Shown here: positions 1 through 59,906 of the stretch, piece by piece
How the letters are laid out: the number at the start of each line of letters is the position of its first letter
Position numbering within the stretch: the first letter of the stretch is position 1
NCBI GenBank assembly: GCA_017454465.1
Contig: JAFTCY010000127.1
Location: 1 to 59,906, forward strand
DNA from: Clostridia bacterium
Lineage (GTDB): Bacteria; Bacillota; Clostridia; Oscillospirales; CAG-272
Direction of reading: 5' to 3'
Length of the DNA: 59,906 nt
The notes under the pieces: model-generated
What the model saw: only the letters and a program-made list of their open reading frames with translations
Databases searched by the model: none
Told to the model about the DNA's origin: nothing
Made by a program: the position numbers and the translations under genes

Positions 1-551
1 ACGACGGGCATGCCGTCGGTCTGTGGTGAAAGTCCACAAGGGGCGTAGTTGCCAACGAACCCCAAAGCGACTCCCAAGGTTTACACCGTGAGGTATAGGC
101 GAGAGGAAGGGATAGCGAAATCGTAGCCTTACGAACAGAAAACCCAATATCAAGGCGTATGCGGCGGACGAGTGGGCCAGAAGTCACGAAGTCCAAAAGG
201 CAACCGTAACCCGTATGCGTAGATTGAGAGGGTAGACGAGGAAAGACCGGAGGCTTATCCCGTGAGATCTCACGAGCGGAGAAATCCGTAGTAACAACGA
301 ATCGTGAGAAGTCAGCATAAGCCATAGTACCGAGAAATCGGGAAGGGCTGAACGGTTCAACTTATCGTTAGAAGATGTAATGCGTATGCTCGATATGAGG
401 AATAGCCGAAACGTATATGAGGCAAAACGAAGGAAGTCGTAGAGCAAAAGCGCAAAAGCGTTGAGACAAACGAGGAGAAGAACCGAACCGCCGTATGCCG
501 AACGGCACGTACGGTGGTGTGGGAGGGGGAATTCATTTCCCCCTACCCGAT
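1..551 (+). mobile_element. Group II intron RNA, 3' portion; the 5' end lies outside the window and no intron-encoded protein ORF is present in the 550 nt seen
   Basis: Domain V at 488-517 reads CCGCCGUAU-GCC-GAAC-GGC-AC-GUACGGUGG. It has a 9-bp lower helix, CGC at the catalytic-triad position and a 2-nt AC bulge on the 3' strand. A 3-nt linker (UGU) follows. Domain VI at 521-548 pairs GGGAGGGGGAA with UUCCCCCU(A)CCC, leaving a single bulged A545 6-8 nt from the presumed 3' end. The upstream 480 nt is purine-rich, dense in stop codons in all + frames, and has domain-I-like strings (ACGAACAGAAAAC at 131-143). A small GCGC-AAAA-GCGU hairpin sits where domain IV would be. Confidence 0.6.
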
Positions 552-562
552 CTCACGGCTTG

Positions 563-591
563 TTGAAAACGTCGGAAAACAGGAGTATAAT
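563..591 (+). promoter_or_regulatory. Putative sigma-A promoter for the PHP phosphatase gene
   Basis: TTGAAA (563-568), a 17-nt spacer, then TATAAT (586-591), immediately downstream of the intron 3' end. Confidence 0.45.
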
Positions 592-666
592 CTTGTGAAG
601 ATCTCGAAGGGAGGCCCGGCCGGACAGAATTCGCACCATCTGCGGAAAACAGGCCGAAATCTAATT

Positions 667-1440
667 ATGAAAATGATATGTAACCTTCATACACATACAT
701 TCAGGTGCAACCATGCATCCGGGACAGAAAGAGAATACATCGAAAATTCGATTGCTGGCGGGATTGAAACGATAGGGTTTGCAGACCATGCTCCGTATGT
801 TTTTCCGGAGGGATACTATTCCGGATTCAGGATGAGACCAGACCTGCAGGAAGACTATGTCAGAACACTTCTTGATCTGAGAGAAGAATATAAAGGAAAA
901 ATAGATATAAAAATCGGATATGAAGCTGAATACTACCCGAAGTTCTTTGATAAAACTGTAGAGCTGTTCAGGCGTTATCCGGTCGATTATCTGATCCTGG
1001 GACAGCATTTCATCAGGAATGAATTTGACGGGGTATATTCCGGCCAGCGAACTGATTCGGAGGATCTTCTGAGGGATTACGTCAATCAGGTTTGCGAGGC
1101 AATCGACACAGGACTGTATACTTATGTTGCACATCCGGACCTGGTCGCTTTTTCCGGGGACCAGAAGATATACGAACATCATTACGGCAAGCTCATAGAT
1201 AAAGCCGGAAGTGCAGGGCTGCCTCTTGAGATCAACTGTCTTGGCATCAGGGACAACCGGCATTACCCGAGCGACCGGTTTTTTGAACTATGCGGCAGAA
1301 TGGGAGCCGAAGTATGCGTTGGGAGCGATGCTCATTCGGCAGATGTTGCGTACGACAGCCCTTCGTATGAGAAGGCAGATCAGATCATCAAGAAATACGG
1401 CCTCAAATTCAATCCAAAGCCGGAGCTGAAACCGGTATGA
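667..1440 (+). CDS. PHP-domain histidinol-phosphatase family protein (HisJ/HisK type)
   Basis: N-terminus MKMICNLHTHTFRCNHASGT...GFADHAP, followed by HPD and GSDAH metal-ligand motifs typical of PHP phosphoesterases. The start was moved from 514 to ATG 667 because the upstream part of the ORF overlaps intron domains V/VI. The RBS is weak. Confidence 0.7.
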   Translation: MKMICNLHTHTFRCNHASGTEREYIENSIAGGIETIGFADHAPYVFPEGYYSGFRMRPDLQEDYVRTLLDLREEYKGKIDIKIGYEAEYYPKFFDKTVELFRRYPVDYLILGQHFIRNEFDGVYSGQRTDSEDLLRDYVNQVCEAIDTGLYTYVAHPDLVAFSGDQKIYEHHYGKLIDKAGSAGLPLEINCLGIRDNRHYPSDRFFELCGRMGAEVCVGSDAHSADVAYDSPSYEKADQIIKKYGLKFNPKPELKPV

Positions 1441-2201
1441 AGGAAGCGGACATGGAGAGAAAACCGGTAAAGATAAGGCTGAAGTCACGCCAGACACTGG
1501 GATACCAGGTCTGCAAAGGGCTTGTGCCGACAGACGTATCATCAGTATTGAGAAATCTGTATTCTGATGACGAGGAGGATTTTTACCCGGATCTTTTTGA
1601 AAAAGAGCATTACGCACCTGAATACCACCCGCAGGAAACAGACGAAGCGCTGGACGGTGTGCTCGACCTTGAAGGAATAGACATCGGCCAGTCTCTTGCC
1701 GACGGATGTGAAGATGAGCTCCTGGATGAGGTAGAATATGGACAGGATGCGGTGGAACAGTTCAGGGACGTGCTTGAACAGATAAAAAGACAGCTTGAAA
1801 ACGAAGATGATGACACGGAAGAGTTTTCTTACATTACAACGGGATTTATAGAAAGCGGGAACCTTGACAGCGGAGAGCAGTACACGGAGATATCATTCGC
1901 GGAAAATGAAAGCCTGGGCGGGACATTAACGAACATCAGATTTTTCGCAGGCGAAAAGCCGAGAGTCGAGATCAGTCATTCCGGCGGGGTGGATTCTGTC
2001 CTTGAATGCGTGGAGAAAAGGAGGTACAGGAACTCGTACCGGACGCCTTTCGGTCCGATGGAGTTCGCAATGTATACCCGCAGATGCAGGGGAAAACTTG
2101 AGTATCCTACCGGCGGAAGGCTCGAACTTGACTATTTCGTTGAGATCAAGGGACTTGACGCGCAGAGAACATGTATTGAGATAGATGTTTTGCCGCAATA
2201 A
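1437..2201 (+). CDS. DUF1934 (YwiB-like beta-barrel) domain protein with an acidic N-terminal extension
   Basis: The C-terminal ~130 aa (YTEISFAENE...TNIRFFAG...VEISHSGGV...YRTPFGPMEFAMYTRR...LELDYFVEI) matches the DUF1934 pattern. The N-terminal ~110 aa is D/E-rich. It has an ATGA start/stop overlap with the upstream gene. Confidence 0.55.
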   Translation: MKEADMERKPVKIRLKSRQTLGYQVCKGLVPTDVSSVLRNLYSDDEEDFYPDLFEKEHYAPEYHPQETDEALDGVLDLEGIDIGQSLADGCEDELLDEVEYGQDAVEQFRDVLEQIKRQLENEDDDTEEFSYITTGFIESGNLDSGEQYTEISFAENESLGGTLTNIRFFAGEKPRVEISHSGGVDSVLECVEKRRYRNSYRTPFGPMEFAMYTRRCRGKLEYPTGGRLELDYFVEIKGLDAQRTCIEIDVLPQ

Positions 2202-2212
2202 CCGAAAAAGAG

Positions 2213-2234
2213 AAAAAAGGCGTAAGCCTTTTTT
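2213..2234. terminator. Bidirectional intrinsic terminator between convergent genes
   Basis: AAAAAAGGC-GTAA-GCCTTTTTT: a hairpin flanked by an A-run and a T-run, lying between the DUF1934 stop and the uvrA stop. Confidence 0.7.
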
Positions 2235-2243
2235 CTTTCTGGA

Positions 2244-5075
2244 TCATTTCCTGAGTTTTTCCTTCAGGTATAACCCTGTGTATGAGCCGGGGATCATGGA
2301 AACCTCCTCCGGCGTGCCCTTTGCTATCACAGTGCCGCCCGCATCTCCTCCCTCGGGACCCAGATCAATTATGTAGTCCGCACATTTTATGACATCAAGG
2401 TTGTGTTCGATGACAACGCATGTGTTCCCTGCGTCAACAAGGGATTGAAGTATGCCTATGAGTTTGTCCACATCAGCGGAATGAAGACCGGTCGTCGGTT
2501 CGTCAAGCACATAGATCGTCCGGCCCGTCGCCCGCTTTGAAAGTTCCGTTGCCAGCTTTACTCTTTGAGCTTCGCCTCCGGAAAGAGTAGTTGAAGACTG
2601 ACCTATCTTTATGTACCCCAGACCGACCTGGCAAAGCAGCCTCAGCCTGTTTGCAATCTTTGGCACATCTTTGAAGAAATCAGCTCCTTCGTCCGCGGTC
2701 ATTTCCAGAACGTCAGATATGCTTTTTCCTTTGTACTTGACCTCAAGAGTTTCACGGTTATACCGTTTTCCGTGGCAGACGTCGCAGGTCACATACACAT
2801 CCGGGAGGAAGTGCATCTCGATCTTTTTGACACCGTCACCCTGGCATGATTCGCAGCGTCCCCCTTTTACATTGAAAGAGAAACGCCCGCTGTTATATCC
2901 CCGGATCTTGGCTCCCTGGGTGGAAGCAAACAGATTCCGGATGTCAGTGAACAGTCCCGTATAGGTGGCGGGATTAGAGCGCGGGGTCCTTCCAATAGGG
3001 GACTGGTCAATGGCGATGATCTTGTCGAGGTTCTCGGCTCCTTCGATCCTGTCATGGTCTCCGGCGATCGTAAACGCACGGTTCAGGGAGTGGGCAAGGG
3101 ACTGATAAAGGATCGAATTGACCAGAGAAGACTTGCCGGAACCGGAAACGCCGGTGACACATACAAAGCAGCCAAGTGGGAATTCTACGTCAATATTTTT
3201 CAGATTGTGTTCCCTTGCGCCGACTATTTTCAACATTTCTCCGGTCCCGCTCCTTCTGCGCTCCGGGACTTTTATTGATCTTCTGCCGGAGAGGTAGTCC
3301 CCGGTTATTGAATTTGTATTTGCTGCAACTTCAGCAGGGGAACCGCATGCAACGACTTCTCCGCCGTGTATCCCCGCTCCCGGGCCTATATCGATCACAT
3401 AGTCAGATGACATGATGGTTTCTTCATCGTGTTCGACGACAATTACCGAGTTGCCCAGATCTCTGAGGTTTTTCAGAGTTTTTATCAGCTTACTGTTGTC
3501 TCTCTGGTGGAGGCCTATGGAAGGCTCGTCAAGAATATACAGGACACCCGCGAGGGAAGATCCTATCTGGGTAGCCAGCCGTATTCTCTGAGCCTCTCCT
3601 CCGGAAAGAGTCGCTGATTTCCTTGAAAGCGTCAGGTAGTTCAGGCCTACGGACTCCAGAAATCCCAATCTGCTCTTCAGCTCTTTCACTATTTCCCTGG
3701 CGATCACTTCACCTTCAGCCGAAAAATGCAGGGATTTAGTGAATTCAAGGGCATCAGAAACTGATAAAGAACAGAATTCGTGTATGTTTTTCCCTCCTAT
3801 GGTAACGGAAAGGATCTGTGGGTTTAGGCGGGCGCCGTGGCAACTGGGGCAGTCGCGCTCTGACATGAACTGGGTGTAATATTCGTATTCCCATGCTCCG
3901 GGCTGCGCTCTCTTTTCTATCATTTTAAGCAATCCCTCAAAAACGACGGACTGGGTCTGGGTCCTGTTGCCGAAACTGCGGGTGATGTTGCATGGGTCCG
4001 GGTCTCCGTTCAGCAGGATATCAAAAGCAGCGGGGGGATAATCACAGAGGGGCGTATCGAGGCTGACACCATGTCTTTCCAAAGCGCATCTGAACAGCGG
4101 ACCGTTCCAGCTGTCTTCTGTAAGAGATTTGAATCCGTTTACCGCTATGGCCCCTTCCGCCAGGGACAGTGACAGGTCAGGGATTATTTTTCTCGGGTCT
4201 GAAGTCATAAGCACTCCCAGTCCGAGACATTCAGGACAGGCGCCGAAGGGATTGTTGAAAGAGAACGCTCTTGGTTCCAGATCGCCGAAACTGATTCCGT
4301 GTTCGGGACAGGCGTAATTTGTCGAATACTCGTTTTCGACAGGTTCGGAGCCGTCATTCGGCACGGTGGCGCATATGACGAATCCGTCGGACTCTCTGAG
4401 TGCGACTTCTACCGAATCGGTGATTCTGCCTTCAGCTCCCTGCTTTATGATAAGACGGTCTATGACAAGTTCAACAGTGTGCCGAAGATTTTTGTCAAGA
4501 TCAATATCCTCAGTCAGATCATAAATGATTCCGTCGATACGGGCTCTGACATAGCCGTTTCTTTTTGCGTCGGACAGAACTTTTTCCTGCCGGCCTTTTT
4601 TTGCTCTGACCACGGGTGAGAGGATCATGAATCTTGTTCCCTCAGGCATTGACATAATGCTGTCTACGATTATATCCGTGGAAGACTGCTTGATCTCCCT
4701 GCCGCAAACAGGACAGTGAGGCGTTCCGAGACGGGAATATAAGAGCCTTAGATAATCATATATTTCGGTTACTGTTCCAACTGTCGAACGGGGGTTTTTT
4801 GAAGTTGTTTTCTGGTCGATCGAGATGGCGGGGGAAAGCCCCGTAACCGAGTCAAGATCCGGCTTGTCGAGCTGACCAATGAACATTCTTGCATACGAGG
4901 AAAGTGATTCTACAAATCTTCTGTGACCCTCGGCATACAGTGTATCAAAAGCCAGTGAAGACTTTCCGGAGCCGGAGAGGCCGGTCAGTACCACCAGCCT
5001 GTCACGGGGAATGTCCACGGAGATATTTTTCAGGTTGTGCATGCGCACACCGCGAAGAGAAATCTTGTCCGGCAT
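2244..5075 (-). CDS. uvrA: Excinuclease ABC subunit A
   Basis: [50 protein letters not shown], a second ABC module ([14 protein letters not shown]), LSGGE signatures, CxxC zinc modules, and canonical length (943 aa). The start is set at ATG 5075, with a GGGAG RBS 7 nt upstream. Confidence 0.95.
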
Positions 5076-5076
5076 A

Positions 5077-7296
5077 TTATTCTCCCAATTGAGTAATGAA
5101 GTCATGAACTCTGAGATCAAGCTCGTCTGTTCTTAGTTTGTCTTCCGCATATGCTTTCCTGAGCAGTTCTGAGGGTATGAATTCATCGAACTTTTCAAAA
5201 ACCGGAGACTCGGAAGGGCCGATCAAAGATGAACGGTCTATCCCTTCCCGGATTATGTTGTTCGAAAGATCCCTGAGCATATTCACGCCGCTTCCGCCTT
5301 CAAGCTTGAAAGTCATGTAATAGCATCCTTCGTATTCCATTCCGGTCAGTTTATACTTTCCGGCGTATTTGGAAAGATACCTCCTCAAAGTTCGGAAACT
5401 GCGGGTGCCCAGCCAGGGGAAAAGAGCCCAGGTATAACCGCCTAGATGGAGGATAGGTTTCTGGCATACTCCGGTATTACGGGCTACAGCCCGGGCAGTA
5501 CGCAGTCTCTCCAGAGCCTGCTTGTGGAGATAGGGGTATTCAGTATCCTCACAGAGGACCTGTTTCATTCGTTCAAGGATCCTGGTGTGGACCTCGCCGT
5601 AGTCGCCGGGCCAACTGACTTCCATTTTTCCCTCGACAGGCATGACATATATAAGATGACGGGGTATATCCAGTTCTTCCACCTGCCAGACTCTGCCGGC
5701 AAGGGCAAATCTGTCGCCAACAGGCGGAGGGGTGGTGATGACACCTATCTCCCCGGACTCGCACCTGACAGTGAAGTCCTCAGTATCCTTGAATACAGCA
5801 TAAAACTTGAAGGAGTTTATGAGTTTTTCGCCCCTCAGCCCGATAATAAGCTCTCCGTTCTCTGTCAGTTCCAGCCAGTCATGGTTGATCATTGAGACCA
5901 GCAGCAGCCTGTAATCCTCTCTGTCTACATGGGCAAACGGAGGGAGGCTGAGAATCATCTCTGCCAGGGCAGCGGGAGAAAGAGCCCCGCTGGACGCTAT
6001 TATCGAAAGGGTCTGGTGAAACATGAGCGAGAAGGGACACTTCTTTGTGACCGGAGGTTCTATGAACCGGTCTTCTATGTAAAGCTGCACGATGGCAATG
6101 GCTTTGAGCAGCTCCCACGGTATAAGTTCCGGAAGAGGCGCGTTGGGCAGGGGATTTTCTTCCCGGAAGACCATGAGCATTTCCGGCGGATCTCCTCTTC
6201 TTCCGCTTCTGCCCAGCCTTTGCAGAAAAGAAGACACAGAATTAGGGGAACCCTGCTGTATTATCCGCTCAAGTTTCCCGATGTCTATTCCAAGTTCCAT
6301 GGTCACGGTGGCACAGGTTACGGCGGGGATCGAATCATCCTTCATCTTCATTTCCGCTTCTTCGCGGATACTTGCTGAAAGAAATCCGTGATGAATGAGA
6401 AAGATGTCAGGCTCGCCTCTGTATCTTGCTATTTCCCTTAATGTTGCGCAGACATATTCTGTTTCTTCTCTGGAGTTTGAGAAGACTATTGACTTCTTTC
6501 CAACCGCGGAATCGTAAATGTATTCATATCCCATGTCCATATGCATGGTTTCCGAGGGGGTCAGTTCGGAAGACGGCAGAGATGCCACATCCTTGCTCAT
6601 TATGTAAAAATGCTCCATGCCCAGACGCCATCGGAGTTCGGTTTTCGGAACTTCAGGAACAGTGGTCGATCTTCCGCTTCCGGATTCGAGCCATCCTGCC
6701 GCTTTTCCGACATCGCCCACGGTGGCGGACAGACCTATCCTTCTCGGGTATACCCCGGTCTTCCTCTGCAGTCTGGAGAGCAGGCAGAGGATCTGGTTTC
6801 CGCGGTCTGTTCCGGTGAGAGTATGGATCTCATCGATGACGATGTACCTCAGATCTCCGAACAGCCTTATCAGATCAGATGACCGGTTCATCAGCATTGA
6901 TTCAAGGGACTCCGGCGTTATCTGGAGGATCCCCGCCGGGTGTTCAAGAGCCTTGGCCTTGTGGGACTGGGCTACATCGCCGTGCCAGTGAAAGACCGGG
7001 ATACCTGCATCTTCGCAGATCTGGGTGATCCTCAGGAACTGGTCATTGATCAGTGATTTGAGCGGCGCGATGTACAGGGCTCCGAAAGAAGACGGCATGT
7101 CTTCATAAAACTCGGAAAGGATCGGGAAAAACGCGGCTTCGGTCTTTCCGGAAGCAGTCCTTGAGTGAAGGAGGAGATTGTTGTTTCCGTAAAAGATCTC
7201 ATGAGCCGCTGCGACCTGGACGGGCCCGAGGGCCTCCCATCCGTGGGAATAGATGTATTCTCTGATAAATGGCGAGTAGGATTCAAATACTGACAT
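5077..7296 (-). CDS. sngC: Lhr-like DEAD/DEAH-box SF2 helicase, the SngC-like component of a Shango-type system
   Basis: Helicase motifs TASGKTEAA (I), DEIH (II), SAT (III) and QRLGRSGRR (VI), plus a ~300-aa C-terminal region like the Lhr 'DEAD/H-associated' extension. It is the third gene of the TerB/ATPase/helicase operon. Confidence 0.75.
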
Positions 7297-7318
7297 GGCG
7301 TATCCTTTCGAGAAAGAT

Positions 7319-8710
7319 CTAGAACGTTATGTCTTCAAGAGTCACTTTTCCGTTTTGTTGGCTGTTTTGACTGACGGACGCAGGAATGGAACTCTGGGGT
7401 GTCCTGCTGTCATATGCAGCTGTGCTGATCTGCGGGTTGTCGGCTGCTGTTCGTTTGATGTCTGCATAAGACAGATCCCGGTTTGTATAAAGAAGATCCA
7501 ACAGGGTCACATAGTCTCTTATAATCTCTCTTGGGGTGATCATCGTTCCTGCTCCTTCTCGCTTCAGGGAAGTTGCAAGAAAGTCATTCATTTCTTCTTC
7601 CGTGAGCCCGGGCTCCCATGCATGGTATTCGCCGTGAAGAGAAGTAAGTCTTATGATCAATGCCAGCATTTCAGCATCGGAAAGACGCTTCAGTCTCAAA
7701 ACAGGCTGCATCAGGGAGCGGTATTCACCTCCGCCGAATCGTCCGTCTGCCAGTCTGCTCCTCAATGCTTCATAGCTGTACAAGCCACGTCTTGTATCCT
7801 CAAGGAACTGGGGCGTTCCGCCGAACACGATCATTAAGCCCGGCGCCCTCCCCTGCATCGTGTCGTTGAACATAGACAGGATCTTTTCATAGTTGTTTTC
7901 ACGGGAGATTCTGTTCGGTATCTTGTACAGATTGACACATTCGTCGATGTAAAGGCACAGGCCGCTGTAACCGGCCAGCCTGAAGAAAGAAGTGAAAAGC
8001 TTCAGGTAATCATACCAGTTGTCATCGGTTATGATGGTTACCGACCTGATCCCGAGGCCCTGGCGGGCTTCGGTCCTCGTGGAGTACTCTCCCCGGAGCC
8101 ATTTCAGACAGGCGGACTGTCCGGAATCATCGCCGTCGCTCCAGGAAGTGTAATATTTTTTCATGACTGCGGCAAAGTCAAAGCCTCCGATGTCAGACTC
8201 AAGCGATCTGAGGCTGGCTGATATTCTTTTCGTGAATTCGTCTGTATATTCCTGCCCGTTTCTGTCAAGCCCTTCGTCTTCAAGCTCGGATGCTATGCTT
8301 GTGAACCACTTGCCTATGATGACAGGCAGAGCACCGCCGTCGGGAGAGGTCTTGCATGCGAGATTTTTCATCAGCTCACGGAAAGTTGCGAGTCCGTACA
8401 TTCCGCTGCCCGCAAGCTTCCGTTCAGGAGAAAGGTCACAATCCGCAGTAACGAACCCCTTGTCAAGAGCATACCCTCTCGCAAGCTGAATCAGAAAGCT
8501 TTTCCCGGAACCGTAACGACCGATAATGAATTTCGTGCTTCCTTCACCTTCGGCGACTCTGTCCAGTGCATCGGCAAGTGCCTGGATCTCTTCTTTCCTT
8601 CCGATGGCTATATACGGAGCTCCCATTCTGGGAACGACTCCCCCTGAAAGAGACGAAAGCAAAGTGCCAAGGATTCTTTTGGGTATCCTGTTTAATACGT
8701 TTGAAGCCAC
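7319..8710 (-). CDS. sngB: DUF2791-type P-loop ATPase, the SngB-like component of a Shango-type system
   Basis: Walker A GRYGSGKSF and Walker B LCLYIDEC. Size (463 aa) and position match the DUF2791 ATPases paired with TerB-N/TerB-C proteins. GTG start with a GAAAGGAA RBS, overlapping the upstream gene by 19 nt. Confidence 0.7.
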   Translation of the reverse strand: MASNVLNRIPKRILGTLLSSLSGGVVPRMGAPYIAIGRKEEIQALADALDRVAEGEGSTKFIIGRYGSGKSFLIQLARGYALDKGFVTADCDLSPERKLAGSGMYGLATFRELMKNLACKTSPDGGALPVIIGKWFTSIASELEDEGLDRNGQEYTDEFTKRISASLRSLESDIGGFDFAAVMKKYYTSWSDGDDSGQSACLKWLRGEYSTRTEARQGLGIRSVTIITDDNWYDYLKLFTSFFRLAGYSGLCLYIDECVNLYKIPNRISRENNYEKILSMFNDTMQGRAPGLMIVFGGTPQFLEDTRRGLYSYEALRSRLADGRFGGGEYRSLMQPVLRLKRLSDAEMLALIIRLTSLHGEYHAWEPGLTEEEMNDFLATSLKREGAGTMITPREIIRDYVTLLDLLYTNRDLSYADIKRTAADNPQISTAAYDSRTPQSSIPASVSQNSQQNGKVTLEDITF

Positions 8711-10548
8711 TCTTCGATTTCCTTTCTGTAATCTTCAACGAGATTGTAGGAGATTCCGGCCGGATCCGGCTCTATGATTACATCTCCGAGAATGTCAAGG
8801 AAAAGGCTGTTCACGGTGTCAGCCATGTTTCCCTCATTAAGTCCGTTTTCGCGGCAGTACAGAGAAAACTCGCTGTCGAGAGCCGCGCGTATCGCGCCTT
8901 TTGTGGTTATATCTGCGTCACTGTTTTCCGTGCATACGGCTTTCCCGGTTTCGAAAATGAAGTCTCCGGAAGAAACGGCGCCCTCGGGATTCTCGTCAGC
9001 CGCGCCGCATTCCGGGTCATTGGACGTGAGATCCTCGCCGGTCAGCCGCTCGGTATTCGTCCATGATGACTGTTCAAGTTCTGCCGCAAGTTCATAATCG
9101 TAACCGCTGGACTCGGGCTCATAATACTCCATGTATTCAGGCTCCTTCTGCTTCGGATCTCCTGTAAGCGGGTAGATTGTGTTCAGGGTTTCATACAGAC
9201 AGGCTTGTATCCCGGCCTGCAACGGCTCTGTCTTGAGTTTTGACTTTATCCCGAGCACAGATCTGAGGCGGTTTTCGCATTCTTTTACAGCAGACGTTAT
9301 TACCTGGCGTGATTCAGCTCTTCTTGTGAAGGAGAGAAAACTCAGGTCGATCCGCATCCTGATACCGGGAGCGACCATGGCTCCGCTGTAGCTCTCTCTT
9401 GTTATGGAGTAGAACCGGTCCAGGCTGAGCGGAGCCGCGGAATCCGCGATGGCTTTGACTATGAATGCACCGACAAGATACGGCAGTTCCGAGTCATAGA
9501 AGGCTTTGTTGGGCATATAACATTTTGACTGTGTATAGTCATAATCAGACAGGGTTTCCGCAATGGCCCTGCCGAGAAGTGAAATGTTCTCTTTTTCTCC
9601 GTTCTTGGCCAGAAGGAGCAGTGGATGAATATAAAACTCTTTGAACTGTGACTTGGGGACTATACTGGGGATAAAAGGCAGAAGGGATTTCGGCAGGGGG
9701 AGCTCATGGATAAGGCAGTAATCAGCCATCCATTCACCCAGAAATCCGTCAAGTCTCGGGTAAGTGCCCCGGTAAGCAAGCCACAGCGAGGAGAGTATGC
9801 GGACACCCTGCTGTGGAGGGATCAGATCGGGAAGGTTGATCACTTCGTATATGTAGAGTATGATATACGGAAGGTCTGCCGCAGGGAAAAGCCCTTTTCT
9901 GACTTCCTCGCGCCATGCTCTGTAAAACTCTATCTGCTGGCTGTTCATATGTGAGAACTGGGGGATATATGACTGGAAAGGAACAGGGGACAGAGAAGCG
10001 AACTGTTTTACCGGGGAAGAACGGTGGCTCTGGGCTACATCCCGTGAAAAATGACTGTAAGCACTGTCCACGGGCCTGGACCTGATCGTGGCTGAGGAAA
10101 GAAGGCCCTCGTGATAGAAGCTGTATTTTCTGACTACCGAATCTTCCTTTTCAGGAATAGCATCATGATCAACCGAAACAAGCCTTCTCGGTGCCTCTGG
10201 TATTTTCAGAGAGCCCTTTTCCGGGATAGGTTCCGGCCGGGCATTATCGGTTTTTGATTCGGCTATACTTATGTCATAGGTGCCGGGGGGTGTTTCAAAA
10301 TCCGGCTTTCGGTATTTTTTCTCCTTTGGAGGGCCGAGATACCAGAAACCGTCCTCGTTCGCGTTTCCGCGGTCAGCGCCCGCTTCTTCGTCGGCAGATC
10401 CCGCCGGAACAGTGGCTGAGGTCGGAAAAAGGCCTTTGATCTCGGCAACAGTTTTCCGAGCTTCTTCAATGTTGCCCTCGTCGAGTTTTGCCTGCAGTTC
10501 CGATAATAGATCAGATAAAGCACGCATTACGTCACTGCTGTCTGGCAT
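8692..10548 (-). CDS. sngA: TerB-N / TerB-C domain protein, the SngA-like component of a Shango-type system
   Basis: The central block SYIPQFSHMNSQQIEFYRAWREEVRKG...LPYIILYIYEVINL is a TerB-N-like signature. The C-terminal NSLFLDILGDVIIEPD...YNLVEDY is TerB-C-like. GGGAGG RBS 9 nt before ATG 10548. Confidence 0.7.
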   Translation of the reverse strand: MPDSSDVMRALSDLLSELQAKLDEGNIEEARKTVAEIKGLFPTSATVPAGSADEEAGADRGNANEDGFWYLGPPKEKKYRKPDFETPPGTYDISIAESKTDNARPEPIPEKGSLKIPEAPRRLVSVDHDAIPEKEDSVVRKYSFYHEGLLSSATIRSRPVDSAYSHFSRDVAQSHRSSPVKQFASLSPVPFQSYIPQFSHMNSQQIEFYRAWREEVRKGLFPAADLPYIILYIYEVINLPDLIPPQQGVRILSSLWLAYRGTYPRLDGFLGEWMADYCLIHELPLPKSLLPFIPSIVPKSQFKEFYIHPLLLLAKNGEKENISLLGRAIAETLSDYDYTQSKCYMPNKAFYDSELPYLVGAFIVKAIADSAAPLSLDRFYSITRESYSGAMVAPGIRMRIDLSFLSFTRRAESRQVITSAVKECENRLRSVLGIKSKLKTEPLQAGIQACLYETLNTIYPLTGDPKQKEPEYMEYYEPESSGYDYELAAELEQSSWTNTERLTGEDLTSNDPECGAADENPEGAVSSGDFIFETGKAVCTENSDADITTKGAIRAALDSEFSLYCRENGLNEGNMADTVNSLFLDILGDVIIEPDPAGISYNLVEDYRKEIEEWLQTY

Positions 10549-10590
10549 TGACCGTTACCTCCCATTTGTCGAAAAATACCTTGAAAGATT

Positions 10591-10619
10591 ATTATATCAT
10601 CCGTGTTTTTTTGTGTCAA
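10591..10619 (-). promoter_or_regulatory. Consensus sigma-A promoter of the sngABC(-uvrA) operon
   Basis: On the minus strand: TTGACA (10619-10614), a 17-nt spacer, then TATAAT (10596-10591), about 40 nt upstream of the sngA ATG. Confidence 0.7.
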
Positions 10620-10814
10620 TCTTTCGGAATGACAAAACTATGAGAACTGAATGGAAAAACGTATATATTACTGGCAGACGGACAGAACGGAGGATCGAAA
10701 AAAGGTCACTCTTTTTCTCACAGCGTGGTTGTGATATAATAAAAAGCGAAGTAAACAGGGATCCGAAAGCGGGCGGTCACTTCCGTCCTGCTTTCAGTCA
10801 GTGGGAGGAGCGCC

Positions 10815-11216
10815 GTGTTTTTCAAAAAGGAAGAGGTAAAATCTTTTGATGCAGTTACGCTTCGGCTGAGCGGAATGAGGTTCACATGCGAATACGAGAT
10901 CATTAACAACGAGGATATGGCTGATATTTCCAGGTATGACATCCGTTATATCGAAAAAGGCGAGACACGCGTCCCGACAGGAACGGTAAAGGTACCGGTG
11001 GAGGAAATGATAAGAATGCTGAACAGCTGTAACGTTATCAGATGGGATGGGTTTTTCGGTTCCCACCCCAAAGGGGTAAAGGACGGCATCATGTTCCGGT
11101 TTTCTGCCAGGATAAACGGAAAGGAAATAAAGGCTGACGGCTCTGAGAATTTTCCGAAAGGTTTCCGCGAGTTTCAGGCATATATACAGGATTCAATGAG
11201 AGGACAGGAAGAATAA
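10815..11216 (+). CDS. Hypothetical protein (133 aa), no recognisable domain
   Basis: GTG start preceded by a GGGAGGAG RBS (10803-10810). A possible extended -10 (TGATATAAT, 10732-10740) lies upstream. No motif recognised. Confidence 0.45.
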   Translation: MFFKKEEVKSFDAVTLRLSGMRFTCEYEIINNEDMADISRYDIRYIEKGETRVPTGTVKVPVEEMIRMLNSCNVIRWDGFFGSHPKGVKDGIMFRFSARINGKEIKADGSENFPKGFREFQAYIQDSMRGQEE

Positions 11217-11292
11217 ACTGTGTGAAATAGTGAATCCCTGCCAGTGATGATGTGCCTGAATATGCAGGATGTCCAAATTTTCACTGACCATC

Positions 11293-11321
11293 TTGACATG
11301 AAAAATCTTTCATGATAGAAT
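11293..11321 (+). promoter_or_regulatory. Sigma-A promoter of the T-box leader
   Basis: TTGACA (11293-11298), a 17-nt spacer ending in TGa, then TAGAAT (11316-11321). Confidence 0.7.
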
Positions 11322-11323
11322 CT

Positions 11324-11587
11324 GCGCATACTGAAGAACGCAGTGACGGAGAGCAATACCGAGAAGATGTACAGAGAGTTGCCGGGCGGTGAAAGGCAAT
11401 ATCGATGCGGTTAACACTCACTCCGGAGCGGCTGCCCGAAATGCCGTTGGCAGAGTAGACGCAGACGGGACCGACCGTTATATCGGAAAGGCATGATAGT
11501 GCCTGAAAAAAGGATACGAATGTATCGAAGAAGAGTGGTACCACGAGGTTTACACCGCGTCTCTTTGTAAGAGAGACACGGTTTTTT
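11324..11587 (+). promoter_or_regulatory. T-box riboswitch (tRNA-sensing transcription attenuator), probable Leu specifier CUC
   Basis: Elements read in order:
- K-turn: CGC-AGU-GA-CGGAG paired with CUCCG-GA-GCG.
- Specifier loop 3' side: UAACA-CUC-A (CUC at 11417-11419).
- AG bulge: AGAGAG (11372-11377).
- Distal loop: GGGCGGUGAAA.
- F-box: CCGUUA (11475-11480).
- T-box sequence: AGAGUGGUACCACG, with UGGU at 11536-11539 implying discriminator A73.
- Terminator at 11555-11587: an 11-bp stem plus U6, mutually exclusive with the antiterminator. Confidence 0.85.
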
Positions 11588-11611
11588 GTTTTTTCTGGAG
11601 GATAGGTATAT

Positions 11612-14161
11612 ATGAAAATTTCATTTTCCACACTGGGATGTCCGGATTTTTCATGGATAGACATTTGTTCCATGGCCAAGGACTTTGGGTTTCAGGGAAT
11701 TGAGATCAGAGGCCTTTCAGGAGAAGATATATTCAAACTGCACAAATCTCCGTTCAAGCCTGAGAACATAGAAGCGACCCGAGAACAGCTGAAACGGCAG
11801 AAACTGGAGATCAGTTGCTTTTCAACAGGGTGCTCGCTGGGATACCGTGACAGACGGGACGACAATATGAGGGAGATCAGAAAGTACATCGACCTTGCAA
11901 GATATTTCAAGGTTCCGTACGTAAGAGTGCTGGGAGAGCCGTCCGCAGAGCCCGAGATGCAGGTAGATGACGACTTTGTCGTGGAACAGATGAAGGATCT
12001 CGCTCCCATTGCTGAGGAGGCTGGGGTGATAATCCTGCTGGAGACCAACGGCGTGTACTCGGATACCGCCCGCCTTTCGGATGTTCTCGCGCGGGTGGGA
12101 AGCGACAATGTGGCAGCCCTGTGGGATTTCAACCATCCCTTCCGCTTCAACGGTGAAATGCCCCAGACTACGATCAATAATCTCGGGGCATACATAAAAC
12201 ATATACATATCAAGGACTCTGTGGTTGAAGACGGGAAACTTATATACAAGCTGGTCGGGGAGGGAGACCTGCCTCCTATGGCTGACTATATGAAGGCGCT
12301 TTTATCACTCAACTATGAGGGATATGTTTCTCTCGAGTGGATGAAGCAGTACGCTCCGGATCTTTCCGACCCGGGTGTGGTGTTTCCTCATTATGCCCAT
12401 TTTATGTCAATGTACCTTGGCGTGCCGGAAAGCAACGCCAGGCTGATTCCAGACAACCGGGGCGAGGGCTACTATGTATGGCCGAAAGAGCAGCTGATCG
12501 ATCTGACCATGCCTCAGGTACTCGACCGCATGGTGGAGGAATTCCCGGACCGCTATGCTTTTCGGTATACGACATGTGACTATACAAGGACATGGAGCGA
12601 ATTCAGAGACGATGTGGATCTGTTTGCGCGCTCGCTGATCTCGCTCGGCGTAAAGCAGGGCGACCATGTAGCCATTTGGGCGACCAATGTTCCGCAGTGG
12701 TATATCACTTTCTGGGCCACTGTCAAGATCGGCGCCGTGCTCGTTACAGTAAATACAGCATACAAAGTCCATGAAGCCGATTATCTGCTCAGGCAGTCCG
12801 ACACCCATACCCTTGTTATGACCGACGGATACAAGGATTCTGACTACGTAAAGATCATGAACGAGATAGTCCCGGAACTGAAGGACAATGAAGATGAGAA
12901 CGGTGTTGTTAAACCTTTGCACTGCAGACGCCTTCCGTTTTTGAGAAATGTGATCACGGTCGAGTCGAAGCATAAGGGGTGCCTGACCTGGTCAGACGCG
13001 ATCGAGGCTGCTCAGAGGACACCCATGGACGCGGTATACAGAAGAGCAGCGATGATAAACAAGCATGACGTTTGCAATATGCAGTATACCAGCGGAACGA
13101 CCGGATTCCCGAAGGGAGTCATGCTTTCCCACTATAACGTCGTCAACAATGGAAAAGCGATTGGAGACTGCATGGATCTGTCTACTGCTGACAGAATGAT
13201 GATACAGGTCCCGATGTTCCATTGTTTCGGAATGGTCCTTGCCATGACAGCTTCCATGACGCACGGGGTCACCATGTCTCCGATTCCCGCTTTTTCGCCG
13301 AGACTGGGTCTTGAGTGTATCGACCGTGAGAAAATAACGGCTTTTCACGGGGTACCCACCATGTTCATAGCCATGCTCGGCCATGAAAACTTCAGCAAGA
13401 CCGACTTTTCACATATGCGTACCGGAATCATGGCGGGCTCTCCGTGTCCGATCAAGGTCATGGAGGAAGTGATTCAAAAGATGCATATGCCGGAGATCTG
13501 TATAACCTACGGCCAGACGGAAGCGTCTCCCGCGACCACCATGTCAAAGACGACGGACTCGATCGAGACGAGGGTGAATACAGTCGGATCGGCGATATTC
13601 GGCGTGGAATGCAAGATAGTGAATCCCGAAACAGGAGAGGACTGCCCTGACAATGTAGACGGCGAATTCGTTGCCCGCGGGTACAACATAATGAAGGGAT
13701 ACTACAAAATGCCTGAGGCGACATCTGTTGCCATCGACAAAGAGGGGTGGCTTCATACGGGGGATCTGGCGAGACGCCTTCCGGACGGGAACTACAAGAT
13801 CACCGGGAGGATAAAGGACATGATCATCCGCGGAGGAGAAAACATTTATCCAAAGGAGATAGAGGACTTTATCTATACGTATCCGAAGGTCCAGGACGTG
13901 CAGGTAATAGGCGTTCCCGACAAAGCATACGGCGAGGAAATAATGGCGTGCGTTATTAAGAAACCCGGGGAGGATTGTACGGCGGAAGAGATCAGGGATT
14001 ATGTCAGGGAACACATGGCAAAGCATAAAACACCGAAATATGTCGTGTTTGTCGACAGTTTCCCGATGAATGCGGCGGGAAAGATACTGAAATACAAGAT
14101 GAGGGACGATGCGAAAAAGCTTCCCGAATTCCGGGAAGCGGCGGGTATCGTAACTGCGTGA
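11612..14161 (+). CDS. Fusion protein: N-terminal xylose-isomerase-like TIM-barrel (sugar phosphate isomerase/epimerase family) domain plus C-terminal AMP-dependent acyl-CoA synthetase
   Basis: Residues ~1-270 (MKISFSTLGCPDFSW...GFQGIEIRG...ILLETNG...HIHIKD...SLEW) fit the AP-endonuclease-2/xylose isomerase-like barrel. Residues ~300-849 carry adenylate-forming motifs YTSGTTGFPKG, GYNIMKGYY, TGDLARR and IIRGGENIYPKEIE. GGAGG RBS. Confidence 0.8.
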   Translation: MKISFSTLGCPDFSWIDICSMAKDFGFQGIEIRGLSGEDIFKLHKSPFKPENIEATREQLKRQKLEISCFSTGCSLGYRDRRDDNMREIRKYIDLARYFKVPYVRVLGEPSAEPEMQVDDDFVVEQMKDLAPIAEEAGVIILLETNGVYSDTARLSDVLARVGSDNVAALWDFNHPFRFNGEMPQTTINNLGAYIKHIHIKDSVVEDGKLIYKLVGEGDLPPMADYMKALLSLNYEGYVSLEWMKQYAPDLSDPGVVFPHYAHFMSMYLGVPESNARLIPDNRGEGYYVWPKEQLIDLTMPQVLDRMVEEFPDRYAFRYTTCDYTRTWSEFRDDVDLFARSLISLGVKQGDHVAIWATNVPQWYITFWATVKIGAVLVTVNTAYKVHEADYLLRQSDTHTLVMTDGYKDSDYVKIMNEIVPELKDNEDENGVVKPLHCRRLPFLRNVITVESKHKGCLTWSDAIEAAQRTPMDAVYRRAAMINKHDVCNMQYTSGTTGFPKGVMLSHYNVVNNGKAIGDCMDLSTADRMMIQVPMFHCFGMVLAMTASMTHGVTMSPIPAFSPRLGLECIDREKITAFHGVPTMFIAMLGHENFSKTDFSHMRTGIMAGSPCPIKVMEEVIQKMHMPEICITYGQTEASPATTMSKTTDSIETRVNTVGSAIFGVECKIVNPETGEDCPDNVDGEFVARGYNIMKGYYKMPEATSVAIDKEGWLHTGDLARRLPDGNYKITGRIKDMIIRGGENIYPKEIEDFIYTYPKVQDVQVIGVPDKAYGEEIMACVIKKPGEDCTAEEIRDYVREHMAKHKTPKYVVFVDSFPMNAAGKILKYKMRDDAKKLPEFREAAGIVTA

Positions 14162-14165
14162 ATAA

Positions 14166-14204
14166 GCAACCGAGCTCAGGTCTGAACGGCCTGAGCTCGG
14201 TTGC
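14166..14204. terminator. Perfect 15-bp hairpin between convergent genes
   Basis: GCAACCGAGCTCAGG-(9 nt)-CCTGAGCTCGGTTGC. The U-tracts are weak on both strands. Confidence 0.55.
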
Positions 14205-14217
14205 TGTATATAGAAGT

Positions 14218-15114
14218 TCAAATTGACGACATGGCGGATCCAAGTTCGCGTACAGTGTTCTGGAACCATTCTATGGGATTGCCGGTAATGATCCAGATCG
14301 CGACGAACGCGGCGATCAGTATTATGGCGCATACCAGGACGACGATCCAAAGCGCGATACAGTAATTCTGGACCGTTTTTCTCTTTGTTCCGCCGCACGC
14401 CCATACTATGCTGAGGACAAAACCGACGACGGGGATGGCGAGAAGGAGCCAGCGGCCGATCCAGCCCCACGGCGACACGGGCTGATAAGGTGTGCGCCAT
14501 ACATCATCTTCGGTAAGAGGCTCGCGGTTTGCGAGGCGTTCTCTGCGTTCTTCCTTTGCTTTTGCTTTTGCGATGGCTTCCTGGCGGGCCTGTTCCTTCT
14601 TTGCCTCTTTTTCAGCCGCAGCGCGTTCCTTTTCAGCTTTCTGACGTTCCTTTTCAGCTTTCTGACGTTCCTTTTCGGCTTTCTGACGTTCCTTTTCGGC
14701 TCTTTGAAGCTCTTCTTCGGCTCTCTGGCGCTCTTTTTCCAGATTGGGGTCAACATATGGCACCGCGGGGGTCTCTGCAACGGGCTGTGTTGCCGGTGGC
14801 TGCTGTTGCGCTTCGTTCGGAACATATGCCGGAGCCGGTGCCGCGGGAATCTCTTCGGCAACGAAAGACCTGATCTCATCCGCTGCTTCTTCAGACTTTT
14901 CCTCCGCTGCTTCAATCACCTTTTCGGCTCCTTCAGAAATTGTTTCCGCAGCATTTTGAGCAACAGGCGCGACTTCTCCTGCGGCCGTTTCGACCGCCGC
15001 TTCAGCAGCAGCCGCCGCGGCTGCCGCATCTTTCAGATTTGCTCCGCATTCCGGGCAGTGCTTTGCGTCTTCAGGAAGCACCGATCCGCAAAGAGGACAT
15101 CTTTTTTCTTCCAT
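14218..15114 (-). CDS. Zinc-ribbon / coiled-coil / C-terminal membrane-anchored protein
   Basis: N-terminal CPLCGSVLPEDAKHCPECG zinc ribbon, an A/E-rich linker, four (AEKERQK) heptad repeats, and a C-terminal hydrophobic region with about 3 TM segments. AGGAG RBS. Confidence 0.6.
   Translation of the reverse strand: MEEKRCPLCGSVLPEDAKHCPECGANLKDAAAAAAAAEAAVETAAGEVAPVAQNAAETISEGAEKVIEAAEEKSEEAADEIRSFVAEEIPAAPAPAYVPNEAQQQPPATQPVAETPAVPYVDPNLEKERQRAEEELQRAEKERQKAEKERQKAEKERQKAEKERAAAEKEAKKEQARQEAIAKAKAKEERRERLANREPLTEDDVWRTPYQPVSPWGWIGRWLLLAIPVVGFVLSIVWACGGTKRKTVQNYCIALWIVVLVCAIILIAAFVAIWIITGNPIEWFQNTVRELGSAMSSI
14625..14708 (-). repeat. In-frame 21-bp tandem repeat (3 near-perfect copies plus 1 degenerate)
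   Basis: The + strand unit GTTCCTTTTC(A/G)GCTTTCTGAC occurs at 14625, 14646 and 14667, with a degenerate copy at 14688. It encodes the KAEKERQ heptads. Confidence 0.9.
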
Positions 15115-15210
15115 AATGAATCTCCTGTCGTTTTATAATGATAAAAGAATTATACCCACTGTAAAAAGTATATCACAAACGAGCTGACACATCAACAAAA
15201 AAGGAAAGCA

Positions 15211-15243
15211 AAACAAAAGAAAAAGCACAGCGGTGGGCTGTGC
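15211..15243 (-). terminator. Intrinsic terminator downstream of the paaK-ACT operon
   Basis: On the minus strand, GCACAGC-CCACC-GCTGTGC is followed by TTTTTCTTTTGTTTTG. Confidence 0.65.
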
Positions 15244-15250
15244 CGGTTCT

Positions 15251-15685
15251 TTAGATCTGGGTTCTCGCTATTTCGTCTGTGAGCAGGGAATAGCCTGATT
15301 CCCTAAGTATCTTTTCGGTCGTTTCGTTGTCTGAAACCCGGAGCACGACGTTTGCGGTGTTGGGAATGGAGGACACGAAAGCGTAAAGATACTCAACGTT
15401 GATGCCTGCCTGAGAGACGATCCCGAGAAGCTTTGAAAGGCCTCCCTGGGAATCAGAAATCTGAACGCCCACAACATCAGTCACGCTTACTATTTTTCCT
15501 TCGCTTGAAAGCGAATATGCCGCTGTTCTCGGGTCATCGACTATCATCCTGATGACACCGTATTCGTTTGTGTCGGCTACGCTGAAGGCTCTTATGTTAA
15601 TTCCTGCTTCGGAAAGGATAGCGGTCGTTTCGTAAAGGGAACCCTGCTTGTTTTCTGCAAATACGGACAACTGTCTGACGGACAT
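15251..15685 (-). CDS. ACT domain-containing protein
   Basis: The MSVRQLSVFAENKQGSLYETTAILSEAGINIRAFSVADT pattern, two ACT repeats, and the usual position next to paaK-type ligases. Confidence 0.8.
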   Translation of the reverse strand: MSVRQLSVFAENKQGSLYETTAILSEAGINIRAFSVADTNEYGVIRMIVDDPRTAAYSLSSEGKIVSVTDVVGVQISDSQGGLSKLLGIVSQAGINVEYLYAFVSSIPNTANVVLRVSDNETTEKILRESGYSLLTDEIARTQI

Positions 15686-15727
15686 TGTACAATCCTCCTC
15701 AACCTCTTATTCTCTTCATACTATATA

Positions 15728-17032
15728 TTAACCGTATAACTTCCTTTTGTCAATCACTCTGACAGCTTTTCCTTCACTTCTTATGATGGATTTTGGTTCC
15801 ACTATCGATACTTTCGCAAATATTCCGAGCATGGATTTCATTGCGTCGGTGATCTGCCTTTCCCGGATCTCAATGGTATTGATCGTATCGCTGAACAGCT
15901 CGGGAGTCATCTCAACGTTGATTTCGATGGAATCAGTGGTGCCGACGCGGTCAACTATGATCTGATAATTGGAGGTAAGACCCTGGTTCAGAAGAACGGT
16001 TTCTATCTGGGACGGGAATACGTTGACGCCTTTGATGATAAGCATGTCGTCGCTTCTTCCCATGGGTTTCGACATCTTGACGAACGTTCTTCCGCAGGAG
16101 CATTTTTCCCTTTTCAGAACAGCAATGTCTTTTGTTCTGTACCGGAGAAGCGGAAAAGCTCTTTTAGTGATGCTCGTGAACACGAGCTCACCCTTTTCGC
16201 CCTCAGGCAGCACTTTTCCTGTGTCGGGATCGATGGTCTCTACGATGAAATGGTCCTCATTGATGTGCATGCCTGACTGCTCGCAGCATTCAAATGCGAC
16301 ACCCGGGCCGGACAGTTCAGTCAATCCGTAAATATCGTATGCTTTTATGCCGAGCCTGCTTTCGATGTCACGGCGCATTTCTTCTGTCCATGCTTCAGCG
16401 CCGAAGATCCCCGCTTTCAGCTTTATATCGTTTCTGATTCCTTTTTCATATATGGACTCTGCGAGGTAAGCCGCATACGACGGGGTGCAGCACAGAATGG
16501 TCGATTCCAGGTCGACCATGAACTGAAGCTGGCGTTCCGTGTTTCCGGATGACATGGGGAGCGTAAGGCAGCCCACCTTGTGCGATCCTCCGTGCAGGCC
16601 GTTGCCTCCTGTAAACAGGCCGTACCCGTAGCATACCTGGACCACATCTTCCTTTGTTCCGCCTGCTGCCACGATGGCGCGGGCGCAGCAGTCCTCCCAC
16701 AGGTCTATGTCTTCTTTTGTGTAGAACGCCACGACCCTTTTTCCCGTCGTTCCGCTGGTGGACTGAATCCTGACACAGTCCGACAGAGGCGCTGACATAA
16801 GGCCGTACGGATATGCCTCCCTGAGGTCATCCTTTGTGAGATACGGCAGTTTCCACAGGTCATCAACAGAGTGAATGTCCTCGGGTATCACTCCCCTGTC
16901 GATCATTTTCTTTCTGTAGTATGTGTTGTTCTTCCAGACATGCGCAAGGGTCTTCAGAAAACGTTCGTTCTGCCATTCCCGTATCTGCTCAGCGGAAGCT
17001 GTTTCAATCTCTTTCTGGTAGTAACGTTCCAT
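15728..17032 (-). CDS. paaK: Phenylacetate--CoA ligase family protein
   Basis: MERYYQKEIETASAEQIREWQNERF..., IQSTSGTTGKRVV and YGLTELSGPGVAFEC: PaaK-type adenylate-forming enzyme. AAGGAG RBS. Confidence 0.85.
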   Translation of the reverse strand: MERYYQKEIETASAEQIREWQNERFLKTLAHVWKNNTYYRKKMIDRGVIPEDIHSVDDLWKLPYLTKDDLREAYPYGLMSAPLSDCVRIQSTSGTTGKRVVAFYTKEDIDLWEDCCARAIVAAGGTKEDVVQVCYGYGLFTGGNGLHGGSHKVGCLTLPMSSGNTERQLQFMVDLESTILCCTPSYAAYLAESIYEKGIRNDIKLKAGIFGAEAWTEEMRRDIESRLGIKAYDIYGLTELSGPGVAFECCEQSGMHINEDHFIVETIDPDTGKVLPEGEKGELVFTSITKRAFPLLRYRTKDIAVLKREKCSCGRTFVKMSKPMGRSDDMLIIKGVNVFPSQIETVLLNQGLTSNYQIIVDRVGTTDSIEINVEMTPELFSDTINTIEIRERQITDAMKSMLGIFAKVSIVEPKSIIRSEGKAVRVIDKRKLYG

Positions 17033-17196
17033 GTTTTGCTCCTTGTTGCAAAAGCCCGGCTGTGAATAATTATCAGCCTGTTTCCGTATATTTTATCATT
17101 TACCAAAAAACAGTTCAATATCGGACGGAAGAAAAAGGATTTGCGATATTCACAAAAAAAATAGGTGTGCCCCGGATTTTTTACTTTATATAAAAC

Positions 17197-17221
17197 AAAA
17201 CCGCAGCTCGGCTGCGGTTTT
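17197..17221 (-). terminator. Intrinsic terminator after glcK
   Basis: AAAACCGCAGC-TCG-GCTGCGGTTTT, a palindromic hairpin with flanking A and T runs. Confidence 0.7.
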
Positions 17222-17247
17222 GAATCATCTTAGTATATTTGACGCGC

Positions 17248-18210
17248 TCAGAGACCGAGAACTGCTGCTCCGATTATTCCGGCGTCATTCCCGAGTTTTG
17301 CGATCGTGACTTCGGTGCGCGGCGTTCCTTCCTTCGTATATGTCTCTTTCCAGATCCTGTCGAAAAGCGGTTTCAGCAGGTAGTCGCCTTCGTTGCAGAT
17401 CCCGCCTCCTATGGCCAGCACATTGGGCTGGAAAATGTTGATGATGTTGACGATCCCGGAGGCGAGATACTTGATGTATTCATCAACTACCTCCTGCCCG
17501 ACGCGGTCGCCGTTTTTCATGGCGGTGAAAGCCGTTCTGGCCGATACTCTTGAAAGATCACCGCCGATCATGTCTTCCATGATGGTGGGCGTCCCTTCTT
17601 CGCGGGCTTTTACTATATGATCTGTTGTGATCTTTGAAAGTCCGGTGGCCGAGCTGTAAGCCTCCCAGCAGCCGTGCCGCCCGCAGGTGCAGGGCCTTCC
17701 GCCTTCTTCAATGACCATATGGCCAAGCTCTCCGCCGGCAAAGTTGAATCCTGAATAGACCTGTCCGTTTATGATTATTCCGCCGCCCAGACCTGTCCCG
17801 AGCGTTATCATTATGAAGTACGGGTAACCGGCTCCGACTCCGGCGATCGCTTCGGCTTTCGCAGCCGCGTTGGCATCGTTTTCTATATATACGGTCTTTC
17901 CGCCCATCAGGGAAGACATCCTTTCAGAAAGGGGGTAGTTAAGGAATGGAATGTTGTTCGCATATTCCAGGACGCCGGTATCGCGGTTTGCCGTTCCGGG
18001 GGCAGCCACACCGATCCAGGATATATCATCGAGAGTCAGTCCTGTCTCGCCCAGAAGCCTGTAGGAAAGAGCGGCCATATCATCAAGGATGGCATCCACG
18101 CCTCTTTCGGGACGTGTCGGGACACTTCCTTTTCTTATGATCTTGTATTTCTCGTCGACTATGCCGATCGCAATGTTCGTTCCGCCAAGATCAACGCCAA
18201 TGTAGTACAT
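17248..18210 (-). CDS. glcK: ROK family glucokinase
   Basis: MYYIGVDLGGTNIAIGIVDE and the ROK zinc motif CTCGRHGCWEAYSSATG. Confidence 0.85.
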   Translation of the reverse strand: MYYIGVDLGGTNIAIGIVDEKYKIIRKGSVPTRPERGVDAILDDMAALSYRLLGETGLTLDDISWIGVAAPGTANRDTGVLEYANNIPFLNYPLSERMSSLMGGKTVYIENDANAAAKAEAIAGVGAGYPYFIMITLGTGLGGGIIINGQVYSGFNFAGGELGHMVIEEGGRPCTCGRHGCWEAYSSATGLSKITTDHIVKAREEGTPTIMEDMIGGDLSRVSARTAFTAMKNGDRVGQEVVDEYIKYLASGIVNIINIFQPNVLAIGGGICNEGDYLLKPLFDRIWKETYTKEGTPRTEVTIAKLGNDAGIIGAAVLGL

Positions 18211-18514
18211 AACTTTACTCCCTTTCTCTCAGTCTGAGACTTGAATAATTATGCAGAAATTCAACGAGACAATTATATATTCGAAAAAGCGATTTGTCAA
18301 TGTAATATATTTACGAAAAATAAGCCAAAAACGCAAGAAAAATCGAGGGACGGGATGACGCCGGGAAGGAATCTGCAGGCGTGGCAGAGAGCGGTTTTGT
18401 GCAAGTTGTATATGTGTAGAAAATCGATTTGGATTTTTGTGCGATATGCACAAAGAGTGTGCGTGTTTTCTGTCAAAAAAGCAGAGGAAAAAGAGCTCCC
18501 GAGCCAGAGGGAAA

Positions 18515-18531
18515 GGTAATTATAAATTACT
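18515..18531. promoter_or_regulatory. Candidate operator, inverted repeat GGTAAT-N5-ATTACT
   Basis: 5 of 6 arm positions pair. It shares the motif and the AAA 5' flank with the site at 18597. Confidence 0.35.
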
Positions 18532-18596
18532 TATTGCGAGCGGAGCCGATGCTTTCCGAAATGTGGCACAGGCTCTTACAAAATAAGGAATTCAAA

Positions 18597-18613
18597 GGTA
18601 ATTTATGATTACC
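18597..18613. promoter_or_regulatory. Candidate operator, perfect inverted repeat GGTAAT-N5-ATTACC
   Basis: Perfect 6-bp arms with a 5-nt spacer. Its centre lies 82 bp from the 18515 site. Confidence 0.35.
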
Positions 18614-18770
18614 CGGCGTAAATGAGAAATAACAAGTCCGTGACAATGCTGCGCGTGATATCCGGCGGTTTGAAACCCGTTGCACGGATCTGTCAAAAAA
18701 CTGTGAAAAAAAAGGCCGGAAAACATACGTTTTTCATCCCTTCAAAATGCCTTGAAAACCATTGATTTTC

Positions 18771-18799
18771 TTGACATTGCGGGGGTTGTGTGCTATCAT
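18771..18799 (+). promoter_or_regulatory. Sigma-A promoter of the carbohydrate-uptake locus
   Basis: TTGACA (18771-18776), a 17-nt spacer ending in TGC, then TATCAT (18794-18799). The leader to ATG 18937 is about 130 nt. Confidence 0.6.
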
Positions 18800-18936
18800 T
18801 AGTCGTATGATGGCGTAAAAAATAGTTTCCTGCAAAAAACGGATGCCGGAGACAGATCCGGCGCCCCTCGCAAGGTGTCAGATTTACGCAAAAACGACAT
18901 AGAAAAAGGCCTTTTCATACCAGGAGGAAAGACAAA

Positions 18937-21900
18937 ATGAGAAAACCCGTTGGTAAACGATTGCTCAGCCTCGGCCTGGCAGCAATCATATGCCTGACCT
19001 CGCTTCCGCTGATAGTTTCCGCGGCGGGCTCAGATGAGTCCGGAGGGAAAACCACTCCGGAGAATCAGAAAGCAACGCTGCAGGAAGTAACGGATGCACT
19101 GAAGACGAAGTCATATAACGAGTACGTCGCTCTCTACGGAGGTGTCGGAAAGGGAACCGAGGATATCACCATACCCGCGGTCCAGTATGACAGATCCCTT
19201 ACGACCGCTGCCGTTTCGGTGGAAACGGATTACAACGGCAGAACAGGGAAGTCGCTTAGAATCGGAGACGATGGAATCGTGACATGGAAAGTTACGGTAC
19301 CGGAAGACGGTCTGTACGCGATCGATATCGATTACTGCCCGGTCACACAAAAGACAAACTCGGTGGAGAAGACTCTCTACATAAACGGCTCCGTTCCGTT
19401 TGCTGAGGTCCGTGACCTTATCATGAAGAAGTCATGGATTCACGAATATGCGGAGAACGGAAGGTTTGAGATGGACTCTTCCGGGAACGAGTTGCGACCC
19501 AAGTCAACGGTCCTTTACGAGTGGGCGACCTATACGGTGAACGATCCTAACGGATATTTTCCGAATCCTTTCCAGATCTTCCTGAAAGCGGGGGAGAATA
19601 CGATCGGACTGGGCGCGGTCAGAGAGGAATCCGTCATCGGAGGACTCAGGATATATCCGTACAAGGACAAGATATCCTATACGTCGTATTCGGCAGGAAA
19701 GAGCGAGGCCGTGACGGAAGGCGTCATACATATCAATGCCGAGACTCCGTCAAAGGTTTCAGATTACACGATATATCCGGTTTTTGACAGAAAATCCTCC
19801 ATGTCGGAGCCGCAGGATCCTGCGAAGATCCGGCTCAACTCAATAGGGGGAGAAAAATGGGTAACCCCCGGGCAGTGGGTCGAGTATGAGTTTGAGATCT
19901 CGACTGCCGGAATGTATGAGATCGTGTTCAGATACCGCCAGAACGAGCTGACCGGAATGTACACCTCGAGAAGGATCTACATCGACGGTGAAGTTCCGTT
20001 TGAGGAAGCGAACTATATTAAGTTCAATTACAACACCAACTGGCAGGTCGAGGCCGCCAACGACGGTGCGGACACGTTCCAGTTCTGGCTGGAGCCGGGC
20101 AAACATACACTTAGACTTGAAATAACGCTGGGCGAAATGGGCACTGTCGTGGGCACAGTCTCAAAGGTGCTCAGCTCCCTTAACAAAGACTATCTGGAAG
20201 TTATCAAGCTTACAGGCGCAGTCCCCGATGAGTACAGAGACTACGGTTTCGGAAGAGTCCTTCCGGATGTTGTCAGGGATTTTGTCATACAGGGACAGGT
20301 CCTTAAAGATGTTGTAAGCTATGTCGAGAACATGGCAGACATAAAATCGGAAAACTCAGCGACCATCGATGAGATACAGAGACTCCTCATGAAGATGGGA
20401 ACAGACGAGGAACAGATCGCGAAAAACATAGGTGACCTGAAGTCAAATGTCGGTACCCTCGGTGAGTGGATAAACAACGTAAAAAAACAGCCGCTTGAAA
20501 TAGACTGGATAAACATCCAGCCCGCTTCCGCGGAAAAACCAAAGGCCGAAGCAAACTTCTTCCAGTCTCTCTGGTATGAGATACAGCAGTTCTTTGCCAC
20601 ATTCTTCAATGACTATAACTCTCTGGGCGCTTCAGGCTCAAGGGAGGTTGAAGAAAAGGAAAAAGAGATAGAAGTCTGGGTGACCACAGGACGTGATCAG
20701 GCCCAGATCATCAGAAACCTGATCGATAACGACTTCGGCCCGCAAAGCAACATAGAAGCGTCCCTGAAACTCGTGGCCGGAGGTACACTTCTTCCATCCG
20801 TCCTTGCGGGCATCGGACCTGAGGTCGCACTGCCCGGAACAGGAGCAGACCCGATCCAGTATGCCATAAGGTCAGCCGTTCATGCGGTCAACCCTGAAGC
20901 ATACGAAGATAAGCCCGATGACGATGAAGAGACAAAGGCCCGCAATGCCGAGATGCGGGAAATATTCTCCAACTTCGACGAGGTAACTTCGAGATTCACT
21001 CCTGCAGCCCTGATACCCATGACGCTGTACGGCAAGACCTACGGCCTGCCCGATACCCAGACATGGGACATGATGTTCTACAGAACAGATATCATTACGA
21101 ACCTCGGATTTGAGATTCCCAAAACCTGGGATGAGCTTCTGGCTATGATCCCGGTGCTACAGTTCAACAACATGGACATCGGGCTTCCCAACAACTATAA
21201 GATGTTCCTCTATCAGATGGGAGGAGATCTGTGGGCTGATGACGGAATGAGGATCAACCTCGACGCAAACCTTTCACTTGAATCTTTCGAGTCCATGTGC
21301 AACATGTTCACACAGTACTCGCTGCCAGTGACATACGATGCGGTCAACAGGTTCAGGTCAGGCGAGATGCCGCTCTTCATCGGAGGCTACACCACATATA
21401 ACAACATCATCATCTTCGCAACCGAGATTGCAGGTCTCTGGGAGTTCGGACCGATACCCGGCTTCGAAAAGGAAGATGGAACGATAGACAATACATCGGT
21501 CACTACATCCAGCGCGCTGGTCATGATGTCAGGCGCGGACGATATAGAGTCTGCATGGAAATTCATGGACTGGTATACCGATACAAGATTCCAGGTCGAC
21601 TATTCCAATGAGCTGGTTGCGATCCTGGGCGATGCTGCAAAGAATGCCACAGCGAACATAGAAGCCTTGGAAGAGCTTCCCTGGACATCCAGAGAATACG
21701 CCCAGCTGATGAAACAGAAAGACCACACGACGGCGATCATCCAGTATCCCGGAACATACATCATTGACCGTTATACCGGATTCGCATTTGCTGATGCCTA
21801 TAACAACCATGCCGATCCAGTCCAGTCTCTGCTGGGTCACATCAACGCGATCAACAAGGAGATAACCAGAAAGAGGACCGAGTTCGACCTTGAAACTCTG

Positions 21901-22149
21901 GAAGTCGGCCAGACTCTGGCATCAAAGAGACTTTCGCAGGCCGAGGAAGCGATAGGACAGCTTGAATCTGATTCAGCATCGCATCCTGCGGTGGCAAAGG
22001 CAAAAGCTGCAATTGAGAGCAAAGACATCGAAGCGCTGCGGGAAGCCGCAGAAGAGCTGAAGTCGGTCGGCAACAGCTCAACGGATATGATATCCGGATA
22101 TCTCGCAGATGCGGCAGATGCCCTGGAATCCTACCTCGCTCATAAATAA
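18937..22149 (+). CDS. Giant extracellular solute-binding protein (family 1 core) with N-terminal CBM-like beta-sandwich domains
   Basis: Sec signal MRKPVGKRLLSLGLAAIICLTSLPLIVSAAG. Two CBM-like repeats (WKVTVPEDGLYAIDIDY; WVEYEFEISTAGMYEIVFRYRQ). SBP core EIEVWVTTGRDQAQIIRNLIDNDF...MMFYRTDI. Helical C-terminal tail. AGGAGG RBS. Confidence 0.7.
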   Translation: MRKPVGKRLLSLGLAAIICLTSLPLIVSAAGSDESGGKTTPENQKATLQEVTDALKTKSYNEYVALYGGVGKGTEDITIPAVQYDRSLTTAAVSVETDYNGRTGKSLRIGDDGIVTWKVTVPEDGLYAIDIDYCPVTQKTNSVEKTLYINGSVPFAEVRDLIMKKSWIHEYAENGRFEMDSSGNELRPKSTVLYEWATYTVNDPNGYFPNPFQIFLKAGENTIGLGAVREESVIGGLRIYPYKDKISYTSYSAGKSEAVTEGVIHINAETPSKVSDYTIYPVFDRKSSMSEPQDPAKIRLNSIGGEKWVTPGQWVEYEFEISTAGMYEIVFRYRQNELTGMYTSRRIYIDGEVPFEEANYIKFNYNTNWQVEAANDGADTFQFWLEPGKHTLRLEITLGEMGTVVGTVSKVLSSLNKDYLEVIKLTGAVPDEYRDYGFGRVLPDVVRDFVIQGQVLKDVVSYVENMADIKSENSATIDEIQRLLMKMGTDEEQIAKNIGDLKSNVGTLGEWINNVKKQPLEIDWINIQPASAEKPKAEANFFQSLWYEIQQFFATFFNDYNSLGASGSREVEEKEKEIEVWVTTGRDQAQIIRNLIDNDFGPQSNIEASLKLVAGGTLLPSVLAGIGPEVALPGTGADPIQYAIRSAVHAVNPEAYEDKPDDDEETKARNAEMREIFSNFDEVTSRFTPAALIPMTLYGKTYGLPDTQTWDMMFYRTDIITNLGFEIPKTWDELLAMIPVLQFNNMDIGLPNNYKMFLYQMGGDLWADDGMRINLDANLSLESFESMCNMFTQYSLPVTYDAVNRFRSGEMPLFIGGYTTYNNIIIFATEIAGLWEFGPIPGFEKEDGTIDNTSVTTSSALVMMSGADDIESAWKFMDWYTDTRFQVDYSNELVAILGDAAKNATANIEALEELPWTSREYAQLMKQKDHTTAIIQYPGTYIIDRYTGFAFADAYNNHADPVQSLLGHINAINKEITRKRTEFDLETLEVGQTLASKRLSQAEEAIGQLESDSASHPAVAKAKAAIESKDIEALREAAEELKSVGNSSTDMISGYLADAADALESYLAHK

Positions 22150-22175
22150 GGCGCGTCTTGATGAAGGAGAAAAAC

Positions 22176-23120
22176 ATGTCGAAAAATACGGAAAAAAAGG
22201 TGAAAACCCGCCGTGAAATGACTAAGGCGCAGTGGACATGGTTTTTGGTGAGAAGGAACAAGATGGCTTACTTCATGGTTGCTCCATTCATGATCCTGTT
22301 CTTCCTGTTCACCATAGTCCCGGTTTTCCTTTCTTTATTACTGAGTTTTACCTCATTTAACATGCTGGAGCCTCCGAAGTTTATTTTCATGGACAACTAT
22401 ATCACGTTGTTCCTTGACGATGATCTTTTCCTTACGGCATTGAAAAACACGCTTATATTTGCTGTAATAGTAGGCCCGGCTTCCTACATTATTTCTTTCG
22501 CCGTGGCGTGGTTCCTCAATGAGCTCTCTCCGAGAGTCCGCGCGGTGGCGACGCTGGTGTTCTACGCGCCCTCTATTTCAGGAAACGTTTACCTGATCTG
22601 GGCAACAATGTTCTCAGGCGACGCATACGGATACGTCAACGGAGTTCTGCTGAAGCTTGGGCTTATTGATACGCCGATCCTCTGGTTTACGAATACCAAG
22701 TACATCATGCCGCTGTGTATCATGGTGGCTCTGTGGACATCGCTCGGTACTTCGTTCCTGTCATTCATAGCAGGTCTTCAGGGCATCGACAAGAGTCTGT
22801 TTGAAGCCGGATCCATAGACGGCGTGCGCAACAGGTGGCAGGAACTGTGGTACATTACCTTGCCTTCCATGAAACCGCAGCTGATGTTCGGTGCAATCAT
22901 GTCCATCACCGGATCCTTCGGCTTCGGCGGTATAGTTTCAGCGCTGGCGGGCAACCCGCCTACGGACTACGTAGGATACACATTATCTCACCATTTGAGC
23001 GAATATCAGGGCAACCGATGGGAAGTCGGGTATGCTTCGGCGATAACGTTCCTGATGTTCTTGTTGATGATAGGTGCCAACCTGTTGGTGACCAAATTGA
23101 TTTCTAAGTTGGGTGAGTGA
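22176..23120 (+). CDS. Carbohydrate ABC transporter permease (MalF-like)
   Basis: Six TM segments and an EAA loop (LFEAGSIDGVRNRWQELWYITLPSMKP). The start is set at ATG 22176, 6 nt after AAGGAG. Confidence 0.85.
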   Translation: MSKNTEKKVKTRREMTKAQWTWFLVRRNKMAYFMVAPFMILFFLFTIVPVFLSLLLSFTSFNMLEPPKFIFMDNYITLFLDDDLFLTALKNTLIFAVIVGPASYIISFAVAWFLNELSPRVRAVATLVFYAPSISGNVYLIWATMFSGDAYGYVNGVLLKLGLIDTPILWFTNTKYIMPLCIMVALWTSLGTSFLSFIAGLQGIDKSLFEAGSIDGVRNRWQELWYITLPSMKPQLMFGAIMSITGSFGFGGIVSALAGNPPTDYVGYTLSHHLSEYQGNRWEVGYASAITFLMFLLMIGANLLVTKLISKLGE

Positions 23121-23122
23121 GC

Positions 23123-23995
23123 ATGAAAAGATTAAGAACCAGACGTCATGAAGTCGTACTCAACCGTTCAGCGGGAGGCGACGTCGGAATTACTGTATTG
23201 CTCGCGATACTCGGTGTATTCATGTTCATTCCCATGTACTACACGGTTATTCAGTCTCTGAAGCCGCTGAATGAACTGTTCTACTTCCCCCCGAGATTTT
23301 ATGTCGTGCATCCAACGCTGGACAATTTCGGAAACCTTTTCAACCTGATGAGTGATTCCTGGGTGCCGTTCTCAAGGTACATCTTCAATACGGTGCTCAT
23401 ATCAGTCGGAGGAACTTTCGGAAACCTGGTATTATCTTCGATTTGCGCTTATGCTCTCGCGAAGATCGATTTCCCGGGCGGTAAGCAGTGCTTCTGGATC
23501 ATACAGAAGTCCCTCATGTTCTCAGCGACTGTAGGAAGCATTATCAAGTTTATCATCCTCACGTGGCTGGGATGGATAGATACTTATCTTGCCGTGATCG
23601 TGCCCGCGTGGTGCTCGACACTGGGACTTTATCTGATGAAACAGTTCATGGAGTCGAACGTTTCCACCGCGATCCTGGAATCTGCGCGGCTTGACGGCGC
23701 GTCCGAGTTCCGGACATTCTGGTCTATAGCCATGCCGATGGTCAAGCCCGCATGGCTGACCCTGATAATCTTCTCGTTCCAGGGATTGTGGCAGATGGGT
23801 TCATCAGAATATATTTATTCGGAACAGTTAAAAACACTGAACTATGCTATCGGACAGATCACTGCAGCCGGAATAACCAGAGCCGGTGCTTCCGCAGCCG
23901 CGACAGTGGTCATGATGGTGGTGCCTATCATCGTATTCGTGATCTCTCAATCCAATATCATTGAGACCATGGGTTCGAGCGGTATGAAGGACTAA
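23123..23995 (+). CDS. Carbohydrate ABC transporter permease (MalG-like)
   Basis: EAA loop ILESARLDGASEFRTFWSIAMPMVKP. ATG 23123, with an alternative GTG at 23117 that overlaps the upstream stop. Confidence 0.85.
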   Translation: MKRLRTRRHEVVLNRSAGGDVGITVLLAILGVFMFIPMYYTVIQSLKPLNELFYFPPRFYVVHPTLDNFGNLFNLMSDSWVPFSRYIFNTVLISVGGTFGNLVLSSICAYALAKIDFPGGKQCFWIIQKSLMFSATVGSIIKFIILTWLGWIDTYLAVIVPAWCSTLGLYLMKQFMESNVSTAILESARLDGASEFRTFWSIAMPMVKPAWLTLIIFSFQGLWQMGSSEYIYSEQLKTLNYAIGQITAAGITRAGASAAATVVMMVVPIIVFVISQSNIIETMGSSGMKD

Positions 23996-24010
23996 GGGAG
24001 GGACGTTATT

Positions 24011-26149
24011 ATGAAGAAACTGTCTTCAGCGATTGCTATCACTCTTATCCTTCTCATGATCCTGCCTGTCGCTACTCTGGCGAACGTTCCGTATGCTACA
24101 TATACCTACTCATCCAGGGGCCAGATCCTTTCGTCTCCGGACGCGTATGTCCCGGATATGGTAGTTGATTCGGCATATATGGGGCTGGCGTATGAGCTGA
24201 GTTCGGATATGAGAGACCTGTTTGTAGGGCCGGACGAAAAAGTGTATATCGCCGATGCCACCCTCGGAAGAGTCCTGGTTCTCGACAAGTATTTCAAGCT
24301 TCAGCACGAGCTGGGCGGATTTGTCAATGAACAAGGTGTTCCGGATTCGTTCAGGAACCCGTCGGGAGTATTCGTTGACGATTACAACATTTACGTCTGT
24401 GATACAGACAACAACAGGATCGTAATGTTCGACCTTGACTGCAACTTTGTGAAGATAATCCCTCAGCCGGTATCCAGTTACTTTGAGGAAGGCGATATTT
24501 ACAAACCGATCGCCTGCGTTGCTGATGATTACGGACGTCTCTTCGTCGTGTCGTCAACGACATACCAGGGCGTGATCGTTATCAATACCGACGGAGACTT
24601 TTTCGGATTCATCGGAGCGGCCAAAGTCGAAGTGTCACCTCTCCAGCTCCTCTGGAGGAGATTCCAGACCAAGGAACAGAGAGAGATGATGCAGGACTAC
24701 GTACCTACTGAATTCAACAATATAACCATAGACGACCAGAACTTCATTTACGTTACAACATCATCGATAGAGGTATCGGTCGCAGCCGGAGACACATCCG
24801 GAGACCATGCTCCCGTAAAAAAGCTTAACGCTTCAGGTATAGATGTCATGGCCAGAAACGGCTTCTTCCCGCCTTCCGGCGAGATCATGACGGAGCCGCT
24901 GTTCGCGATGACCGTGGACGATGATACGATAGTGGGAGCTTCCAAGGTTGTGGATGTGGCAATGGGTCCTGAAGGGACTTGGTCCATAATAGACGAAAAG
25001 CGGTCAAAGGTATACACCTACGACTCAAACGGCAGCCTTCTGTTCGCTTTCGGCGACAAAAACGGCTCACAGATGGGCAATATAGACAGTATAAGGGCTG
25101 TTGCTTACCAGGGGTCGAATATCCTGTGCCTGGACAAAACGAACAGAAACATTGTGGTGTTCAGGAGAACTGAATACGCTGATCTTCTCATCAGTGCTCT
25201 CCAGCATAACAACGAGAGAATGTACGATGTCACGATCGACGACTGGAAAGAGATCCTGAAAAGAAACAACAACTTTGACGAAGCGTATGTAAATATAGGT
25301 AAGTCTCTGCTCCGCCAGGGCAAATACGAAGAGTCGATGGAGTATTTCAAAGCGGCAAAGGAGACAAAGAGTTACTCCGAGGCTTACAAGGAGATCCGTA
25401 AATCCTGGGCTGACAAGTTCTTCTGGATCATTCCTATAGTGATCGTAGTCGCGGTTTTCCTTATAGCGAAGTTCTTCGGATATGCAGGGAAGGTGAACAA
25501 GAGGACCGCCCTGAAAGTAGGAAGAAAGAGCCTGAAAGAAGAACTGCTCTATGCCTTCCATGTCATATTCCATCCCTTTGACGGGTTCTGGGATCTGAAG
25601 CATGAAAAGAGGGGCTCCATCCGGAGTGCGTTCATTATCCTGCTCATAACGATCATGGTGTACTTCTACAACACGATCGGAGGAGGCTACATCTTCAACC
25701 CGAGACCAAACGCGACATTCAACCTTCTTGGCGCGATCACCGCTGTTCTGGTGCCGCTGCTTCTCTGGGTGGTAGCAAACTGGTGTCTGACTACCCTGTT
25801 TGAAGGCGAAGGAAGCATGAAGGACATTTTCGTCGCAACATGCTACTGCCTGACTCCCATACCGCTCCTTATGCTTCCGGCGACGATAGCGTCGAACTTC
25901 CTGGCAGCTGAGGAGGCAGGTATCATTTCCCTTCTTGTTACGATAGGATTTGTGTGGGCGGGTCTCCTGCTGTTCCTGGCCACGATGACAACGCACAACT
26001 ATACGATAGGCAAGAACATACTGACATGTATCGCAACGATAGTGGGTATGGCGTTCCTTATGTTCATGGGACTGCTCTTCTCCAGTCTCGTCGGCAAGAT
26101 AGTAAGCTTCGTCACCAATATCATTGACGAGATTTCCTACAGAATGTAG
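24011..26149 (+). CDS. Signal peptide + NHL-repeat beta-propeller + TPR-like segment + C-terminal Yip1-type multi-TM domain protein
   Basis: NHL-like blades (VYIADATLGRVLVLD, IYVCDTDNNRIVMFD, LFVVSSTTYQGVIVIN), a YVNIGKSLLRQGKYEESMEYFKAAKE helix pair, then 5-6 TM helices resembling Yip1. GGGAGGG RBS. Confidence 0.55.
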   Translation: MKKLSSAIAITLILLMILPVATLANVPYATYTYSSRGQILSSPDAYVPDMVVDSAYMGLAYELSSDMRDLFVGPDEKVYIADATLGRVLVLDKYFKLQHELGGFVNEQGVPDSFRNPSGVFVDDYNIYVCDTDNNRIVMFDLDCNFVKIIPQPVSSYFEEGDIYKPIACVADDYGRLFVVSSTTYQGVIVINTDGDFFGFIGAAKVEVSPLQLLWRRFQTKEQREMMQDYVPTEFNNITIDDQNFIYVTTSSIEVSVAAGDTSGDHAPVKKLNASGIDVMARNGFFPPSGEIMTEPLFAMTVDDDTIVGASKVVDVAMGPEGTWSIIDEKRSKVYTYDSNGSLLFAFGDKNGSQMGNIDSIRAVAYQGSNILCLDKTNRNIVVFRRTEYADLLISALQHNNERMYDVTIDDWKEILKRNNNFDEAYVNIGKSLLRQGKYEESMEYFKAAKETKSYSEAYKEIRKSWADKFFWIIPIVIVVAVFLIAKFFGYAGKVNKRTALKVGRKSLKEELLYAFHVIFHPFDGFWDLKHEKRGSIRSAFIILLITIMVYFYNTIGGGYIFNPRPNATFNLLGAITAVLVPLLLWVVANWCLTTLFEGEGSMKDIFVATCYCLTPIPLLMLPATIASNFLAAEEAGIISLLVTIGFVWAGLLLFLATMTTHNYTIGKNILTCIATIVGMAFLMFMGLLFSSLVGKIVSFVTNIIDEISYRM

Positions 26150-26168
26150 CAGAGAGGAGGATGAAGAT

Positions 26169-29100
26169 ATGAAATTCAAAAAGATTTTATCAGCATTCCT
26201 GACTCTTGTTATGATATGTGGGATCTTTACCTGGCTTCCGACCGGTGTTTCGGCTGCGTATGCCGACAAGGTCGATGAAGACGGAAACCCGCTTATCAAC
26301 TACATGACACGTTATTATGAGAATGCGGATGACAAGCTAACGGATATGGTGCTTGTCAGGGAAGCATACGGGTACGAACTGTGGTATGAAGAGTTCACGG
26401 GAGAAATTGCGGTCCGGGTCAAATCCACCGGCCAGACATATTTCTCCAATCCGTATGACGTGGCTTACAACGACTATTTTATGGCGACCAAGACGAAGCA
26501 GCAGCTTCTGTCCCAGCTGATAATCACTTACCTTGACAACGGTGTCGAGAAGACGATGAACAGCTACGTCGAAGCGGCGCTCAGAAACCAGATCGTCATG
26601 AAACCGATAAAGAACGGTATCAGAGTCGAGTATACGATAGGTGAGGAAGCAGTAACGAGACTTGTACCGAGGGTTATCGAAAAATCACGTTTCGAGTCGC
26701 TGATCCTAAGCAACATTACAAACGACTGGGACAGGAACAAACTGATCTCCTATTACGATTACAAAGACTCGAACGACCCGACGCTCACCGAGAAAATGGT
26801 CGCTTTGATGCAGGCTGCTTTCCCGATCACTCAGCAGATGGCTGTTTACGTATGTTCCGATACGATCGTTGCCCGTGAGTTGAAAGAGGCAGAAAACATC
26901 GTAAAGAAATACTGTCCGGAATATACATATGAAGAACTAGAATATGACCACGAACTGACGGGTTATGTGGGATCGGACGCGGCTCCGCCGAGATTCAGGA
27001 TGGCCATAGAGTACACCTTGAACGAGAACGGGCTTGAAGCCAGACTTCCCGCGAACGGCCTGCAGTTTGATGAGAGCGTATATCAGTTCAAGACAGTGAC
27101 GATGCTTCCGTACTTCGGAGCCGGCTCCAATTTGTTTACCGGTTATACGATGATACCAGACGGGTCCGGAGCTATAATAAGATTTGAGGACTTCATCAAC
27201 CAGAGCATAAACATAGCCGGCCAGCTCTACGGGCCCGACTATGCGTACCACGAGATAACCGGACAGCATTCTGAAGTCATGCGCACACCGGTCTACGGCG
27301 TTGTGACGAACGTGGGCGAATATTCGGATCCCCAGACAGATCTTCCCGAGATACCGAAGCATTCCGACGGCTTTCTTGCCATAATTTCGGAAGGCGATTC
27401 GCTGGCGACCCTGATGGCGACCTGCGGAGGAGCCGTCCATCCGTACAGTACGGTCTATCCGAGTTTTACTCCTAGACCTTCTGACCAGTACAACCTGGCG
27501 GACTCGATCTCGGTAAGCGGCAACGCCACATGGACCGTAACATCCAAGAGGAAGTATACAGAGTCATATAAGATCCAGTATATCTTCCTGACTGATGAGA
27601 AACTGGCTGAGAAGAACGGCGTGAAAGATTACTACACAGCAGACTGGGTAGGAATGGCCACGGCATACAGAGACTATCTGACAGCCAGAGGTGATCTCGT
27701 TAAAATGAACGACACCAAGGAAGATATTCCGCTGTATATAGAGACCTTCGGAGCTACAAAGACAACTGACAGGGTGCTTTCGTTCCCTGTTGAGAAGGAT
27801 CTTGCATTGACCAGCTTTGAAGACATCAAGACTATGTACCTTGACCTGAAAGAGCAGGGCATCAGTAACATAGGATTCAAGCTGACAGGATATGCCAACG
27901 GCGGTCTCGTATCAGGTATACCGTATAACCTGTCATGGGCAGACGTGACCGGAGGAGCTGACGGGTTCCGTGATCTGGTTCAGTATGCAAAGGACAATGA
28001 CATCGGGATCTATCCGGATTTCGATTTCGCATATGCGCAGAAGGATTCCCTGTTTGACGGGTTTACCCTCAAGAGTCATGCGATACGCACGATCGATGAC
28101 AGATATACCACGAAGAGGGAATACAATGCGGCTCTGCAGTTATTTACACAGACATTCAAGGTCGCTATTTCTCCGTCAGTTTATAGTTACATGTACGATG
28201 CCTTCGGACCCAAGTATGCCGAATACGGGAACAAGGCGATCTCGGTTTCATCCCTCGGAACGGATTTGAGTTCCGACTTTGACGAGGATGAACCGTACCA
28301 CCGCGAAGACAGCAAGGGATTCACGTCGGATCTTCTGGAAAAAATGAAGGAAGACGGAATGAGCATAATGGTCTCAGGCGGAAACGCTTACACGGTCAAA
28401 TATGCCGACGTGATCCTCGACGCTTCCCTTACCTCTTCAAAGTACACAAAGGCAAGCGAATCGATACCGTTTACCGGTCTTGTTTACCATGGTTCCAAGG
28501 TGTTCACAGGCCAGGCTATCAATATGCAGGGTGATATAAACGAAGGGATCCTGAATGCGATAGAGAACGGCGCAACGATCTATTTCCTGCTCTCGTACAA
28601 GAACACGAGCGTGCTCAAGGAAGATACAATGATGAGCCGGTACTACTCGGTCGACTACGGGATCTGGAAAGACGATATCGATGAATACTACAACATATTG
28701 AATGATGCCACAAAAGACCTTCAGTCCTCGTACATCATCGGGCATGAGTTCCTGGAAGCGGAACGAATCCCGGATGAGGAAGAGATCGCATTTGCCAAGT
28801 CCGAGAAAGAAAGAGAGTTCTACGTTGACCTGAACAACAGGATAACGAAGCTTGAGGAAAACCTCAGGACCGAAAGAAGAAAAGCGAGAATCGCGGTTCA
28901 GGAGGCAGGCGGAGTCTGGGATCCTTCCACGTTCACTTCAACAATCCCCGAGCAGATAGAAGAGCTCAAGAAAGAAAAGCCGAATCTTGATGATTTTGCC
29001 CTTATAAAAGAAGGCGAAATCAATGAACTGTATGCGACACAGAGAGGTTCGGTAGTTGCAGTTAAGTATGAAGGCGATGTATCCTTTATACTGAACTATA

Positions 29101-29177
29101 ACTCGTTTGACGTGATCGTCGAATATGAAGGCACGTCCTATACGGTGCCTTCACTCGGATTCTTAAGAATAGATTAG
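26169..29177 (+). CDS. Large secreted protein with a TIM-barrel glycosidase-like central region (resembles proteins annotated DUF5696)
   Basis: Signal peptide MKFKKILSAFLTLVMICGIFTWLPTGVSAAYA. The central part (IGFKLTGYANGG...DIGIYPDFDFAYAQ...SSLGTDLSSDFD) has alternating beta/alpha character. The start is set at ATG 26169 after GAGGAGG. Confidence 0.45.
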   Translation: MKFKKILSAFLTLVMICGIFTWLPTGVSAAYADKVDEDGNPLINYMTRYYENADDKLTDMVLVREAYGYELWYEEFTGEIAVRVKSTGQTYFSNPYDVAYNDYFMATKTKQQLLSQLIITYLDNGVEKTMNSYVEAALRNQIVMKPIKNGIRVEYTIGEEAVTRLVPRVIEKSRFESLILSNITNDWDRNKLISYYDYKDSNDPTLTEKMVALMQAAFPITQQMAVYVCSDTIVARELKEAENIVKKYCPEYTYEELEYDHELTGYVGSDAAPPRFRMAIEYTLNENGLEARLPANGLQFDESVYQFKTVTMLPYFGAGSNLFTGYTMIPDGSGAIIRFEDFINQSINIAGQLYGPDYAYHEITGQHSEVMRTPVYGVVTNVGEYSDPQTDLPEIPKHSDGFLAIISEGDSLATLMATCGGAVHPYSTVYPSFTPRPSDQYNLADSISVSGNATWTVTSKRKYTESYKIQYIFLTDEKLAEKNGVKDYYTADWVGMATAYRDYLTARGDLVKMNDTKEDIPLYIETFGATKTTDRVLSFPVEKDLALTSFEDIKTMYLDLKEQGISNIGFKLTGYANGGLVSGIPYNLSWADVTGGADGFRDLVQYAKDNDIGIYPDFDFAYAQKDSLFDGFTLKSHAIRTIDDRYTTKREYNAALQLFTQTFKVAISPSVYSYMYDAFGPKYAEYGNKAISVSSLGTDLSSDFDEDEPYHREDSKGFTSDLLEKMKEDGMSIMVSGGNAYTVKYADVILDASLTSSKYTKASESIPFTGLVYHGSKVFTGQAINMQGDINEGILNAIENGATIYFLLSYKNTSVLKEDTMMSRYYSVDYGIWKDDIDEYYNILNDATKDLQSSYIIGHEFLEAERIPDEEEIAFAKSEKEREFYVDLNNRITKLEENLRTERRKARIAVQEAGGVWDPSTFTSTIPEQIEELKKEKPNLDDFALIKEGEINELYATQRGSVVAVKYEGDVSFILNYNSFDVIVEYEGTSYTVPSLGFLRID

Positions 29178-29193
29178 GAAAGGAGGGTCATTC

Positions 29194-30198
29194 ATGAATC
29201 TCAATATTGACGCAGGAAAAAAGGGCGCCAAGAAACAGAAACTTGTCATTGACGCTCCTAAGAAAAAAAGAAGAAGCGGAAAATCGCTCGAGGCAAAGAA
29301 AGCCAGAGCGGGATGGCTGTTCGTGATGCCGTTCGTTATAGGCTTCGTTCTCATTTATCTTCCTATTATATTCGACTCGGTCAGATTCAGTTTCAATGAG
29401 ATGAGACTGGTCATAGGCGGCGGATACCAGCTTAATTTTGTAGGATTCCAGAACTACAGAAACGCGTTGTTTGTGGATGCCTCATTCGTGACGACGCTGG
29501 TATCAGGTATCAGACAGCTTGTTCTTGACATACCTTCCATCGTCATATTCTCGCTGTTCGTGGCGATCATTCTCAACCAGAAGATCGCAGGACGCGCGGC
29601 GTTCAGGGCAATATTCTTTATCCCCGTCATTCTGACCACAGGATTGATCGCTGACATCGATTCCAGCAACATCCTTTCCTCATATATGGACAGTTCGACA
29701 GGTATCGATGACGGTTCCGGACAGGCATCTACAGCAGCGGAGATCGTATCGGCGATCGATATCAGGCAGTTGTTCTCAAATATGATGATCGGAAACGAGA
29801 TCGTCGATTATGTTGTGGGACTTGTAAACAACATCTTCAACATAGTCAACAGATGCGGTGTTCAGATGCTCATATTCCTGTCGGGACTTCAGTCCATTTC
29901 TCCCGCGATTTATGAGTCTTGTTCCATCGACGGAGCATCAGGCTGGGAGACATTCTGGAAGATCACACTTCCCATGGTCAGCCCGATGATACTCGTAAAT
30001 ACGATATATACGATAATCGACTCCTTCACTTCGAGCGACAACAGAGTGATGTCGTATATAGCGGCGGTGACTGAGAGATCCGGAGGCGACGTGCTTGCCT
30101 CAGCAATGTACTGGATGTACTTCCTGATAGTGATACTCATTATAGCGATAGTTGCCGGATTGCTTAGCGCATTCGTCTTCTATCAGAGAAAAGACTGA
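29194..30198 (+). CDS. Carbohydrate ABC transporter permease (MalF-like), second pair
   Basis: Basic N-terminus, TM helices, and EAA loop IYESCSIDGASGWETFWKITLPMVSP. AAAGGAGGG RBS. Confidence 0.85.
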   Translation: MNLNIDAGKKGAKKQKLVIDAPKKKRRSGKSLEAKKARAGWLFVMPFVIGFVLIYLPIIFDSVRFSFNEMRLVIGGGYQLNFVGFQNYRNALFVDASFVTTLVSGIRQLVLDIPSIVIFSLFVAIILNQKIAGRAAFRAIFFIPVILTTGLIADIDSSNILSSYMDSSTGIDDGSGQASTAAEIVSAIDIRQLFSNMMIGNEIVDYVVGLVNNIFNIVNRCGVQMLIFLSGLQSISPAIYESCSIDGASGWETFWKITLPMVSPMILVNTIYTIIDSFTSSDNRVMSYIAAVTERSGGDVLASAMYWMYFLIVILIIAIVAGLLSAFVFYQRKD

Positions 30199-30215
30199 GA
30201 AGGGAGGTAGGATAG

Positions 30216-31238
30216 ATGAACAACGTTCAGACTGAGACAAAAGTAAGGCGAGAGAGCAAAAACAGGATCAAAGTGGATTTTGAAAGAACTCCTCTCCTGC
30301 AAAGGCTCAAGGCCAAGTTCCTGAACCTGTATACACTTAAGAAAGTGGTTTGGTATTTGTTCAGATTTCTGCTCCTGCTCGGGATATCGTATATCATCCT
30401 GTTCCCGTTCTTCTCCAAGATCTCGTCTTCGTTCATGACGAAAGAGGACCTTGTGGACGTGACAGTGCGTCTTATCCCGAAGCATCCGACTCTGTCGACG
30501 TACAAAGCTATAATCACCGACAACAATTACTTTGTGGCACTGGGGAATACGTTTATCTTGTCCTTCCTGTGCGGGGTGATGCAGACATTCGTTTGCTGCT
30601 TCATCGCATACGGCTTCGCAAAATTCAAGTTCAAGGGGAATAAACTGCTGTTCCTGCTCGTGATCTTCACGATGGTAGTGCCGCACGCAACGCTGTCGCT
30701 GTCCATAGCCACGAAGTTTAAATTCTTCGATATTTTCGGAATAATCCAGCTGATAACAGGCAGTCCGATCAATATGCTGAATACGAACTGGCCGCTGTAT
30801 ATCCTGTCACTGACAGGCCTGGCGTATAAGAACGGTTTGTATATCTTCATGCTGAGGCAGTTCTTCAGAGGGATCCCGGATGAACTTGAGGAATCAGCGT
30901 ATCTTGATGGATCCGGCATATTCAAAACATTCTTCAAGATTATACTGCCCTTGTCAGGCACTATGCTGATCACCGTGTTCATGTTTGCCTTCTGCTGGCA
31001 ATGGACAGACAACTTCTACACGGATATGTTCTACTCGATCACAGGTCCGACACTGCTGCCGGATATCATTAAGGTACCGAGATCGCTGGATACCAACTAT
31101 GCGGGCTCAGCGCTCTACACGGCAGCGATCAAGAACGCCTGCGGCATGCTGATCATAACTCCCCTTATTATCCTCTACCTGTTCGGTCAGAGATATATTG
31201 TACAGGGTATTGAAAGATCCGGCCTTACCGCAGACTGA
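30216..31238 (+). CDS. Carbohydrate ABC transporter permease (MalG-like), second pair
   Basis: EAA loop ELEESAYLDGSGIFKTFFKIILPLSG. GGGAGG RBS. Confidence 0.85.
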   Translation: MNNVQTETKVRRESKNRIKVDFERTPLLQRLKAKFLNLYTLKKVVWYLFRFLLLLGISYIILFPFFSKISSSFMTKEDLVDVTVRLIPKHPTLSTYKAIITDNNYFVALGNTFILSFLCGVMQTFVCCFIAYGFAKFKFKGNKLLFLLVIFTMVVPHATLSLSIATKFKFFDIFGIIQLITGSPINMLNTNWPLYILSLTGLAYKNGLYIFMLRQFFRGIPDELEESAYLDGSGIFKTFFKIILPLSGTMLITVFMFAFCWQWTDNFYTDMFYSITGPTLLPDIIKVPRSLDTNYAGSALYTAAIKNACGMLIITPLIILYLFGQRYIVQGIERSGLTAD

Positions 31239-31257
31239 TAAACCAAAACAGAAAAGA

Positions 31258-31296
31258 CTGCATCAACGCTTTTTGAAGGCGCGGATGCAGTTTTTT
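31258..31296 (+). terminator. Intrinsic terminator ending the uptake locus
   Basis: CTGCATC-(19 nt with an inner CGC/GCG pairing)-GATGCAG followed by TTTTTT. Confidence 0.6.
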
Positions 31297-31381
31297 GATG
31301 CGCTCGGCAAAGGCTGGTACTTCGGATGATGCTCGCCTCGGAATGATCGCCGGCGCATAACAGGCCAAAACTGCAATAGAA

Positions 31382-31432
31382 AGACCCGCACGGATGGGAT
31401 AATCGATATCCTTACATATGCGGGTCTTTTTT
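31382..31432. terminator. Second hairpin plus T-run in the convergent intergenic region
   Basis: AGACCCGCA-(28 nt)-TGCGGGTCT followed by TTTTTT on the + strand. The minus-strand reading has a weaker TTTCTATT tract after the ATPase gene. Confidence 0.5.
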
Positions 31433-31470
31433 GTCTGATTGACTGTTTGCCGGGTCTGGACAGCTTTTCG

Positions 31471-32256
31471 TCAGGAAAGAAGTATCCTGTCTGTGTTCAT
31501 TTCCTTGCCGGAGTTCTTATGGAACAGGACAAGCAGATCTGAAACGGTAAGCTTCTTCCTTTCCTCACCGCCGGTCTCATAGATGATCTTCCCGGCGTCC
31601 ATCATTATTGTCCGGTTTCCTAGATCGAGGGCGGTCTGCATATTGTGGGTCACCATAAGACAGGTGATGTTGTTTTCACGTACGATAGTTTCGGTTATTT
31701 CGAGAACTTTTTCTGCAGTGGCGGGATCCAGTGCCGCTGTGTGCTCGTCAAGGAGCAAAAGCTTCGGTGTGGTGAATGTGGCCATGAGCAGAGTCACTGC
31801 CTGACGCTGTCCGCCTGACAGAAGTCCCACGGGCATATTCATTCTGTCCTCCAGACCCATACCGAGCATTGAGAGCCTTTCCCTGAAGTCCTGAACGTCC
31901 TTCTTTGTTACTCTGGACATCCACCCTCCTCTTCCGGAAGCAAGGGAGAGATTTTCAGTTATGCTCATTGCGGGAGCAGTGCCGAGCTGAGGATCCTGGA
32001 AAAGCCTTCCTATCACTTTTGCTCTTTTATGATCAGGTTGCAGTGTGATATCTTCGCCGTCGAGTATGATCGAACCTTCGTCTGTGAAAAAGCTTCCTGC
32101 TATTGCACCGAACAGGGTGCTTTTCCCGGCTCCGTTTGCGCCGATAATGGAAACGAAATCACCTTTATCCAGATGAAGGGATACATGGGAAAGAGCAGTT
32201 TTTGCGTTTACTGTACCAGGGTTGAAGGTCTTTGAAATGTTGTTGATCTTAAGCAT
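31471..32256 (-). CDS. ABC transporter ATP-binding protein (COG1101-type, partner of the COG2984 SBP)
   Basis: Walker A GANGAGKST, signature LSGGQRQ, Walker B LLLLDEHTAALD. The start is set at ATG 32256 after GGAGGTGGGAG, overlapping the permease stop by 8 nt. Confidence 0.85.
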   Translation of the reverse strand: MLKINNISKTFNPGTVNAKTALSHVSLHLDKGDFVSIIGANGAGKSTLFGAIAGSFFTDEGSIILDGEDITLQPDHKRAKVIGRLFQDPQLGTAPAMSITENLSLASGRGGWMSRVTKKDVQDFRERLSMLGMGLEDRMNMPVGLLSGGQRQAVTLLMATFTTPKLLLLDEHTAALDPATAEKVLEITETIVRENNITCLMVTHNMQTALDLGNRTIMMDAGKIIYETGGEERKKLTVSDLLVLFHKNSGKEMNTDRILLS

Positions 32257-33220
32257 TGCTCCCACCTCCGTCATTGGCCGGGACTTCCGGCGTGCCGTTC
32301 CTGCGGGCTTTGAAACGCCTTACCAGGTCAGGCCGCTTGGAGTTGAGATACGGAGTGGCAATGGCAAGGATCACTATTACAGCAGATACGAGTTTGAGCA
32401 TGTAAGCAGGCATATTGAATCTGAGAGCTATGGCGTATACCAGCTGGAAGATGATCGCTCCCAGTACCGCGCCGATGGCACGGAACGGTATCTTTCTTCT
32501 TGCGCTTATAAATATCCCGCCTATAAGCAGTGACGCGAGAGCTATGGTCACGCGCCCGGAACCTATATCAGAACTGACTGATTTCTGGCATTGCGCCAGA
32601 AGACAGCCTGACAGTGCGGTGAGGGACCCCGATATGCACAGTCCGACAGTAGTGGTAAAGGCCGGATTTATTGAGCTCGATCTTACCATTGCCGGATTGT
32701 TGCCGGTCGCACGGATCGCCAATCCCAGCCTGGTCCTGAGGAACAGGGAGAGAAAGACGATGACGAGAGTTACGGCTACAAGAGCACCCAGGGTTTTGTA
32801 AAGACCCGCAAAAGGTGTTTTGTCGAGCAGCATCTTGAATGGCGTGAAGTATGTGTCCGTGTTATTCATATTAAGAGTCGGACGCCCGCCCATTATGAGC
32901 ATTATTATCGAGTAAAGGCCTGTATTGACTATGATTCCGGACAGCAGGCTGTTGATGCCCATTTTTGTCTGGAGAAAGGCGGTCACAAATCCTGACAGAA
33001 CACCGGCCAGCATGGCTGCGAGTATGGACAGTAACGGATTGCCCGAGGAAATGGCGACCATGGCGCCGACGGCTGCGCCAAGAGCGAAGCAGCCGTCGGT
33101 AGAAAGGTCACATATATTAAGCATTGAGTAGCTGAGGAACAGGGCAAGAACAGTGATCGAACTTATAAGGCCCAGTTCTGCAGCAGTCTGGAAGATTCCG
33201 ACAAATGGCGGAAGAGGCAT
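32249..33220 (-). CDS. ABC transporter permease (COG4120-type)
   Basis: Polytopic hydrophobic protein in operon position between the SBP and the ATPase. GGGAGA RBS. Confidence 0.8.
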   Translation of the reverse strand: MPLPPFVGIFQTAAELGLISSITVLALFLSYSMLNICDLSTDGCFALGAAVGAMVAISSGNPLLSILAAMLAGVLSGFVTAFLQTKMGINSLLSGIIVNTGLYSIIMLIMGGRPTLNMNNTDTYFTPFKMLLDKTPFAGLYKTLGALVAVTLVIVFLSLFLRTRLGLAIRATGNNPAMVRSSSINPAFTTTVGLCISGSLTALSGCLLAQCQKSVSSDIGSGRVTIALASLLIGGIFISARRKIPFRAIGAVLGAIIFQLVYAIALRFNMPAYMLKLVSAVIVILAIATPYLNSKRPDLVRRFKARRNGTPEVPANDGGGSNA

Positions 33221-33251
33221 TTCTAATTCTCCCTGAACGTATTGTTATGTA

Positions 33252-34286
33252 TTAGTTATTGAGATCGCCGAAGCTTTCAGCTGTCGTTATAGGCTGTACC
33301 TTGGTGCAGAAAGGAGCGAAGATTGCAGCGACTTCGTCGAACTTGAGCCCGAGAGCTTCACAGATTTCCGTATTGACTGTTGCGGTGCCGTTGTCAAACG
33401 TTTTGACTGCGAGCGAGTCGGTGGCCTTGCCGTCAAGCAGGATCTCCGCGATCATATTGGCAGTTTCAACACCGAGGTTGGCATAATCGACACCGTAACC
33501 GAGGAACGCACCGTTCAGAGCGAAGCTGTCCGCGCCGGTGTAGTGCGGGATCTTTGCGTTGGCAAATGTTTCATAGATCGCTAGTTCTGACTTCATGACA
33601 GTATTGTCGGTGGGGGTGAATACCGCTTCAACACCGTCTGCTACGAGAGCCTGGGCTGCAAGCATGATCTCGTCTACGGTAGTTCCTGTCCTCTCATAAT
33701 ATTTGATGCCCTTTGAATCCAGGAATGATTTTGCCGCTGCGATAGGAGTGGCTGAACTGTCCTCACCGACATTGTAGAGAAGGCCGACTGATTTGATCCC
33801 GGGGTTCAGTGCGAGGATGAGGTTCATAACAGCGTTAGTGTCAAGGTAATCGGAGGTGCCGGTCAGATTGTGGCCGGGTTTTTCAAGGCTGTCAACGAGT
33901 CCTGCTGACAGGGGGTCCGAAACCGCAGCGAACACCACGGGGATCTTGCTGTCTTCAGTAGCTGACTGCATAGCCATTGCTACGGGGGTTGCGACGCCTA
34001 CCATGAGATCCACACCGCTGACCGTGAAGTCCGCGATTATCTGATTGAGGACGGCTGCATCCATGTTGCAGTTGTCGACTTTAACATTGATCTTTACGTT
34101 CCTGGCGGTCTCGATCTCCTTTAGCCTGTTCTGGATGTTTTCTATGATCTGGTTCAGAGACGCGTCATCAACGAAGTTGCAGATACCTACTGAGTACGAT
34201 TTGGTTTCACTGGGAGTGTTCGTGTTGCAAGCAACGATGCAGAGTGCCATTACAGCGACAAGTACGAGTGCGATGATCCTTTTCAT
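33252..34286 (-). CDS. ABC transporter substrate-binding lipoprotein (ABC_sub_bind / COG2984 family), probable tryptophan-related uptake
   Basis: Lipoprotein signal MKRIIALVLVAVMALCIVAC. The fold pattern fits the BMP/ABC_sub_bind family. It is preceded by a Trp T-box. The start is set at ATG 34286 (AGAGAGG RBS). Confidence 0.75.
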   Translation of the reverse strand: MKRIIALVLVAVMALCIVACNTNTPSETKSYSVGICNFVDDASLNQIIENIQNRLKEIETARNVKINVKVDNCNMDAAVLNQIIADFTVSGVDLMVGVATPVAMAMQSATEDSKIPVVFAAVSDPLSAGLVDSLEKPGHNLTGTSDYLDTNAVMNLILALNPGIKSVGLLYNVGEDSSATPIAAAKSFLDSKGIKYYERTGTTVDEIMLAAQALVADGVEAVFTPTDNTVMKSELAIYETFANAKIPHYTGADSFALNGAFLGYGVDYANLGVETANMIAEILLDGKATDSLAVKTFDNGTATVNTEICEALGLKFDEVAAIFAPFCTKVQPITTAESFGDLNN

Positions 34287-34334
34287 TTTCAATACCTCTC
34301 TTTGATAAAATAGATTAGGTTGGCGGATCGAGGA

Positions 34335-34603
34335 CAAAACAAAAATCCTGTCCTCGCATAAATGCTGGGACAGGAATCAATCCTGCGGTGCCACCCGGCT
34401 TGACGTCTGAAACGTCCGCTCTGTGCGTACTAACATACGCCGGTCCTTGGTCACGGGGAACCACACCCGTCTCACATACTCGGCAGAAGCCTTTCTGATC
34501 GCCCTCAGAAGTCCATTCGCATCCGTTGATCACACTGCCCTCACACCGCCGGCAGCTCGCTTCGGTGATATTCCGGAGGTTACTTACTCTTCCTCACTGG
34601 TTT
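34335..34603 (-). promoter_or_regulatory. T-box riboswitch with Trp (UGG) specifier
   Basis: Read on the minus strand:
- K-turn: AGUGAGGAAG...CUUCUGAGG.
- S-turn: AGAGUA.
- AG bulge: AGCGAG.
- Distal loop: GGCGGUGUGAG.
- Specifier: GAA-UGG-A (UGG is + strand 34515-34513).
- T-box sequence: GGGUGGCACCGC (UGGC implies discriminator G73, as in tRNA-Trp).
- Terminator: UCCUGUCC...GGACAGGA plus U5 (34335-34375). Confidence 0.9.
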
Positions 34604-34609
34604 GCATGG

Positions 34610-34638
34610 ATTATAGCATCGGCCTTTTTTCTTGTCAA
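34610..34638 (-). promoter_or_regulatory. Consensus sigma-A promoter of the Trp T-box leader
   Basis: On the minus strand: TTGACA (34638-34633), a 17-nt spacer, then TATAAT (34615-34610). Confidence 0.7.
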
Positions 34639-34827
34639 TACAGGTTTTAAAATTTCGTGAGTAGGCAACAATAAGAATGATTCGGAAAAATAAGTAATTG
34701 TGGAATAGTTACATAAAAGCAGGGGAAAAACTGTCCAAAAACAACACAACACGGGACCGATATGGTATAATTGGACTGTGAAAGGGAATAAGATTTCCAG
34801 AATTCTATAGGTTAAGGGGAGAGGACC

Positions 34828-35997
34828 ATGGCAAGGATACAGATACCGCGCGAAGAATATGCACAGAGGGTAGCAAACGCAGCCGCAAAAGCCAGGGAGT
34901 GGGGACTTGACGTTCTGATCGTCAACGGAAGTGAAGCGGATTATGCAAATACCAGATACTTTTCCAATTTCTGGCCGCTCTTTGAGCGCTGCGGGGTCGC
35001 GATCGCCGCAAACGGAGACTGCGCACTGATGGTCGGGCCGGAAAGTCAGATATTTGCTGCCGATTTCGGCGTCATAGAGAAAATATTCATACTCCATGAA
35101 TACCGTGAAAGCGCAGATCCGGCCTATCCGGAGATCCGGTTCAACACTTTCAATGAAGTCTTAAAAGCTATAGGTGTCAGCGGGCAAAGGATACGTATCG
35201 GTGTTGCGGCATGGCTGGATACGAATGTAGTCGTTATGGAGGGCATCAGATCTGCTTTTCCTGAAGCGGAAATAGTCAGGGCCGACCAGATAATGGTAGA
35301 TCTCCGTTCAGTGAAATCTGACAACGAGATAGCCTGCTTAAGAGAGGCGGCCCATATTACCCATATCGCGACCCAGGAGGTTATAAAGGCTATCAGGCCC
35401 GGGATGACGGAACTGCAGCTTGTCGGTATCGCGCAGAAAACGATATATGAGCACGGGGCCGAGTATGAGGGGCTTCCGATGTACTGCTTCAGCCAGAAGA
35501 GCACGAAACACGCGATCTCAAGATCGTCATACAGGGAGATCCAGATAGGTGACATCGTTCAGCTCAACCTGTCAGCGAAGATATGCGGCTATTCACCCAG
35601 TATAGGAATGCCCGTTTCAGTGGGAAAACTGACCGGCGAGAAGAGGGATCTTGTGGAGTTCTGCCTCGAAGCCCATATGTGGACCGAAAGGCAGGTCAGA
35701 GCCGGAAGGGTCGCAATGGATATAGCAAGGGATTTCAAGAAGATGTTTGAGGACAGAGGGTATGGAAAAGCATACCTTTACGGCCCGTGCCACGGACTTG
35801 GTCTGATCGAAGTCGAGGCGCCCTGGATGGAAACGAATTCGGATTATGTCCTTCAGAAAAATATGACATTCCAGATAGACACTTTTGCAATGGGCAGTGA
35901 TTTCGGTCTCCGCTGGGAAAAACCGATCGCTGTTACCGGGACCGGCTGTGAGCGTCTGAGTCCCCAGATAGGGGATATCGTGGAACTCCCGTTCTAG
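34828..35997 (+). CDS. M24 family metallopeptidase (aminopeptidase P / Xaa-Pro dipeptidase-like)
   Basis: N-terminal creatinase-like domain (LDVLIVNGSEADYANTRYFSNFWP). The C-terminal pita-bread fold has metal ligands in GDIVQLNLSA...HGLGLIEVE. GGGGAGAGG RBS. Confidence 0.75.
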   Translation: MARIQIPREEYAQRVANAAAKAREWGLDVLIVNGSEADYANTRYFSNFWPLFERCGVAIAANGDCALMVGPESQIFAADFGVIEKIFILHEYRESADPAYPEIRFNTFNEVLKAIGVSGQRIRIGVAAWLDTNVVVMEGIRSAFPEAEIVRADQIMVDLRSVKSDNEIACLREAAHITHIATQEVIKAIRPGMTELQLVGIAQKTIYEHGAEYEGLPMYCFSQKSTKHAISRSSYREIQIGDIVQLNLSAKICGYSPSIGMPVSVGKLTGEKRDLVEFCLEAHMWTERQVRAGRVAMDIARDFKKMFEDRGYGKAYLYGPCHGLGLIEVEAPWMETNSDYVLQKNMTFQIDTFAMGSDFGLRWEKPIAVTGTGCERLSPQIGDIVELPF

Positions 35998-36035
35998 TCT
36001 TGATATCTAAGCATTATCTTCATATATGAAAGAAA

Positions 36036-36070
36036 GCCCTTGGCTTCACGGTTAATGTGATACCAAGGGC
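36036..36070. terminator. Bidirectional terminator between the M24 peptidase gene and infB
   Basis: GCCCTTGG-(19 nt with an inner TCAC/GTGA pairing)-CCAAGGGC, with T-rich tracts on both strands. Confidence 0.6.
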
Positions 36071-36090
36071 AGATTTTTGCTTTACCGGGA

Positions 36091-38790
36091 TCAGGTTCTG
36101 GCGACCTCTTCCATGATGTACGCTTCAAGTATGTCGCCGACCTGGATGTCGGTACATTTTTCAAGGCCGATACCGCATTCATATCCGGCAGCGACTTCCC
36201 GGACGTCGTCTTTGAAACGGCGGAGAGAAGAGATCTTGTCTTCCATGATCACAATGCCGTCACGCACAATGCGGATAAGGGACTGCCTCGTGACCTTTCC
36301 GTCCTGAATGTAAGAACCTGCGATGATGCCGACTCCGGGGACCTTGATGGCCTGGCGGACTTCCGCGTGGCCGAGGAGGTTCTCCTTGTATGTGGGGGCG
36401 AGCAGGCCTTTCATAGCCGCCTTGACTTCTTCGATACATTCATAGATGATGCGGTAGGTCCTGATGTCGACACCCTGTCTTTCTGCTGAATCGAGGGCCG
36501 TCTTGTCAGGTCTGACATTGAAGCCAACGATTATCGCGGAAGACGAAGCAGCCAGCATAACGTCGGATTCGGTGATTCCCCCGACTGCGGAATGGATCAC
36601 GCGGACCTTGACTTCCTCGTTTGACAGCTTTTCCAGTGAGGACTTGACGGCTTCTGCAGATCCGCCAACATCTGCCTTAACAATGATGTTGAGTTCCTTT
36701 ACACCTGCCGCCATGGCGGAGAAGAAATCATCCAGGTTGACCTTTGAATTCTGTTTGAACAGGTCTTCCTTTGCCTTGGCTCTACGCTGTTCGGTGAGTT
36801 CACGCGCCATTCTCTCGTCTGCAACGGCGTTGAACTCATCGCCGGCAGTGGGAACTTCGGAAAGACCCGTGATCTCAACAGGAACAGAGGGTCCGGCGGT
36901 CTTGAGTATTTTTCCTTTATCGTCCGTCATAGCGCGTACACGTCCTACGGAAGTGCCTGCAATGACGATGTCTCCGGATTTCAGGGTGCCGTCCTGTACG
37001 AGTACCGTGGCAACAGGGCCGCGGCCTTTGTCCAGTTTTGCTTCTATGACGACTCCCTTTGCTCTCTTGTGGGGATTTGCTTTGTATTCCTTGACGTCTG
37101 CTATAAGGAGGATGTCCTCAAGGAGGTCATTGAGCCCCATACCGGTCAGGGCTGACACGGGGACGCACATGATGTCTCCGCCCCATTCTTCCGGGACAAG
37201 ATCATATTTTGTCAGTTCTGTCTTGACCTGTTCAGCATTTGCGTGGGGTTTGTCCATTTTGTTGATCGCGACGATGATATCTACACCGGCAGCTTTCGCA
37301 TGGTTAATGGCCTCTACGGTCTGCGGCATAATACCGTCGTCTCCCGCGACCACCAGGATAGCAATATCCGTAGCCATCGCTCCTCTGGCACGCATGGCAG
37401 TGAATGCTTCATGTCCCGGAGTATCGAGGAACGTGACTTCACGGCCGTTTACAGTAACTCTGTAAGCACCGATATGCTGCGTGATGCCGCCTGCCTCGCC
37501 CGATGTGACGTTTGTATGGCGGATGGCGTCCAGAATGGATGTCTTGCCGTGGTCAACGTGTCCCATTACACAGACAACAGGTGCACGTATTTCCAGATTT
37601 TCCTCGGATTCCGGCTCTTCGCTGAAGAGCTGTTCCTCTATCGTGACTTTGACTTCCTTAGTTACTATTGCCCCGAGCTCATCCGCGACAAGATATGCGG
37701 TATCATAGTCGACTTCCTGATTAACGCTCGCCATGACGCCCATGAGCATAAGTCTCTTCATACAATCCGCAGCAGTGATCTTCAGCCGCTGAGCAAGTTC
37801 TCCGACTGTGATGGAATCCGGAATGGACACCTTGAGAGGAGCTTTTTTTGCTTTTTCAAGGTTTGCCTTGCGGAGTTTGTCCATCGCGAGGCGTTCCTTG
37901 TCAGGTCTCTTGCCTCCCGGACGCACATCCGGTTTGTCATTCTTTTTCTTGAGCTTCTGCTTGTTGGAGCGGCTGTCGTCGATATCGCTGCTGTACGAAT
38001 CAAGCTTTTCGTCATATTTGGAAAGGTCTACTGACGACGTGCGCGTATCAATGACTCTGACACCGCCGGTTCTCTTCTTTTCGACTCCCTGCTCGATCAC
38101 CGGCTTCGGCTGAGGTTTTATCGGAGCCCTGTCACTTATGTTTGCTCTCTGCTGAGGTTTGCCAAAGGATGACTTCTGCTGGCCTTGTCCGCCGCGCCCC
38201 TGGTTCTGCTGATAGCCCTGCCCCTGCGGACGGCTGCCGTATTGCGGACGGTTTCCACTTTGCTGAGGCTGCTCCTGGATCTTATTCTGCTGATTGTTGA
38301 GATTGGGATTTCTGAGTCTTTCCTCAGCCTCAGCTTTTCTCCTGGCCGTGATCTCAGCACGTGCTTTTGCCTCAGCGTCTTTGGCTGCCTTAGCCTCCGC
38401 TTCCTTTTTGGCTCTGGCTTCGGCTTCAGCTTTTGCCTTGGCTTCAGCTTCCGCTTTCTTACGGGCTTCCTCTTCGGCTTTTGCCTTTTCTTCTTTTTCT
38501 TTTAAGGCTCTGGCTTCGGCCTCTTTCTTTTCCCTTTCGGCAGCCTGTTCAGGCGTTTCAGGCAGAACTATCTTGGTCGTTCCGTTGATATACCCTTCGA
38601 TATCCTTGATTATCGCCGATTTCAGCAGCTCTGTGAAGAGCAGGCTGAATTCGTCATTTTCCAGGGAGCCGGAGGAGCCTTTTCCGGATATGCCCACGGA
38701 GTCCAGTTTTGTGGTTATATCCTTGGCTTTGAGGCCCAGATCCTTTGCTATTTGGCTGATTTTGAACATAGGGTTCGTCTTCACTGCCAT
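36091..38790 (-). CDS. infB: Translation initiation factor IF-2
   Basis: GTPase core [24 protein letters not shown] and NKMD. The K/A/E-rich N-terminal region and the C-terminal domains are typical of IF-2. Confidence 0.95.
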
Positions 38791-38834
38791 CTGTGATTCA
38801 TCCTTTCGTAGTAAAGAGAGAGAAATACATTTTG

Positions 38835-39155
38835 TTATTTATCGATCGCATCGAGGACTGACTGCCAGGGACCTTTTCCCGTGAAGGCAGCGGCCATACA
38901 GGCGGATCTTTTTCCGACCGCTTTCGACAGGCGTTCTGAGGTCAGGCAGGGCATAAAGCAAGGTATGCCGTAAAAACTGCACTTGTCAGTGATCTGCTTT
39001 TTGGTCCTGGGAGAGGCGTCGTCTGAGACAACGACGAACTTTGCTTTCCGGGACCGGACTTCTTTCAAGACCAGATCAAACCCGACTGTTACGCCGCCCG
39101 CGACCATGCACATTCCAATGTTGTTTTCGATTACGCGATTTATTTCGTTGCTCAT
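38835..39155 (-). CDS. ylxQ: L7Ae/L30e family RNA-binding protein (YlxQ-like)
   Basis: [28 protein letters not shown], and the conserved position between ylxR and infB. Confidence 0.8.
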
Positions 39156-39164
39156 AATGCGCAG

Positions 39165-39476
39165 TTAGTTCTGATCTGATTCGAGAGTTTCGGAGTATCT
39201 GATCTCGTGCTCGAGGTCGTTGTACAGCTCTTCAGAGATCTCACATTCCAGGGATCTTTTGATCGCCCCGGACTTTCTTGCTTTTTTGAAACAGTCAAGC
39301 TTTTTGCAAAGATAGGCGCCGCGACCGTTTTTCTTGCCGGTGAAATCTATAGACAGTTCACCATCAGGAGAGCGCAGTACCCGCATAAGGTCTTTTTTCG
39401 GGAAAGTGCCCTGACAGCCGACACAGCGTCTTTCGGGAATCTTTTTGGTTTTCACAATTTTTTGCTTATTAGCCAT
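39165..39476 (-). CDS. ylxR: YlxR (DUF448) RNA-binding protein
   Basis: RRCVGCQGTFPKKDLMRVL...GRGAYLC motif, and the conserved position after nusA. Confidence 0.85.
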   Translation of the reverse strand: MANKQKIVKTKKIPERRCVGCQGTFPKKDLMRVLRSPDGELSIDFTGKKNGRGAYLCKKLDCFKKARKSGAIKRSLECEISEELYNDLEHEIRYSETLESDQN

Positions 39477-39517
39477 GCTGACGCCCTTTCCGTAATTTTT
39501 GAGGTATAGTCTTTTGT

Positions 39518-40552
39518 TTATGCTTCTTTCGTTCCCTTGATATCGATCTTGAATCCTGTGAGCTTTGCTGCAAGTCTGACATTCTGGCCTTCTTTTCCGA
39601 TTGCGAGAGAGAGCTGATCGCTTGCTACCATAACTGTGGAAGATCTTTCGCCATCGAATTCAACATTAAGAACGGAAGCGGGAGACAGAGCGGCTGCGAT
39701 ATATTCTTCCGGATGCTCAGAGTACTGGATTATATCGATCTTTTCGCCTCTCAGTTCTTCAACGATGGCGCTGATCCTGGTTCCTCTGTTGCCTATGCAG
39801 GCGCCCACCGCGTCCACATCCTCGTCTCTTGAATACACCGAGATCTTAGTTCTGGAACCGGGTTCGCGGGATACGTTCTTGACGATCACAAGGCCGTCCG
39901 CTATCTCGGGAATATCCTGTTCGAACATCCGTTTGATCATGGCGGGCGCTACCCTGGAGATGGTGATTATCGGGGTGTTATCCGTGCTTTTTGTCACTTC
40001 TGTAACGAAAACGCGGACCCTGTCACCCACATAAAGCTCCTCGCCGGGGATCTGTTCGGATCTGGGAAGGATCACTTCCGATGTGCCGGTGTCTACCCAT
40101 ACGTCACCGGTGTTGTCATCGCGCCGGCTCACCAGAGCCGAAATGACTTCTTCGCGCTTTCTCTCGTATTCACGGATCAGATTGTCCTTTTCGGCTTCAC
40201 GGATGCCCTGGATTATGACCTGTTTAGCTGTCTGCGCTGAGATCCTTCCGAAGTCCTTCAGTTTGATCTCATTTTCAACCACGGAACCTATTTCGTAGCG
40301 CTTGCTGAGTTTGCGTGCGTCTTCCAGCGAGATCTCTGTTTCGGGATCGGAGACTTCCTCGACGACATTGCGGCGCCGGTATACCTTCATATCTTTCTTC
40401 GTCTTGTTGATATCGATCCTCACGTTCGTGTTTCCGAACTGTTTTTTATATGCGGAGACCAGAGCAGCCTCTATTTTCCCTATCATGTAGTCAACAGGGA
40501 TCCCTTTTGTTTTCTCAAGCAGCTGAAGTGCTTCAAAAAGCTGTGCGTTCAT
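39518..40552 (-). CDS. nusA: Transcription termination/antitermination factor NusA
   Basis: N-terminal domain, an S1 domain (VGDRVRVFVTEV) and KH domains (GACIGNRGTRI; AIGKEGQNVRLA). The start is set at ATG 40552 rather than the upstream TTG. Confidence 0.95.
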   Translation of the reverse strand: MNAQLFEALQLLEKTKGIPVDYMIGKIEAALVSAYKKQFGNTNVRIDINKTKKDMKVYRRRNVVEEVSDPETEISLEDARKLSKRYEIGSVVENEIKLKDFGRISAQTAKQVIIQGIREAEKDNLIREYERKREEVISALVSRRDDNTGDVWVDTGTSEVILPRSEQIPGEELYVGDRVRVFVTEVTKSTDNTPIITISRVAPAMIKRMFEQDIPEIADGLVIVKNVSREPGSRTKISVYSRDEDVDAVGACIGNRGTRISAIVEELRGEKIDIIQYSEHPEEYIAAALSPASVLNVEFDGERSSTVMVASDQLSLAIGKEGQNVRLAAKLTGFKIDIKGTKEA

Positions 40553-40598
40553 GTTATGTAAACCTTTCAATTATGATAATTCTGTGTAAAGTGTATGG

Positions 40599-41069
40599 TC
40601 ACCAGTCAAAGACTGTTTCACATTTTGCTACGGATTTAAGGGGAAACCTGCGCTCCGTTCCGTTTTCCCTGACAATCACGGCGCCGTCCTCCAGGCCTAC
40701 CAGGGTGGCTCTGAGAGTTTTCGATCCGTCTACGGAGGCGTAGAATTTCAGCATTATGTCGCTGCCGGACATTTTTGAAAAGTGTTCCGGACGTGTAAGT
40801 ACCCGTTCCACACCCGGGGATGAGACCGCAAGCATATACGCGTCTTCTATCGGATCCGCCTCGTCCAGGACCGGATCTATTGCCCTGTGCATCGCTTCGC
40901 AGTCATCGATCGTTATACCTTCTTCCCGATCGGTATCGATAGTTATGCGCAGGATCATGTCTGAGCCTTCTTTGACGTATTCGACGTCCCAGAGAGAAAA
41001 TCCCAGGTCTTTTGCCACCGGTTCTGCCAGTTCCCAGACAGTGTCCGCGACCGATCTGTGCTGCTTCAT
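40599..41069 (-). CDS. rimP: Ribosome maturation factor RimP
   Basis: LGFSLWDVEYVKEGSDMILRITID..., the SPGVER motif, and position as first gene of the nusA-infB operon. Confidence 0.9.
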   Translation of the reverse strand: MKQHRSVADTVWELAEPVAKDLGFSLWDVEYVKEGSDMILRITIDTDREEGITIDDCEAMHRAIDPVLDEADPIEDAYMLAVSSPGVERVLTRPEHFSKMSGSDIMLKFYASVDGSKTLRATLVGLEDGAVIVRENGTERRFPLKSVAKCETVFDW

Positions 41070-41088
41070 ACGCGCCCCCTCAAAACAA

Positions 41089-41116
41089 GAGAGTGGACCA
41101 GCAAATGTCCACTCTC
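41089..41116 (-). promoter_or_regulatory. Terminator-like hairpin in the rimP leader
   Basis: On the minus strand, GAGAGTGGAC-(8 nt)-GTCCACTCTC (a perfect 10-bp stem) is followed by TTGTTTTGAGGGGG. The GAGGGGG is the rimP RBS. Confidence 0.5.
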
Positions 41117-41238
41117 CGGATGATATCTTAACTACAGCAAGTATACCATTTTAAAGTCTGCATTTCAAGGCAGAAAAACAGTGAAAACATACAATTATGC
41201 ATCACAAAATATGTATAAATTGTGTTTAATATACAAAA

Positions 41239-41907
41239 TCAAAAGATCCGAAGCATTTCAGCAAGGCTTGTAAGGTCATCGGCTATATAGGGGAAGCCGG
41301 CAGCTGCGGCATCTTCCTTCGGAGATCTTCCGTCGGGAAGGAACTCCGGATAGTTCACCAAAGCCGCGGACATTCCCGCGTTCTGTCCGGTCTGACCGTC
41401 TATTATCCTGTCACCGATCATTATTGATTTTCCCGGACGGATGCCGTTTCTTTTACAGAGAGCCAGAAGACCCTCCGGGTTCGGCTTCATCGGAAAGTTT
41501 TCGTCAGCGTCGAGTATGTCGGTAAAGAAGCTGTCCAGGCCATTGACCCTGAGATAATATGATAACGTTTTTCTTCCCCTGTGCGTACAGAGAAAATTCC
41601 TTCCGCCGTTTTCTGCCACTGCTTTGAGAACAGCCGGGGCGTCCCGGAAGGCGGTGATCCTGGGTTCAGTCTCAAGTCCTTCTCTGCTTTCGCGGATTTT
41701 TGAGAATTCATCGAAGATCTCTTCCGTCATGCCGGGCATGCGATGGATATAGAGATACGCAACGCGCATTTGCCTGTATACGAGTTCGGGGTCATTGAGA
41801 GTATCGATATCGTGTTTTTCCATCAGTTTCCAGAGGATGGCAAATTCGTGTGGATATGTATCTACCAAAGTGCCGTCGAAATCCCATATATGATCCTTGA
41901 AGAGCAT
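41239..41907 (-). CDS. HAD family hydrolase (phosphoglycolate phosphatase-like)
   Basis: DFDGTLVDT motif I, and IGDRIIDGQTGQNAG motif IV. Confidence 0.75.
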   Translation of the reverse strand: MLFKDHIWDFDGTLVDTYPHEFAILWKLMEKHDIDTLNDPELVYRQMRVAYLYIHRMPGMTEEIFDEFSKIRESREGLETEPRITAFRDAPAVLKAVAENGGRNFLCTHRGRKTLSYYLRVNGLDSFFTDILDADENFPMKPNPEGLLALCKRNGIRPGKSIMIGDRIIDGQTGQNAGMSAALVNYPEFLPDGRSPKEDAAAAGFPYIADDLTSLAEMLRIF

Positions 41908-41910
41908 ATT

Positions 41911-43104
41911 TCACTGACCTTTCTTCTTTGCCAGCCGGTCGAGCCCCTGCCTCAGGGCTGATGTCAGCGCAGAGATATCCTCTTCCGTGTTGGTATATGA
42001 AAGGCTTATCCTCAAAGTTGAGTCCGCGTCGTCTGCGGAGGTACCGAAGGCTTCCAGCGCTCCGCTCCTTTTTTTGGATCTCGCGGAACACGCGGAACCT
42101 GCAGATATGTATATCCCGTTTGCTGACAGAAAGTTAAGCATCGTCTCGCTTCTGACTCCCGGAACGATTAAGCTGCATATGTCGCAGACAGAATTCCCGG
42201 AGGGCCTGTTGAAACGTATCTCGGGGCAAACTGAGAGAAGCTCTGAGTCAAGTCTCTCCCTAAGGAACGCAGTTCTTTCAACGTTTTCATCGAAATGCTC
42301 CAGACTGTCTTCTGCAGCGGCGGCAAAAGCGGAGATGGCGCAGAGATTTTCCGTCCCGCTGCGGAAACCATTTTCCTGCCCTCCGCCGAGAGTGACAGGA
42401 ACAAGGTTCTTACGGGTGATGATCGATTTTGATACGTATAAGGCCCCTGCTCCCCTGGGAGCGTGTATCTTGTGAGCGCTGACGGTCACAGTATCAGCGC
42501 CTATGGACGAAGGGCTGAATGGGGTCTTCATAAAGGCCTGCACCGCGTCGCAGTGTACGCTTGCGTCCGGAAAGTATCTCTTAACCAGCGCCGAGGCTGA
42601 ACTTACGTCATACAGCGCGCCGGTCTCGTTGTTGACGAGCATAAAGGCGGCGAGAACGACCGGAGACACGGCATTTGAAAGGACCTCTTCAAGATATTCG
42701 AGATCAAGCATGCCTGATTTTGTGGGAATTCCTTCCACAGTAAAGCCGTGTTTTTTCAGTTGCAGCACCGGGTTTTCTACCGAGGGATGCTCTCCCAAAC
42801 CCATTATTACGGTTCCGAGACTTCCTGACGGGGAGGGGCGTCTTTCCTTTGAAAAAGCGCATCCGGTGATGGCAAGGTTGTTTGCTTCCGTGCCGCTGGA
42901 TGTGAATATGAGAAGATCACCGTTGTTTTTCTTCGCTCCCAGGGCTTTAAGCACGGATTGCCTGGATGATTCCAGGAGTGAATGCGCGTCTCTTCCGAGT
43001 GAATATACTGAGGATGGATTTCCCCAGATTTCGAGGGCCCGGACAAAAGCGGCGCGGGCTTTTTCGGAAGGGGCCGTGGTTGCTGAATTGTCTAAGTAGT
43101 GCAT
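41911..43104 (-). CDS. Cysteine desulfurase (class V aminotransferase, NifS/IscS family)
   Basis: MHYLDNSATT, the PLP-lysine motif SAHKIHAPRGAGALYV, and a C-terminal SAGSACS active-site loop. Confidence 0.85.
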   Translation of the reverse strand: MHYLDNSATTAPSEKARAAFVRALEIWGNPSSVYSLGRDAHSLLESSRQSVLKALGAKKNNGDLLIFTSSGTEANNLAITGCAFSKERRPSPSGSLGTVIMGLGEHPSVENPVLQLKKHGFTVEGIPTKSGMLDLEYLEEVLSNAVSPVVLAAFMLVNNETGALYDVSSASALVKRYFPDASVHCDAVQAFMKTPFSPSSIGADTVTVSAHKIHAPRGAGALYVSKSIITRKNLVPVTLGGGQENGFRSGTENLCAISAFAAAAEDSLEHFDENVERTAFLRERLDSELLSVCPEIRFNRPSGNSVCDICSLIVPGVRSETMLNFLSANGIYISAGSACSARSKKRSGALEAFGTSADDADSTLRISLSYTNTEEDISALTSALRQGLDRLAKKKGQ

Positions 43105-43105
43105 A

Positions 43106-43639
43106 CTATTTCAGTGCCCAGTGTTCCAGCATCATATTCACATCGTCAAGGTGTGAGTCGAATGTGGATTCCTTTGATGTATAGGTGAAAAGATATACGA
43201 CAGCCGAGTTCACGAATGCTACCTGCAGGAACTTGAATTTGTTCTGACCCATGGTGGCAGTATAGATGTACTTCCTGGCATATTTGCCGTCCACAGTCGT
43301 GTTTTCCTGGGAGACCAGCTCATAATCTGAGAAGACCGTTTTCAGATCCTGTTCATTGATTTCCCACCAGGTATCCACGGTGTCGTCGGTGTGCTGCAGA
43401 TCCCACGCGAGTACGGAAACGGAGGAAGGATCTTTGTTGGAATAATATGCGCCAACCGAGTCCTGCCCCTCATCCTTTGTCCATTTTTCAGGGATGTAGA
43501 ACCGGAATGAATCCGCGTCCGAATATGCCGCTTTCATATTTCTAGGCAGGTACTGGTCCTGACTGCAGGCAGCAGCAAAGCACACGGCCATAGCAGTGAC
43601 CAGTATCAGGGATACGGTTTTTAGAAGAATACTTTTCAT
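43106..43639 (-). CDS. Hypothetical lipoprotein
   Basis: Signal plus lipobox (LILVTAMAVCFAAAC). No catalytic motif recognised. Confidence 0.5.
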   Translation of the reverse strand: MKSILLKTVSLILVTAMAVCFAAACSQDQYLPRNMKAAYSDADSFRFYIPEKWTKDEGQDSVGAYYSNKDPSSVSVLAWDLQHTDDTVDTWWEINEQDLKTVFSDYELVSQENTTVDGKYARKYIYTATMGQNKFKFLQVAFVNSAVVYLFTYTSKESTFDSHLDDVNMMLEHWALK

Positions 43640-43653
43640 TACGGATTATCCTT

Positions 43654-46602
43654 TCAGAACTTTTTTTTCGTTAAGCCGAAGGGAACGAACGAATACCGTT
43701 TCCTGTATACCGCGCATTCTCTGCCGTTCCACTCGTTCTCGAAGGTCCACATCTGTCTTCCGACGAGCTCAAGCTCATCCTCGATGTAATGATGTGGCCC
43801 AAGGGTGTTTCTCATCGAATTGATTACAGTAACTGTGATCTCGTTGCTGCCTTCCTTGAGGAGGCTGCCGAGATCAAGTTTTTTTGACCACAGCAGGGTA
43901 CCTGCTTTTGCTTCGTTTACGGATACTTCGGCAACCGCATGCCTTCCGTCCAGTTTCAGCACCGCAGGCATCCCAGGCCTGAAGTCGTATGAGAACCGGG
44001 AGGTGACTGATCCGCCGAAAAAGGGATAGCCTGAGGTCACTATGTTTTGGGAGGAGATCTCACGAGGTGGTTCGGACAGAGCAAAGCCGCCGTCATACAG
44101 CACGGTATCTCCGGTACCGGGAGTGAAGGACGAATCGGGCCGCAGAGCAAAACTTCCGGTCAGGTATGAAGATTCGATCTCGCAGTCAAAGACGATGCAG
44201 TTTCTCAAAGCCTCTGAAACTCCGTCATACAGAACATGATATATATAATCGCTCTGGCGGTGGTCTATCTCGATCACGAGCCTGTTTGTCCCCGGATGAA
44301 CCAGACTTGATATGGCAAAGCGTCTGAAGGAGCGGTCAAACCACCAGCCGCAGCTTTCTGAAAGTTCAGCGCCGTTTACTGTTATTCTGCTGTACATCGG
44401 TTCCGCCACAAGTTCAAGATCGTCGGGGATCCATTCCGCCTCAAAGTCATACCTGAGCCAGATCCTGCCGTTGTATCTCATCCGTAGCAGCATGTCCCTG
44501 ACGCCCATTATATATAAAGGATCTTCGTATTTTTCCCCGTCGAAGGAATAACGCGGCATGTCAAGCGTCAGTATATTCTTCGGGGGAGACACAAGTTCCA
44601 CGCTGTCAGGCACTGGTATGAAGCGTTCCTCCGCCGGACTGCAGGGACCGCAGAACACAGGTGAAGGGTTTTCCTGCGAGCAAACAAGGACGTGGGACTC
44701 GCCTTCTTCAAAATCCAGAAGAACCGTAGTGAAGCCGTTTTCTTCAGAAAGAGCACGGACCGGTTTTTCCGTGAGGTCGCTGACCGAGATCTCGGCCCAG
44801 TTTCCTTCAGGGAGACGGACCCGGACACCGCGGTATTCCCCGGACCCGGTGTTCGTTATGAACACGATCTTTTCTTCGCCTGCTGTCCGGGACATCTTCC
44901 GGAAGGCTTTTAAGTTTCTGCCCTCGTGGGTGATGACTGCGTCCCTCAATTCCAGGATGTCATTTTCCGTGATGTTTGAGCTCAGGAAATCCAGCTCGTT
45001 TCCCGCGTCGGATCCGTCGATATACTGCGGGACACCGCGGTACAGAAAGACCCGGCCTCCGGCTTCGGAGTATTTCTTTAGCAGTTCGACCGTGCTTCGG
45101 TCAAGGGAATATGTGAAAGGAACGACAACGGCTTCATACTCGCACAGCCCTACCCGTATCTTCCTGCCTCTGACCTTGGCCATTTTCCGCATCATCCACT
45201 CATCGCCGTAATGATACGGTATCTGGTTCTCGCCGAGGAATCTTGAAAGACTGAAAAGATGTTTTTCTATCTCATCGAGAGAATCCGTGTCTTTTCTGTA
45301 TTTGCAGAAAGCCCCGTGGATCGGATGTATCACGAGAACGGGAGCATATTCGTCCCCTCTTGAAAGGATCGCCCCCAGGTTTCTGAAATATGCGTTGAAT
45401 GCGCCCATATGGTCATGCCAGGGGTTGTGATCGGAATAATGAAGGGGGTAGTCCGTTTTGCGCTGCCCTCTCTCCGAATACGGATACAGGTGCTGGCACA
45501 TCATATTGACGCCGCTTGCGTACTGTACTTCCGCGACCCGCTTGAGCTGTGTGGGGCTGACGTCCCAGCCGCAGCAGGCGAACATTTCAGAGATCCTCTT
45601 CCTTTTCCCCAGCTGGGCGCACGCAGACCCCAGCTGCTTGAACGACAGATCATCAAGTATCTGTCTGCCCAGATAATCGATTCCCGGAATCGTCTCATAC
45701 TCATAGAACGGCATCACGCTGCCGGTGCACATCATCTGGGAGTTCAGGGTGGTTTCCTCAACGGCGTGCCCGGTAAGGCACACGCCGTTCTTCTCACACC
45801 ATTCGTAGATCTTCCTTATGAAACCGTTGATAAAGAGCCTGTGTATAAGGTAATAGTAGTCATACCTGAACTTGTCTGCTCCTTCGAAATCAAAGAAAAT
45901 GGCGGGCAGACCGTCGAATATGGGATAACCGTACGTTTTTTCGAACTGTGCGGGAAGAGTGTCGGAATAGGGGTTGCCCCATCTGTAGTACTGCGGTTCG
46001 TCGGTGAAGAAACCGGGCATGGGTTTGCCTTTCCCGAAAACGTCTCCGGGGAGCCGCTGCCTGTATTTTTCATATACCGCGCCGATAAAAAGATCGGCAA
46101 TCTCCGGATTCAGGGTGTCTACATAACTGTCGTCTTTTCTCGTGTACATGATCAGATAATCATCTCGCCCGCTGTCAGCCGTGATCCTTGCGAAAGAGCC
46201 GTTCATGCGCTTTTCATAGACCGATACCACGCTTTTATCACATGGATCCGGGAATCTGCCATACCTGTATTCTATGGCGGTGGCGAAGTTTCTTTCGTCA
46301 TTCAGAAGGGCACCGCCCCCGAATCCGCTGGGCCAACCGTTCTCGTCATATGCCCATGCCTGCATCCCCAGTTTTTTTGCCTCGTCTATACATGCGTCAA
46401 TGCACGCGAACCATTCGTCAGACATGTACTCGGTCATGAGTCCGCCACGGGCATGCATGAAGAAACCGCCCATGTTGAGGCGCTTCATGTCACGGATCTG
46501 TCTTTTCAGTTCCTCAGGCTCGAGCCTGTCGTTCCAGCTCCAGAAGGGGATGCTTGAGAACTCCGCGGCGGAGGAGCGTATTTCGTTGATGATTCTGCTC
46601 AT
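43654..46602 (-). CDS. Large intracellular glycoside-hydrolase-like protein, family not assigned
   Basis: An N-terminal TIM-barrel-like block (IPFWSWNDRLEPEELKRQIRDMKRLNMGGFFMHARGGL...AWAYDENGWPSGFGGG) is followed by beta-sandwich-like regions. The start is reassigned to ATG 46602, which has a GGAG 6 nt upstream. The ORF's first ATG at 46632 sits only 5 nt after a -10 box. Confidence 0.5.
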   Translation of the reverse strand: MSRIINEIRSSAAEFSSIPFWSWNDRLEPEELKRQIRDMKRLNMGGFFMHARGGLMTEYMSDEWFACIDACIDEAKKLGMQAWAYDENGWPSGFGGGALLNDERNFATAIEYRYGRFPDPCDKSVVSVYEKRMNGSFARITADSGRDDYLIMYTRKDDSYVDTLNPEIADLFIGAVYEKYRQRLPGDVFGKGKPMPGFFTDEPQYYRWGNPYSDTLPAQFEKTYGYPIFDGLPAIFFDFEGADKFRYDYYYLIHRLFINGFIRKIYEWCEKNGVCLTGHAVEETTLNSQMMCTGSVMPFYEYETIPGIDYLGRQILDDLSFKQLGSACAQLGKRKRISEMFACCGWDVSPTQLKRVAEVQYASGVNMMCQHLYPYSERGQRKTDYPLHYSDHNPWHDHMGAFNAYFRNLGAILSRGDEYAPVLVIHPIHGAFCKYRKDTDSLDEIEKHLFSLSRFLGENQIPYHYGDEWMMRKMAKVRGRKIRVGLCEYEAVVVPFTYSLDRSTVELLKKYSEAGGRVFLYRGVPQYIDGSDAGNELDFLSSNITENDILELRDAVITHEGRNLKAFRKMSRTAGEEKIVFITNTGSGEYRGVRVRLPEGNWAEISVSDLTEKPVRALSEENGFTTVLLDFEEGESHVLVCSQENPSPVFCGPCSPAEERFIPVPDSVELVSPPKNILTLDMPRYSFDGEKYEDPLYIMGVRDMLLRMRYNGRIWLRYDFEAEWIPDDLELVAEPMYSRITVNGAELSESCGWWFDRSFRRFAISSLVHPGTNRLVIEIDHRQSDYIYHVLYDGVSEALRNCIVFDCEIESSYLTGSFALRPDSSFTPGTGDTVLYDGGFALSEPPREISSQNIVTSGYPFFGGSVTSRFSYDFRPGMPAVLKLDGRHAVAEVSVNEAKAGTLLWSKKLDLGSLLKEGSNEITVTVINSMRNTLGPHHYIEDELELVGRQMWTFENEWNGRECAVYRKRYSFVPFGLTKKKF

Positions 46603-46637
46603 GGCGATCTCCGTATATGATTTTCTTGACATTTGAA

Positions 46638-46666
46638 ATTATATCATGCTTTCCCTGAAGTGACAA
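46638..46666 (-). promoter_or_regulatory. Sigma-A promoter of the GH-like operon
   Basis: On the minus strand: TTGTCA (46666-46661), a 17-nt spacer ending in TGA, then TATAAT (46643-46638). Confidence 0.6.
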
Positions 46667-46776
46667 GTTTAAAGGACGTTTTTTCCATGCCCGGGGACAA
46701 GAAAAGTGCTTGGATCTGACGATAAAAACAGGATTGAAATAGTTGATTTTGCCCAGTGTCTTCAGCCTTGCCGTCA

Positions 46777-46806
46777 TTGACGGAGTATGCGGGGTTGTAG
46801 TATAAT
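46777..46806 (+). promoter_or_regulatory. Sigma-A promoter of iorAB
   Basis: TTGACG (46777-46782), an 18-nt spacer, then TATAAT (46801-46806). Confidence 0.55.
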
Positions 46807-46845
46807 TATTCACAGGAAAATCGATCAAAAAAAGGTGCAACTGTT

Positions 46846-48576
46846 ATGAAAAAACTGATGTTGGGAAACGAGGCGGCTGCCAGGGGGCTGTATGAGGCAG
46901 GCGTAAGGTTCGTTTCAAGCTATCCCGGGACCCCAAGTACAGAGATCACTGAGAATACTGCTCAGTATAAGGAGATATACAGCGAATGGGCGCCAAACGA
47001 AAAGGTGGCCCTTGAGGCTGCCCTCGGAGCCGCAGTCGGCGGGGGAAGATCCTTCTGCGGGATGAAGCACGTGGGACTGAACGTTGCGGCAGACCCTCTC
47101 TTTGTGACTGCTTATACAGGCATATCCGCCGGCATGGTCATCGGGGTCGCGGATGACCCCGGCATGCACTCCTCGCAGAACGAACAGGACAGCAGGCATT
47201 ATGCCAAAGCGGCGAAGCTGCCCATGCTGGAGCCTGCCAACTCCGCGGAGTGCAGAGACTATGCAAAAGCGGCATTTGAGCTTTCGGAAAGATTCGATAC
47301 TCCGGTCATATACAGGCTTACCACCCGCGTCAGCCACAGCAGGTCGGCGGTGGAGCTGGGAGAGAGAGAAGAGATCCCGGTCAGACCCTATGCGAAGGAT
47401 GCGTCAAAGCATGTAATGATGCCGGCAAACGCTAAGCGCAGGCATTACGACGTTGAGGCACATCTCGGCGCTCTTGCGGAATATGCCGAGAACTGCCCGT
47501 TCAACACGGTAGAGGAAAACGGAACGGCGCTGGGGATCATAACCGCAGGGAACTGCTGGAACTATTCAAAGGAAGCTTACGGAAAAACGGCGTCCTACCT
47601 GAAACTGGGGATGCTGAACCCGCTTCCCAGAAAAATGATCCTTGATTTTGCTTCAAAGCATGAAATGATAATCGTCGTGGAAGAACTGGATCCTGTCATA
47701 GAAGAGCACTGCAGAGCCCTCGGGATAAATGTCATAGGAAAACAGGATGGGGTCCTTCCGATGTGCGGAGAGTATTCCGAAGAACTGCTCAGGGAGAAAC
47801 TGCTGGGCGACGAAAGAGCATTCTGCGAACTTGCGGATCCGATCCCGCCGAGACCGCCCGTGCTTTGCCCGGGATGTCCCCACAGAGGAGTGTTCTACAC
47901 CCTTTCAAAACTCAGGCTCAATGTTTCGGGAGATATAGGGTGCTATACTCTCGGGGCCGTTGCGCCGCTGTCGGCGATAGATACTGTCTACTGCATGGGC
48001 GCTTCCATATCCTCTCTTCACGGCGCATGCAAGGTCAGAGGCGAGGAAGACAAGTGGGTATCCGTGATAGGAGACTCCACTTTCATGCACAGCGGGCTGA
48101 CCGGGCTTGTGAACGTGGTATATAACGGAGGAAACACCACGACAATCATACTGGACAACAGCATAACGGGAATGACCGGACATCAGGACAATCCTCTTAC
48201 AGGAAAGACCCTGATGGGTGAAAAGGCTCCCAATCTGTGTCTTGAAGACATCTGCTCGTCTCTCGGAGTCCCGAGGGAGCATATAAGGGCGGTGGACCCT
48301 CAGGACCTGAAGGAACTGGAAACGGCGATCAAGGAGGAAGTGGCAGCCGCGTGCCCGTCCGTGATCATCTGCAGGAGGCCGTGCGCGCTGCTCAAGACTG
48401 CTGTCAGAAAGCCTGCGCTGACTGTGGACAGCAGCAAGTGTGTGGGATGCAGAAGCTGCATGAAGATAGGGTGCCCATGCATATCGATGGACAACAAAAA
48501 AGCCAGGATAGATGCATCCATATGCGTAGGATGCGGTCTCTGCGAACAGATGTGCCGTGTTTCGGCAATAGGTTAA
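46846..48576 (+). CDS. iorA: Indolepyruvate:ferredoxin oxidoreductase, alpha subunit
   Basis: MKKLMLGNEAAARGLYEAGVRFVSSYPGTPSTEI, a TPP-binding region, and a C-terminal double 4Fe-4S motif (CVGCRSCMKIGCPC ... CVGCGLCEQMC). Confidence 0.9.
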   Translation: MKKLMLGNEAAARGLYEAGVRFVSSYPGTPSTEITENTAQYKEIYSEWAPNEKVALEAALGAAVGGGRSFCGMKHVGLNVAADPLFVTAYTGISAGMVIGVADDPGMHSSQNEQDSRHYAKAAKLPMLEPANSAECRDYAKAAFELSERFDTPVIYRLTTRVSHSRSAVELGEREEIPVRPYAKDASKHVMMPANAKRRHYDVEAHLGALAEYAENCPFNTVEENGTALGIITAGNCWNYSKEAYGKTASYLKLGMLNPLPRKMILDFASKHEMIIVVEELDPVIEEHCRALGINVIGKQDGVLPMCGEYSEELLREKLLGDERAFCELADPIPPRPPVLCPGCPHRGVFYTLSKLRLNVSGDIGCYTLGAVAPLSAIDTVYCMGASISSLHGACKVRGEEDKWVSVIGDSTFMHSGLTGLVNVVYNGGNTTTIILDNSITGMTGHQDNPLTGKTLMGEKAPNLCLEDICSSLGVPREHIRAVDPQDLKELETAIKEEVAAACPSVIICRRPCALLKTAVRKPALTVDSSKCVGCRSCMKIGCPCISMDNKKARIDASICVGCGLCEQMCRVSAIG

Positions 48577-48589
48577 GGAGGAGAGCGCC

Positions 48590-49174
48590 GTGAAAAACAT
48601 GAATATCATGATAGTCGGTGTGGGCGGACAGGGTTCGCTTTTGGCATCTAAGATCCTCGGAAAAGCGGCAATGGATAAGGGCTTCGATGTAAAGGTGTCG
48701 GAAGTACACGGAATGTCCCAGAGGGGCGGATCGGTCGTAACGTACGTCAGATACGGAGAGGAAGTTTACTCACCGGTGATATGCAGGGGCGACTGTGATG
48801 TCATCATATCCTTTGAGCTCCTTGAGGCTGCAAGGTGGCTTCCAAATCTGAAGCCCGGAGGAGTGATCATAACCTCTCTCCAGAAGATCAATCCAATGCC
48901 CGTCATAACCGGTGCCGCGGTGTATCCCGAGAACATAGTCGGGAACATAAAGGGACTCGGAGTTGACATAAGAGCCTATGATACCGAATCCATCGCAAGG
49001 GAAGTCGGGAACCCGAAAACGTCGAATGTCGCGCTGATCGGGCTTGCCCAGACGGCGCTCGGGATCGACAATGAGACTTTGAGAGCCGCGGTGGCGGCGT
49101 GTGTGCCGCAGAAGGCGCTTGACGTGAACCTGGCTGCCTATGATGCCGGCGTGAAACTCGCAGGGGCGGTCTGA
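48590..49174 (+). CDS. iorB: Indolepyruvate:ferredoxin oxidoreductase, beta subunit
   Basis: IMIVGVGGQGSLLASKILG...EVHGMSQRGGSV. GTG start 7 nt after AAGGAGGAG. Confidence 0.9.
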   Translation: MKNMNIMIVGVGGQGSLLASKILGKAAMDKGFDVKVSEVHGMSQRGGSVVTYVRYGEEVYSPVICRGDCDVIISFELLEAARWLPNLKPGGVIITSLQKINPMPVITGAAVYPENIVGNIKGLGVDIRAYDTESIAREVGNPKTSNVALIGLAQTALGIDNETLRAAVAACVPQKALDVNLAAYDAGVKLAGAV

Positions 49175-49731
49175 TGCTGGATCTGCTGTCCTTACAGAAA
49201 AAATTCATACTGGAACATCTGGGCGAAGGCGACTGTGCCGTTGACTTTACTATGGGAAACGGACATGATACGGTCTTCCTGAGCAAGACGGTCGGCAGGG
49301 ACGGAAGGGTCTATGCTTTTGATATCCAGGAGGAAGCTCTTGTCAGTACCGAAAGGAACCTGAAGCGTTCCGGGTGCCCTGAGAACTGGAAGCTCATAAA
49401 GGCGTCGCATGACCTGGCGGATCAGTATGTCAAAGAAAAGATAAAAGCAGGGATGTTCAACCTGGGATATCTGCCCGGAGCGGGGAAAAAGGCTCTTACC
49501 ACAAAGAGAGCCACAACGCTCCCCGCAGTTAAAAAAGCCCTTGGCATGCTGGGAAAGGACGCCGTTCTTCTTGTGGCGGTCTATCCCGGACATCCCGAGG
49601 GAGCAGAGGAGGGGAAGGAGCTTGAAGCGTATTTCGGCTCTCTTTCCAGATTTGAATACGGGATCGCGGAAGTAAAGATGCTGAACTCTCCGGAGAGCCC
49701 GTTCTTCGTCGTTGTTGAAACCAAGGAGTAG
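49174..49731 (+). CDS. Class I SAM-dependent methyltransferase of the YtqB/MnmM type
   Basis: DFTMGNGHDTVFL and VYAFDIQEEAL motifs, with size (~185 aa) typical of YtqB-like RNA methyltransferases. TGATG overlap with iorB. Confidence 0.65.
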   Translation: MLDLLSLQKKFILEHLGEGDCAVDFTMGNGHDTVFLSKTVGRDGRVYAFDIQEEALVSTERNLKRSGCPENWKLIKASHDLADQYVKEKIKAGMFNLGYLPGAGKKALTTKRATTLPAVKKALGMLGKDAVLLVAVYPGHPEGAEEGKELEAYFGSLSRFEYGIAEVKMLNSPESPFFVVVETKE

Positions 49732-49734
49732 GCA

Positions 49735-51180
49735 ATGAGACAGCAGAACAGTCAGAACAATGGCGGAAGCCGAAGGTATTCCCGCGAAGAGGCGGAATAC
49801 CTAAGGCGCCGCCGGGCGGCGGAAGAAATGGCCGCAGAGAGAAAAAAAGAACAGAAAAAGATCAGAAGGCGCGAGAATCTCAAAATCACAGGCGGAAGAT
49901 TGCTCGTGTTTTTGATTATATTCCTGATCATTGCGGCAATCGCTGCAACAGTCATCTTCATTGCTTTCTGCTCGACTCCCGATGCGCCTAAGACCTCCGG
50001 AGACATAACGTATTACTACGGCGGCAAGGAGGTTCGCAGGCAGAAGGCGGAGGGGCACGTGACCCTTGACGGGGCGTATTTCTGCTTCAACGACCTGTCC
50101 GAATACCTGGGAATGGCAGAGAGCGGAAACGCGGCGGAAATGAAATTTATCATACGCCGTGAACCCGCAAAGACTTCGGAAGGGCAGGGGGATGAAGAGT
50201 ATATCGTGTTTCTGACCGACGCCAAGCGTGTTATCGTGAACGGGCAGGAGATAAAACTTGAAATACCGAACCTTCTGGAAGGGGACGAGGTCTGGGTGGC
50301 GATCGACTTCATAAGGGACTATATGAGCGGGCTTTCGGTGTCATATGACAGAAACAGAGCTGTACTGAAGGTCGCAAGGGTCGCTGATGAAGAGCTGTCG
50401 ACGAAAGACAGCATCGTATATATGCCGGTCACTTTCAGGCTTTCACGCACCGATCCGCTGGACCAGGCTGACAGGACGGGGGTAGACACGTCCGGATTCA
50501 AAGTCGATATCGACAGTCTTGAGATCCCGGCAGTGTGGTTCTCGGAGGATCTTTCGTCATATGAGAAATATATGAATCCTCAGGGAGAGATGAGGGATGC
50601 ATTCCTCGTCCTGGTGAATTCCGGACACCGGATAAGTGCCGACAGCGTTCCCGGAGACCTTGTGACCGTCACTTACGGCAATATGAGCGGCACGGTACAG
50701 CTGCGGGAATTTGCAATGATGTCCCTGGAGGCGCTGTTCACTGAGCTAAGGGGAGCCGGATTCTTCGGAATGATGGTAGACAGCGGGTACCGTGACTATG
50801 CGTACCAGTCAAATATCTTCGAGTCTTATGTTCAGAAAGAAATGAGCGCCAGCCCGTCACTTACAAGAGCGGCGGCCGAGGCAGTCGTCTCAAGGTATTC
50901 TGCCAGACCGGGGACCAGCGAGCACCAGACGGGCCTTGCCCTGGATATGGACAATACGGGAGCTCTGACAGTTGATTTTGCGGATACAGACGAATACAGA
51001 TGGCTCGAGCAGAACGCGTGGAAGTTCGGCTTTATCCTGAGGTATCCCGAGGGAAAAGAAGATATAACAGGAATCCAGTTTGAGCCCTGGCATTACAGGT
51101 TCGTCGGCAGATACCACGCATATAAGATCCACGAGTCAGGCATGTGTCTCGAAGAATACCTGGCGGATCTGAAATCATGA
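49735..51180 (+). CDS. Membrane-anchored M15B (VanY-type) D-alanyl-D-alanine carboxypeptidase family protein
   Basis: N-terminal basic region plus a TM segment. C-terminal SGYRDYAYQ, SEHQTGLALD and EPWHYRFVG metal-binding motifs. Confidence 0.8.
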   Translation: MRQQNSQNNGGSRRYSREEAEYLRRRRAAEEMAAERKKEQKKIRRRENLKITGGRLLVFLIIFLIIAAIAATVIFIAFCSTPDAPKTSGDITYYYGGKEVRRQKAEGHVTLDGAYFCFNDLSEYLGMAESGNAAEMKFIIRREPAKTSEGQGDEEYIVFLTDAKRVIVNGQEIKLEIPNLLEGDEVWVAIDFIRDYMSGLSVSYDRNRAVLKVARVADEELSTKDSIVYMPVTFRLSRTDPLDQADRTGVDTSGFKVDIDSLEIPAVWFSEDLSSYEKYMNPQGEMRDAFLVLVNSGHRISADSVPGDLVTVTYGNMSGTVQLREFAMMSLEALFTELRGAGFFGMMVDSGYRDYAYQSNIFESYVQKEMSASPSLTRAAAEAVVSRYSARPGTSEHQTGLALDMDNTGALTVDFADTDEYRWLEQNAWKFGFILRYPEGKEDITGIQFEPWHYRFVGRYHAYKIHESGMCLEEYLADLKS

Positions 51181-51196
51181 AGGGAGGCTTTTCGCT

Positions 51197-53239
51197 ATGA
51201 AGAAAATAACAGCAGCCGTGGCTTTTATCCTTGCGGTCATGATGCTGCTTTCATCGTGCAACGAGGCGGTGCCGGGGCCGGAGCCAAAGGACGATCCCGG
51301 AACAGAGCCCCAGTCCGCGGCTCCTGTGGAATCTGACGAGCCTCCGGAATCGGCAGAACAGCCCGAGGAAGGGATCCCCGAGGAGGATTTTTACGAAGAC
51401 CGGGGATCTGTAAAAGTGCTCAGAGGTCTTGATTTCATTCCTGACAGCCTTACGAACTCATATGAGGGGTGCGTGGTAGCGTTCAAGGACGAAATCACGT
51501 CTATCGAACTCGGTTACATCGATTTTGAAAAACGAACGATACGGCGCGGGAAGGCCGAACTGGGCGAGGTCGATATGGGCGGACTCAGGTTTTCAAATGT
51601 ATGGCTAATTAACGGGTTCGTAGTGATCATGACCGACGATACCCGGGAGATCATCGTGCTGGACAGGGAGCTGAAGGAGATCTACAGGGGTGCCTTTGAA
51701 GAGGTCTCGGGACAGATGGTATACGCCGGATCCGGCAGGATCGTCAGTATGTTTGCCGAATCCGAAGGGCTTCTCATCATTACTGTCGGAGCGGACGGAC
51801 AGCCTGAGATAAGCCGCTGCGACATAGAATACCCGGGGCAGAATGACAGCATATATGTGAACTCATATATCAGCGGAGACGAGATGCTGGTGGATTTTTA
51901 CGGCTCTGAAACATATGAACAGCAGAGCGGGATCCTGAATATATCGACCGGGGAATGCCGGACCTTCTCGCCCGATCTTTACGGATTTATGTCCTGCAGC
52001 GGGTGCATTCTCTCAACAGATTACATGACGGGGGAAATAAGAGTTTTCGATGCATCCAGGCCCAATCTCGTAACGGTGCTTGACACGGGTGACTGCAGGA
52101 TAAACGACGGATGGTACCCCAGCTGGCCGAAAGGAGAGGCGAGCTACCTCAGCCTTGTACGCACCGATCTTGATAATACCGGAATCTCAGTAGTCGATCC
52201 GGTTACCGGTGAAAGGGCGGCAAGGATAGGACTTGACCCGGATATAATATCAGTGTATCCGGTCGTTGAGATCGGAGAACGCATCTGCGCCCTTCTGAGG
52301 TATGATTATGAAGGAGCGGAAGCAGAGATCATGATCGCGGGGCTGGAGAAGGAAGAATCTCCCAACGACTGGCCCGGCATGCTGACAAGAGAGGATCCGA
52401 AAGGAAAAAGAGCCAACGATGCGAGAGCGGAGGAGATGTACCGTGAATACGGGATCTCCGTTTACATGAGGGATGAATCGGTCAGATATCTGAACGGATA
52501 TGCGGTCGTACCTGCATACGACGAGGCAAAGATCGCGGAGACCCTGGATATCATTTCCGGATTCTTTAAAAACTGTCCGGAGGGATTTGTCAGAGATATT
52601 GCTGCGCAGTATTCCGGGTTTGATATCTGTCTTGTAAACAGAATAATTCCTGACACGTCAAACAGGAACTCTATCGGAGATGCCGCGGCTTTCACAGTGG
52701 AGACCGGCGGGATTGAGCTTATAGTCATTGACGTAACGTCGAACGACCTCGACAGGACTATTGCCCACGAGTTTTTCCATGTGATAGAAAACACTATGAC
52801 GAACCTGTCGGTTTACGATCCGGCATATTACGGCATAGAGGCTTTTGCAAGATGGGAGCTGCTCAACCCATACGGATTTGAATACCGCTGGATATATACC
52901 GAGGAAGACGGAAGCACTGTAGACTCGTCATCAGAGTATCTGTCGACCTACTGGACCGAGGGCAGAGAGGATGAGATTTACTTCGTGGACGGATACTGCA
53001 CGACTTATCCTTCCGAGGACAGAGCAAGAGTGTTTGAGTATATTGCGGTACCTCCGGACGGAACACTGCCTGTTTGGTTCGGAGAAAAGATGATTCTGAA
53101 GGCGGAATATCTCTGTGCGTGCATCCGGGAGGTATTTGGGGATGAAAACTGGGAAGATGTCAGCTGGGAGCGCTTTTTGGATCCCGGCCACGACCTTCAG
53201 TATTTCAGGGAAAACTACCAGTTATGGCCCGCATGGTGA
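51197..53239 (+). CDS. Lipoprotein with a C-terminal HExxH putative zinc-metallopeptidase motif
   Basis: Lipobox MMLLSSC, an acidic linker, a repeat-like beta-rich middle, and TIAHEFFHVIEN. GGGAGG RBS. Confidence 0.45.
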   Translation: MKKITAAVAFILAVMMLLSSCNEAVPGPEPKDDPGTEPQSAAPVESDEPPESAEQPEEGIPEEDFYEDRGSVKVLRGLDFIPDSLTNSYEGCVVAFKDEITSIELGYIDFEKRTIRRGKAELGEVDMGGLRFSNVWLINGFVVIMTDDTREIIVLDRELKEIYRGAFEEVSGQMVYAGSGRIVSMFAESEGLLIITVGADGQPEISRCDIEYPGQNDSIYVNSYISGDEMLVDFYGSETYEQQSGILNISTGECRTFSPDLYGFMSCSGCILSTDYMTGEIRVFDASRPNLVTVLDTGDCRINDGWYPSWPKGEASYLSLVRTDLDNTGISVVDPVTGERAARIGLDPDIISVYPVVEIGERICALLRYDYEGAEAEIMIAGLEKEESPNDWPGMLTREDPKGKRANDARAEEMYREYGISVYMRDESVRYLNGYAVVPAYDEAKIAETLDIISGFFKNCPEGFVRDIAAQYSGFDICLVNRIIPDTSNRNSIGDAAAFTVETGGIELIVIDVTSNDLDRTIAHEFFHVIENTMTNLSVYDPAYYGIEAFARWELLNPYGFEYRWIYTEEDGSTVDSSSEYLSTYWTEGREDEIYFVDGYCTTYPSEDRARVFEYIAVPPDGTLPVWFGEKMILKAEYLCACIREVFGDENWEDVSWERFLDPGHDLQYFRENYQLWPAW

Positions 53240-53275
53240 GTATCGGGTTTTGTTACACGGGAGGAGAATACACTT

Positions 53276-55480
53276 ATGGCAGGCAACAGGAGCAGGAAGA
53301 GCATAGAAAAAAAGCTGTCCAGACAGCAGGGCAAGAAAAACAAGGCCGTAAACGATGTGATAGAAAAAAGAAAGAGGGCGACGGGTAGCAGGAATGAGCT
53401 GAACGCGCTTGCGGAGCCGGACGTTGCAGCTGTCGGAACAGAAGTAAAAGGTGTTTTTTCATATAACATGAAGGGGTTCGGGTTCGTCAGGCCGGATCCT
53501 CAGTATAAGGTAAGGGATATCTTTATTCCGCCGCACGAAACAGCAGGCGCAATGACCGGTGACCGGGTGACAGTCAGGGTGAGCTGGTCTGACAGATCAT
53601 CAGGGAAATGTGAAGGAAAGATCGTGAAACGGAACCCGGCCTGCGAGTTCATCGTAGGTACCCTGAAGGAGCTCAAGCCACAATATTATCTGATCCCGGA
53701 TAACAGCAAGTACGGTGTGGACGTCACAGTAACCAAGGCAAGCGTAAAGGAGTCGGGGGCAGTTCCGGGAGACCGGGTCGTCGTGGTGCCGAAGGGAAAC
53801 CGACGGTATTTTTCAAGATTAGTGGAAGAATCGTATTCAAAATACTGGGAATTTGAGGAAGTATTCTTTTCCAGCACCGTAGAAGCAAAGATCAGCAGAG
53901 TGCTGGGAGATACGCTCTCCAAAGAGGCGGCATATGCGGCTGTGCTTCTTGAAAACAATATCCGGACGGAGTTTGACCAGGAAACGGTAGATTACACCGA
54001 AAAAGCCTCGGCGGAAAAAATAAGCCTGGCCGGCCGGGCGGATCTGAGAGACCGTCTTATCTTTACCATCGACGGTGCAGGTGCAAAGGACCTGGATGAT
54101 GCGATCTCGCTGGAGAAGACCGGCCATGGGTATACGCTCGGGGTTCATATTGCTGATGTTTCACACTATGTCAGACGCGAATCTCCCGTTGAGATCGAAG
54201 CAAGAAAAAGAGGGACCAGCGTATATTTCATCGACCGGGTCGTTCCGATGCTTCCCGCCGTGCTGTCCAACGGGTCATGTTCACTTGGCGAGGGAGAGGA
54301 TAAGTACGCTCTCTCATGTGAGATGGAATTCGACGAAGAGGGCAGAAGGCTCGGCGCAAGGATCTTCAGATCAGTGATAAACAGCAAAGTCAGAGGCGTC
54401 TACAGCGAGGTAAACGATATTTTCGAAAAAAAGAAGGAAAGCGAATTCTTTAATAAATACTGCTGTGTGTACGAGGAGCTGGAGCTGATGCGGGATCTGT
54501 ATCATATTTTTGCGGAACAGTCAAAAAAACGCGGAGTGATAGAACTTGAGGATGCGGAACTTGAGATAGAAGTAAATGAGCACGGCGATCCTGTCGGAGT
54601 CTCAAAAAGGGAACGGGGTGAAGGCGAAAAACTCATCGAACAGTTCATGATACAGGCAAATATCGCGGTGGCAAGCATCCTGAACTCGTCATCCCTGCCA
54701 TGCATTTACAGGGTGCACGGCAGTCCGGCTGACGAAAAGCTCCATGATTTTGCTGTTTTCGCAAATAATATCGGACTGGATATCCGGGGGCTTCCGGAGG
54801 ATCCGGCCAAGGATCCTCGGGGAATGGCATTCTGGTACAGGAACATACTGTCACAGGCTGATGCAGCGGGCATCGGAGATATCGTGTCATCTATGGCTCT
54901 GCGCAGCATGATGAAGGCAAAATACAGTCCGGCATGCCTGCCTCACTTTGGTATCGGGGCCGATACCTACTGCCACTTCACGTCGCCGATCCGCAGATAC
55001 CCTGATCTGTTTGTACATTCTGTGCTTAACGAACTTCTTGGAAAGACCGGCGGAGGAAAGAAAACGGTCGCCGTGATAAGGGAAGGAGAACCCGTAAATG
55101 ATGTTCCTCAGGGGATCGAGTATTATCTTGAGGCTTCTGCGGAAAGGGCAGAGCTTGCATCAGATGCGGAACTCAGGGCTGTCGCGGCCGAAAGAAAGAT
55201 AACCGACATATACGTGGCAAGGTTCATGAGCGACAAGATCGGAAAGAAATTCGATGTAAAAGTTACTTCGGTCATAAAGAGCGGGATCTTCGTACAGACG
55301 GAAGAGGGGATCGAGGGATTCATACCGGTACTTGAATTCGGATACGCTACAGTTGATGAAAAGGCGATGACCCTGAAAGCAGGTAGGAAAACATACAAGC
55401 TGGGAACAGGCATGACAGCGGTCCTGAAAGAAGCCGATGTGGTCCAGGGAAAGCTGACGTTTGCTCCGAAAAACAGCTGA
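53276..55480 (+). CDS. rnr: Ribonuclease R
   Basis: Cold-shock-like KGFGFVRPD, RNB domain (FTIDGAGAKDLDDAISL, HIADVSHYV, HFTSPIRRYPD), and a C-terminal S1 domain (FDVKVTSVIKSGIFVQ). Confidence 0.9.
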   Translation: MAGNRSRKSIEKKLSRQQGKKNKAVNDVIEKRKRATGSRNELNALAEPDVAAVGTEVKGVFSYNMKGFGFVRPDPQYKVRDIFIPPHETAGAMTGDRVTVRVSWSDRSSGKCEGKIVKRNPACEFIVGTLKELKPQYYLIPDNSKYGVDVTVTKASVKESGAVPGDRVVVVPKGNRRYFSRLVEESYSKYWEFEEVFFSSTVEAKISRVLGDTLSKEAAYAAVLLENNIRTEFDQETVDYTEKASAEKISLAGRADLRDRLIFTIDGAGAKDLDDAISLEKTGHGYTLGVHIADVSHYVRRESPVEIEARKRGTSVYFIDRVVPMLPAVLSNGSCSLGEGEDKYALSCEMEFDEEGRRLGARIFRSVINSKVRGVYSEVNDIFEKKKESEFFNKYCCVYEELELMRDLYHIFAEQSKKRGVIELEDAELEIEVNEHGDPVGVSKRERGEGEKLIEQFMIQANIAVASILNSSSLPCIYRVHGSPADEKLHDFAVFANNIGLDIRGLPEDPAKDPRGMAFWYRNILSQADAAGIGDIVSSMALRSMMKAKYSPACLPHFGIGADTYCHFTSPIRRYPDLFVHSVLNELLGKTGGGKKTVAVIREGEPVNDVPQGIEYYLEASAERAELASDAELRAVAAERKITDIYVARFMSDKIGKKFDVKVTSVIKSGIFVQTEEGIEGFIPVLEFGYATVDEKAMTLKAGRKTYKLGTGMTAVLKEADVVQGKLTFAPKNS

Positions 55481-55508
55481 AAAGAAAAAAGGCGGGCGCA
55501 TGCTCGCC
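55481..55508 (-). terminator. Intrinsic terminator after the sigma/anti-sigma operon; possibly also serves rnr
   Basis: On the minus strand, GGCGAGC-ATGC-GCCCGCC is followed by TTTTTTCTTTT. Confidence 0.65.
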
Positions 55509-55527
55509 TTTATAGATATAATGCAAC

Positions 55528-56259
55528 TCAGTCGTGGGGGTTCATGACTCTTGATGAGTTTGCCCACATATTAATTGCGTAATTTTCCAGATTTCCGGAG
55601 CTGTCTTCGGTATCTTCTTCGCACTCCCTGGGGGAAGTGTCAAAAGCCGACGGAGAAGAGGCTTCAGGTGTGGAAAATGATTTGAAATTCCGTGCCTGCA
55701 TCAGTATCGCACTGTTGAGTATGTCAAGAGGCATTTCGGTATCTGGAACTTCGGCTGAGAAAGTTTGAACTGCATTGAAAGCAGCCGAATCCTCAACGGT
55801 TTCGTTTTCATCTGAAAGAGAGCCGTAAGAAGATGTGCTGGTGGTTCCGTTATATGCATCACAGTCTGGAGAGAAAGATCTGGTTTCTTCCGGTTCATCC
55901 CGTTTGCCGTTTAAGGCAAATGAGAGCTCGTCAGAGAAGCCGCCGTCTCCCGGAGCCTCCATTACTGCGTAGTCCGGTGTGACCATATCAGCAGGAGCCT
56001 TATTCTCTGCTCCTCCGCGGTAAACGACCGTGACGATGACCGCGGCAAGCAGAACAAAGCATGCCGCAATACCTCCCCATCTTGCAAAGGAGGCTGTGAG
56101 TCTTCTCTTTTTCTTATCCTGTTCCCGTATCGCTTTTACTTCAGCCATGACCCGGTCGTGGAAACCTGGAGAAGGCTTTGGGAAGGCGCTGTCCAGAGCC
56201 TTTTGGTACTCTGCGCCCGCCGTACCGTTACGGGGATCCTGTCTATCTAGTTCTGCCAT
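55528..56259 (-). CDS. Putative anti-sigma factor (single-pass membrane protein)
   Basis: It lies immediately downstream of the ECF sigma gene. It has a cytoplasmic N-terminus, one TM segment (WGGIAACFVLLAAVIVTVVY), and an acidic S/T-rich extracytoplasmic tail. Confidence 0.5.
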   Translation of the reverse strand: MAELDRQDPRNGTAGAEYQKALDSAFPKPSPGFHDRVMAEVKAIREQDKKKRRLTASFARWGGIAACFVLLAAVIVTVVYRGGAENKAPADMVTPDYAVMEAPGDGGFSDELSFALNGKRDEPEETRSFSPDCDAYNGTTSTSSYGSLSDENETVEDSAAFNAVQTFSAEVPDTEMPLDILNSAILMQARNFKSFSTPEASSPSAFDTSPRECEEDTEDSSGNLENYAINMWANSSRVMNPHD

Positions 56260-56308
56260 GTCAAGCTTCTTTCGTATAAACTGTTTTCGTGAGATTTGAC
56301 GCCGGGCC

Positions 56309-56998
56309 TTACAAAAAGTTCCATTCCAAAAGTGTGTTTTTGATTTTGTCCCTGCCTCGGGATATACGGGATCTTACGGTTCCTATCTCAATACTGAGTT
56401 TATCTGCGATCTCCTGATAACTCAAGCCGTCCAGATCTCTCAGAACGATCACGTCCCGCTGCTCTTTCGGGAGAGCCTCGATGGCCTTTCTCACCATGAT
56501 GACCGATTCTTTCCTGTCCAGGGCGTCTTCCGGGACCTCGTCTCCGGATGAGACCGGAAGGTCCCATTCCTCCGTTTCATCGCTGTCATCACTGTTTCTC
56601 GTGATCGAGACTCTCGGGCGTCTTTTTTCCGACCTTATATAATCCTTTGCGGTATTTACAGTGATCCGGAACAGCCATGTGGAAAAAGTGCAGTCACCCC
56701 TGAACCGGCCAAGGGAGCGCCAGGCTTTTATAAATGAGTTTTGAGCTATGTCCTCTGCATCGGATATCCCCAGGCCCTGAGAAGAAAGCACGCGGCAGGC
56801 CGAGTTGAACACGAATTTTTCGTATATGTAAACCAGGGACGAGAAGGCGTCATCGTCTCCAGCCTGAGCGGATCTCACAAGTTCCGCGACGGCTTCCCGT
56901 GATATGTCGACGTTATCGTCCGGCATTCCCGGGCCGCTGCCCCCGCCTTCCGGGTCGGGAGGCATCTTTCGTGGCTTTTCATCTATGATAAAGAACAT
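56309..56998 (-). CDS. ECF-type sigma-70 family RNA polymerase sigma factor
   Basis: Region 2 (AEDIAQNSFIKAWRSL...FSTWLFRITVN) and region 4 (LPKEQRDVIVLRDLDGLSYQEIADKLSIEIGTVRSRISRGR). The ~45-aa N-terminal extension makes the start uncertain. Confidence 0.8.
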   Translation of the reverse strand: MFFIIDEKPRKMPPDPEGGGSGPGMPDDNVDISREAVAELVRSAQAGDDDAFSSLVYIYEKFVFNSACRVLSSQGLGISDAEDIAQNSFIKAWRSLGRFRGDCTFSTWLFRITVNTAKDYIRSEKRRPRVSITRNSDDSDETEEWDLPVSSGDEVPEDALDRKESVIMVRKAIEALPKEQRDVIVLRDLDGLSYQEIADKLSIEIGTVRSRISRGRDKIKNTLLEWNFL

Positions 56999-57288
56999 GA
57001 TATATCTTCTTTCCTTTTTTCAGAAGGTCCTCTTTCCTGGAATTTTAGCACACACGGGAACGGGTGTCAAATATGACGGCGGAGCAACTGAAAAACGATT
57101 GATATGCCGGCAGAAAAAGCCGCGACACCACAAAAATTACTGGAAATACAGTAGATATTTTTAGGGAGCTATGATATAATAACCCTTGTGCTGGTCGCAG
57201 TCCGCATATCAGCGGAAAGCTGTATGCCAAATGAACTGTCGTGTAAGCAAAAACAATTACATATAATATTTTCGGAGGTAAGATCCTA

Positions 57289-59906
57289 ATGAGCAAGAAG
57301 TACGTTTACTTGTTTTCAGAAGGCGACGCAACCATGCGCGAACTTCTCGGAGGTAAGGGTGCGAATCTGGCGGAGATGACCAAGATAGGTCTTCCCGTTC
57401 CTCAGGGCTTCACAATCACAACTGAAGCCTGCACACAGTATTACGAAGACGGCAGAAAGATCAACGACGAGATCATGGCGGAAGTCATGGAATACGTCGC
57501 TAAGATGGAACAGATCAACGGCAAGAAGTTCGGAGATAAAAAGAATCCGCTTCTCGTATCCGTTCGTTCCGGCGCAAGAGCATCCATGCCCGGTATGATG
57601 GACACAATCCTTAACCTGGGTCTGAATGACGATGTTGTTGCCGCTATGATCGCAGGCAACCCGGATCCCAAGTTTGAAAGATTCGTATATGACTCCTACA
57701 GACGTTTCATCCAGATGTTCTCTGATGTTGTAATGGAAGTAGGCAAGAAATACTTTGAACAGCTTATAGACAAGATGAAGGAAGAGAAAGGCGTTAAGTA
57801 TGACGTCGAGCTCAACGCAGCCGATCTCAAAAAGCTTGCAGGCCAGTTCAAAGCAGAATACAAGGAAAAGCTCGGAACAGATTTCCCGGCAGATCCGGTC
57901 GAACAGCTGAAGCTTGCTATCGAAGCGGTCTTCCGTTCATGGGATAACCCCCGCGCAAACGTATACCGCAGAGACAACGACATTCCCTACTCCTGGGGCA
58001 CAGCAGTAAACGTAATGCCCATGGTATTCGGAAACCTCAACGAAGAATCCGGTACAGGCGTTGCATTCACGAGAGACCCTGCAACAGGCGAAAAGAAGCT
58101 TATGGGTGAATTCCTGACGAACGCACAGGGCGAAGACGTGGTCGCCGGTGTGAGAACACCTATGCCCATCTCCCAGATGGAGGAACTGTTCCCCGAAGCA
58201 TATTCCGAATTCATAAAGGTATGCGACATACTCGAAAAGCACTATCACGACATGCAGGATATGGAGTTCACAGTCGAGAACAAGAAACTCTACATGCTTC
58301 AGTGCAGAAACGGTAAGAGAACAGCTCAGGCCGCTCTCAAGATCGCATGTGATCTTGTTGACGAGGGAATGAAAACAGAGGAAGAAGCTGTCCTCATGAT
58401 AGACCCGAGAAACCTTGATACTCTTCTCCATCCTCAGTTCGATACAAAAGCTCTCAAGGCAGCAGAACCTATCGGAAAAGCTCTTCCTGCATCTCCCGGT
58501 GCCGCATGCGGCAAGATCGTGTTTACGGCAGCCGATGCCAAAGAGTGGGCTGCAAGAGGAGAGAAAGTCGTTCTCGTAAGACTCGAGACATCCCCTGAAG
58601 ATATCGAGGGCATGAAGGCAGCACAGGGTATCCTTACCGTCCGCGGTGGTATGACATCTCACGCGGCAGTTGTTGCCCGCGGAATGGGCACATGCTGCGT
58701 ATCCGGATGCTCCGCGATAGCTATGGATGAAGAAAACAAGAAGTTCGTCCTGGCAGGCAAGACCTTCGTTGAAGGCGACTATATTTCCATAGACGGTTCC
58801 ACAGGTAACATTTATGAGGGTATTATCCCCACGGTTGATGCTTCCATCGCAGGTGAATTCGGCAGGATTATGGCATGGGCTGACAAGTTCAGAAAGCTTA
58901 AGGTCCGTACAAACGCCGACACACCCAGAGATGCAAAGAAAGCGCGTGAGCTGGGCGCCGAAGGCATCGGCCTCTGCCGTACGGAGCACATGTTCTTCGG
59001 TGAAGGCAGGATCGACGCGTTCCGCGAAATGATCTGTTCCGAGACTGTCGAAGAAAGAGAAAAAGCTCTTGCAAAGATACTGCCCATGCAGCAGTCAGAC
59101 TTCGAGGCTCTCTATGAGGCTCTTGAGGGAACACCGGTCTGCATCAGATTCCTTGATCCTCCGCTTCATGAGTTCGTTCCCACAGAGGAAGCTGATATCG
59201 AAGCGCTCGCGAAGGCACAGGGAAAGAGCGTTGAAACGATCAAGAACATCATTTCTTCTCTCCACGAGTTCAACCCGATGATGGGTCACCGCGGATGCCG
59301 TCTTGCGGTTACATATCCTGAGATCGCAAAAATGCAGACAGCAGCTGTTATCCGTGCAGCCATCAACGTGAAGAAGGCTCATCCAGACTGGAACGTCAAG
59401 CCCGAGATCATGATCCCGCTGGTAGGTGAAGTAAAAGAGCTCAAGTACGTGAAGAAATTTGTCGTCGAGACTGCAGACGCCGAAATAGCAAAAGCAGGCG
59501 CTGACCTCGAATATGAAGTCGGAACGATGATCGAGATCCCGCGCGCAGCTCTGACGGCTGACGATATAGCAAAAGAGGCTGACTTCTTCTGCTTCGGTAC
59601 GAATGACCTTACACAGATGACATACGGATTCTCCCGTGACGATGCAGGCAAGTTCCTTGGTGCATACTATGATGCAAAGATCCTTGAGAACGATCCGTTT
59701 GCAAAACTTGACCAGATTGGCGTCGGCAAACTTATGAAGATGGCCATTTCCCTTGGCAGACCCGCAAATCCGAAACTTCATGTCGGTATCTGCGGTGAGC
59801 ACGGCGGAGATCCCACATCAGTTGAGTTCTGCCACACAATTGGACTTGACTATGTATCATGCTCGCCGTTCCGTGTTCCGATCGCCCGCCTTGCAGCGGC
59901 TCAGGC
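57289..59906 (+). CDS. ppdK: Pyruvate, phosphate dikinase; the 3' end runs off the window
   Basis: The ORF is absent from the supplied track because there is no stop in the window. My translation: MSKKYVYLFSEGDATMRELLGGKGANLAEMTKIGLPVPQGFTITTEAC...; phospho-His region TVRGGMTSHAAVVARGMG; ends ...CSPFRVPIARLAAAQ. GGAGG RBS 10 nt upstream. Confidence 0.92.
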   Translation, partial: MSKKYVYLFSEGDATMRELLGGKGANLAEMTKIGLPVPQGFTITTEACTQYYEDGRKINDEIMAEVMEYVAKMEQINGKKFGDKKNPLLVSVRSGARASMPGMMDTILNLGLNDDVVAAMIAGNPDPKFERFVYDSYRRFIQMFSDVVMEVGKKYFEQLIDKMKEEKGVKYDVELNAADLKKLAGQFKAEYKEKLGTDFPADPVEQLKLAIEAVFRSWDNPRANVYRRDNDIPYSWGTAVNVMPMVFGNLNEESGTGVAFTRDPATGEKKLMGEFLTNAQGEDVVAGVRTPMPISQMEELFPEAYSEFIKVCDILEKHYHDMQDMEFTVENKKLYMLQCRNGKRTAQAALKIACDLVDEGMKTEEEAVLMIDPRNLDTLLHPQFDTKALKAAEPIGKALPASPGAACGKIVFTAADAKEWAARGEKVVLVRLETSPEDIEGMKAAQGILTVRGGMTSHAAVVARGMGTCCVSGCSAIAMDEENKKFVLAGKTFVEGDYISIDGSTGNIYEGIIPTVDASIAGEFGRIMAWADKFRKLKVRTNADTPRDAKKARELGAEGIGLCRTEHMFFGEGRIDAFREMICSETVEEREKALAKILPMQQSDFEALYEALEGTPVCIRFLDPPLHEFVPTEEADIEALAKAQGKSVETIKNIISSLHEFNPMMGHRGCRLAVTYPEIAKMQTAAVIRAAINVKKAHPDWNVKPEIMIPLVGEVKELKYVKKFVVETADAEIAKAGADLEYEVGTMIEIPRAALTADDIAKEADFFCFGTNDLTQMTYGFSRDDAGKFLGAYYDAKILENDPFAKLDQIGVGKLMKMAISLGRPANPKLHVGICGEHGGDPTSVEFCHTIGLDYVSCSPFRVPIARLAAAQ

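Follow-up and report, generated by a model that had tools for sequence, protein, structure and literature searches.

We find that the window, i.e. the whole 59,906-nt stretch of contig JAFTCY010000127.1 analysed here, carries an apparent four-gene operon, sngA-sngB-sngC-uvrA. Judged from profile matches and motifs, sngABC is a complete and intact Shango-family module of a TerB_N/TerB_C protein, a BrxD-family ATPase and an Lhr-like helicase, while the fourth gene appears to be a normal class I uvrA with a housekeeping role; the block as a whole is a variant form of the already known Shango system. The explanation that we favour, at slightly better than even probability, is that a Shango module whose promoter is of SOS type has been fixed upstream of uvrA, and that the coupling is regulatory or positional, not an obligate physical partnership. 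The regulatory link between module and uvrA would run through a LexA-type operator that is found in most relatives and has decayed in the window.

A reading made from the sequence only had described four minus-strand genes in a single transcription and translation unit. Their coordinates (Table 1), the 19-nt sngA/sngB overlap, the 22-nt gap between sngB and sngC, and the one base that parts the sngC TAA from the uvrA ATG, with the uvrA GGGAG encoded inside sngC, are all borne out. The perfect promoter placed upstream of sngA ranks first among the region's 16 promoter-like sites; in an alignment of promoters from 11 diverged loci TGnTATAAT is invariant and the -35 element nearly so, the exception being L093 (TTGCAA). 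With this consensus promoter, tight or overlapping genes, a Shine-Dalgarno sequence inside sngC and a single strong terminator, the sequence fits one unit, and translation of uvrA is probably coupled to that of sngC, as suggested by the 1-nt spacing in the window and an 8-nt overlap in L087. The strong terminator after uvrA was absent from the sequence-only reading.

Table 1 Features of the sngABC-uvrA region of the window.
Feature	Position	Strand	Remarks
Operon promoter	10619-10591	-	TTGACA-17-TATAAT with TG extension; 12/12 consensus sigma-70-type match
Decayed LexA (Cheo-box) operator position	10570..10586	-	window reads TTTCAAGGTATTTTTCG; from promoter alignment
sngA	8692-10548	-	618 aa
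sngB	7319-8710	-	463 aa, GTG start
sngC	5077-7296	-	739 aa; stop TAA at 5079-5077
uvrA Shine-Dalgarno GGGAG	5086-5082	-	within last sngC codons, 6 nt before ATG
uvrA	2244-5075	-	943 aa; ATG 5075-5073
Intrinsic terminator 3' of uvrA	2236-2211	-	11-bp stem, 4-nt loop, T-run

At the sngC-uvrA junction, the sole promoter-like match is a 9/12 site (5105-5076) whose -10 element abuts the uvrA ATG, so that no translatable uvrA mRNA could arise from it. An internal sngC promoter, for example a 10/12 match at 6287-6260, could be an additional driver of uvrA. A weak terminator-like hairpin lies within the sngC coding sequence (5446-5427), and shuffled sequence yields sites of this kind about as often (14 found, 9.7 expected). 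A TTG at 5120 would extend UvrA to 958 aa, and the ATG was chosen as start because the N-terminus that follows it is the canonical UvrA start.

Profile searches support the proposed Shango assignment, the PADLOC models matching SngA at 6.8e-35 (profile positions 52-527 of 528), SngB at 1.4e-155 and SngC at 2.1e-238. Among the domain labels proposed beforehand, TerB_N, DUF2791, DEAD and Helicase_C were recovered, whereas Pfam searches detected neither TerB_C in window SngA nor the DEAD/H-associated domain in SngC. Specifically, SngA combines TerB_N (Pfam 3.6e-14) with a hypervariable, disordered N-terminus and linker and a diverged TerB_C-like C-terminus; TerB_C is detected in 11 of 13 aligned SngA relatives, with conservation of the C-terminal motif. 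SngB, a P-loop ATPase of the BrxD family, falls in Pfam DUF2791, now named BrxC_BrxD (2.5e-143), and its Walker A motif GRYGSGKS is found in every full-length relative (GKYGSGKS in L084). Conservation of SngB residues 9-28 (IPKRILGTLLSSLSGGVVPR) in all relatives speaks for the GTG start, and the 447-aa calls in public assemblies are therefore too short. SngC is an Lhr-like DExH superfamily-2 helicase with the motifs ASGKT, DEIH, SAT and QRLGRSGR, among which DEIH and QRLGRSGR are invariant across relatives; despite the missing DEAD/H-associated match, its predicted fold matches the Lhr core.

The uvrA gene is canonical, as had been proposed: it scores 1455 bits against NCBIfam NF001503 (cut-off 1147) and 1388 bits against TIGR00630, and contains Pfam UvrA_inter (2.3e-35) and UvrA_DNA-bind, two Walker A motifs, two LSGGE motifs and CxxC pairs. 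The linked UvrAs group in one clade, on branches of ordinary length, no paralogue-like divergence of UvrA was seen, and each assembly occurs once only among the 80 best UvrA loci. No clade-specific fixed substitutions were found in the linked UvrAs among the relatives compared; the sole indel that marks the clade removes one residue from the insertion domain, and conservation of the UvrB-binding domain equals that in uvrB-adjacent genomes.

The surroundings of the block are core chromosome, with infB, nusA, RNase R and sugar ABC transporters. As the sequence-only reading had noted, the window lacks uvrB (tblastn best E 0.38) and a compositional break (GC 0.50-0.52 in the block versus 0.45-0.49 in the flanks); the window ORFs scanned have no match to another defence or mobility family, nor to PglZ, PglX or BrxC. 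Its suggestion that a defence island had captured the promoter-proximal position is not supported: no island is present in this core-chromosome setting, and the arrangement is old and has mostly been inherited vertically.

The relatives compared, all metagenome assemblies, contain about 16 further sequence-distinct sngABC-uvrA loci from uncultured gut Oscillospirales (L087, L088, L002, L004, L006, L007, L009, L025, L085, L091, L093, L094, L096 and L099, with partial copies in L001 and L008); in L011, sngC is lost and sngAB-uvrA is left. Across these assemblies the arrangement is shown to be common to two sister lineages and to be no recent insertion. The uvrA-linked SngC proteins are monophyletic in 197 of 200 bootstraps, UvrA distances follow those of SngA, SngB and SngC (Mantel r 0.88-0.93, p = 2e-4), and between L006 and L007 the three genes sngB, sngC and uvrA have the same dS, about 0.52. 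In three pairs, dN/dS is 0.017-0.054 for SngC, 0.035-0.10 for SngB, 0.020-0.068 for UvrA and 0.07-0.16 for SngA. These comparisons show co-divergence of the Sng proteins and UvrA under purifying selection. Defence systems are not usually inherited vertically under such strong purifying selection, a pattern that would be compatible with a housekeeping role too.

Comparison of the loci further shows that the four genes remain adjacent and that both flanks have been rearranged several times, with at least five kinds of flank (acyl-CoA ligase/PHP, galK/acyl-CoA ligase, comM-like/GH20, araC/DUF1643 and mazE-like/epimerase); the acyl-CoA ligase neighbour is syntenic in several loci. Most loci have sngC and uvrA closely spaced or overlapping; long spacers occur in L085 (454 nt) and in L004 (1575 nt with inserted genes). 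Among the relatives, the genes inserted in the module encode an APH, a GNAT and a PIN/antitoxin-like ORF pair.

Beyond the block, retrieved relatives usually show uvrB-uvrA or solitary uvrA. The earlier view of uvrB as the usual partner is upheld, UvrB being found in about 56 of 80 loci and nearly always directly upstream of uvrA; no block-bearing locus has uvrB within 10 kb. The link between sngABC and uvrA is not obligate, as judged from lineages that have split an intact module from uvrA (L097/L098, nested in the main clade, and L101) and from others that apparently lack the module (L012, L013 and probably L010 and L059) and retain a normal uvrA under a promoter of its own, which in L010 and L059 lies just upstream of the gene. 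Shango triads at 64-70% SngC identity occupy other contexts without uvrA. The split between uvrA-linked and unlinked Shango clades is poorly resolved (support 1-44%), and the tree is compatible both with one origin followed by losses and with two independent origins of the linkage; the latter, if true, would favour a functional link.

In most of the relatives, an operator reading ACGAAC[GT]AATGTTTG lies at the place that corresponds to 10570..10586 of the window, some 10 nt 3' of the -10 element. Of 14 linked loci, 9 have such a LexA-type operator at the sngA promoter; it was seen in L002, L011, L025, L085, L091, L093, L094, L096 and L101, and L099 has a variant of it. A search of 93 loci found the 14-mer ACGAAC[GT]AATGTTT in 6 of them, each with a single exact copy that lies upstream of sngA. 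The same promoter-plus-box layout precedes solitary uvrA in L012, L013, L014, L066, L026 and L038, and uvrB in L069 and L070 from more distant Firmicutes. The sngA-promoter operator matches those of C. difficile uvrB (AGGAACTAATGTTCGA) and lexA (AGGAACAAATGTTTGC), which were validated by SPR (PMC4234289). From this similarity to operators of another genus, we infer that the box ACGAACTAATGTTTG is a putative LexA site. No Cheo box was found downstream of the window promoter, where substitutions have decayed the operator; the window and L087 make up the lineage with the decayed form. Thus the SOS part of our model applies to the relatives and the ancestor, not to the window sequence, and the operon of the window and L087 is probably constitutive, expressed from the consensus extended -10 promoter.

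Shango has been described as a TerB-domain protein (SngA), an ATPase (SngB) and a DEAD/DEAH helicase (SngC) (Millman et al. 2022, 10.1101/2022.05.11.491447; Johnson et al. 2022, 10.1101/2022.11.11.516204). The window module agrees with this in its three proteins and in their order and orientation, matches the PADLOC Shango models best, and keeps intact ATPase and helicase motifs. The described systems lie in variable defence hotspots or islands, whereas this one sits in the core chromosome, vertically inherited and strongly constrained; uvrA belongs to its operon, and in relatives it has a LexA-type operator. Homologues at 34-48% identity were found on 720 plasmids, mostly conjugative. To our knowledge, anti-phage activity has been shown for proteobacterial Shango systems only. 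The literature searched contained no Shango-UvrA association, and Shango and LexA are mentioned together there without a connection being drawn. C. difficile uvrBA, LexA-controlled through AGGAACTAATGTTCGA at -30 (PMC4234289), shares the operator type (GAACTAATGTT[TC]) just downstream of a sigma-A promoter and the distal position of uvrA; it differs in that sngABC replaces uvrB as promoter-proximal cargo, in that the window operator is decayed, and in that none of the block-bearing loci has a uvrB within 10 kb. Resemblance to BREX lies in the Pfam family of SngB and in a match of SngC to PADLOC BrxHI|BrxHII (8e-126), but the Shango models score far above BREX, SngB reaches only 160 bits against NCBIfam BrxD (cut-off 350), and PglZ, PglX and BrxC are without a match among the window ORFs scanned. 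The best solved sequence matches of SngC are Lhr (5v9x, 1.5e-28) and MrfA, or YprA (6znp, 2.8e-28), and its predicted fold agrees (5v9x, E 6.6e-20, TM 0.54 over full length; 6znp, 1.1e-18), with DExH motifs in common. However, identity is only about 20%, the NCBIfam Lhr-type and ligase-associated helicase equivalogs fall far below their cut-offs (205 versus 850), and the partners of SngC are a TerB protein and a BrxD ATPase, not MrfB or a ligase.

The mechanism of TerB-domain defence proteins, SngA included, was still called unclear in 2025 (10.1101/2025.09.30.679545). In the explanation that we favour, ancestral sngABC-uvrA would have been an SOS unit, in which DNA damage, or RecA activation by phage infection or prophage induction, would lead, through cleavage of LexA, to joint induction of Shango and UvrA; in the window lineage, loss of the operator would have left expression probably constitutive. 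Shango alone would serve as an ATP-driven DNA-tracking machine built from SngC as Lhr-type 3'-to-5' translocase, SngB as BrxD-type ATPase and SngA as a TerB sensor or adaptor that evolves fast, and UvrA would perform excision repair with UvrB encoded elsewhere. A Shango-uvrA unit with a LexA switch in most relatives, not in the window, may offer a testable lead on how Shango acts.

A direct functional partnership, with SngABC and UvrA in one pathway, seems unlikely to us. UvrA could, for example, sense damaged or modified DNA and pass substrates to SngB and SngC, besides or in place of UvrB, for repair or for attack on phage DNA. Such a pathway would account for the co-inheritance of four mostly tight or overlapping genes over deep divergence despite changed flanks, for their linkage in two Shango clades not resolved as sisters, and for the retention of sngA-sngB-uvrA in L011; it also agrees with the SOS operator, with the DNA-damage helicases Lhr and MrfA as nearest characterised relatives of SngC, and with the existence of a defence system with UvrA-like ATPases (PADLOC mad3, 2.3e-99). 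It sits poorly with the intact modules apart from uvrA, the normal uvrA of sng-less loci, the related triads in other contexts, and a UvrA whose only clade-specific change is the one-residue deletion and whose UvrB-binding domain is under normal constraint. Additionally, proteobacterial Shango works when cloned alone, though its hosts had their own UvrA (10.1101/2022.11.11.516204).

The module might instead no longer be, or never have been, anti-phage here and perform SOS-induced housekeeping DNA processing or repair, which we consider quite improbable. The triad was reportedly proposed as a DNA-processing system in earlier comparative genomics, and vertical inheritance, a SngC dN/dS at or below that of UvrA, the core-chromosome setting without neighbouring defence or mobile genes, the LexA operator and the Lhr/MrfA-like helicase all point this way, in contrast to the mostly conjugative-plasmid location of proteobacterial homologues. 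SngA, however, evolves 3-6x faster than its partners (67% identical where UvrA is 90% and SngC 93%) and has hypervariable regions, as expected of a component in conflict with phages; presence of the module varies within the lineage, accessory genes enter it, and all three proteins match Shango models above BREX ones. We give very little probability to a non-adaptive adjacency, in which the module landed between promoter and uvrA and its deletion would strand uvrA promoterless, or in which uvrA has its own unseen promoter. This overlaps our preferred explanation and differs mainly in denying a benefit of co-regulation. As the long spacers in L085 and L004 show, the genes need not be tightly coupled, L010 and L059 provide examples of a promoter next to uvrA, and the acyl-CoA ligase gene is likewise a syntenic neighbour in several loci; but it is left unexplained why all three sng genes are under strong purifying selection, as are the conserved operator and the consensus promoter, and although precise loss is possible, as in L012/L013, most lineages keep the block.

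The sequence-only reading had placed a Shango triad and uvrA in one operon, as four co-directional minus-strand ORFs with tight junctions behind a consensus promoter, and this layout is indeed present in the window (table below). The Shango assignment was confirmed by the PADLOC SngA, SngB and SngC profiles, and for each Sng protein the Shango model outscored the related BREX model. The three genes are adjacent and co-directional in the order sngA, sngB, sngC, and the window SngA covers positions 52-527 of the 528-position PADLOC SngA profile. Among the proposed domains, TerB_N, DUF2791 (now BrxC_BrxD), DEAD and Helicase_C were recovered, whereas a Pfam domain search gave no TerB_C match in the window's own SngA; TerB_C is seen in 11 of 13 aligned relatives, with conservation of the C-terminal motif. 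SngB is a P-loop ATPase of the DUF2791/BrxD type with an intact Walker A (GRYGSGKS), and SngC is a DEAD/DEAH-box helicase with motifs I, II (DEIH), III and VI intact; the Walker A of SngB and the DEIH and QRLGRSGR motifs of SngC were confirmed in relatives. Unlike BREX, the window shows no PglZ phosphatase, PglX methyltransferase or BrxC beside its BrxD/BrxH-like genes, as searched with Pfam and NCBIfam over ~30 larger ORFs. By every sequence-level criterion, the window module belongs to Shango.

Features of the sngABC-uvrA block, its surroundings and its counterparts in related loci
Sequence	Feature	Coordinates	Strand	Description
Window	Promoter of sngA	10619-10591	minus	TTGACA-17-TATAAT with TG extension; 12/12 match
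Window	sngA	8692-10548	minus	618 aa; Pfam TerB_N 3.6e-14; PADLOC SngA 6.8e-35
Window	SngA residues ~1-110	10340-10548	minus	Disordered N-terminus, hypervariable in length and sequence
Window	sngB	7319-8710	minus	463 aa; Pfam BrxC_BrxD (former DUF2791) 2.5e-143; PADLOC SngB 1.4e-155
Window	sngC	5077-7296	minus	739 aa; Pfam DEAD and Helicase_C; PADLOC SngC 2.1e-238
Window	uvrA	2244-5075	minus	943 aa; NCBIfam NF001503 1455 bits (cut-off 1147)
Window	UvrA C-terminal ABC module, residues 619-937	2244-3220	minus	PADLOC mad3 2.3e-99, mad8 1.3e-38 (MADS)
Window	Terminator after uvrA	2236-2211	minus	11-bp stem
Window	Group II intron-like RNA	82-551	plus	Rfam RF02001 99.5 bits, RF01998 44.3, RF00029 domain V/VI 45.9
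Window	Two overlapping ORFs	10794-11216	minus; plus	90 aa (minus), 133 aa (plus)
Window	T-box region	11293-11611	plus	Promoter-like TTGACA-17-TAGAAT 11293-11321; terminator-like hairpin 11559-11577
Window	T-box leader	11334-11567	plus	86.3 bits, just below gathering score 93; E 4.6e-19
Window	Fusion ORF	11612-14161		849 aa; AP_endonuc_2 (xylose-isomerase-like TIM barrel) and AMP-binding acyl-CoA-ligase domains
L004	Cargo between sngB and sngC	4331-5257		APH-family kinase
L004	Insertion between sngC and uvrA	7600-9174		GNAT and PIN/antitoxin-like ORFs
L083	Cargo between sngB and sngC	8614-10000		GNAT-like ORF
L089	Cargo between sngB and sngC	1840-2742		Metallophosphoesterase-like ORF
L097	Cargo between sngB and sngC	8637-10000		1.36 kb, unannotated
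L011	sngA-sngB-uvrA	2160-8513		71 nt from sngB to uvrA
L081	Broken uvrA	4645-7486		631-aa and 330-aa ORFs; frameshift near residue 600

Both by sequence and by predicted fold, the nearest solved relatives of SngC are the Lhr core (5v9x) and MrfA (6znp). Specifically, the AlphaFold model of SngC (mean pLDDT 68.7) has Lhr 5v9x as its best PDB match, with an E value of 6.6e-20 and a TM score of 0.54. SngC stays below the cut-offs of all Lhr and ligase-associated DEXH helicase equivalog models (205 vs 850 bits for TIGR04121, 177 vs 849 for PRK13767 and 94 vs 1496 for PRK09751), and because it lies so far under them, "Lhr-like" is the right term for this protein and "Lhr" the wrong one. PDB sequence searches with SngA and SngB as queries gave no match. 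Within the hypervariable N-terminus of SngA, the alignment reveals a short conserved motif, D-[DG]-F-W-x-L ... K-x-Y-x-x-P, which is common to uvrA-linked and unlinked Shango systems and could be a docking peptide.

The uvrA gene is canonical. Its product passes the curated NF001503 cut-off, scores 1388 bits against TIGR00630 (cut-off 730), and contains the UvrB-interaction domain (Pfam UvrA_inter 2.3e-35), two Walker A motifs, two LSGGE motifs and the CxxC pairs. The UvrB-binding domain is lost in class II UvrA; here, the ratio of its identity to that of the whole protein is 0.93 in the sng-linked clade vs 0.89 in uvrB-adjacent genomes, which indicates that the domain is still under normal constraint. 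Comparison of UvrA across relatives found no clade-specific fixed substitutions. The idea that this uvrA is a defence-module paralogue is unsupported, since the protein scores above the equivalog cut-off, groups with organismal UvrAs and has normal branch lengths without such substitutions. The idea that SngC substitutes for UvrB was rejected as well, because UvrB similarity is absent across the window and the UvrB-binding domain of UvrA remains constrained. Additionally, the C-terminal ABC module of UvrA matches the mad3 and mad8 models of MADS; UvrA-like ATPases therefore already exist as defence components, with the proviso that these PADLOC models can also be triggered by bona fide UvrA. 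In L081, a public metagenome contig otherwise near-identical to the window, uvrA is split by a frameshift; either the assembly is wrong here, or the strain has a uvrA pseudogene.

The consensus promoter, the tight or overlapping junctions and the one terminator fit a single sngABC-uvrA operon. The sngA and sngB genes overlap by 19 nt, and the GTG start of sngB is supported because the N-terminus of SngB is conserved; a 22-nt spacer separates sngB from sngC. Only one base lies between the sngC stop and the uvrA ATG, with a GGGAG Shine-Dalgarno sequence inside sngC, and a sequence scan found no credible promoter or terminator between the two genes. The block is surrounded by core chromosome (infB, nusA, RNase R and sugar transporters), with no compositional break at the block and no mobile or defence neighbours among the scanned window ORFs. 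A recent island insertion is ruled out by the lack of such a break and of such neighbours and by the co-divergence of the block with uvrA. The sequence-only reading had also offered capture of the uvrA promoter-proximal position by a defence island, which the core-chromosome setting, the even composition and the same co-divergence do not bear out. Its observation that uvrB is missing from the window held up in a similarity search, and within the retrieved loci uvrB is missing from every one that bears the block.

To place the block among relatives, GTDB species representatives were scanned with UvrA; the relatives share at most 79% identity and are all MAGs of uncultured gut Clostridia/Oscillospiraceae, with no repeated assembly among the 80 best UvrA loci. 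As had been supposed, uvrB-uvrA is the common arrangement: UvrB was detected in ~56 of the 80 UvrA loci, in nearly all of them immediately upstream of uvrA. The closest clade has sngABC in that position in place of uvrB. Further cases came from exact-protein look-ups and from a metagenome scan, which with SngC returned four loci only. Among the related loci retrieved for comparison (L-numbered), the block is present in L087, L088, L002, L004, L006, L007, L009, L025, L085, L091, L093, L094, L096 and L099, with partial copies in L001 and L008. Assemblies with the block include GCA_964621165.1 (on a 350-kb contig), GCA_052829705.1, GCA_022800625.1, SVUC01 and JAFYOX01, along with the 188-kb contig JAEEGL014819058.1. 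In most loci, the distance between sngC and uvrA lies between an 8-nt overlap and 60 nt; it is 454 nt in L085 and 1575 nt in L004, where the spacer holds the inserted ORFs. The variable extra genes of relatives look like the contents of a cargo slot within the Shango module. In L011, sngC was not found anywhere in the 18.5 kb available; the closest Shango relative of this locus is L099, with a full sngABC-uvrA block.

The block and uvrA have diverged together. Pairwise distances of UvrA correlate with those of each Sng protein (Mantel r 0.88-0.93, p = 2e-4), and between L006 and L007 dS is the same (~0.52) for sngB, sngC and uvrA. The uvrA-linked SngCs are monophyletic (197/200 bootstraps), and the linked UvrAs fall into a single clade whose branch lengths are ordinary. 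The dN/dS values over three pairs are 0.017-0.054 for SngC, 0.020-0.068 for UvrA, 0.035-0.10 for SngB and 0.07-0.16 for SngA, and SngA identity is 67% where UvrA has 90% and SngC 93%. The flanks differ in at least five arrangements among the block-bearing loci; the four genes have therefore been kept together through repeated rearrangement.

Next to the promoter of many of these blocks lies a conserved motif. In several loci, ACGAAC[GT]AATGTTTG is found upstream of sngA, ~10 nt past a conserved TGnTATAAT. Of the 93 loci searched, six contain the 14-mer, each with exactly one copy and always upstream of sngA at the promoter; it is also found in L094, L096 and L101, with the variant AAACTAATGTTC in L099. 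It matches in sequence the SPR-validated LexA operators of C. difficile uvrB (AGGAACTAATGTTCGA) and lexA (AGGAACAAATGTTTGC) (PMC4234289). The same layout of promoter and box precedes solitary uvrA in sister lineages (L012, L013, L014, L066, L026 and L038) and uvrB in L069 and L070. These data suggest that the motif is probably a LexA site, present in nine of the 14 linked loci and in one of the five unlinked loci (L101). Whereas the clade's putative operator reads ACGAACTAATGTTTG, the site in the window and in its closest relative L087 has decayed by substitutions to TTTCAAGGTATTTTTCG, and the Cheo box (GAAC-N4-GTT[TC]) is not found at the window promoter. L006 and L007 retain the site in half-decayed form, and L004 lacks it. 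A Cheo box of the window's own was rejected: downstream of its promoter there is none, a one-mismatch GATCCTCCGTTC occurs upstream of the -35, and the sole perfect match to CGAACNNNNGTTYG in the window falls inside nusA, with matches no more numerous than expected by chance. L101 retains the operator with sngC followed by tex instead of uvrA, so that the operator goes with the promoter of sngA and its presence does not strictly depend on uvrA. This locus weakens the proposal that the operator is uvrA's own, inherited from an ancestral uvrBA promoter, and no Cheo box was found upstream of uvrB in the closest uvrB-adjacent relatives.

On balance, we lean towards a genuine Shango-family module under an SOS-type promoter; the module would have been fixed just upstream of uvrA in the ancestor of these gut Oscillospirales and inherited since as one operon. 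In the ancestral state, DNA damage or RecA activation would lift LexA repression and co-induce Shango and UvrA; with the operator lost in the window lineage, expression from the consensus promoter would probably be constitutive there, and uvrA translation would probably be coupled to sngC. Shango itself would probably act as an ATP-driven DNA-tracking complex, in which the fast-evolving SngA may be the sensor or adaptor.

The other explanations have to be read against the pattern of linkage, which is not obligate. L097 and L098 nest in the main SngC clade and carry sngABC followed by apbE-miaB-ylbF-mutS-mutL, without uvrA, and L101 has lost the linkage too. In L012 and L013, whose UvrAs are closest to that of L099 (84-85%), uvrA stands alone behind a promoter and box of its own. 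L010 and L059 lie inside the main UvrA clade and have a promoter of their own <100 nt upstream of uvrA, with no sngC coding sequence within the 226-263 nt available. Shango triads at 64-70% SngC identity occur elsewhere in related genomes. The Sng trees do not resolve the linked clades (the main one and L011/L099/L101) as sisters excluding unlinked systems, with support of just 1-44% (NJ bootstraps), whereas the host UvrAs of the two linked Shango clades are sister lineages; this pattern fits one origin of the linkage with several losses and two origins alike. The functional link raised from the sequence alone, a direct partnership of Shango and UvrA, would sit well with the shared divergence and less well with these separated genes, and we regard it as unlikely. 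A specific form of it, rather unlikely, makes Shango here an arm of the DNA-damage response instead of a free-standing defence module: UvrA would detect phage or host DNA that is damaged, modified or abnormal in structure, and would use the fast-evolving SngA as an adaptor to recruit or activate the SngB ATPase and the SngC helicase; if true, UvrA would be the sensor of a Shango-type system and provide a first mechanistic entry point to Shango. That the triad has been exapted for housekeeping DNA repair, with UvrA-like constraint on SngC on one side and fast-evolving SngA on the other, appears quite improbable. Neutral lock-in seems very unlikely.

Shango was first described from defence islands and hotspots, and phage resistance has been demonstrated only for the E. 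coli and P. aeruginosa systems (10.1101/2022.05.11.491447, 10.1101/2022.11.11.516204); as late as 2025, how TerB-domain defence proteins act was called unclear (10.1101/2025.09.30.679545). SngC homologues at 34-48% identity are found on 720 plasmids, mostly conjugative. In contrast to the described island and hotspot systems, the window module, from an uncultured organism, lies in the core chromosome, is vertically inherited and shares an operon with uvrA. What is new, as judged by comparative analysis, is a Shango of the core chromosome that is inherited vertically, has a LexA-type operator (in relatives; decayed in the window) and belongs to a predicted uvrA operon. In the literature searched, no work names both Shango and UvrA, and those naming both Shango and LexA draw no connection between them. 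Three traits are unusual for Shango: co-inheritance with uvrA across many species, constraint as tight as that of UvrA, and a LexA-type operator in most relatives. Together they suggest that the trigger is DNA damage or RecA activation and that excision repair may be a partner, a concrete lead from comparative evidence, with the operator missing in the window. A defence-type module would here have become fixed, core-like cargo of a repair operon, against the usual view that defence genes sit in islands and are exchanged rapidly, and this bears on how "defence system" calls in gut metagenomes are read.

Several other features lie near the block. The group II intron-like RNA leaves no space for an intron-encoded protein and lies just upstream of a PHP/histidinol-phosphatase-like ORF; the start of the window may truncate its 5' end, and no counterpart was seen in the homologous regions of L087, L094 and L096. 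The ~1-kb spacer from the sngA promoter to the T-box leader holds the two overlapping ORFs on opposite strands, which have no family match and are shared only by the near-identical contig L082. The T-box leader precedes the AP_endonuc_2/AMP-binding fusion, which is an unusual T-box target.

Follow-up and report, generated by a model that had tools for sequence, protein, structure and literature searches.

T-box specificity is among the most reliable guides to the function of unknown genes, and a gene behind a leucine T-box is expected to raise leucine supply. How might a gene for an acyl-CoA ligase do so? This question is raised by a locus on contig JAFTCY010000127.1 of a Clostridia bacterium (59,906 nt; the whole stretch was analysed and is called the window below), where a T-box leader precedes a gene of 849 codons whose predicted product joins a TIM barrel to an AMP-forming acyl-CoA ligase. 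Judged from the sequence, the leucine T-box marks this fusion as part of what would be an undescribed way of securing leucine. The most economical reading, to which we give a probability of roughly 45%, is that the ligase would activate isovalerate for leucine supply; this role is a predicted one.

The leader upstream of the fusion gene

A search with the Rfam T-box model RF00230 aligned the leader over the full length of the model (positions 1-219) with 86.3 bits and an E value of 1.8e-19 for the 451-nt region, or 2.4e-17 for the whole window. The gathering score for RF00230 in Rfam 15, an operational criterion and not a structural feature, is 93 bits, and because the leader scores below it, a default Rfam scan does not list the leader. 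A clear Trp T-box, the second in the window, reaches 77.2 bits and likewise falls under 93, indicating that the cut-off is conservative for this lineage. As a practical by-product, the Rfam 15 gathering score thus passes over both T-boxes of the window.

All the features by which a T-box is recognized are present. Stem I contains a K-turn (GC-AGUGA-CGGAG / CUCC-GGA-GC), a specifier loop directly above the K-turn helix, an AG bulge (AGAGA, 11374-11378) and a distal loop (GGUGAAA), and our own covariance model of this stem, R1, finds it at 11329-11432 with 71.3 bits. Beyond it, the T-box sequence with its UGGN bulge belongs to an antiterminator, and an intrinsic terminator further downstream competes with it: the 5′ strand of the terminator, CCGCGUCUCUU, shares bases with the 3′ antiterminator strand, as paired in the Rfam alignment. 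The promoter matches the consensus at 11 of 12 positions, and a TG precedes its -10 hexamer. The region is therefore confirmed as a complete transcription-attenuating T-box (Table 1), and the preliminary description, which had read it as a complete leader with a terminator ending 25 nt before the start codon, agrees with the full-length RF00230 alignment, with the leader's own promoter, terminator and ribosome-binding site, and with the 25 nt between the end of the first U-tract and the ATG.

Table 1. Positions of the leader elements and coding domains in the window.
Feature	Position	Strand	Basis
Sigma-70-type promoter	11293..11321	+	TTGACA 11293-11298, 17-nt spacer, TAGAAT 11316-11321
T-box leader: Stem I, Stem II/IIA-B region, Stem III, antiterminator	11334..11567	+	Full-length RF00230 match
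Stem I: K-turn, specifier loop, AG bulge, distal loop	11340..11429	+	Rfam alignment, own model R1, covariation
Specifier codon CUC (Leu)	11417..11419	+	Rfam alignment; ortholog column; conserved purine A at 11420
T-box sequence AGUGGUACCACG	11534..11545	+	Read from the sequence, Rfam alignment; UGGU bulge at 11536-11539
Intrinsic terminator	11555..11594	+	Stem 11555-11581 (core 11559-11577); U-tracts 11582-11587 and 11589-11594
Ribosome-binding site GGAGGA	11597..11602	+	9 nt before ATG; read from the sequence
849-aa fusion gene, TIM barrel + acyl-CoA ligase, monocistronic	11612..14161	+	ORF, Pfam, NCBIfam
Xylose-isomerase-like TIM barrel, about aa 1-280	11612..12451	+	PF01261, AF2 model, Foldseek, invariant residues
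ANL-superfamily acyl-CoA ligase, aa 293-834	12488..14113	+	PF00501 305 bits, PF13193 70 bits, PRK12583

Leucine specificity and its conservation in orthologous leaders

Orthologs were sampled as the 80 best loci. Among the 79 of them with readable upstream sequence, 53, from several families of Clostridia, carry a T-box leader upstream of the fusion gene; R1 detects Stem I before the fusion gene in these 53 loci and in the window, five of the detections lying outside its seed alignment. These leaders share one structure, with 97.2% of Stem I cells paired, compared with 33-58% in slid controls, and compensatory changes occur at every one of the 13 pairs modelled in Stem I (covariation over 49 leaders). 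None of 500 shuffles equalled the observed pairing and covariation. A hairpin and a U-tract follow the bulge in nearly all of the 54 leaders.

In the RF00230 alignment, ACA-CUC-A stands directly before the helix CUCC, which sets CUC in the specifier slot. The same triplet had been proposed from the sequence of the window, and R1, the second of two independent alignments, places it identically. Over the 53 orthologous leaders and the window the specifier column reads CUC in 48 of 54 cases and the synonymous CUG in the other 6; the switch from CUC to CUG arose at least twice, and the amino-acid identity never changed. R1 does not impose a Leu codon on this column, since for an unrelated T-box it places UGG in the slot. 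The Trp T-box of the window has the same layout, as noted before, with UGG-A-CUUC and a UGGC bulge. Bacterial tRNA-Leu carries the discriminator A73, and this is the base that the UGGU bulge had been taken to predict; every one of the 54 leaders has an xGGU bulge, 53 of them UGGU and one CGGU, and the final U matches A73. A search of the window revealed no tRNA gene in which to check the discriminator. Of the Leu T-boxes known, 74% use CUC as their specifier (PMC7778990). Specifier codon and bulge together confirm the predicted leucine specificity of the leader.

According to TBDB, specifier frames shifted by -1 or +1 are sometimes possible (PMC7778990), and the -1 frame in the window, ACU (Thr), would also be compatible with an A73 tRNA. 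The leader might then answer to a tRNA other than tRNA-Leu. In the orthologs, however, the -1 triplet is ACU, GCU, UCU or CCU and the +1 triplet UCA, UCG, UCC or UGG; the base before CUC varies among A, G, U and C, so the neighbouring frames keep no consistent amino acid. The canonical frame alone is conserved, as Leu, and the helix that sets the frame covaries. A shifted reading is thus disfavoured by the sequences, and we consider it extremely improbable.

Clustered at 78% identity, the proteins form 20 groups, of which 14 include members with a T-box. The T-box is absent from about a third of the orthologs among the 80 best loci, and none was found at two more distant fusions, L087 and L088. 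Sister leaders or paralogs with an Ile or Val specifier were found neither among the 54 leaders nor at L087 and L088. The pairing of the Leu T-box with the fusion gene is ancient and selected for, and the retention of a Leu specifier across many families, through at least two synonymous switches, argues for selection on leucine specificity itself.

The barrel–ligase fusion and its genomic setting

The fusion gene is followed by a gene on the opposite strand (14218-15114). Its product had been described as an acyl-CoA synthetase, which holds for aa 293-834 but misses the N-terminal TIM barrel, recognized by PF01261 (AP_endonuc_2) at aa 22-244 with 110.5 bits against a cut-off of 31.1. The barrel is not an accident of one genome: it is present in every ortholog with a complete ORF, all fetched loci with a complete ORF are fused, and the top 120 of 120 protein matches are barrel–ligase fusions.

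The AF2 model of the barrel (pLDDT 82.6) forms an eight-strand barrel, and Foldseek relates it with a probability of 1.00 to many members of the xylose-isomerase-like family. It has the same fold (TM 0.69-0.78) as ketose 3-epimerases, hydroxypyruvate isomerase, the 3-dehydroshikimate dehydratase AsbF, the C-deglycosidase DgpB/C and Art22; of the solved structures, AsbF comes closest in sequence (E = 2e-7). The candidate metal-binding or catalytic residues E144, D172, H175, H199, D202 and E242 are invariant in 71 of 71 orthologs; among the Arg and Lys residues of the barrel, R33, R105, R178 and K201 are invariant too. Four of the candidates, E144, D172, H199 and E242, are candidate metal ligands, assigned by position only, and lie at the ends of strands 5-8, likewise as in the superfamily. 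Identity to each solved member is, however, at most 21%, and NCBIfam scores of 30-46 bits stand against curated equivalog cut-offs of 300-350 (FrlC, 46.2 versus 305; Hyi, 30 versus 353; IolO, 29.7 versus 300), which places the barrel in no characterised subfamily. Stand-alone relatives at 32-45% identity are likewise uncharacterised, and those examined have neither a ligase neighbour nor a T-box.

The ligase domain contains both the AMP-binding and the AMP-binding_C domain and the core motifs YTSGTTGFPKG, YGQTE, TGD, GRIKD and GKILK; A3, A5, A7, A8 and the A10 lysine are kept across 71 orthologs. Its best NCBIfam match is PRK12583 (NF009233, 'fatty acid CoA ligase family'), with 680.7 bits over profile positions 13-550 of 558, which is below the curated cut-off of 832. 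PRK12583 and ACSF2-like short/medium-chain acyl-CoA ligases share the ANL core motifs and are the best family for this part of the protein, whereas the window protein adds the 280-residue N-terminal barrel and scores under the family cut-off. Among solved structures, feruloyl-, malonyl- and fatty-acyl-CoA ligases come closest, and the sequence does not assign a substrate. Both domains look active, as suggested by the conserved ligase motifs and the invariant barrel residues.

Relatives of the barrel domain are encoded in at least 563 species genomes, mostly, by their record titles, from rumen, caecum, faeces and anaerobic digesters; the carriers include the cultured Pelotomaculum and Ca. Formimonas. 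Comparison of the orthologous loci revealed no conserved gene neighbourhood of the fusion. PFOR-type oxidoreductase genes are near it in 2 of 80 loci (L059 and L078), IorAB homologs in 0 of 80, and across the loci compared neither a 2-oxoacid:ferredoxin oxidoreductase nor a branched-chain aminotransferase is a conserved neighbour of the fusion. Genes of fatty-acid synthesis, such as fabH, do not recur beside it either. The distant fusion L087 lies amid acyltransferase and glycosyltransferase genes. The window had also been credited with a paaK, ACT and iorAB module; PaaK-like, ACT and IorA/IorB-like genes are indeed present, but PaaK/ACT and IorAB are 30 kb apart, and synteny of these genes with the fusion is not the rule.

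How the fusion might serve leucine supply

The leader would work as a leucine switch. Uncharged tRNA-Leu with anticodon GAG would pair with the CUC specifier and, through its 3′ ACCA end, with the UGGU bulge, stabilising the antiterminator so that RNA polymerase passes the terminator into the gene; with charged tRNA-Leu the terminator would form. Leucine starvation would thereby induce the predicted bifunctional enzyme, whose AMP-forming ligase most likely turns an acid with the carbon skeleton of leucine into its CoA thioester; the simplest candidate acid is isovalerate. Isovaleryl-CoA could next undergo reductive carboxylation to 4-methyl-2-oxopentanoate by a 2-oxoacid:ferredoxin oxidoreductase whose gene lies elsewhere, and transamination would then give leucine. 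The metal-dependent barrel, which appears catalytically intact, must have some part in this, perhaps in preparing the acid, in a step on the thioester or in docking a partner.

Reductive carboxylation of isovalerate to leucine is known biochemically from rumen anaerobes, and rumen, gut and digester habitats are rich in branched-chain volatile fatty acids. The ligase falls within the short/medium-chain acyl-CoA ligase neighbourhood (PRK12583), and related ligases, such as MbcS, can discriminate among branched C4/C5 acids (PMC10026030). The same route had been put forward in the preliminary description; its support comes from leucine regulation and not from gene context, there being no conserved neighbourhood and only 2 of the 80 loci having oxidoreductase genes close to the fusion. 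Several observations count against isovalerate activation: a general route from branched acids to amino acids would predict Ile and Val sister leaders, which are absent; about a third of the orthologs, and L087 and L088, have no T-box; and the conserved, apparently catalytic barrel has no role in simple activation of isovalerate.

The barrel would have a role if isovalerate were not the substrate and the protein carried out a two-step conversion of another leucine-related precursor, with the barrel isomerising, epimerising or dehydrating next to the carbonyl of a hydroxy- or keto-acid or CoA thioester and the ligase activating the acid. Together they would supply 4-methyl-2-oxopentanoate or leucine by a route not yet described. 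The strict conservation of the fusion, with both predicted active sites intact, is consistent with this, as is the membership of the barrel in a superfamily of carbonyl-adjacent isomerases, epimerases and dehydratases; the invariant R33, R105, R178 and K201 would suit an anionic substrate. Petrobactin synthesis offers a precedent, in which the barrel enzyme AsbF provides the acid for the adenylating enzyme AsbC. The data, however, name no candidate substrate, the Foldseek matches are generic for the superfamily at identities of at most 21%, and the stand-alone barrel homologs lack a ligase neighbour and a T-box. We regard this two-step conversion as possible but rather unlikely, and judge no differently the stronger proposal that the fusion is truly bifunctional, its metal-dependent barrel step, on a hydroxy/keto acid with the leucine skeleton or on the CoA ester of that acid, mechanically coupled to AMP-dependent CoA activation and the whole induced by uncharged tRNA-Leu, which would make it an undescribed leucine-supply route in strictly anaerobic Clostridia. 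The T-box would in that case have drawn attention to a new part of amino-acid metabolism and not to plain isovalerate salvage.

The missing linkage to oxidoreductase and aminotransferase genes would fit a leucine-sparing role, because such a role needs no further dedicated enzymes. The ligase would scavenge external isovalerate to provide isovaleryl-CoA as a primer for iso-odd branched-chain fatty acids under leucine limitation, so that scarce leucine need not be degraded for membrane lipids. Regulation is leucine-specific, as sparing would have it, and ruminococci of the rumen do incorporate branched volatile acids into their lipids. The MbcS ligase of S. aureus likewise provides branched primers from external acids (PMC10026030, PMC11167679). 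T-boxes, however, normally govern genes that directly raise the charged-tRNA pool (PMC2494555), fabH-like genes do not recur beside the fusion, and the barrel is again left without explanation. We therefore think sparing improbable, more so than the two-step conversion.

Still less probable, in our estimate, is that T-box control is real and the enzyme has no direct part in leucine supply, leucine charging signalling starvation in general and the ligase being a catabolic or envelope-related one. Some 8% of T-boxes stand before genes whose function is unknown or seems unrelated (PMC2494555), and the leaderless third of orthologs, the leaderless distant fusions and the gene surroundings of L087 would be in keeping with this. 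The Leu specifier, however, has been kept across many families through its synonymous CUC-to-CUG switches, with the amino acid unchanged.

The Leu T-box signal, conserved in many families of gut, rumen and digester Clostridia, points at an abundant, uncharacterised two-domain enzyme. Labelling studies in rumen bacteria revealed decades ago a route by which branched volatile fatty acids become amino acids, and the literature searched assigns to it no activating enzyme of the barrel–ligase kind. If the ligase activates isovalerate, the fusion gene would be a candidate for the activation step; this would matter for the branched-chain volatile fatty acids that fibre-degrading anaerobes require and for how the gut turns over isovalerate. 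Should the barrel catalyse a step of the pathway as well, its chemistry would be new.

Three further known systems resemble parts of this one. In rumen bacteria and methanogens, labelling and biochemical work has established that volatile and aryl acids are reductively carboxylated to amino-acid precursors, and the logic of this pathway, also that of an aromatic module of the PaaK-ACT-IorAB type, is the one proposed here: acid to acyl-CoA, to 2-oxoacid by a ferredoxin oxidoreductase, to amino acid. The fusion, in contrast, has no gene linkage to the oxidoreductase, and we know of no activating enzyme of this fused type assigned to the pathway. S. aureus MbcS, likened to the fusion by function and not by sequence, also belongs to the AMP-forming ligases and activates external branched short-chain acids tied to branched-chain amino acid metabolism; 2-methylbutyrate and isobutyrate are its preferred substrates and isovalerate is a poor one (KM > 500 uM), and, unlike the fusion, it is single-domain, feeds lipid synthesis and has no reported T-box control (PMC10026030). 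With the Leu T-boxes of leuS, the ilv-leu operon and leuA in Bacillus and Clostridia, and of Geobacter leuA (PMC2700814), the leader shares RNA architecture and logic: Stem I with a K-turn, the CUC specifier, which is the dominant one for Leu (PMC7778990), the UGGU bulge for A73 and the competition of antiterminator and terminator. A barrel–ligase fusion under a T-box is absent from the T-box regulon catalogues searched, and no publication on one was found. The target here, a barrel–ligase fusion instead of a synthetase, a known biosynthetic enzyme or a transporter, thus appears to be a new class of gene under a Leu T-box.

A leucine T-box precedes the fusion gene

Region 11293-14161 of the window consists of a promoter, a 5′ leader and a single long gene, the elements of which are collected in the table. 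Scanned with Rfam defaults, the window showed no T-box, because the gathering score of RF00230 in Rfam 15 is 93 bits. When RF00230 was rerun at an E-value threshold instead of the gathering score, the T-box was detected, in agreement with the preliminary description, which had read the leader as a leucine T-box with the specifier CUC. In the covariance-model alignment the 3′ side of the specifier loop reads ACA-CUC-A, followed by helix CUCC and then by the K-turn GGAGC; the placement of ACA-CUC-A directly before helix CUCC identifies CUC as the specifier. The 3′ helix strand of the T-box (CGCGUCUCU) is common to the antiterminator side and the terminator hairpin. The start codon lies 25 nt past the end of the first U-tract, the same distance as noted earlier for the terminator. 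A minus-strand ORF overlapping the leader (11281-11679) was judged spurious, since it is antisense to a covarying RNA structure.

Features of the leader and the fusion gene
Feature	Position	Strand	Evidence
Promoter (TTGACA, 17-nt spacer, TG + TAGAAT)	11293-11321	+	11/12 consensus matches
T-box, RF00230	11334-11567	+	86.3 bits over entire model; E 1.8e-19 (region), 2.4e-17 (window)
Specifier CUC	11417-11419	+	covariance-model alignment
T-box sequence AGUGGUACCACG	11534-11545	+	
Terminator hairpin, then U6-G-U6	11555-11581	+	
Ribosome-binding site GGAGGA, ahead of ATG at 11612	11597-11602	+	
AP_endonuc_2 (Pfam; xylose-isomerase-like TIM barrel)	residues 22-244		110.5 bits
AMP-binding domains	residues 305-698 and 749-824		profile matches

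The window contains a second T-box (34363-34606, minus strand; RF00230, 77.2 bits), in which UGG in the specifier is followed by A and the bulge is UGGC (discriminator G); the specifier and the bulge make it a Trp T-box. Downstream of it is an ABC transporter operon (genes 33252-34337, 32249-33220 and 31471-32274, minus strand) with a substrate-binding protein of the PF04392 type, reminiscent of TrpXYZ, the tryptophan uptake system under T-box control in Streptococcus suis (PMC9382623). At 86.3 and 77.2 bits (E around 1e-17), both bona fide T-boxes of the window fall below the RF00230 cut-off of 93, so default annotation will under-call T-boxes in this lineage.

For comparison, 80 orthologous loci were fetched from species-representative genomes with the family-specific N-terminal domain as the query, a query by which at least 563 genomes encode a relative. 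The strict pattern AGUGGUACC was found within 400 nt upstream in 50 loci, and 49 Stem I regions, aligned by MAFFT blind to structure, served as the seed alignment. In the K-turn helices and the distal helix, each of the 13 pairs showed compensatory changes. Paired cells amounted to 97.2%, versus 79.8% after shuffling, none of 500 shuffles reached any of the observed measures, and sliding the partners by 1-3 columns lowered pairing to 33-58%. The four-pair helix under the specifier loop covaries (GGAG/CUCC, GGGG/CCCC, AGGG/CCCU, CGGG/CCCG and GAGG/CCUC), and the frame in which the specifier is read is thereby fixed.

The seed alignment was turned into a covariance model, which, searched against the loci, placed Stem I immediately 5′ of the fusion gene in 53 loci and the window, five of these being outside the seed. 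In the model-based alignment 48 leaders have CUC in the specifier column and the other 6 have CUG, so that a Leu codon is kept among the orthologs. The same model read UGG in the specifier column of an unrelated T-box in locus L070, and therefore does not impose a Leu codon; this internal control, a Trp T-box (10052-10160, minus strand), is situated some 3.8 kb downstream of the fusion gene and oriented against it. The CUG leaders belong to two distinct clusters of proteins, L008/L010 on the one hand and L044/L045/L054/L073 on the other, so the synonymous switch between CUC and CUG happened at least twice. That the specifier is read in a shifted frame is barely credible: frames -1 and +1 give no conserved amino acid, and only the CUC/CUG frame is conserved.

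The bulge ends in U in every leader (UGGU in 53, CGGU in one) and so complements A73, the discriminator base of bacterial tRNA-Leu. A hairpin and a U-tract lie ahead of the start codon in nearly all leaders. Three otherwise intact leaders (L016, L020 and L024) carry variant T-box sequences (AGCGGUACC, AGUGGUAAC and AGUGGUCCC, respectively); the bulge of L016, CGGU, deviates from the UGGN consensus at the first base. In TBDB, CUC makes up 74% of Leu T-box specifiers (PMC7778990). Short of experiment, the assignment to Leu can be taken as settled, and a canonical Leu T-box has governed the fusion gene over long evolutionary time.

The barrel and the ligase

The preliminary description had called the product of the 849-aa gene an acyl-CoA synthetase. 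The ligase domain is indeed present, but an N-terminal TIM barrel had been overlooked, and the product is a fusion of the two. The best 120 database hits all share this architecture, at identities of at least 73%. The AlphaFold model of the N-terminal domain is an eight-stranded barrel (pLDDT 82.6, pTM 0.87), for which Foldseek found many superfamily members, among them DgpB/C C-deglycosidase, Art22 isomerase, ketose 3-epimerases, AsbF, IolI, UlaE and YcjR with TM-scores of 0.69-0.78; these matches, to which the barrel is at most 21% identical, are generic to the superfamily. Among NCBIfam equivalogs, none came near its cut-off with the barrel. The best NCBIfam match of the ligase was PRK12583, 'fatty acid CoA ligase family' (680.7 bits vs a cut-off of 832), and the nearest solved ligase structures by sequence (feruloyl-, malonyl- and fatty-acyl-CoA ligases) point to no substrate.

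At the ends of strands 5-8, the metal-binding place of the superfamily, are residues E144, D172, H199 and E242, which together with H175, D202, R33, R105 and K201 are invariant in 71 of 71 orthologs; core motifs of the ligase are likewise conserved across orthologs. Judged by the conservation and position of these residues, both domains are probably catalytically competent.

Bacteria of the same kinds commonly encode stand-alone homologs of the barrel, with 32-45% identity to the fusion's N-terminal domain. These TIM barrels of 265-280 aa are widespread in Clostridia (for example, 8001-8807 of locus L081, from Caldicellulosiruptor acetigenus, where the 2-kb gap past the barrel gene contains an IS remnant). 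As a split version of the fusion, the stand-alone barrels of loci L081-L086 were rejected: they have neither a ligase neighbour nor a T-box. In L083-L086 the next gene encodes a 234-292-aa protein with no Pfam match. Several stand-alone barrels are labelled 'fatty-acyl-CoA synthase' by JGI, a label that we suspect was carried over from the fusion.

Distribution and genomic neighbourhood

Orthologs with and without the T-box are interleaved on the protein-distance tree, and T-box members are present in 14 of 20 protein clusters (78% identity), a pattern for which an old leader with repeated losses is the best explanation. The T-box is truly absent from about 25 loci, whose intergenic regions are short. 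Two distant fusions, P0135 and P0162 (barrel identity 39-42%), had no T-box of any specifier in upstream sequences of just 269 and 160 nt. Carrier MAGs are labelled Oscillospiraceae, Christensenellaceae, Hungateiclostridiaceae and Syntrophomonas, cultured carriers are Pelotomaculum propionicicum (L072) and Ca. Formimonas warabiya (L074), both with the T-box, and the sources are mostly rumen, caecum, faeces and anaerobic digesters.

The gene that follows in the window has the opposite orientation, which makes the fusion gene monocistronic. ORFs were called in 81 loci, and the four genes to either side were clustered all against all; no neighbours proved conserved, and no cluster exceeded 6 loci. 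The few neighbours that recur are unrelated (B12 radical-SAM, MGDG synthase, P-type ATPase, cation efflux, HydF, TrkH and GGDEF proteins). Of 80 loci, 2 have a PFOR-type 2-oxoacid:ferredoxin oxidoreductase near the fusion, and none has an IorAB homolog there. One of the two PFORs (L059, 2424-5951) is of the NifJ type and lies 50 nt upstream of the fusion on the same strand, in a locus without the T-box; the other (L078, 1-3204) adjoins the fusion gene. Directly downstream of the distant fusion of L088 there is a lone 2-oxoacid dehydrogenase acyltransferase catalytic domain (2690-3700).

The aromatic-acid module reported earlier for the window is present as genes but unclustered: a PaaK-like ligase (TIGR02155, 490 bits vs a cut-off of 646) and the ACT-pair protein next to it (15251-17032, minus strand) are 30 kb from an IorA/IorB-like oxidoreductase pair (46846-49174, plus strand), all being parts of an aryl-acid/aromatic 2-oxoacid module. 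PaaK/ACT occur near the fusion only in close relatives of the window, position being kept by PaaK and ACT in L020 and by ACT in L018.

Upstream of the leader (5077-10548, minus strand) are defence-like genes for a BrxC/BrxD-type ATPase (478 bits), a TerB_N-domain protein and a DEAD/ResIII helicase, after which comes a UvrA-like protein (2244-5120). The contig starts with group II intron RNA domains (82-551, plus strand; D1-D4 models 82-348, D5/D6 model 486-551). Since these cover just ~470 nt, the intron must either be truncated or have no ORF of its own; the ORF at 514-1440 starts inside the D5/D6 match.

Possible role and comparison with known T-box targets

We infer that the fusion product helps the cell obtain leucine; that leucine charging serves here as a general starvation signal is quite improbable. 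The isovalerate pathway put forward in the preliminary description is plausible, and we give a probability of roughly 45% to the ligase feeding it. Isovalerate would be converted to isovaleryl-CoA, which a 2-oxoacid:ferredoxin oxidoreductase would reductively carboxylate to 4-methyl-2-oxopentanoate, the latter giving leucine by transamination. No shorter path than these three steps leads from a carboxylic acid to leucine, and a high-affinity ligase of the AMP-forming type, switched on by leucine starvation, would fit as the committed step. The route is known in rumen anaerobes and methanogens, and the habitats of the carriers are rich in isovalerate. Its weaknesses are that the ligase sequence points to no substrate, that the fusion is not linked to an oxidoreductase, that no Ile/Val sister systems were found among the sampled loci, and that the conserved barrel is left without a role. 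In an unlikely alternative to the isovalerate route, albeit one with an appreciable chance, both domains would be used to convert another precursor related to leucine in two steps. Rather doubtful is the scavenging of isovalerate as a lipid primer that would spare leucine, by analogy to MbcS of S. aureus, although MbcS itself prefers 2-methylbutyrate and isobutyrate (PMC10026030).

According to T-box regulon surveys, the targets are synthetases, biosynthetic genes and transporters, with ~8% unknown or unrelated (PMC2494555, PMC3766115); an acyl-CoA ligase or TIM-barrel target is absent from the text and supplements of both. We found no description of the leader-gene pair in the full-text literature or the TBDB paper, though Vitreschak et al. 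2008 may mention it. A known switch acts on what appears to be a new, widespread target class, which implies undescribed leucine-related chemistry; as an RNA the leader is a T-box of the usual kind, and the unusual part is its target.
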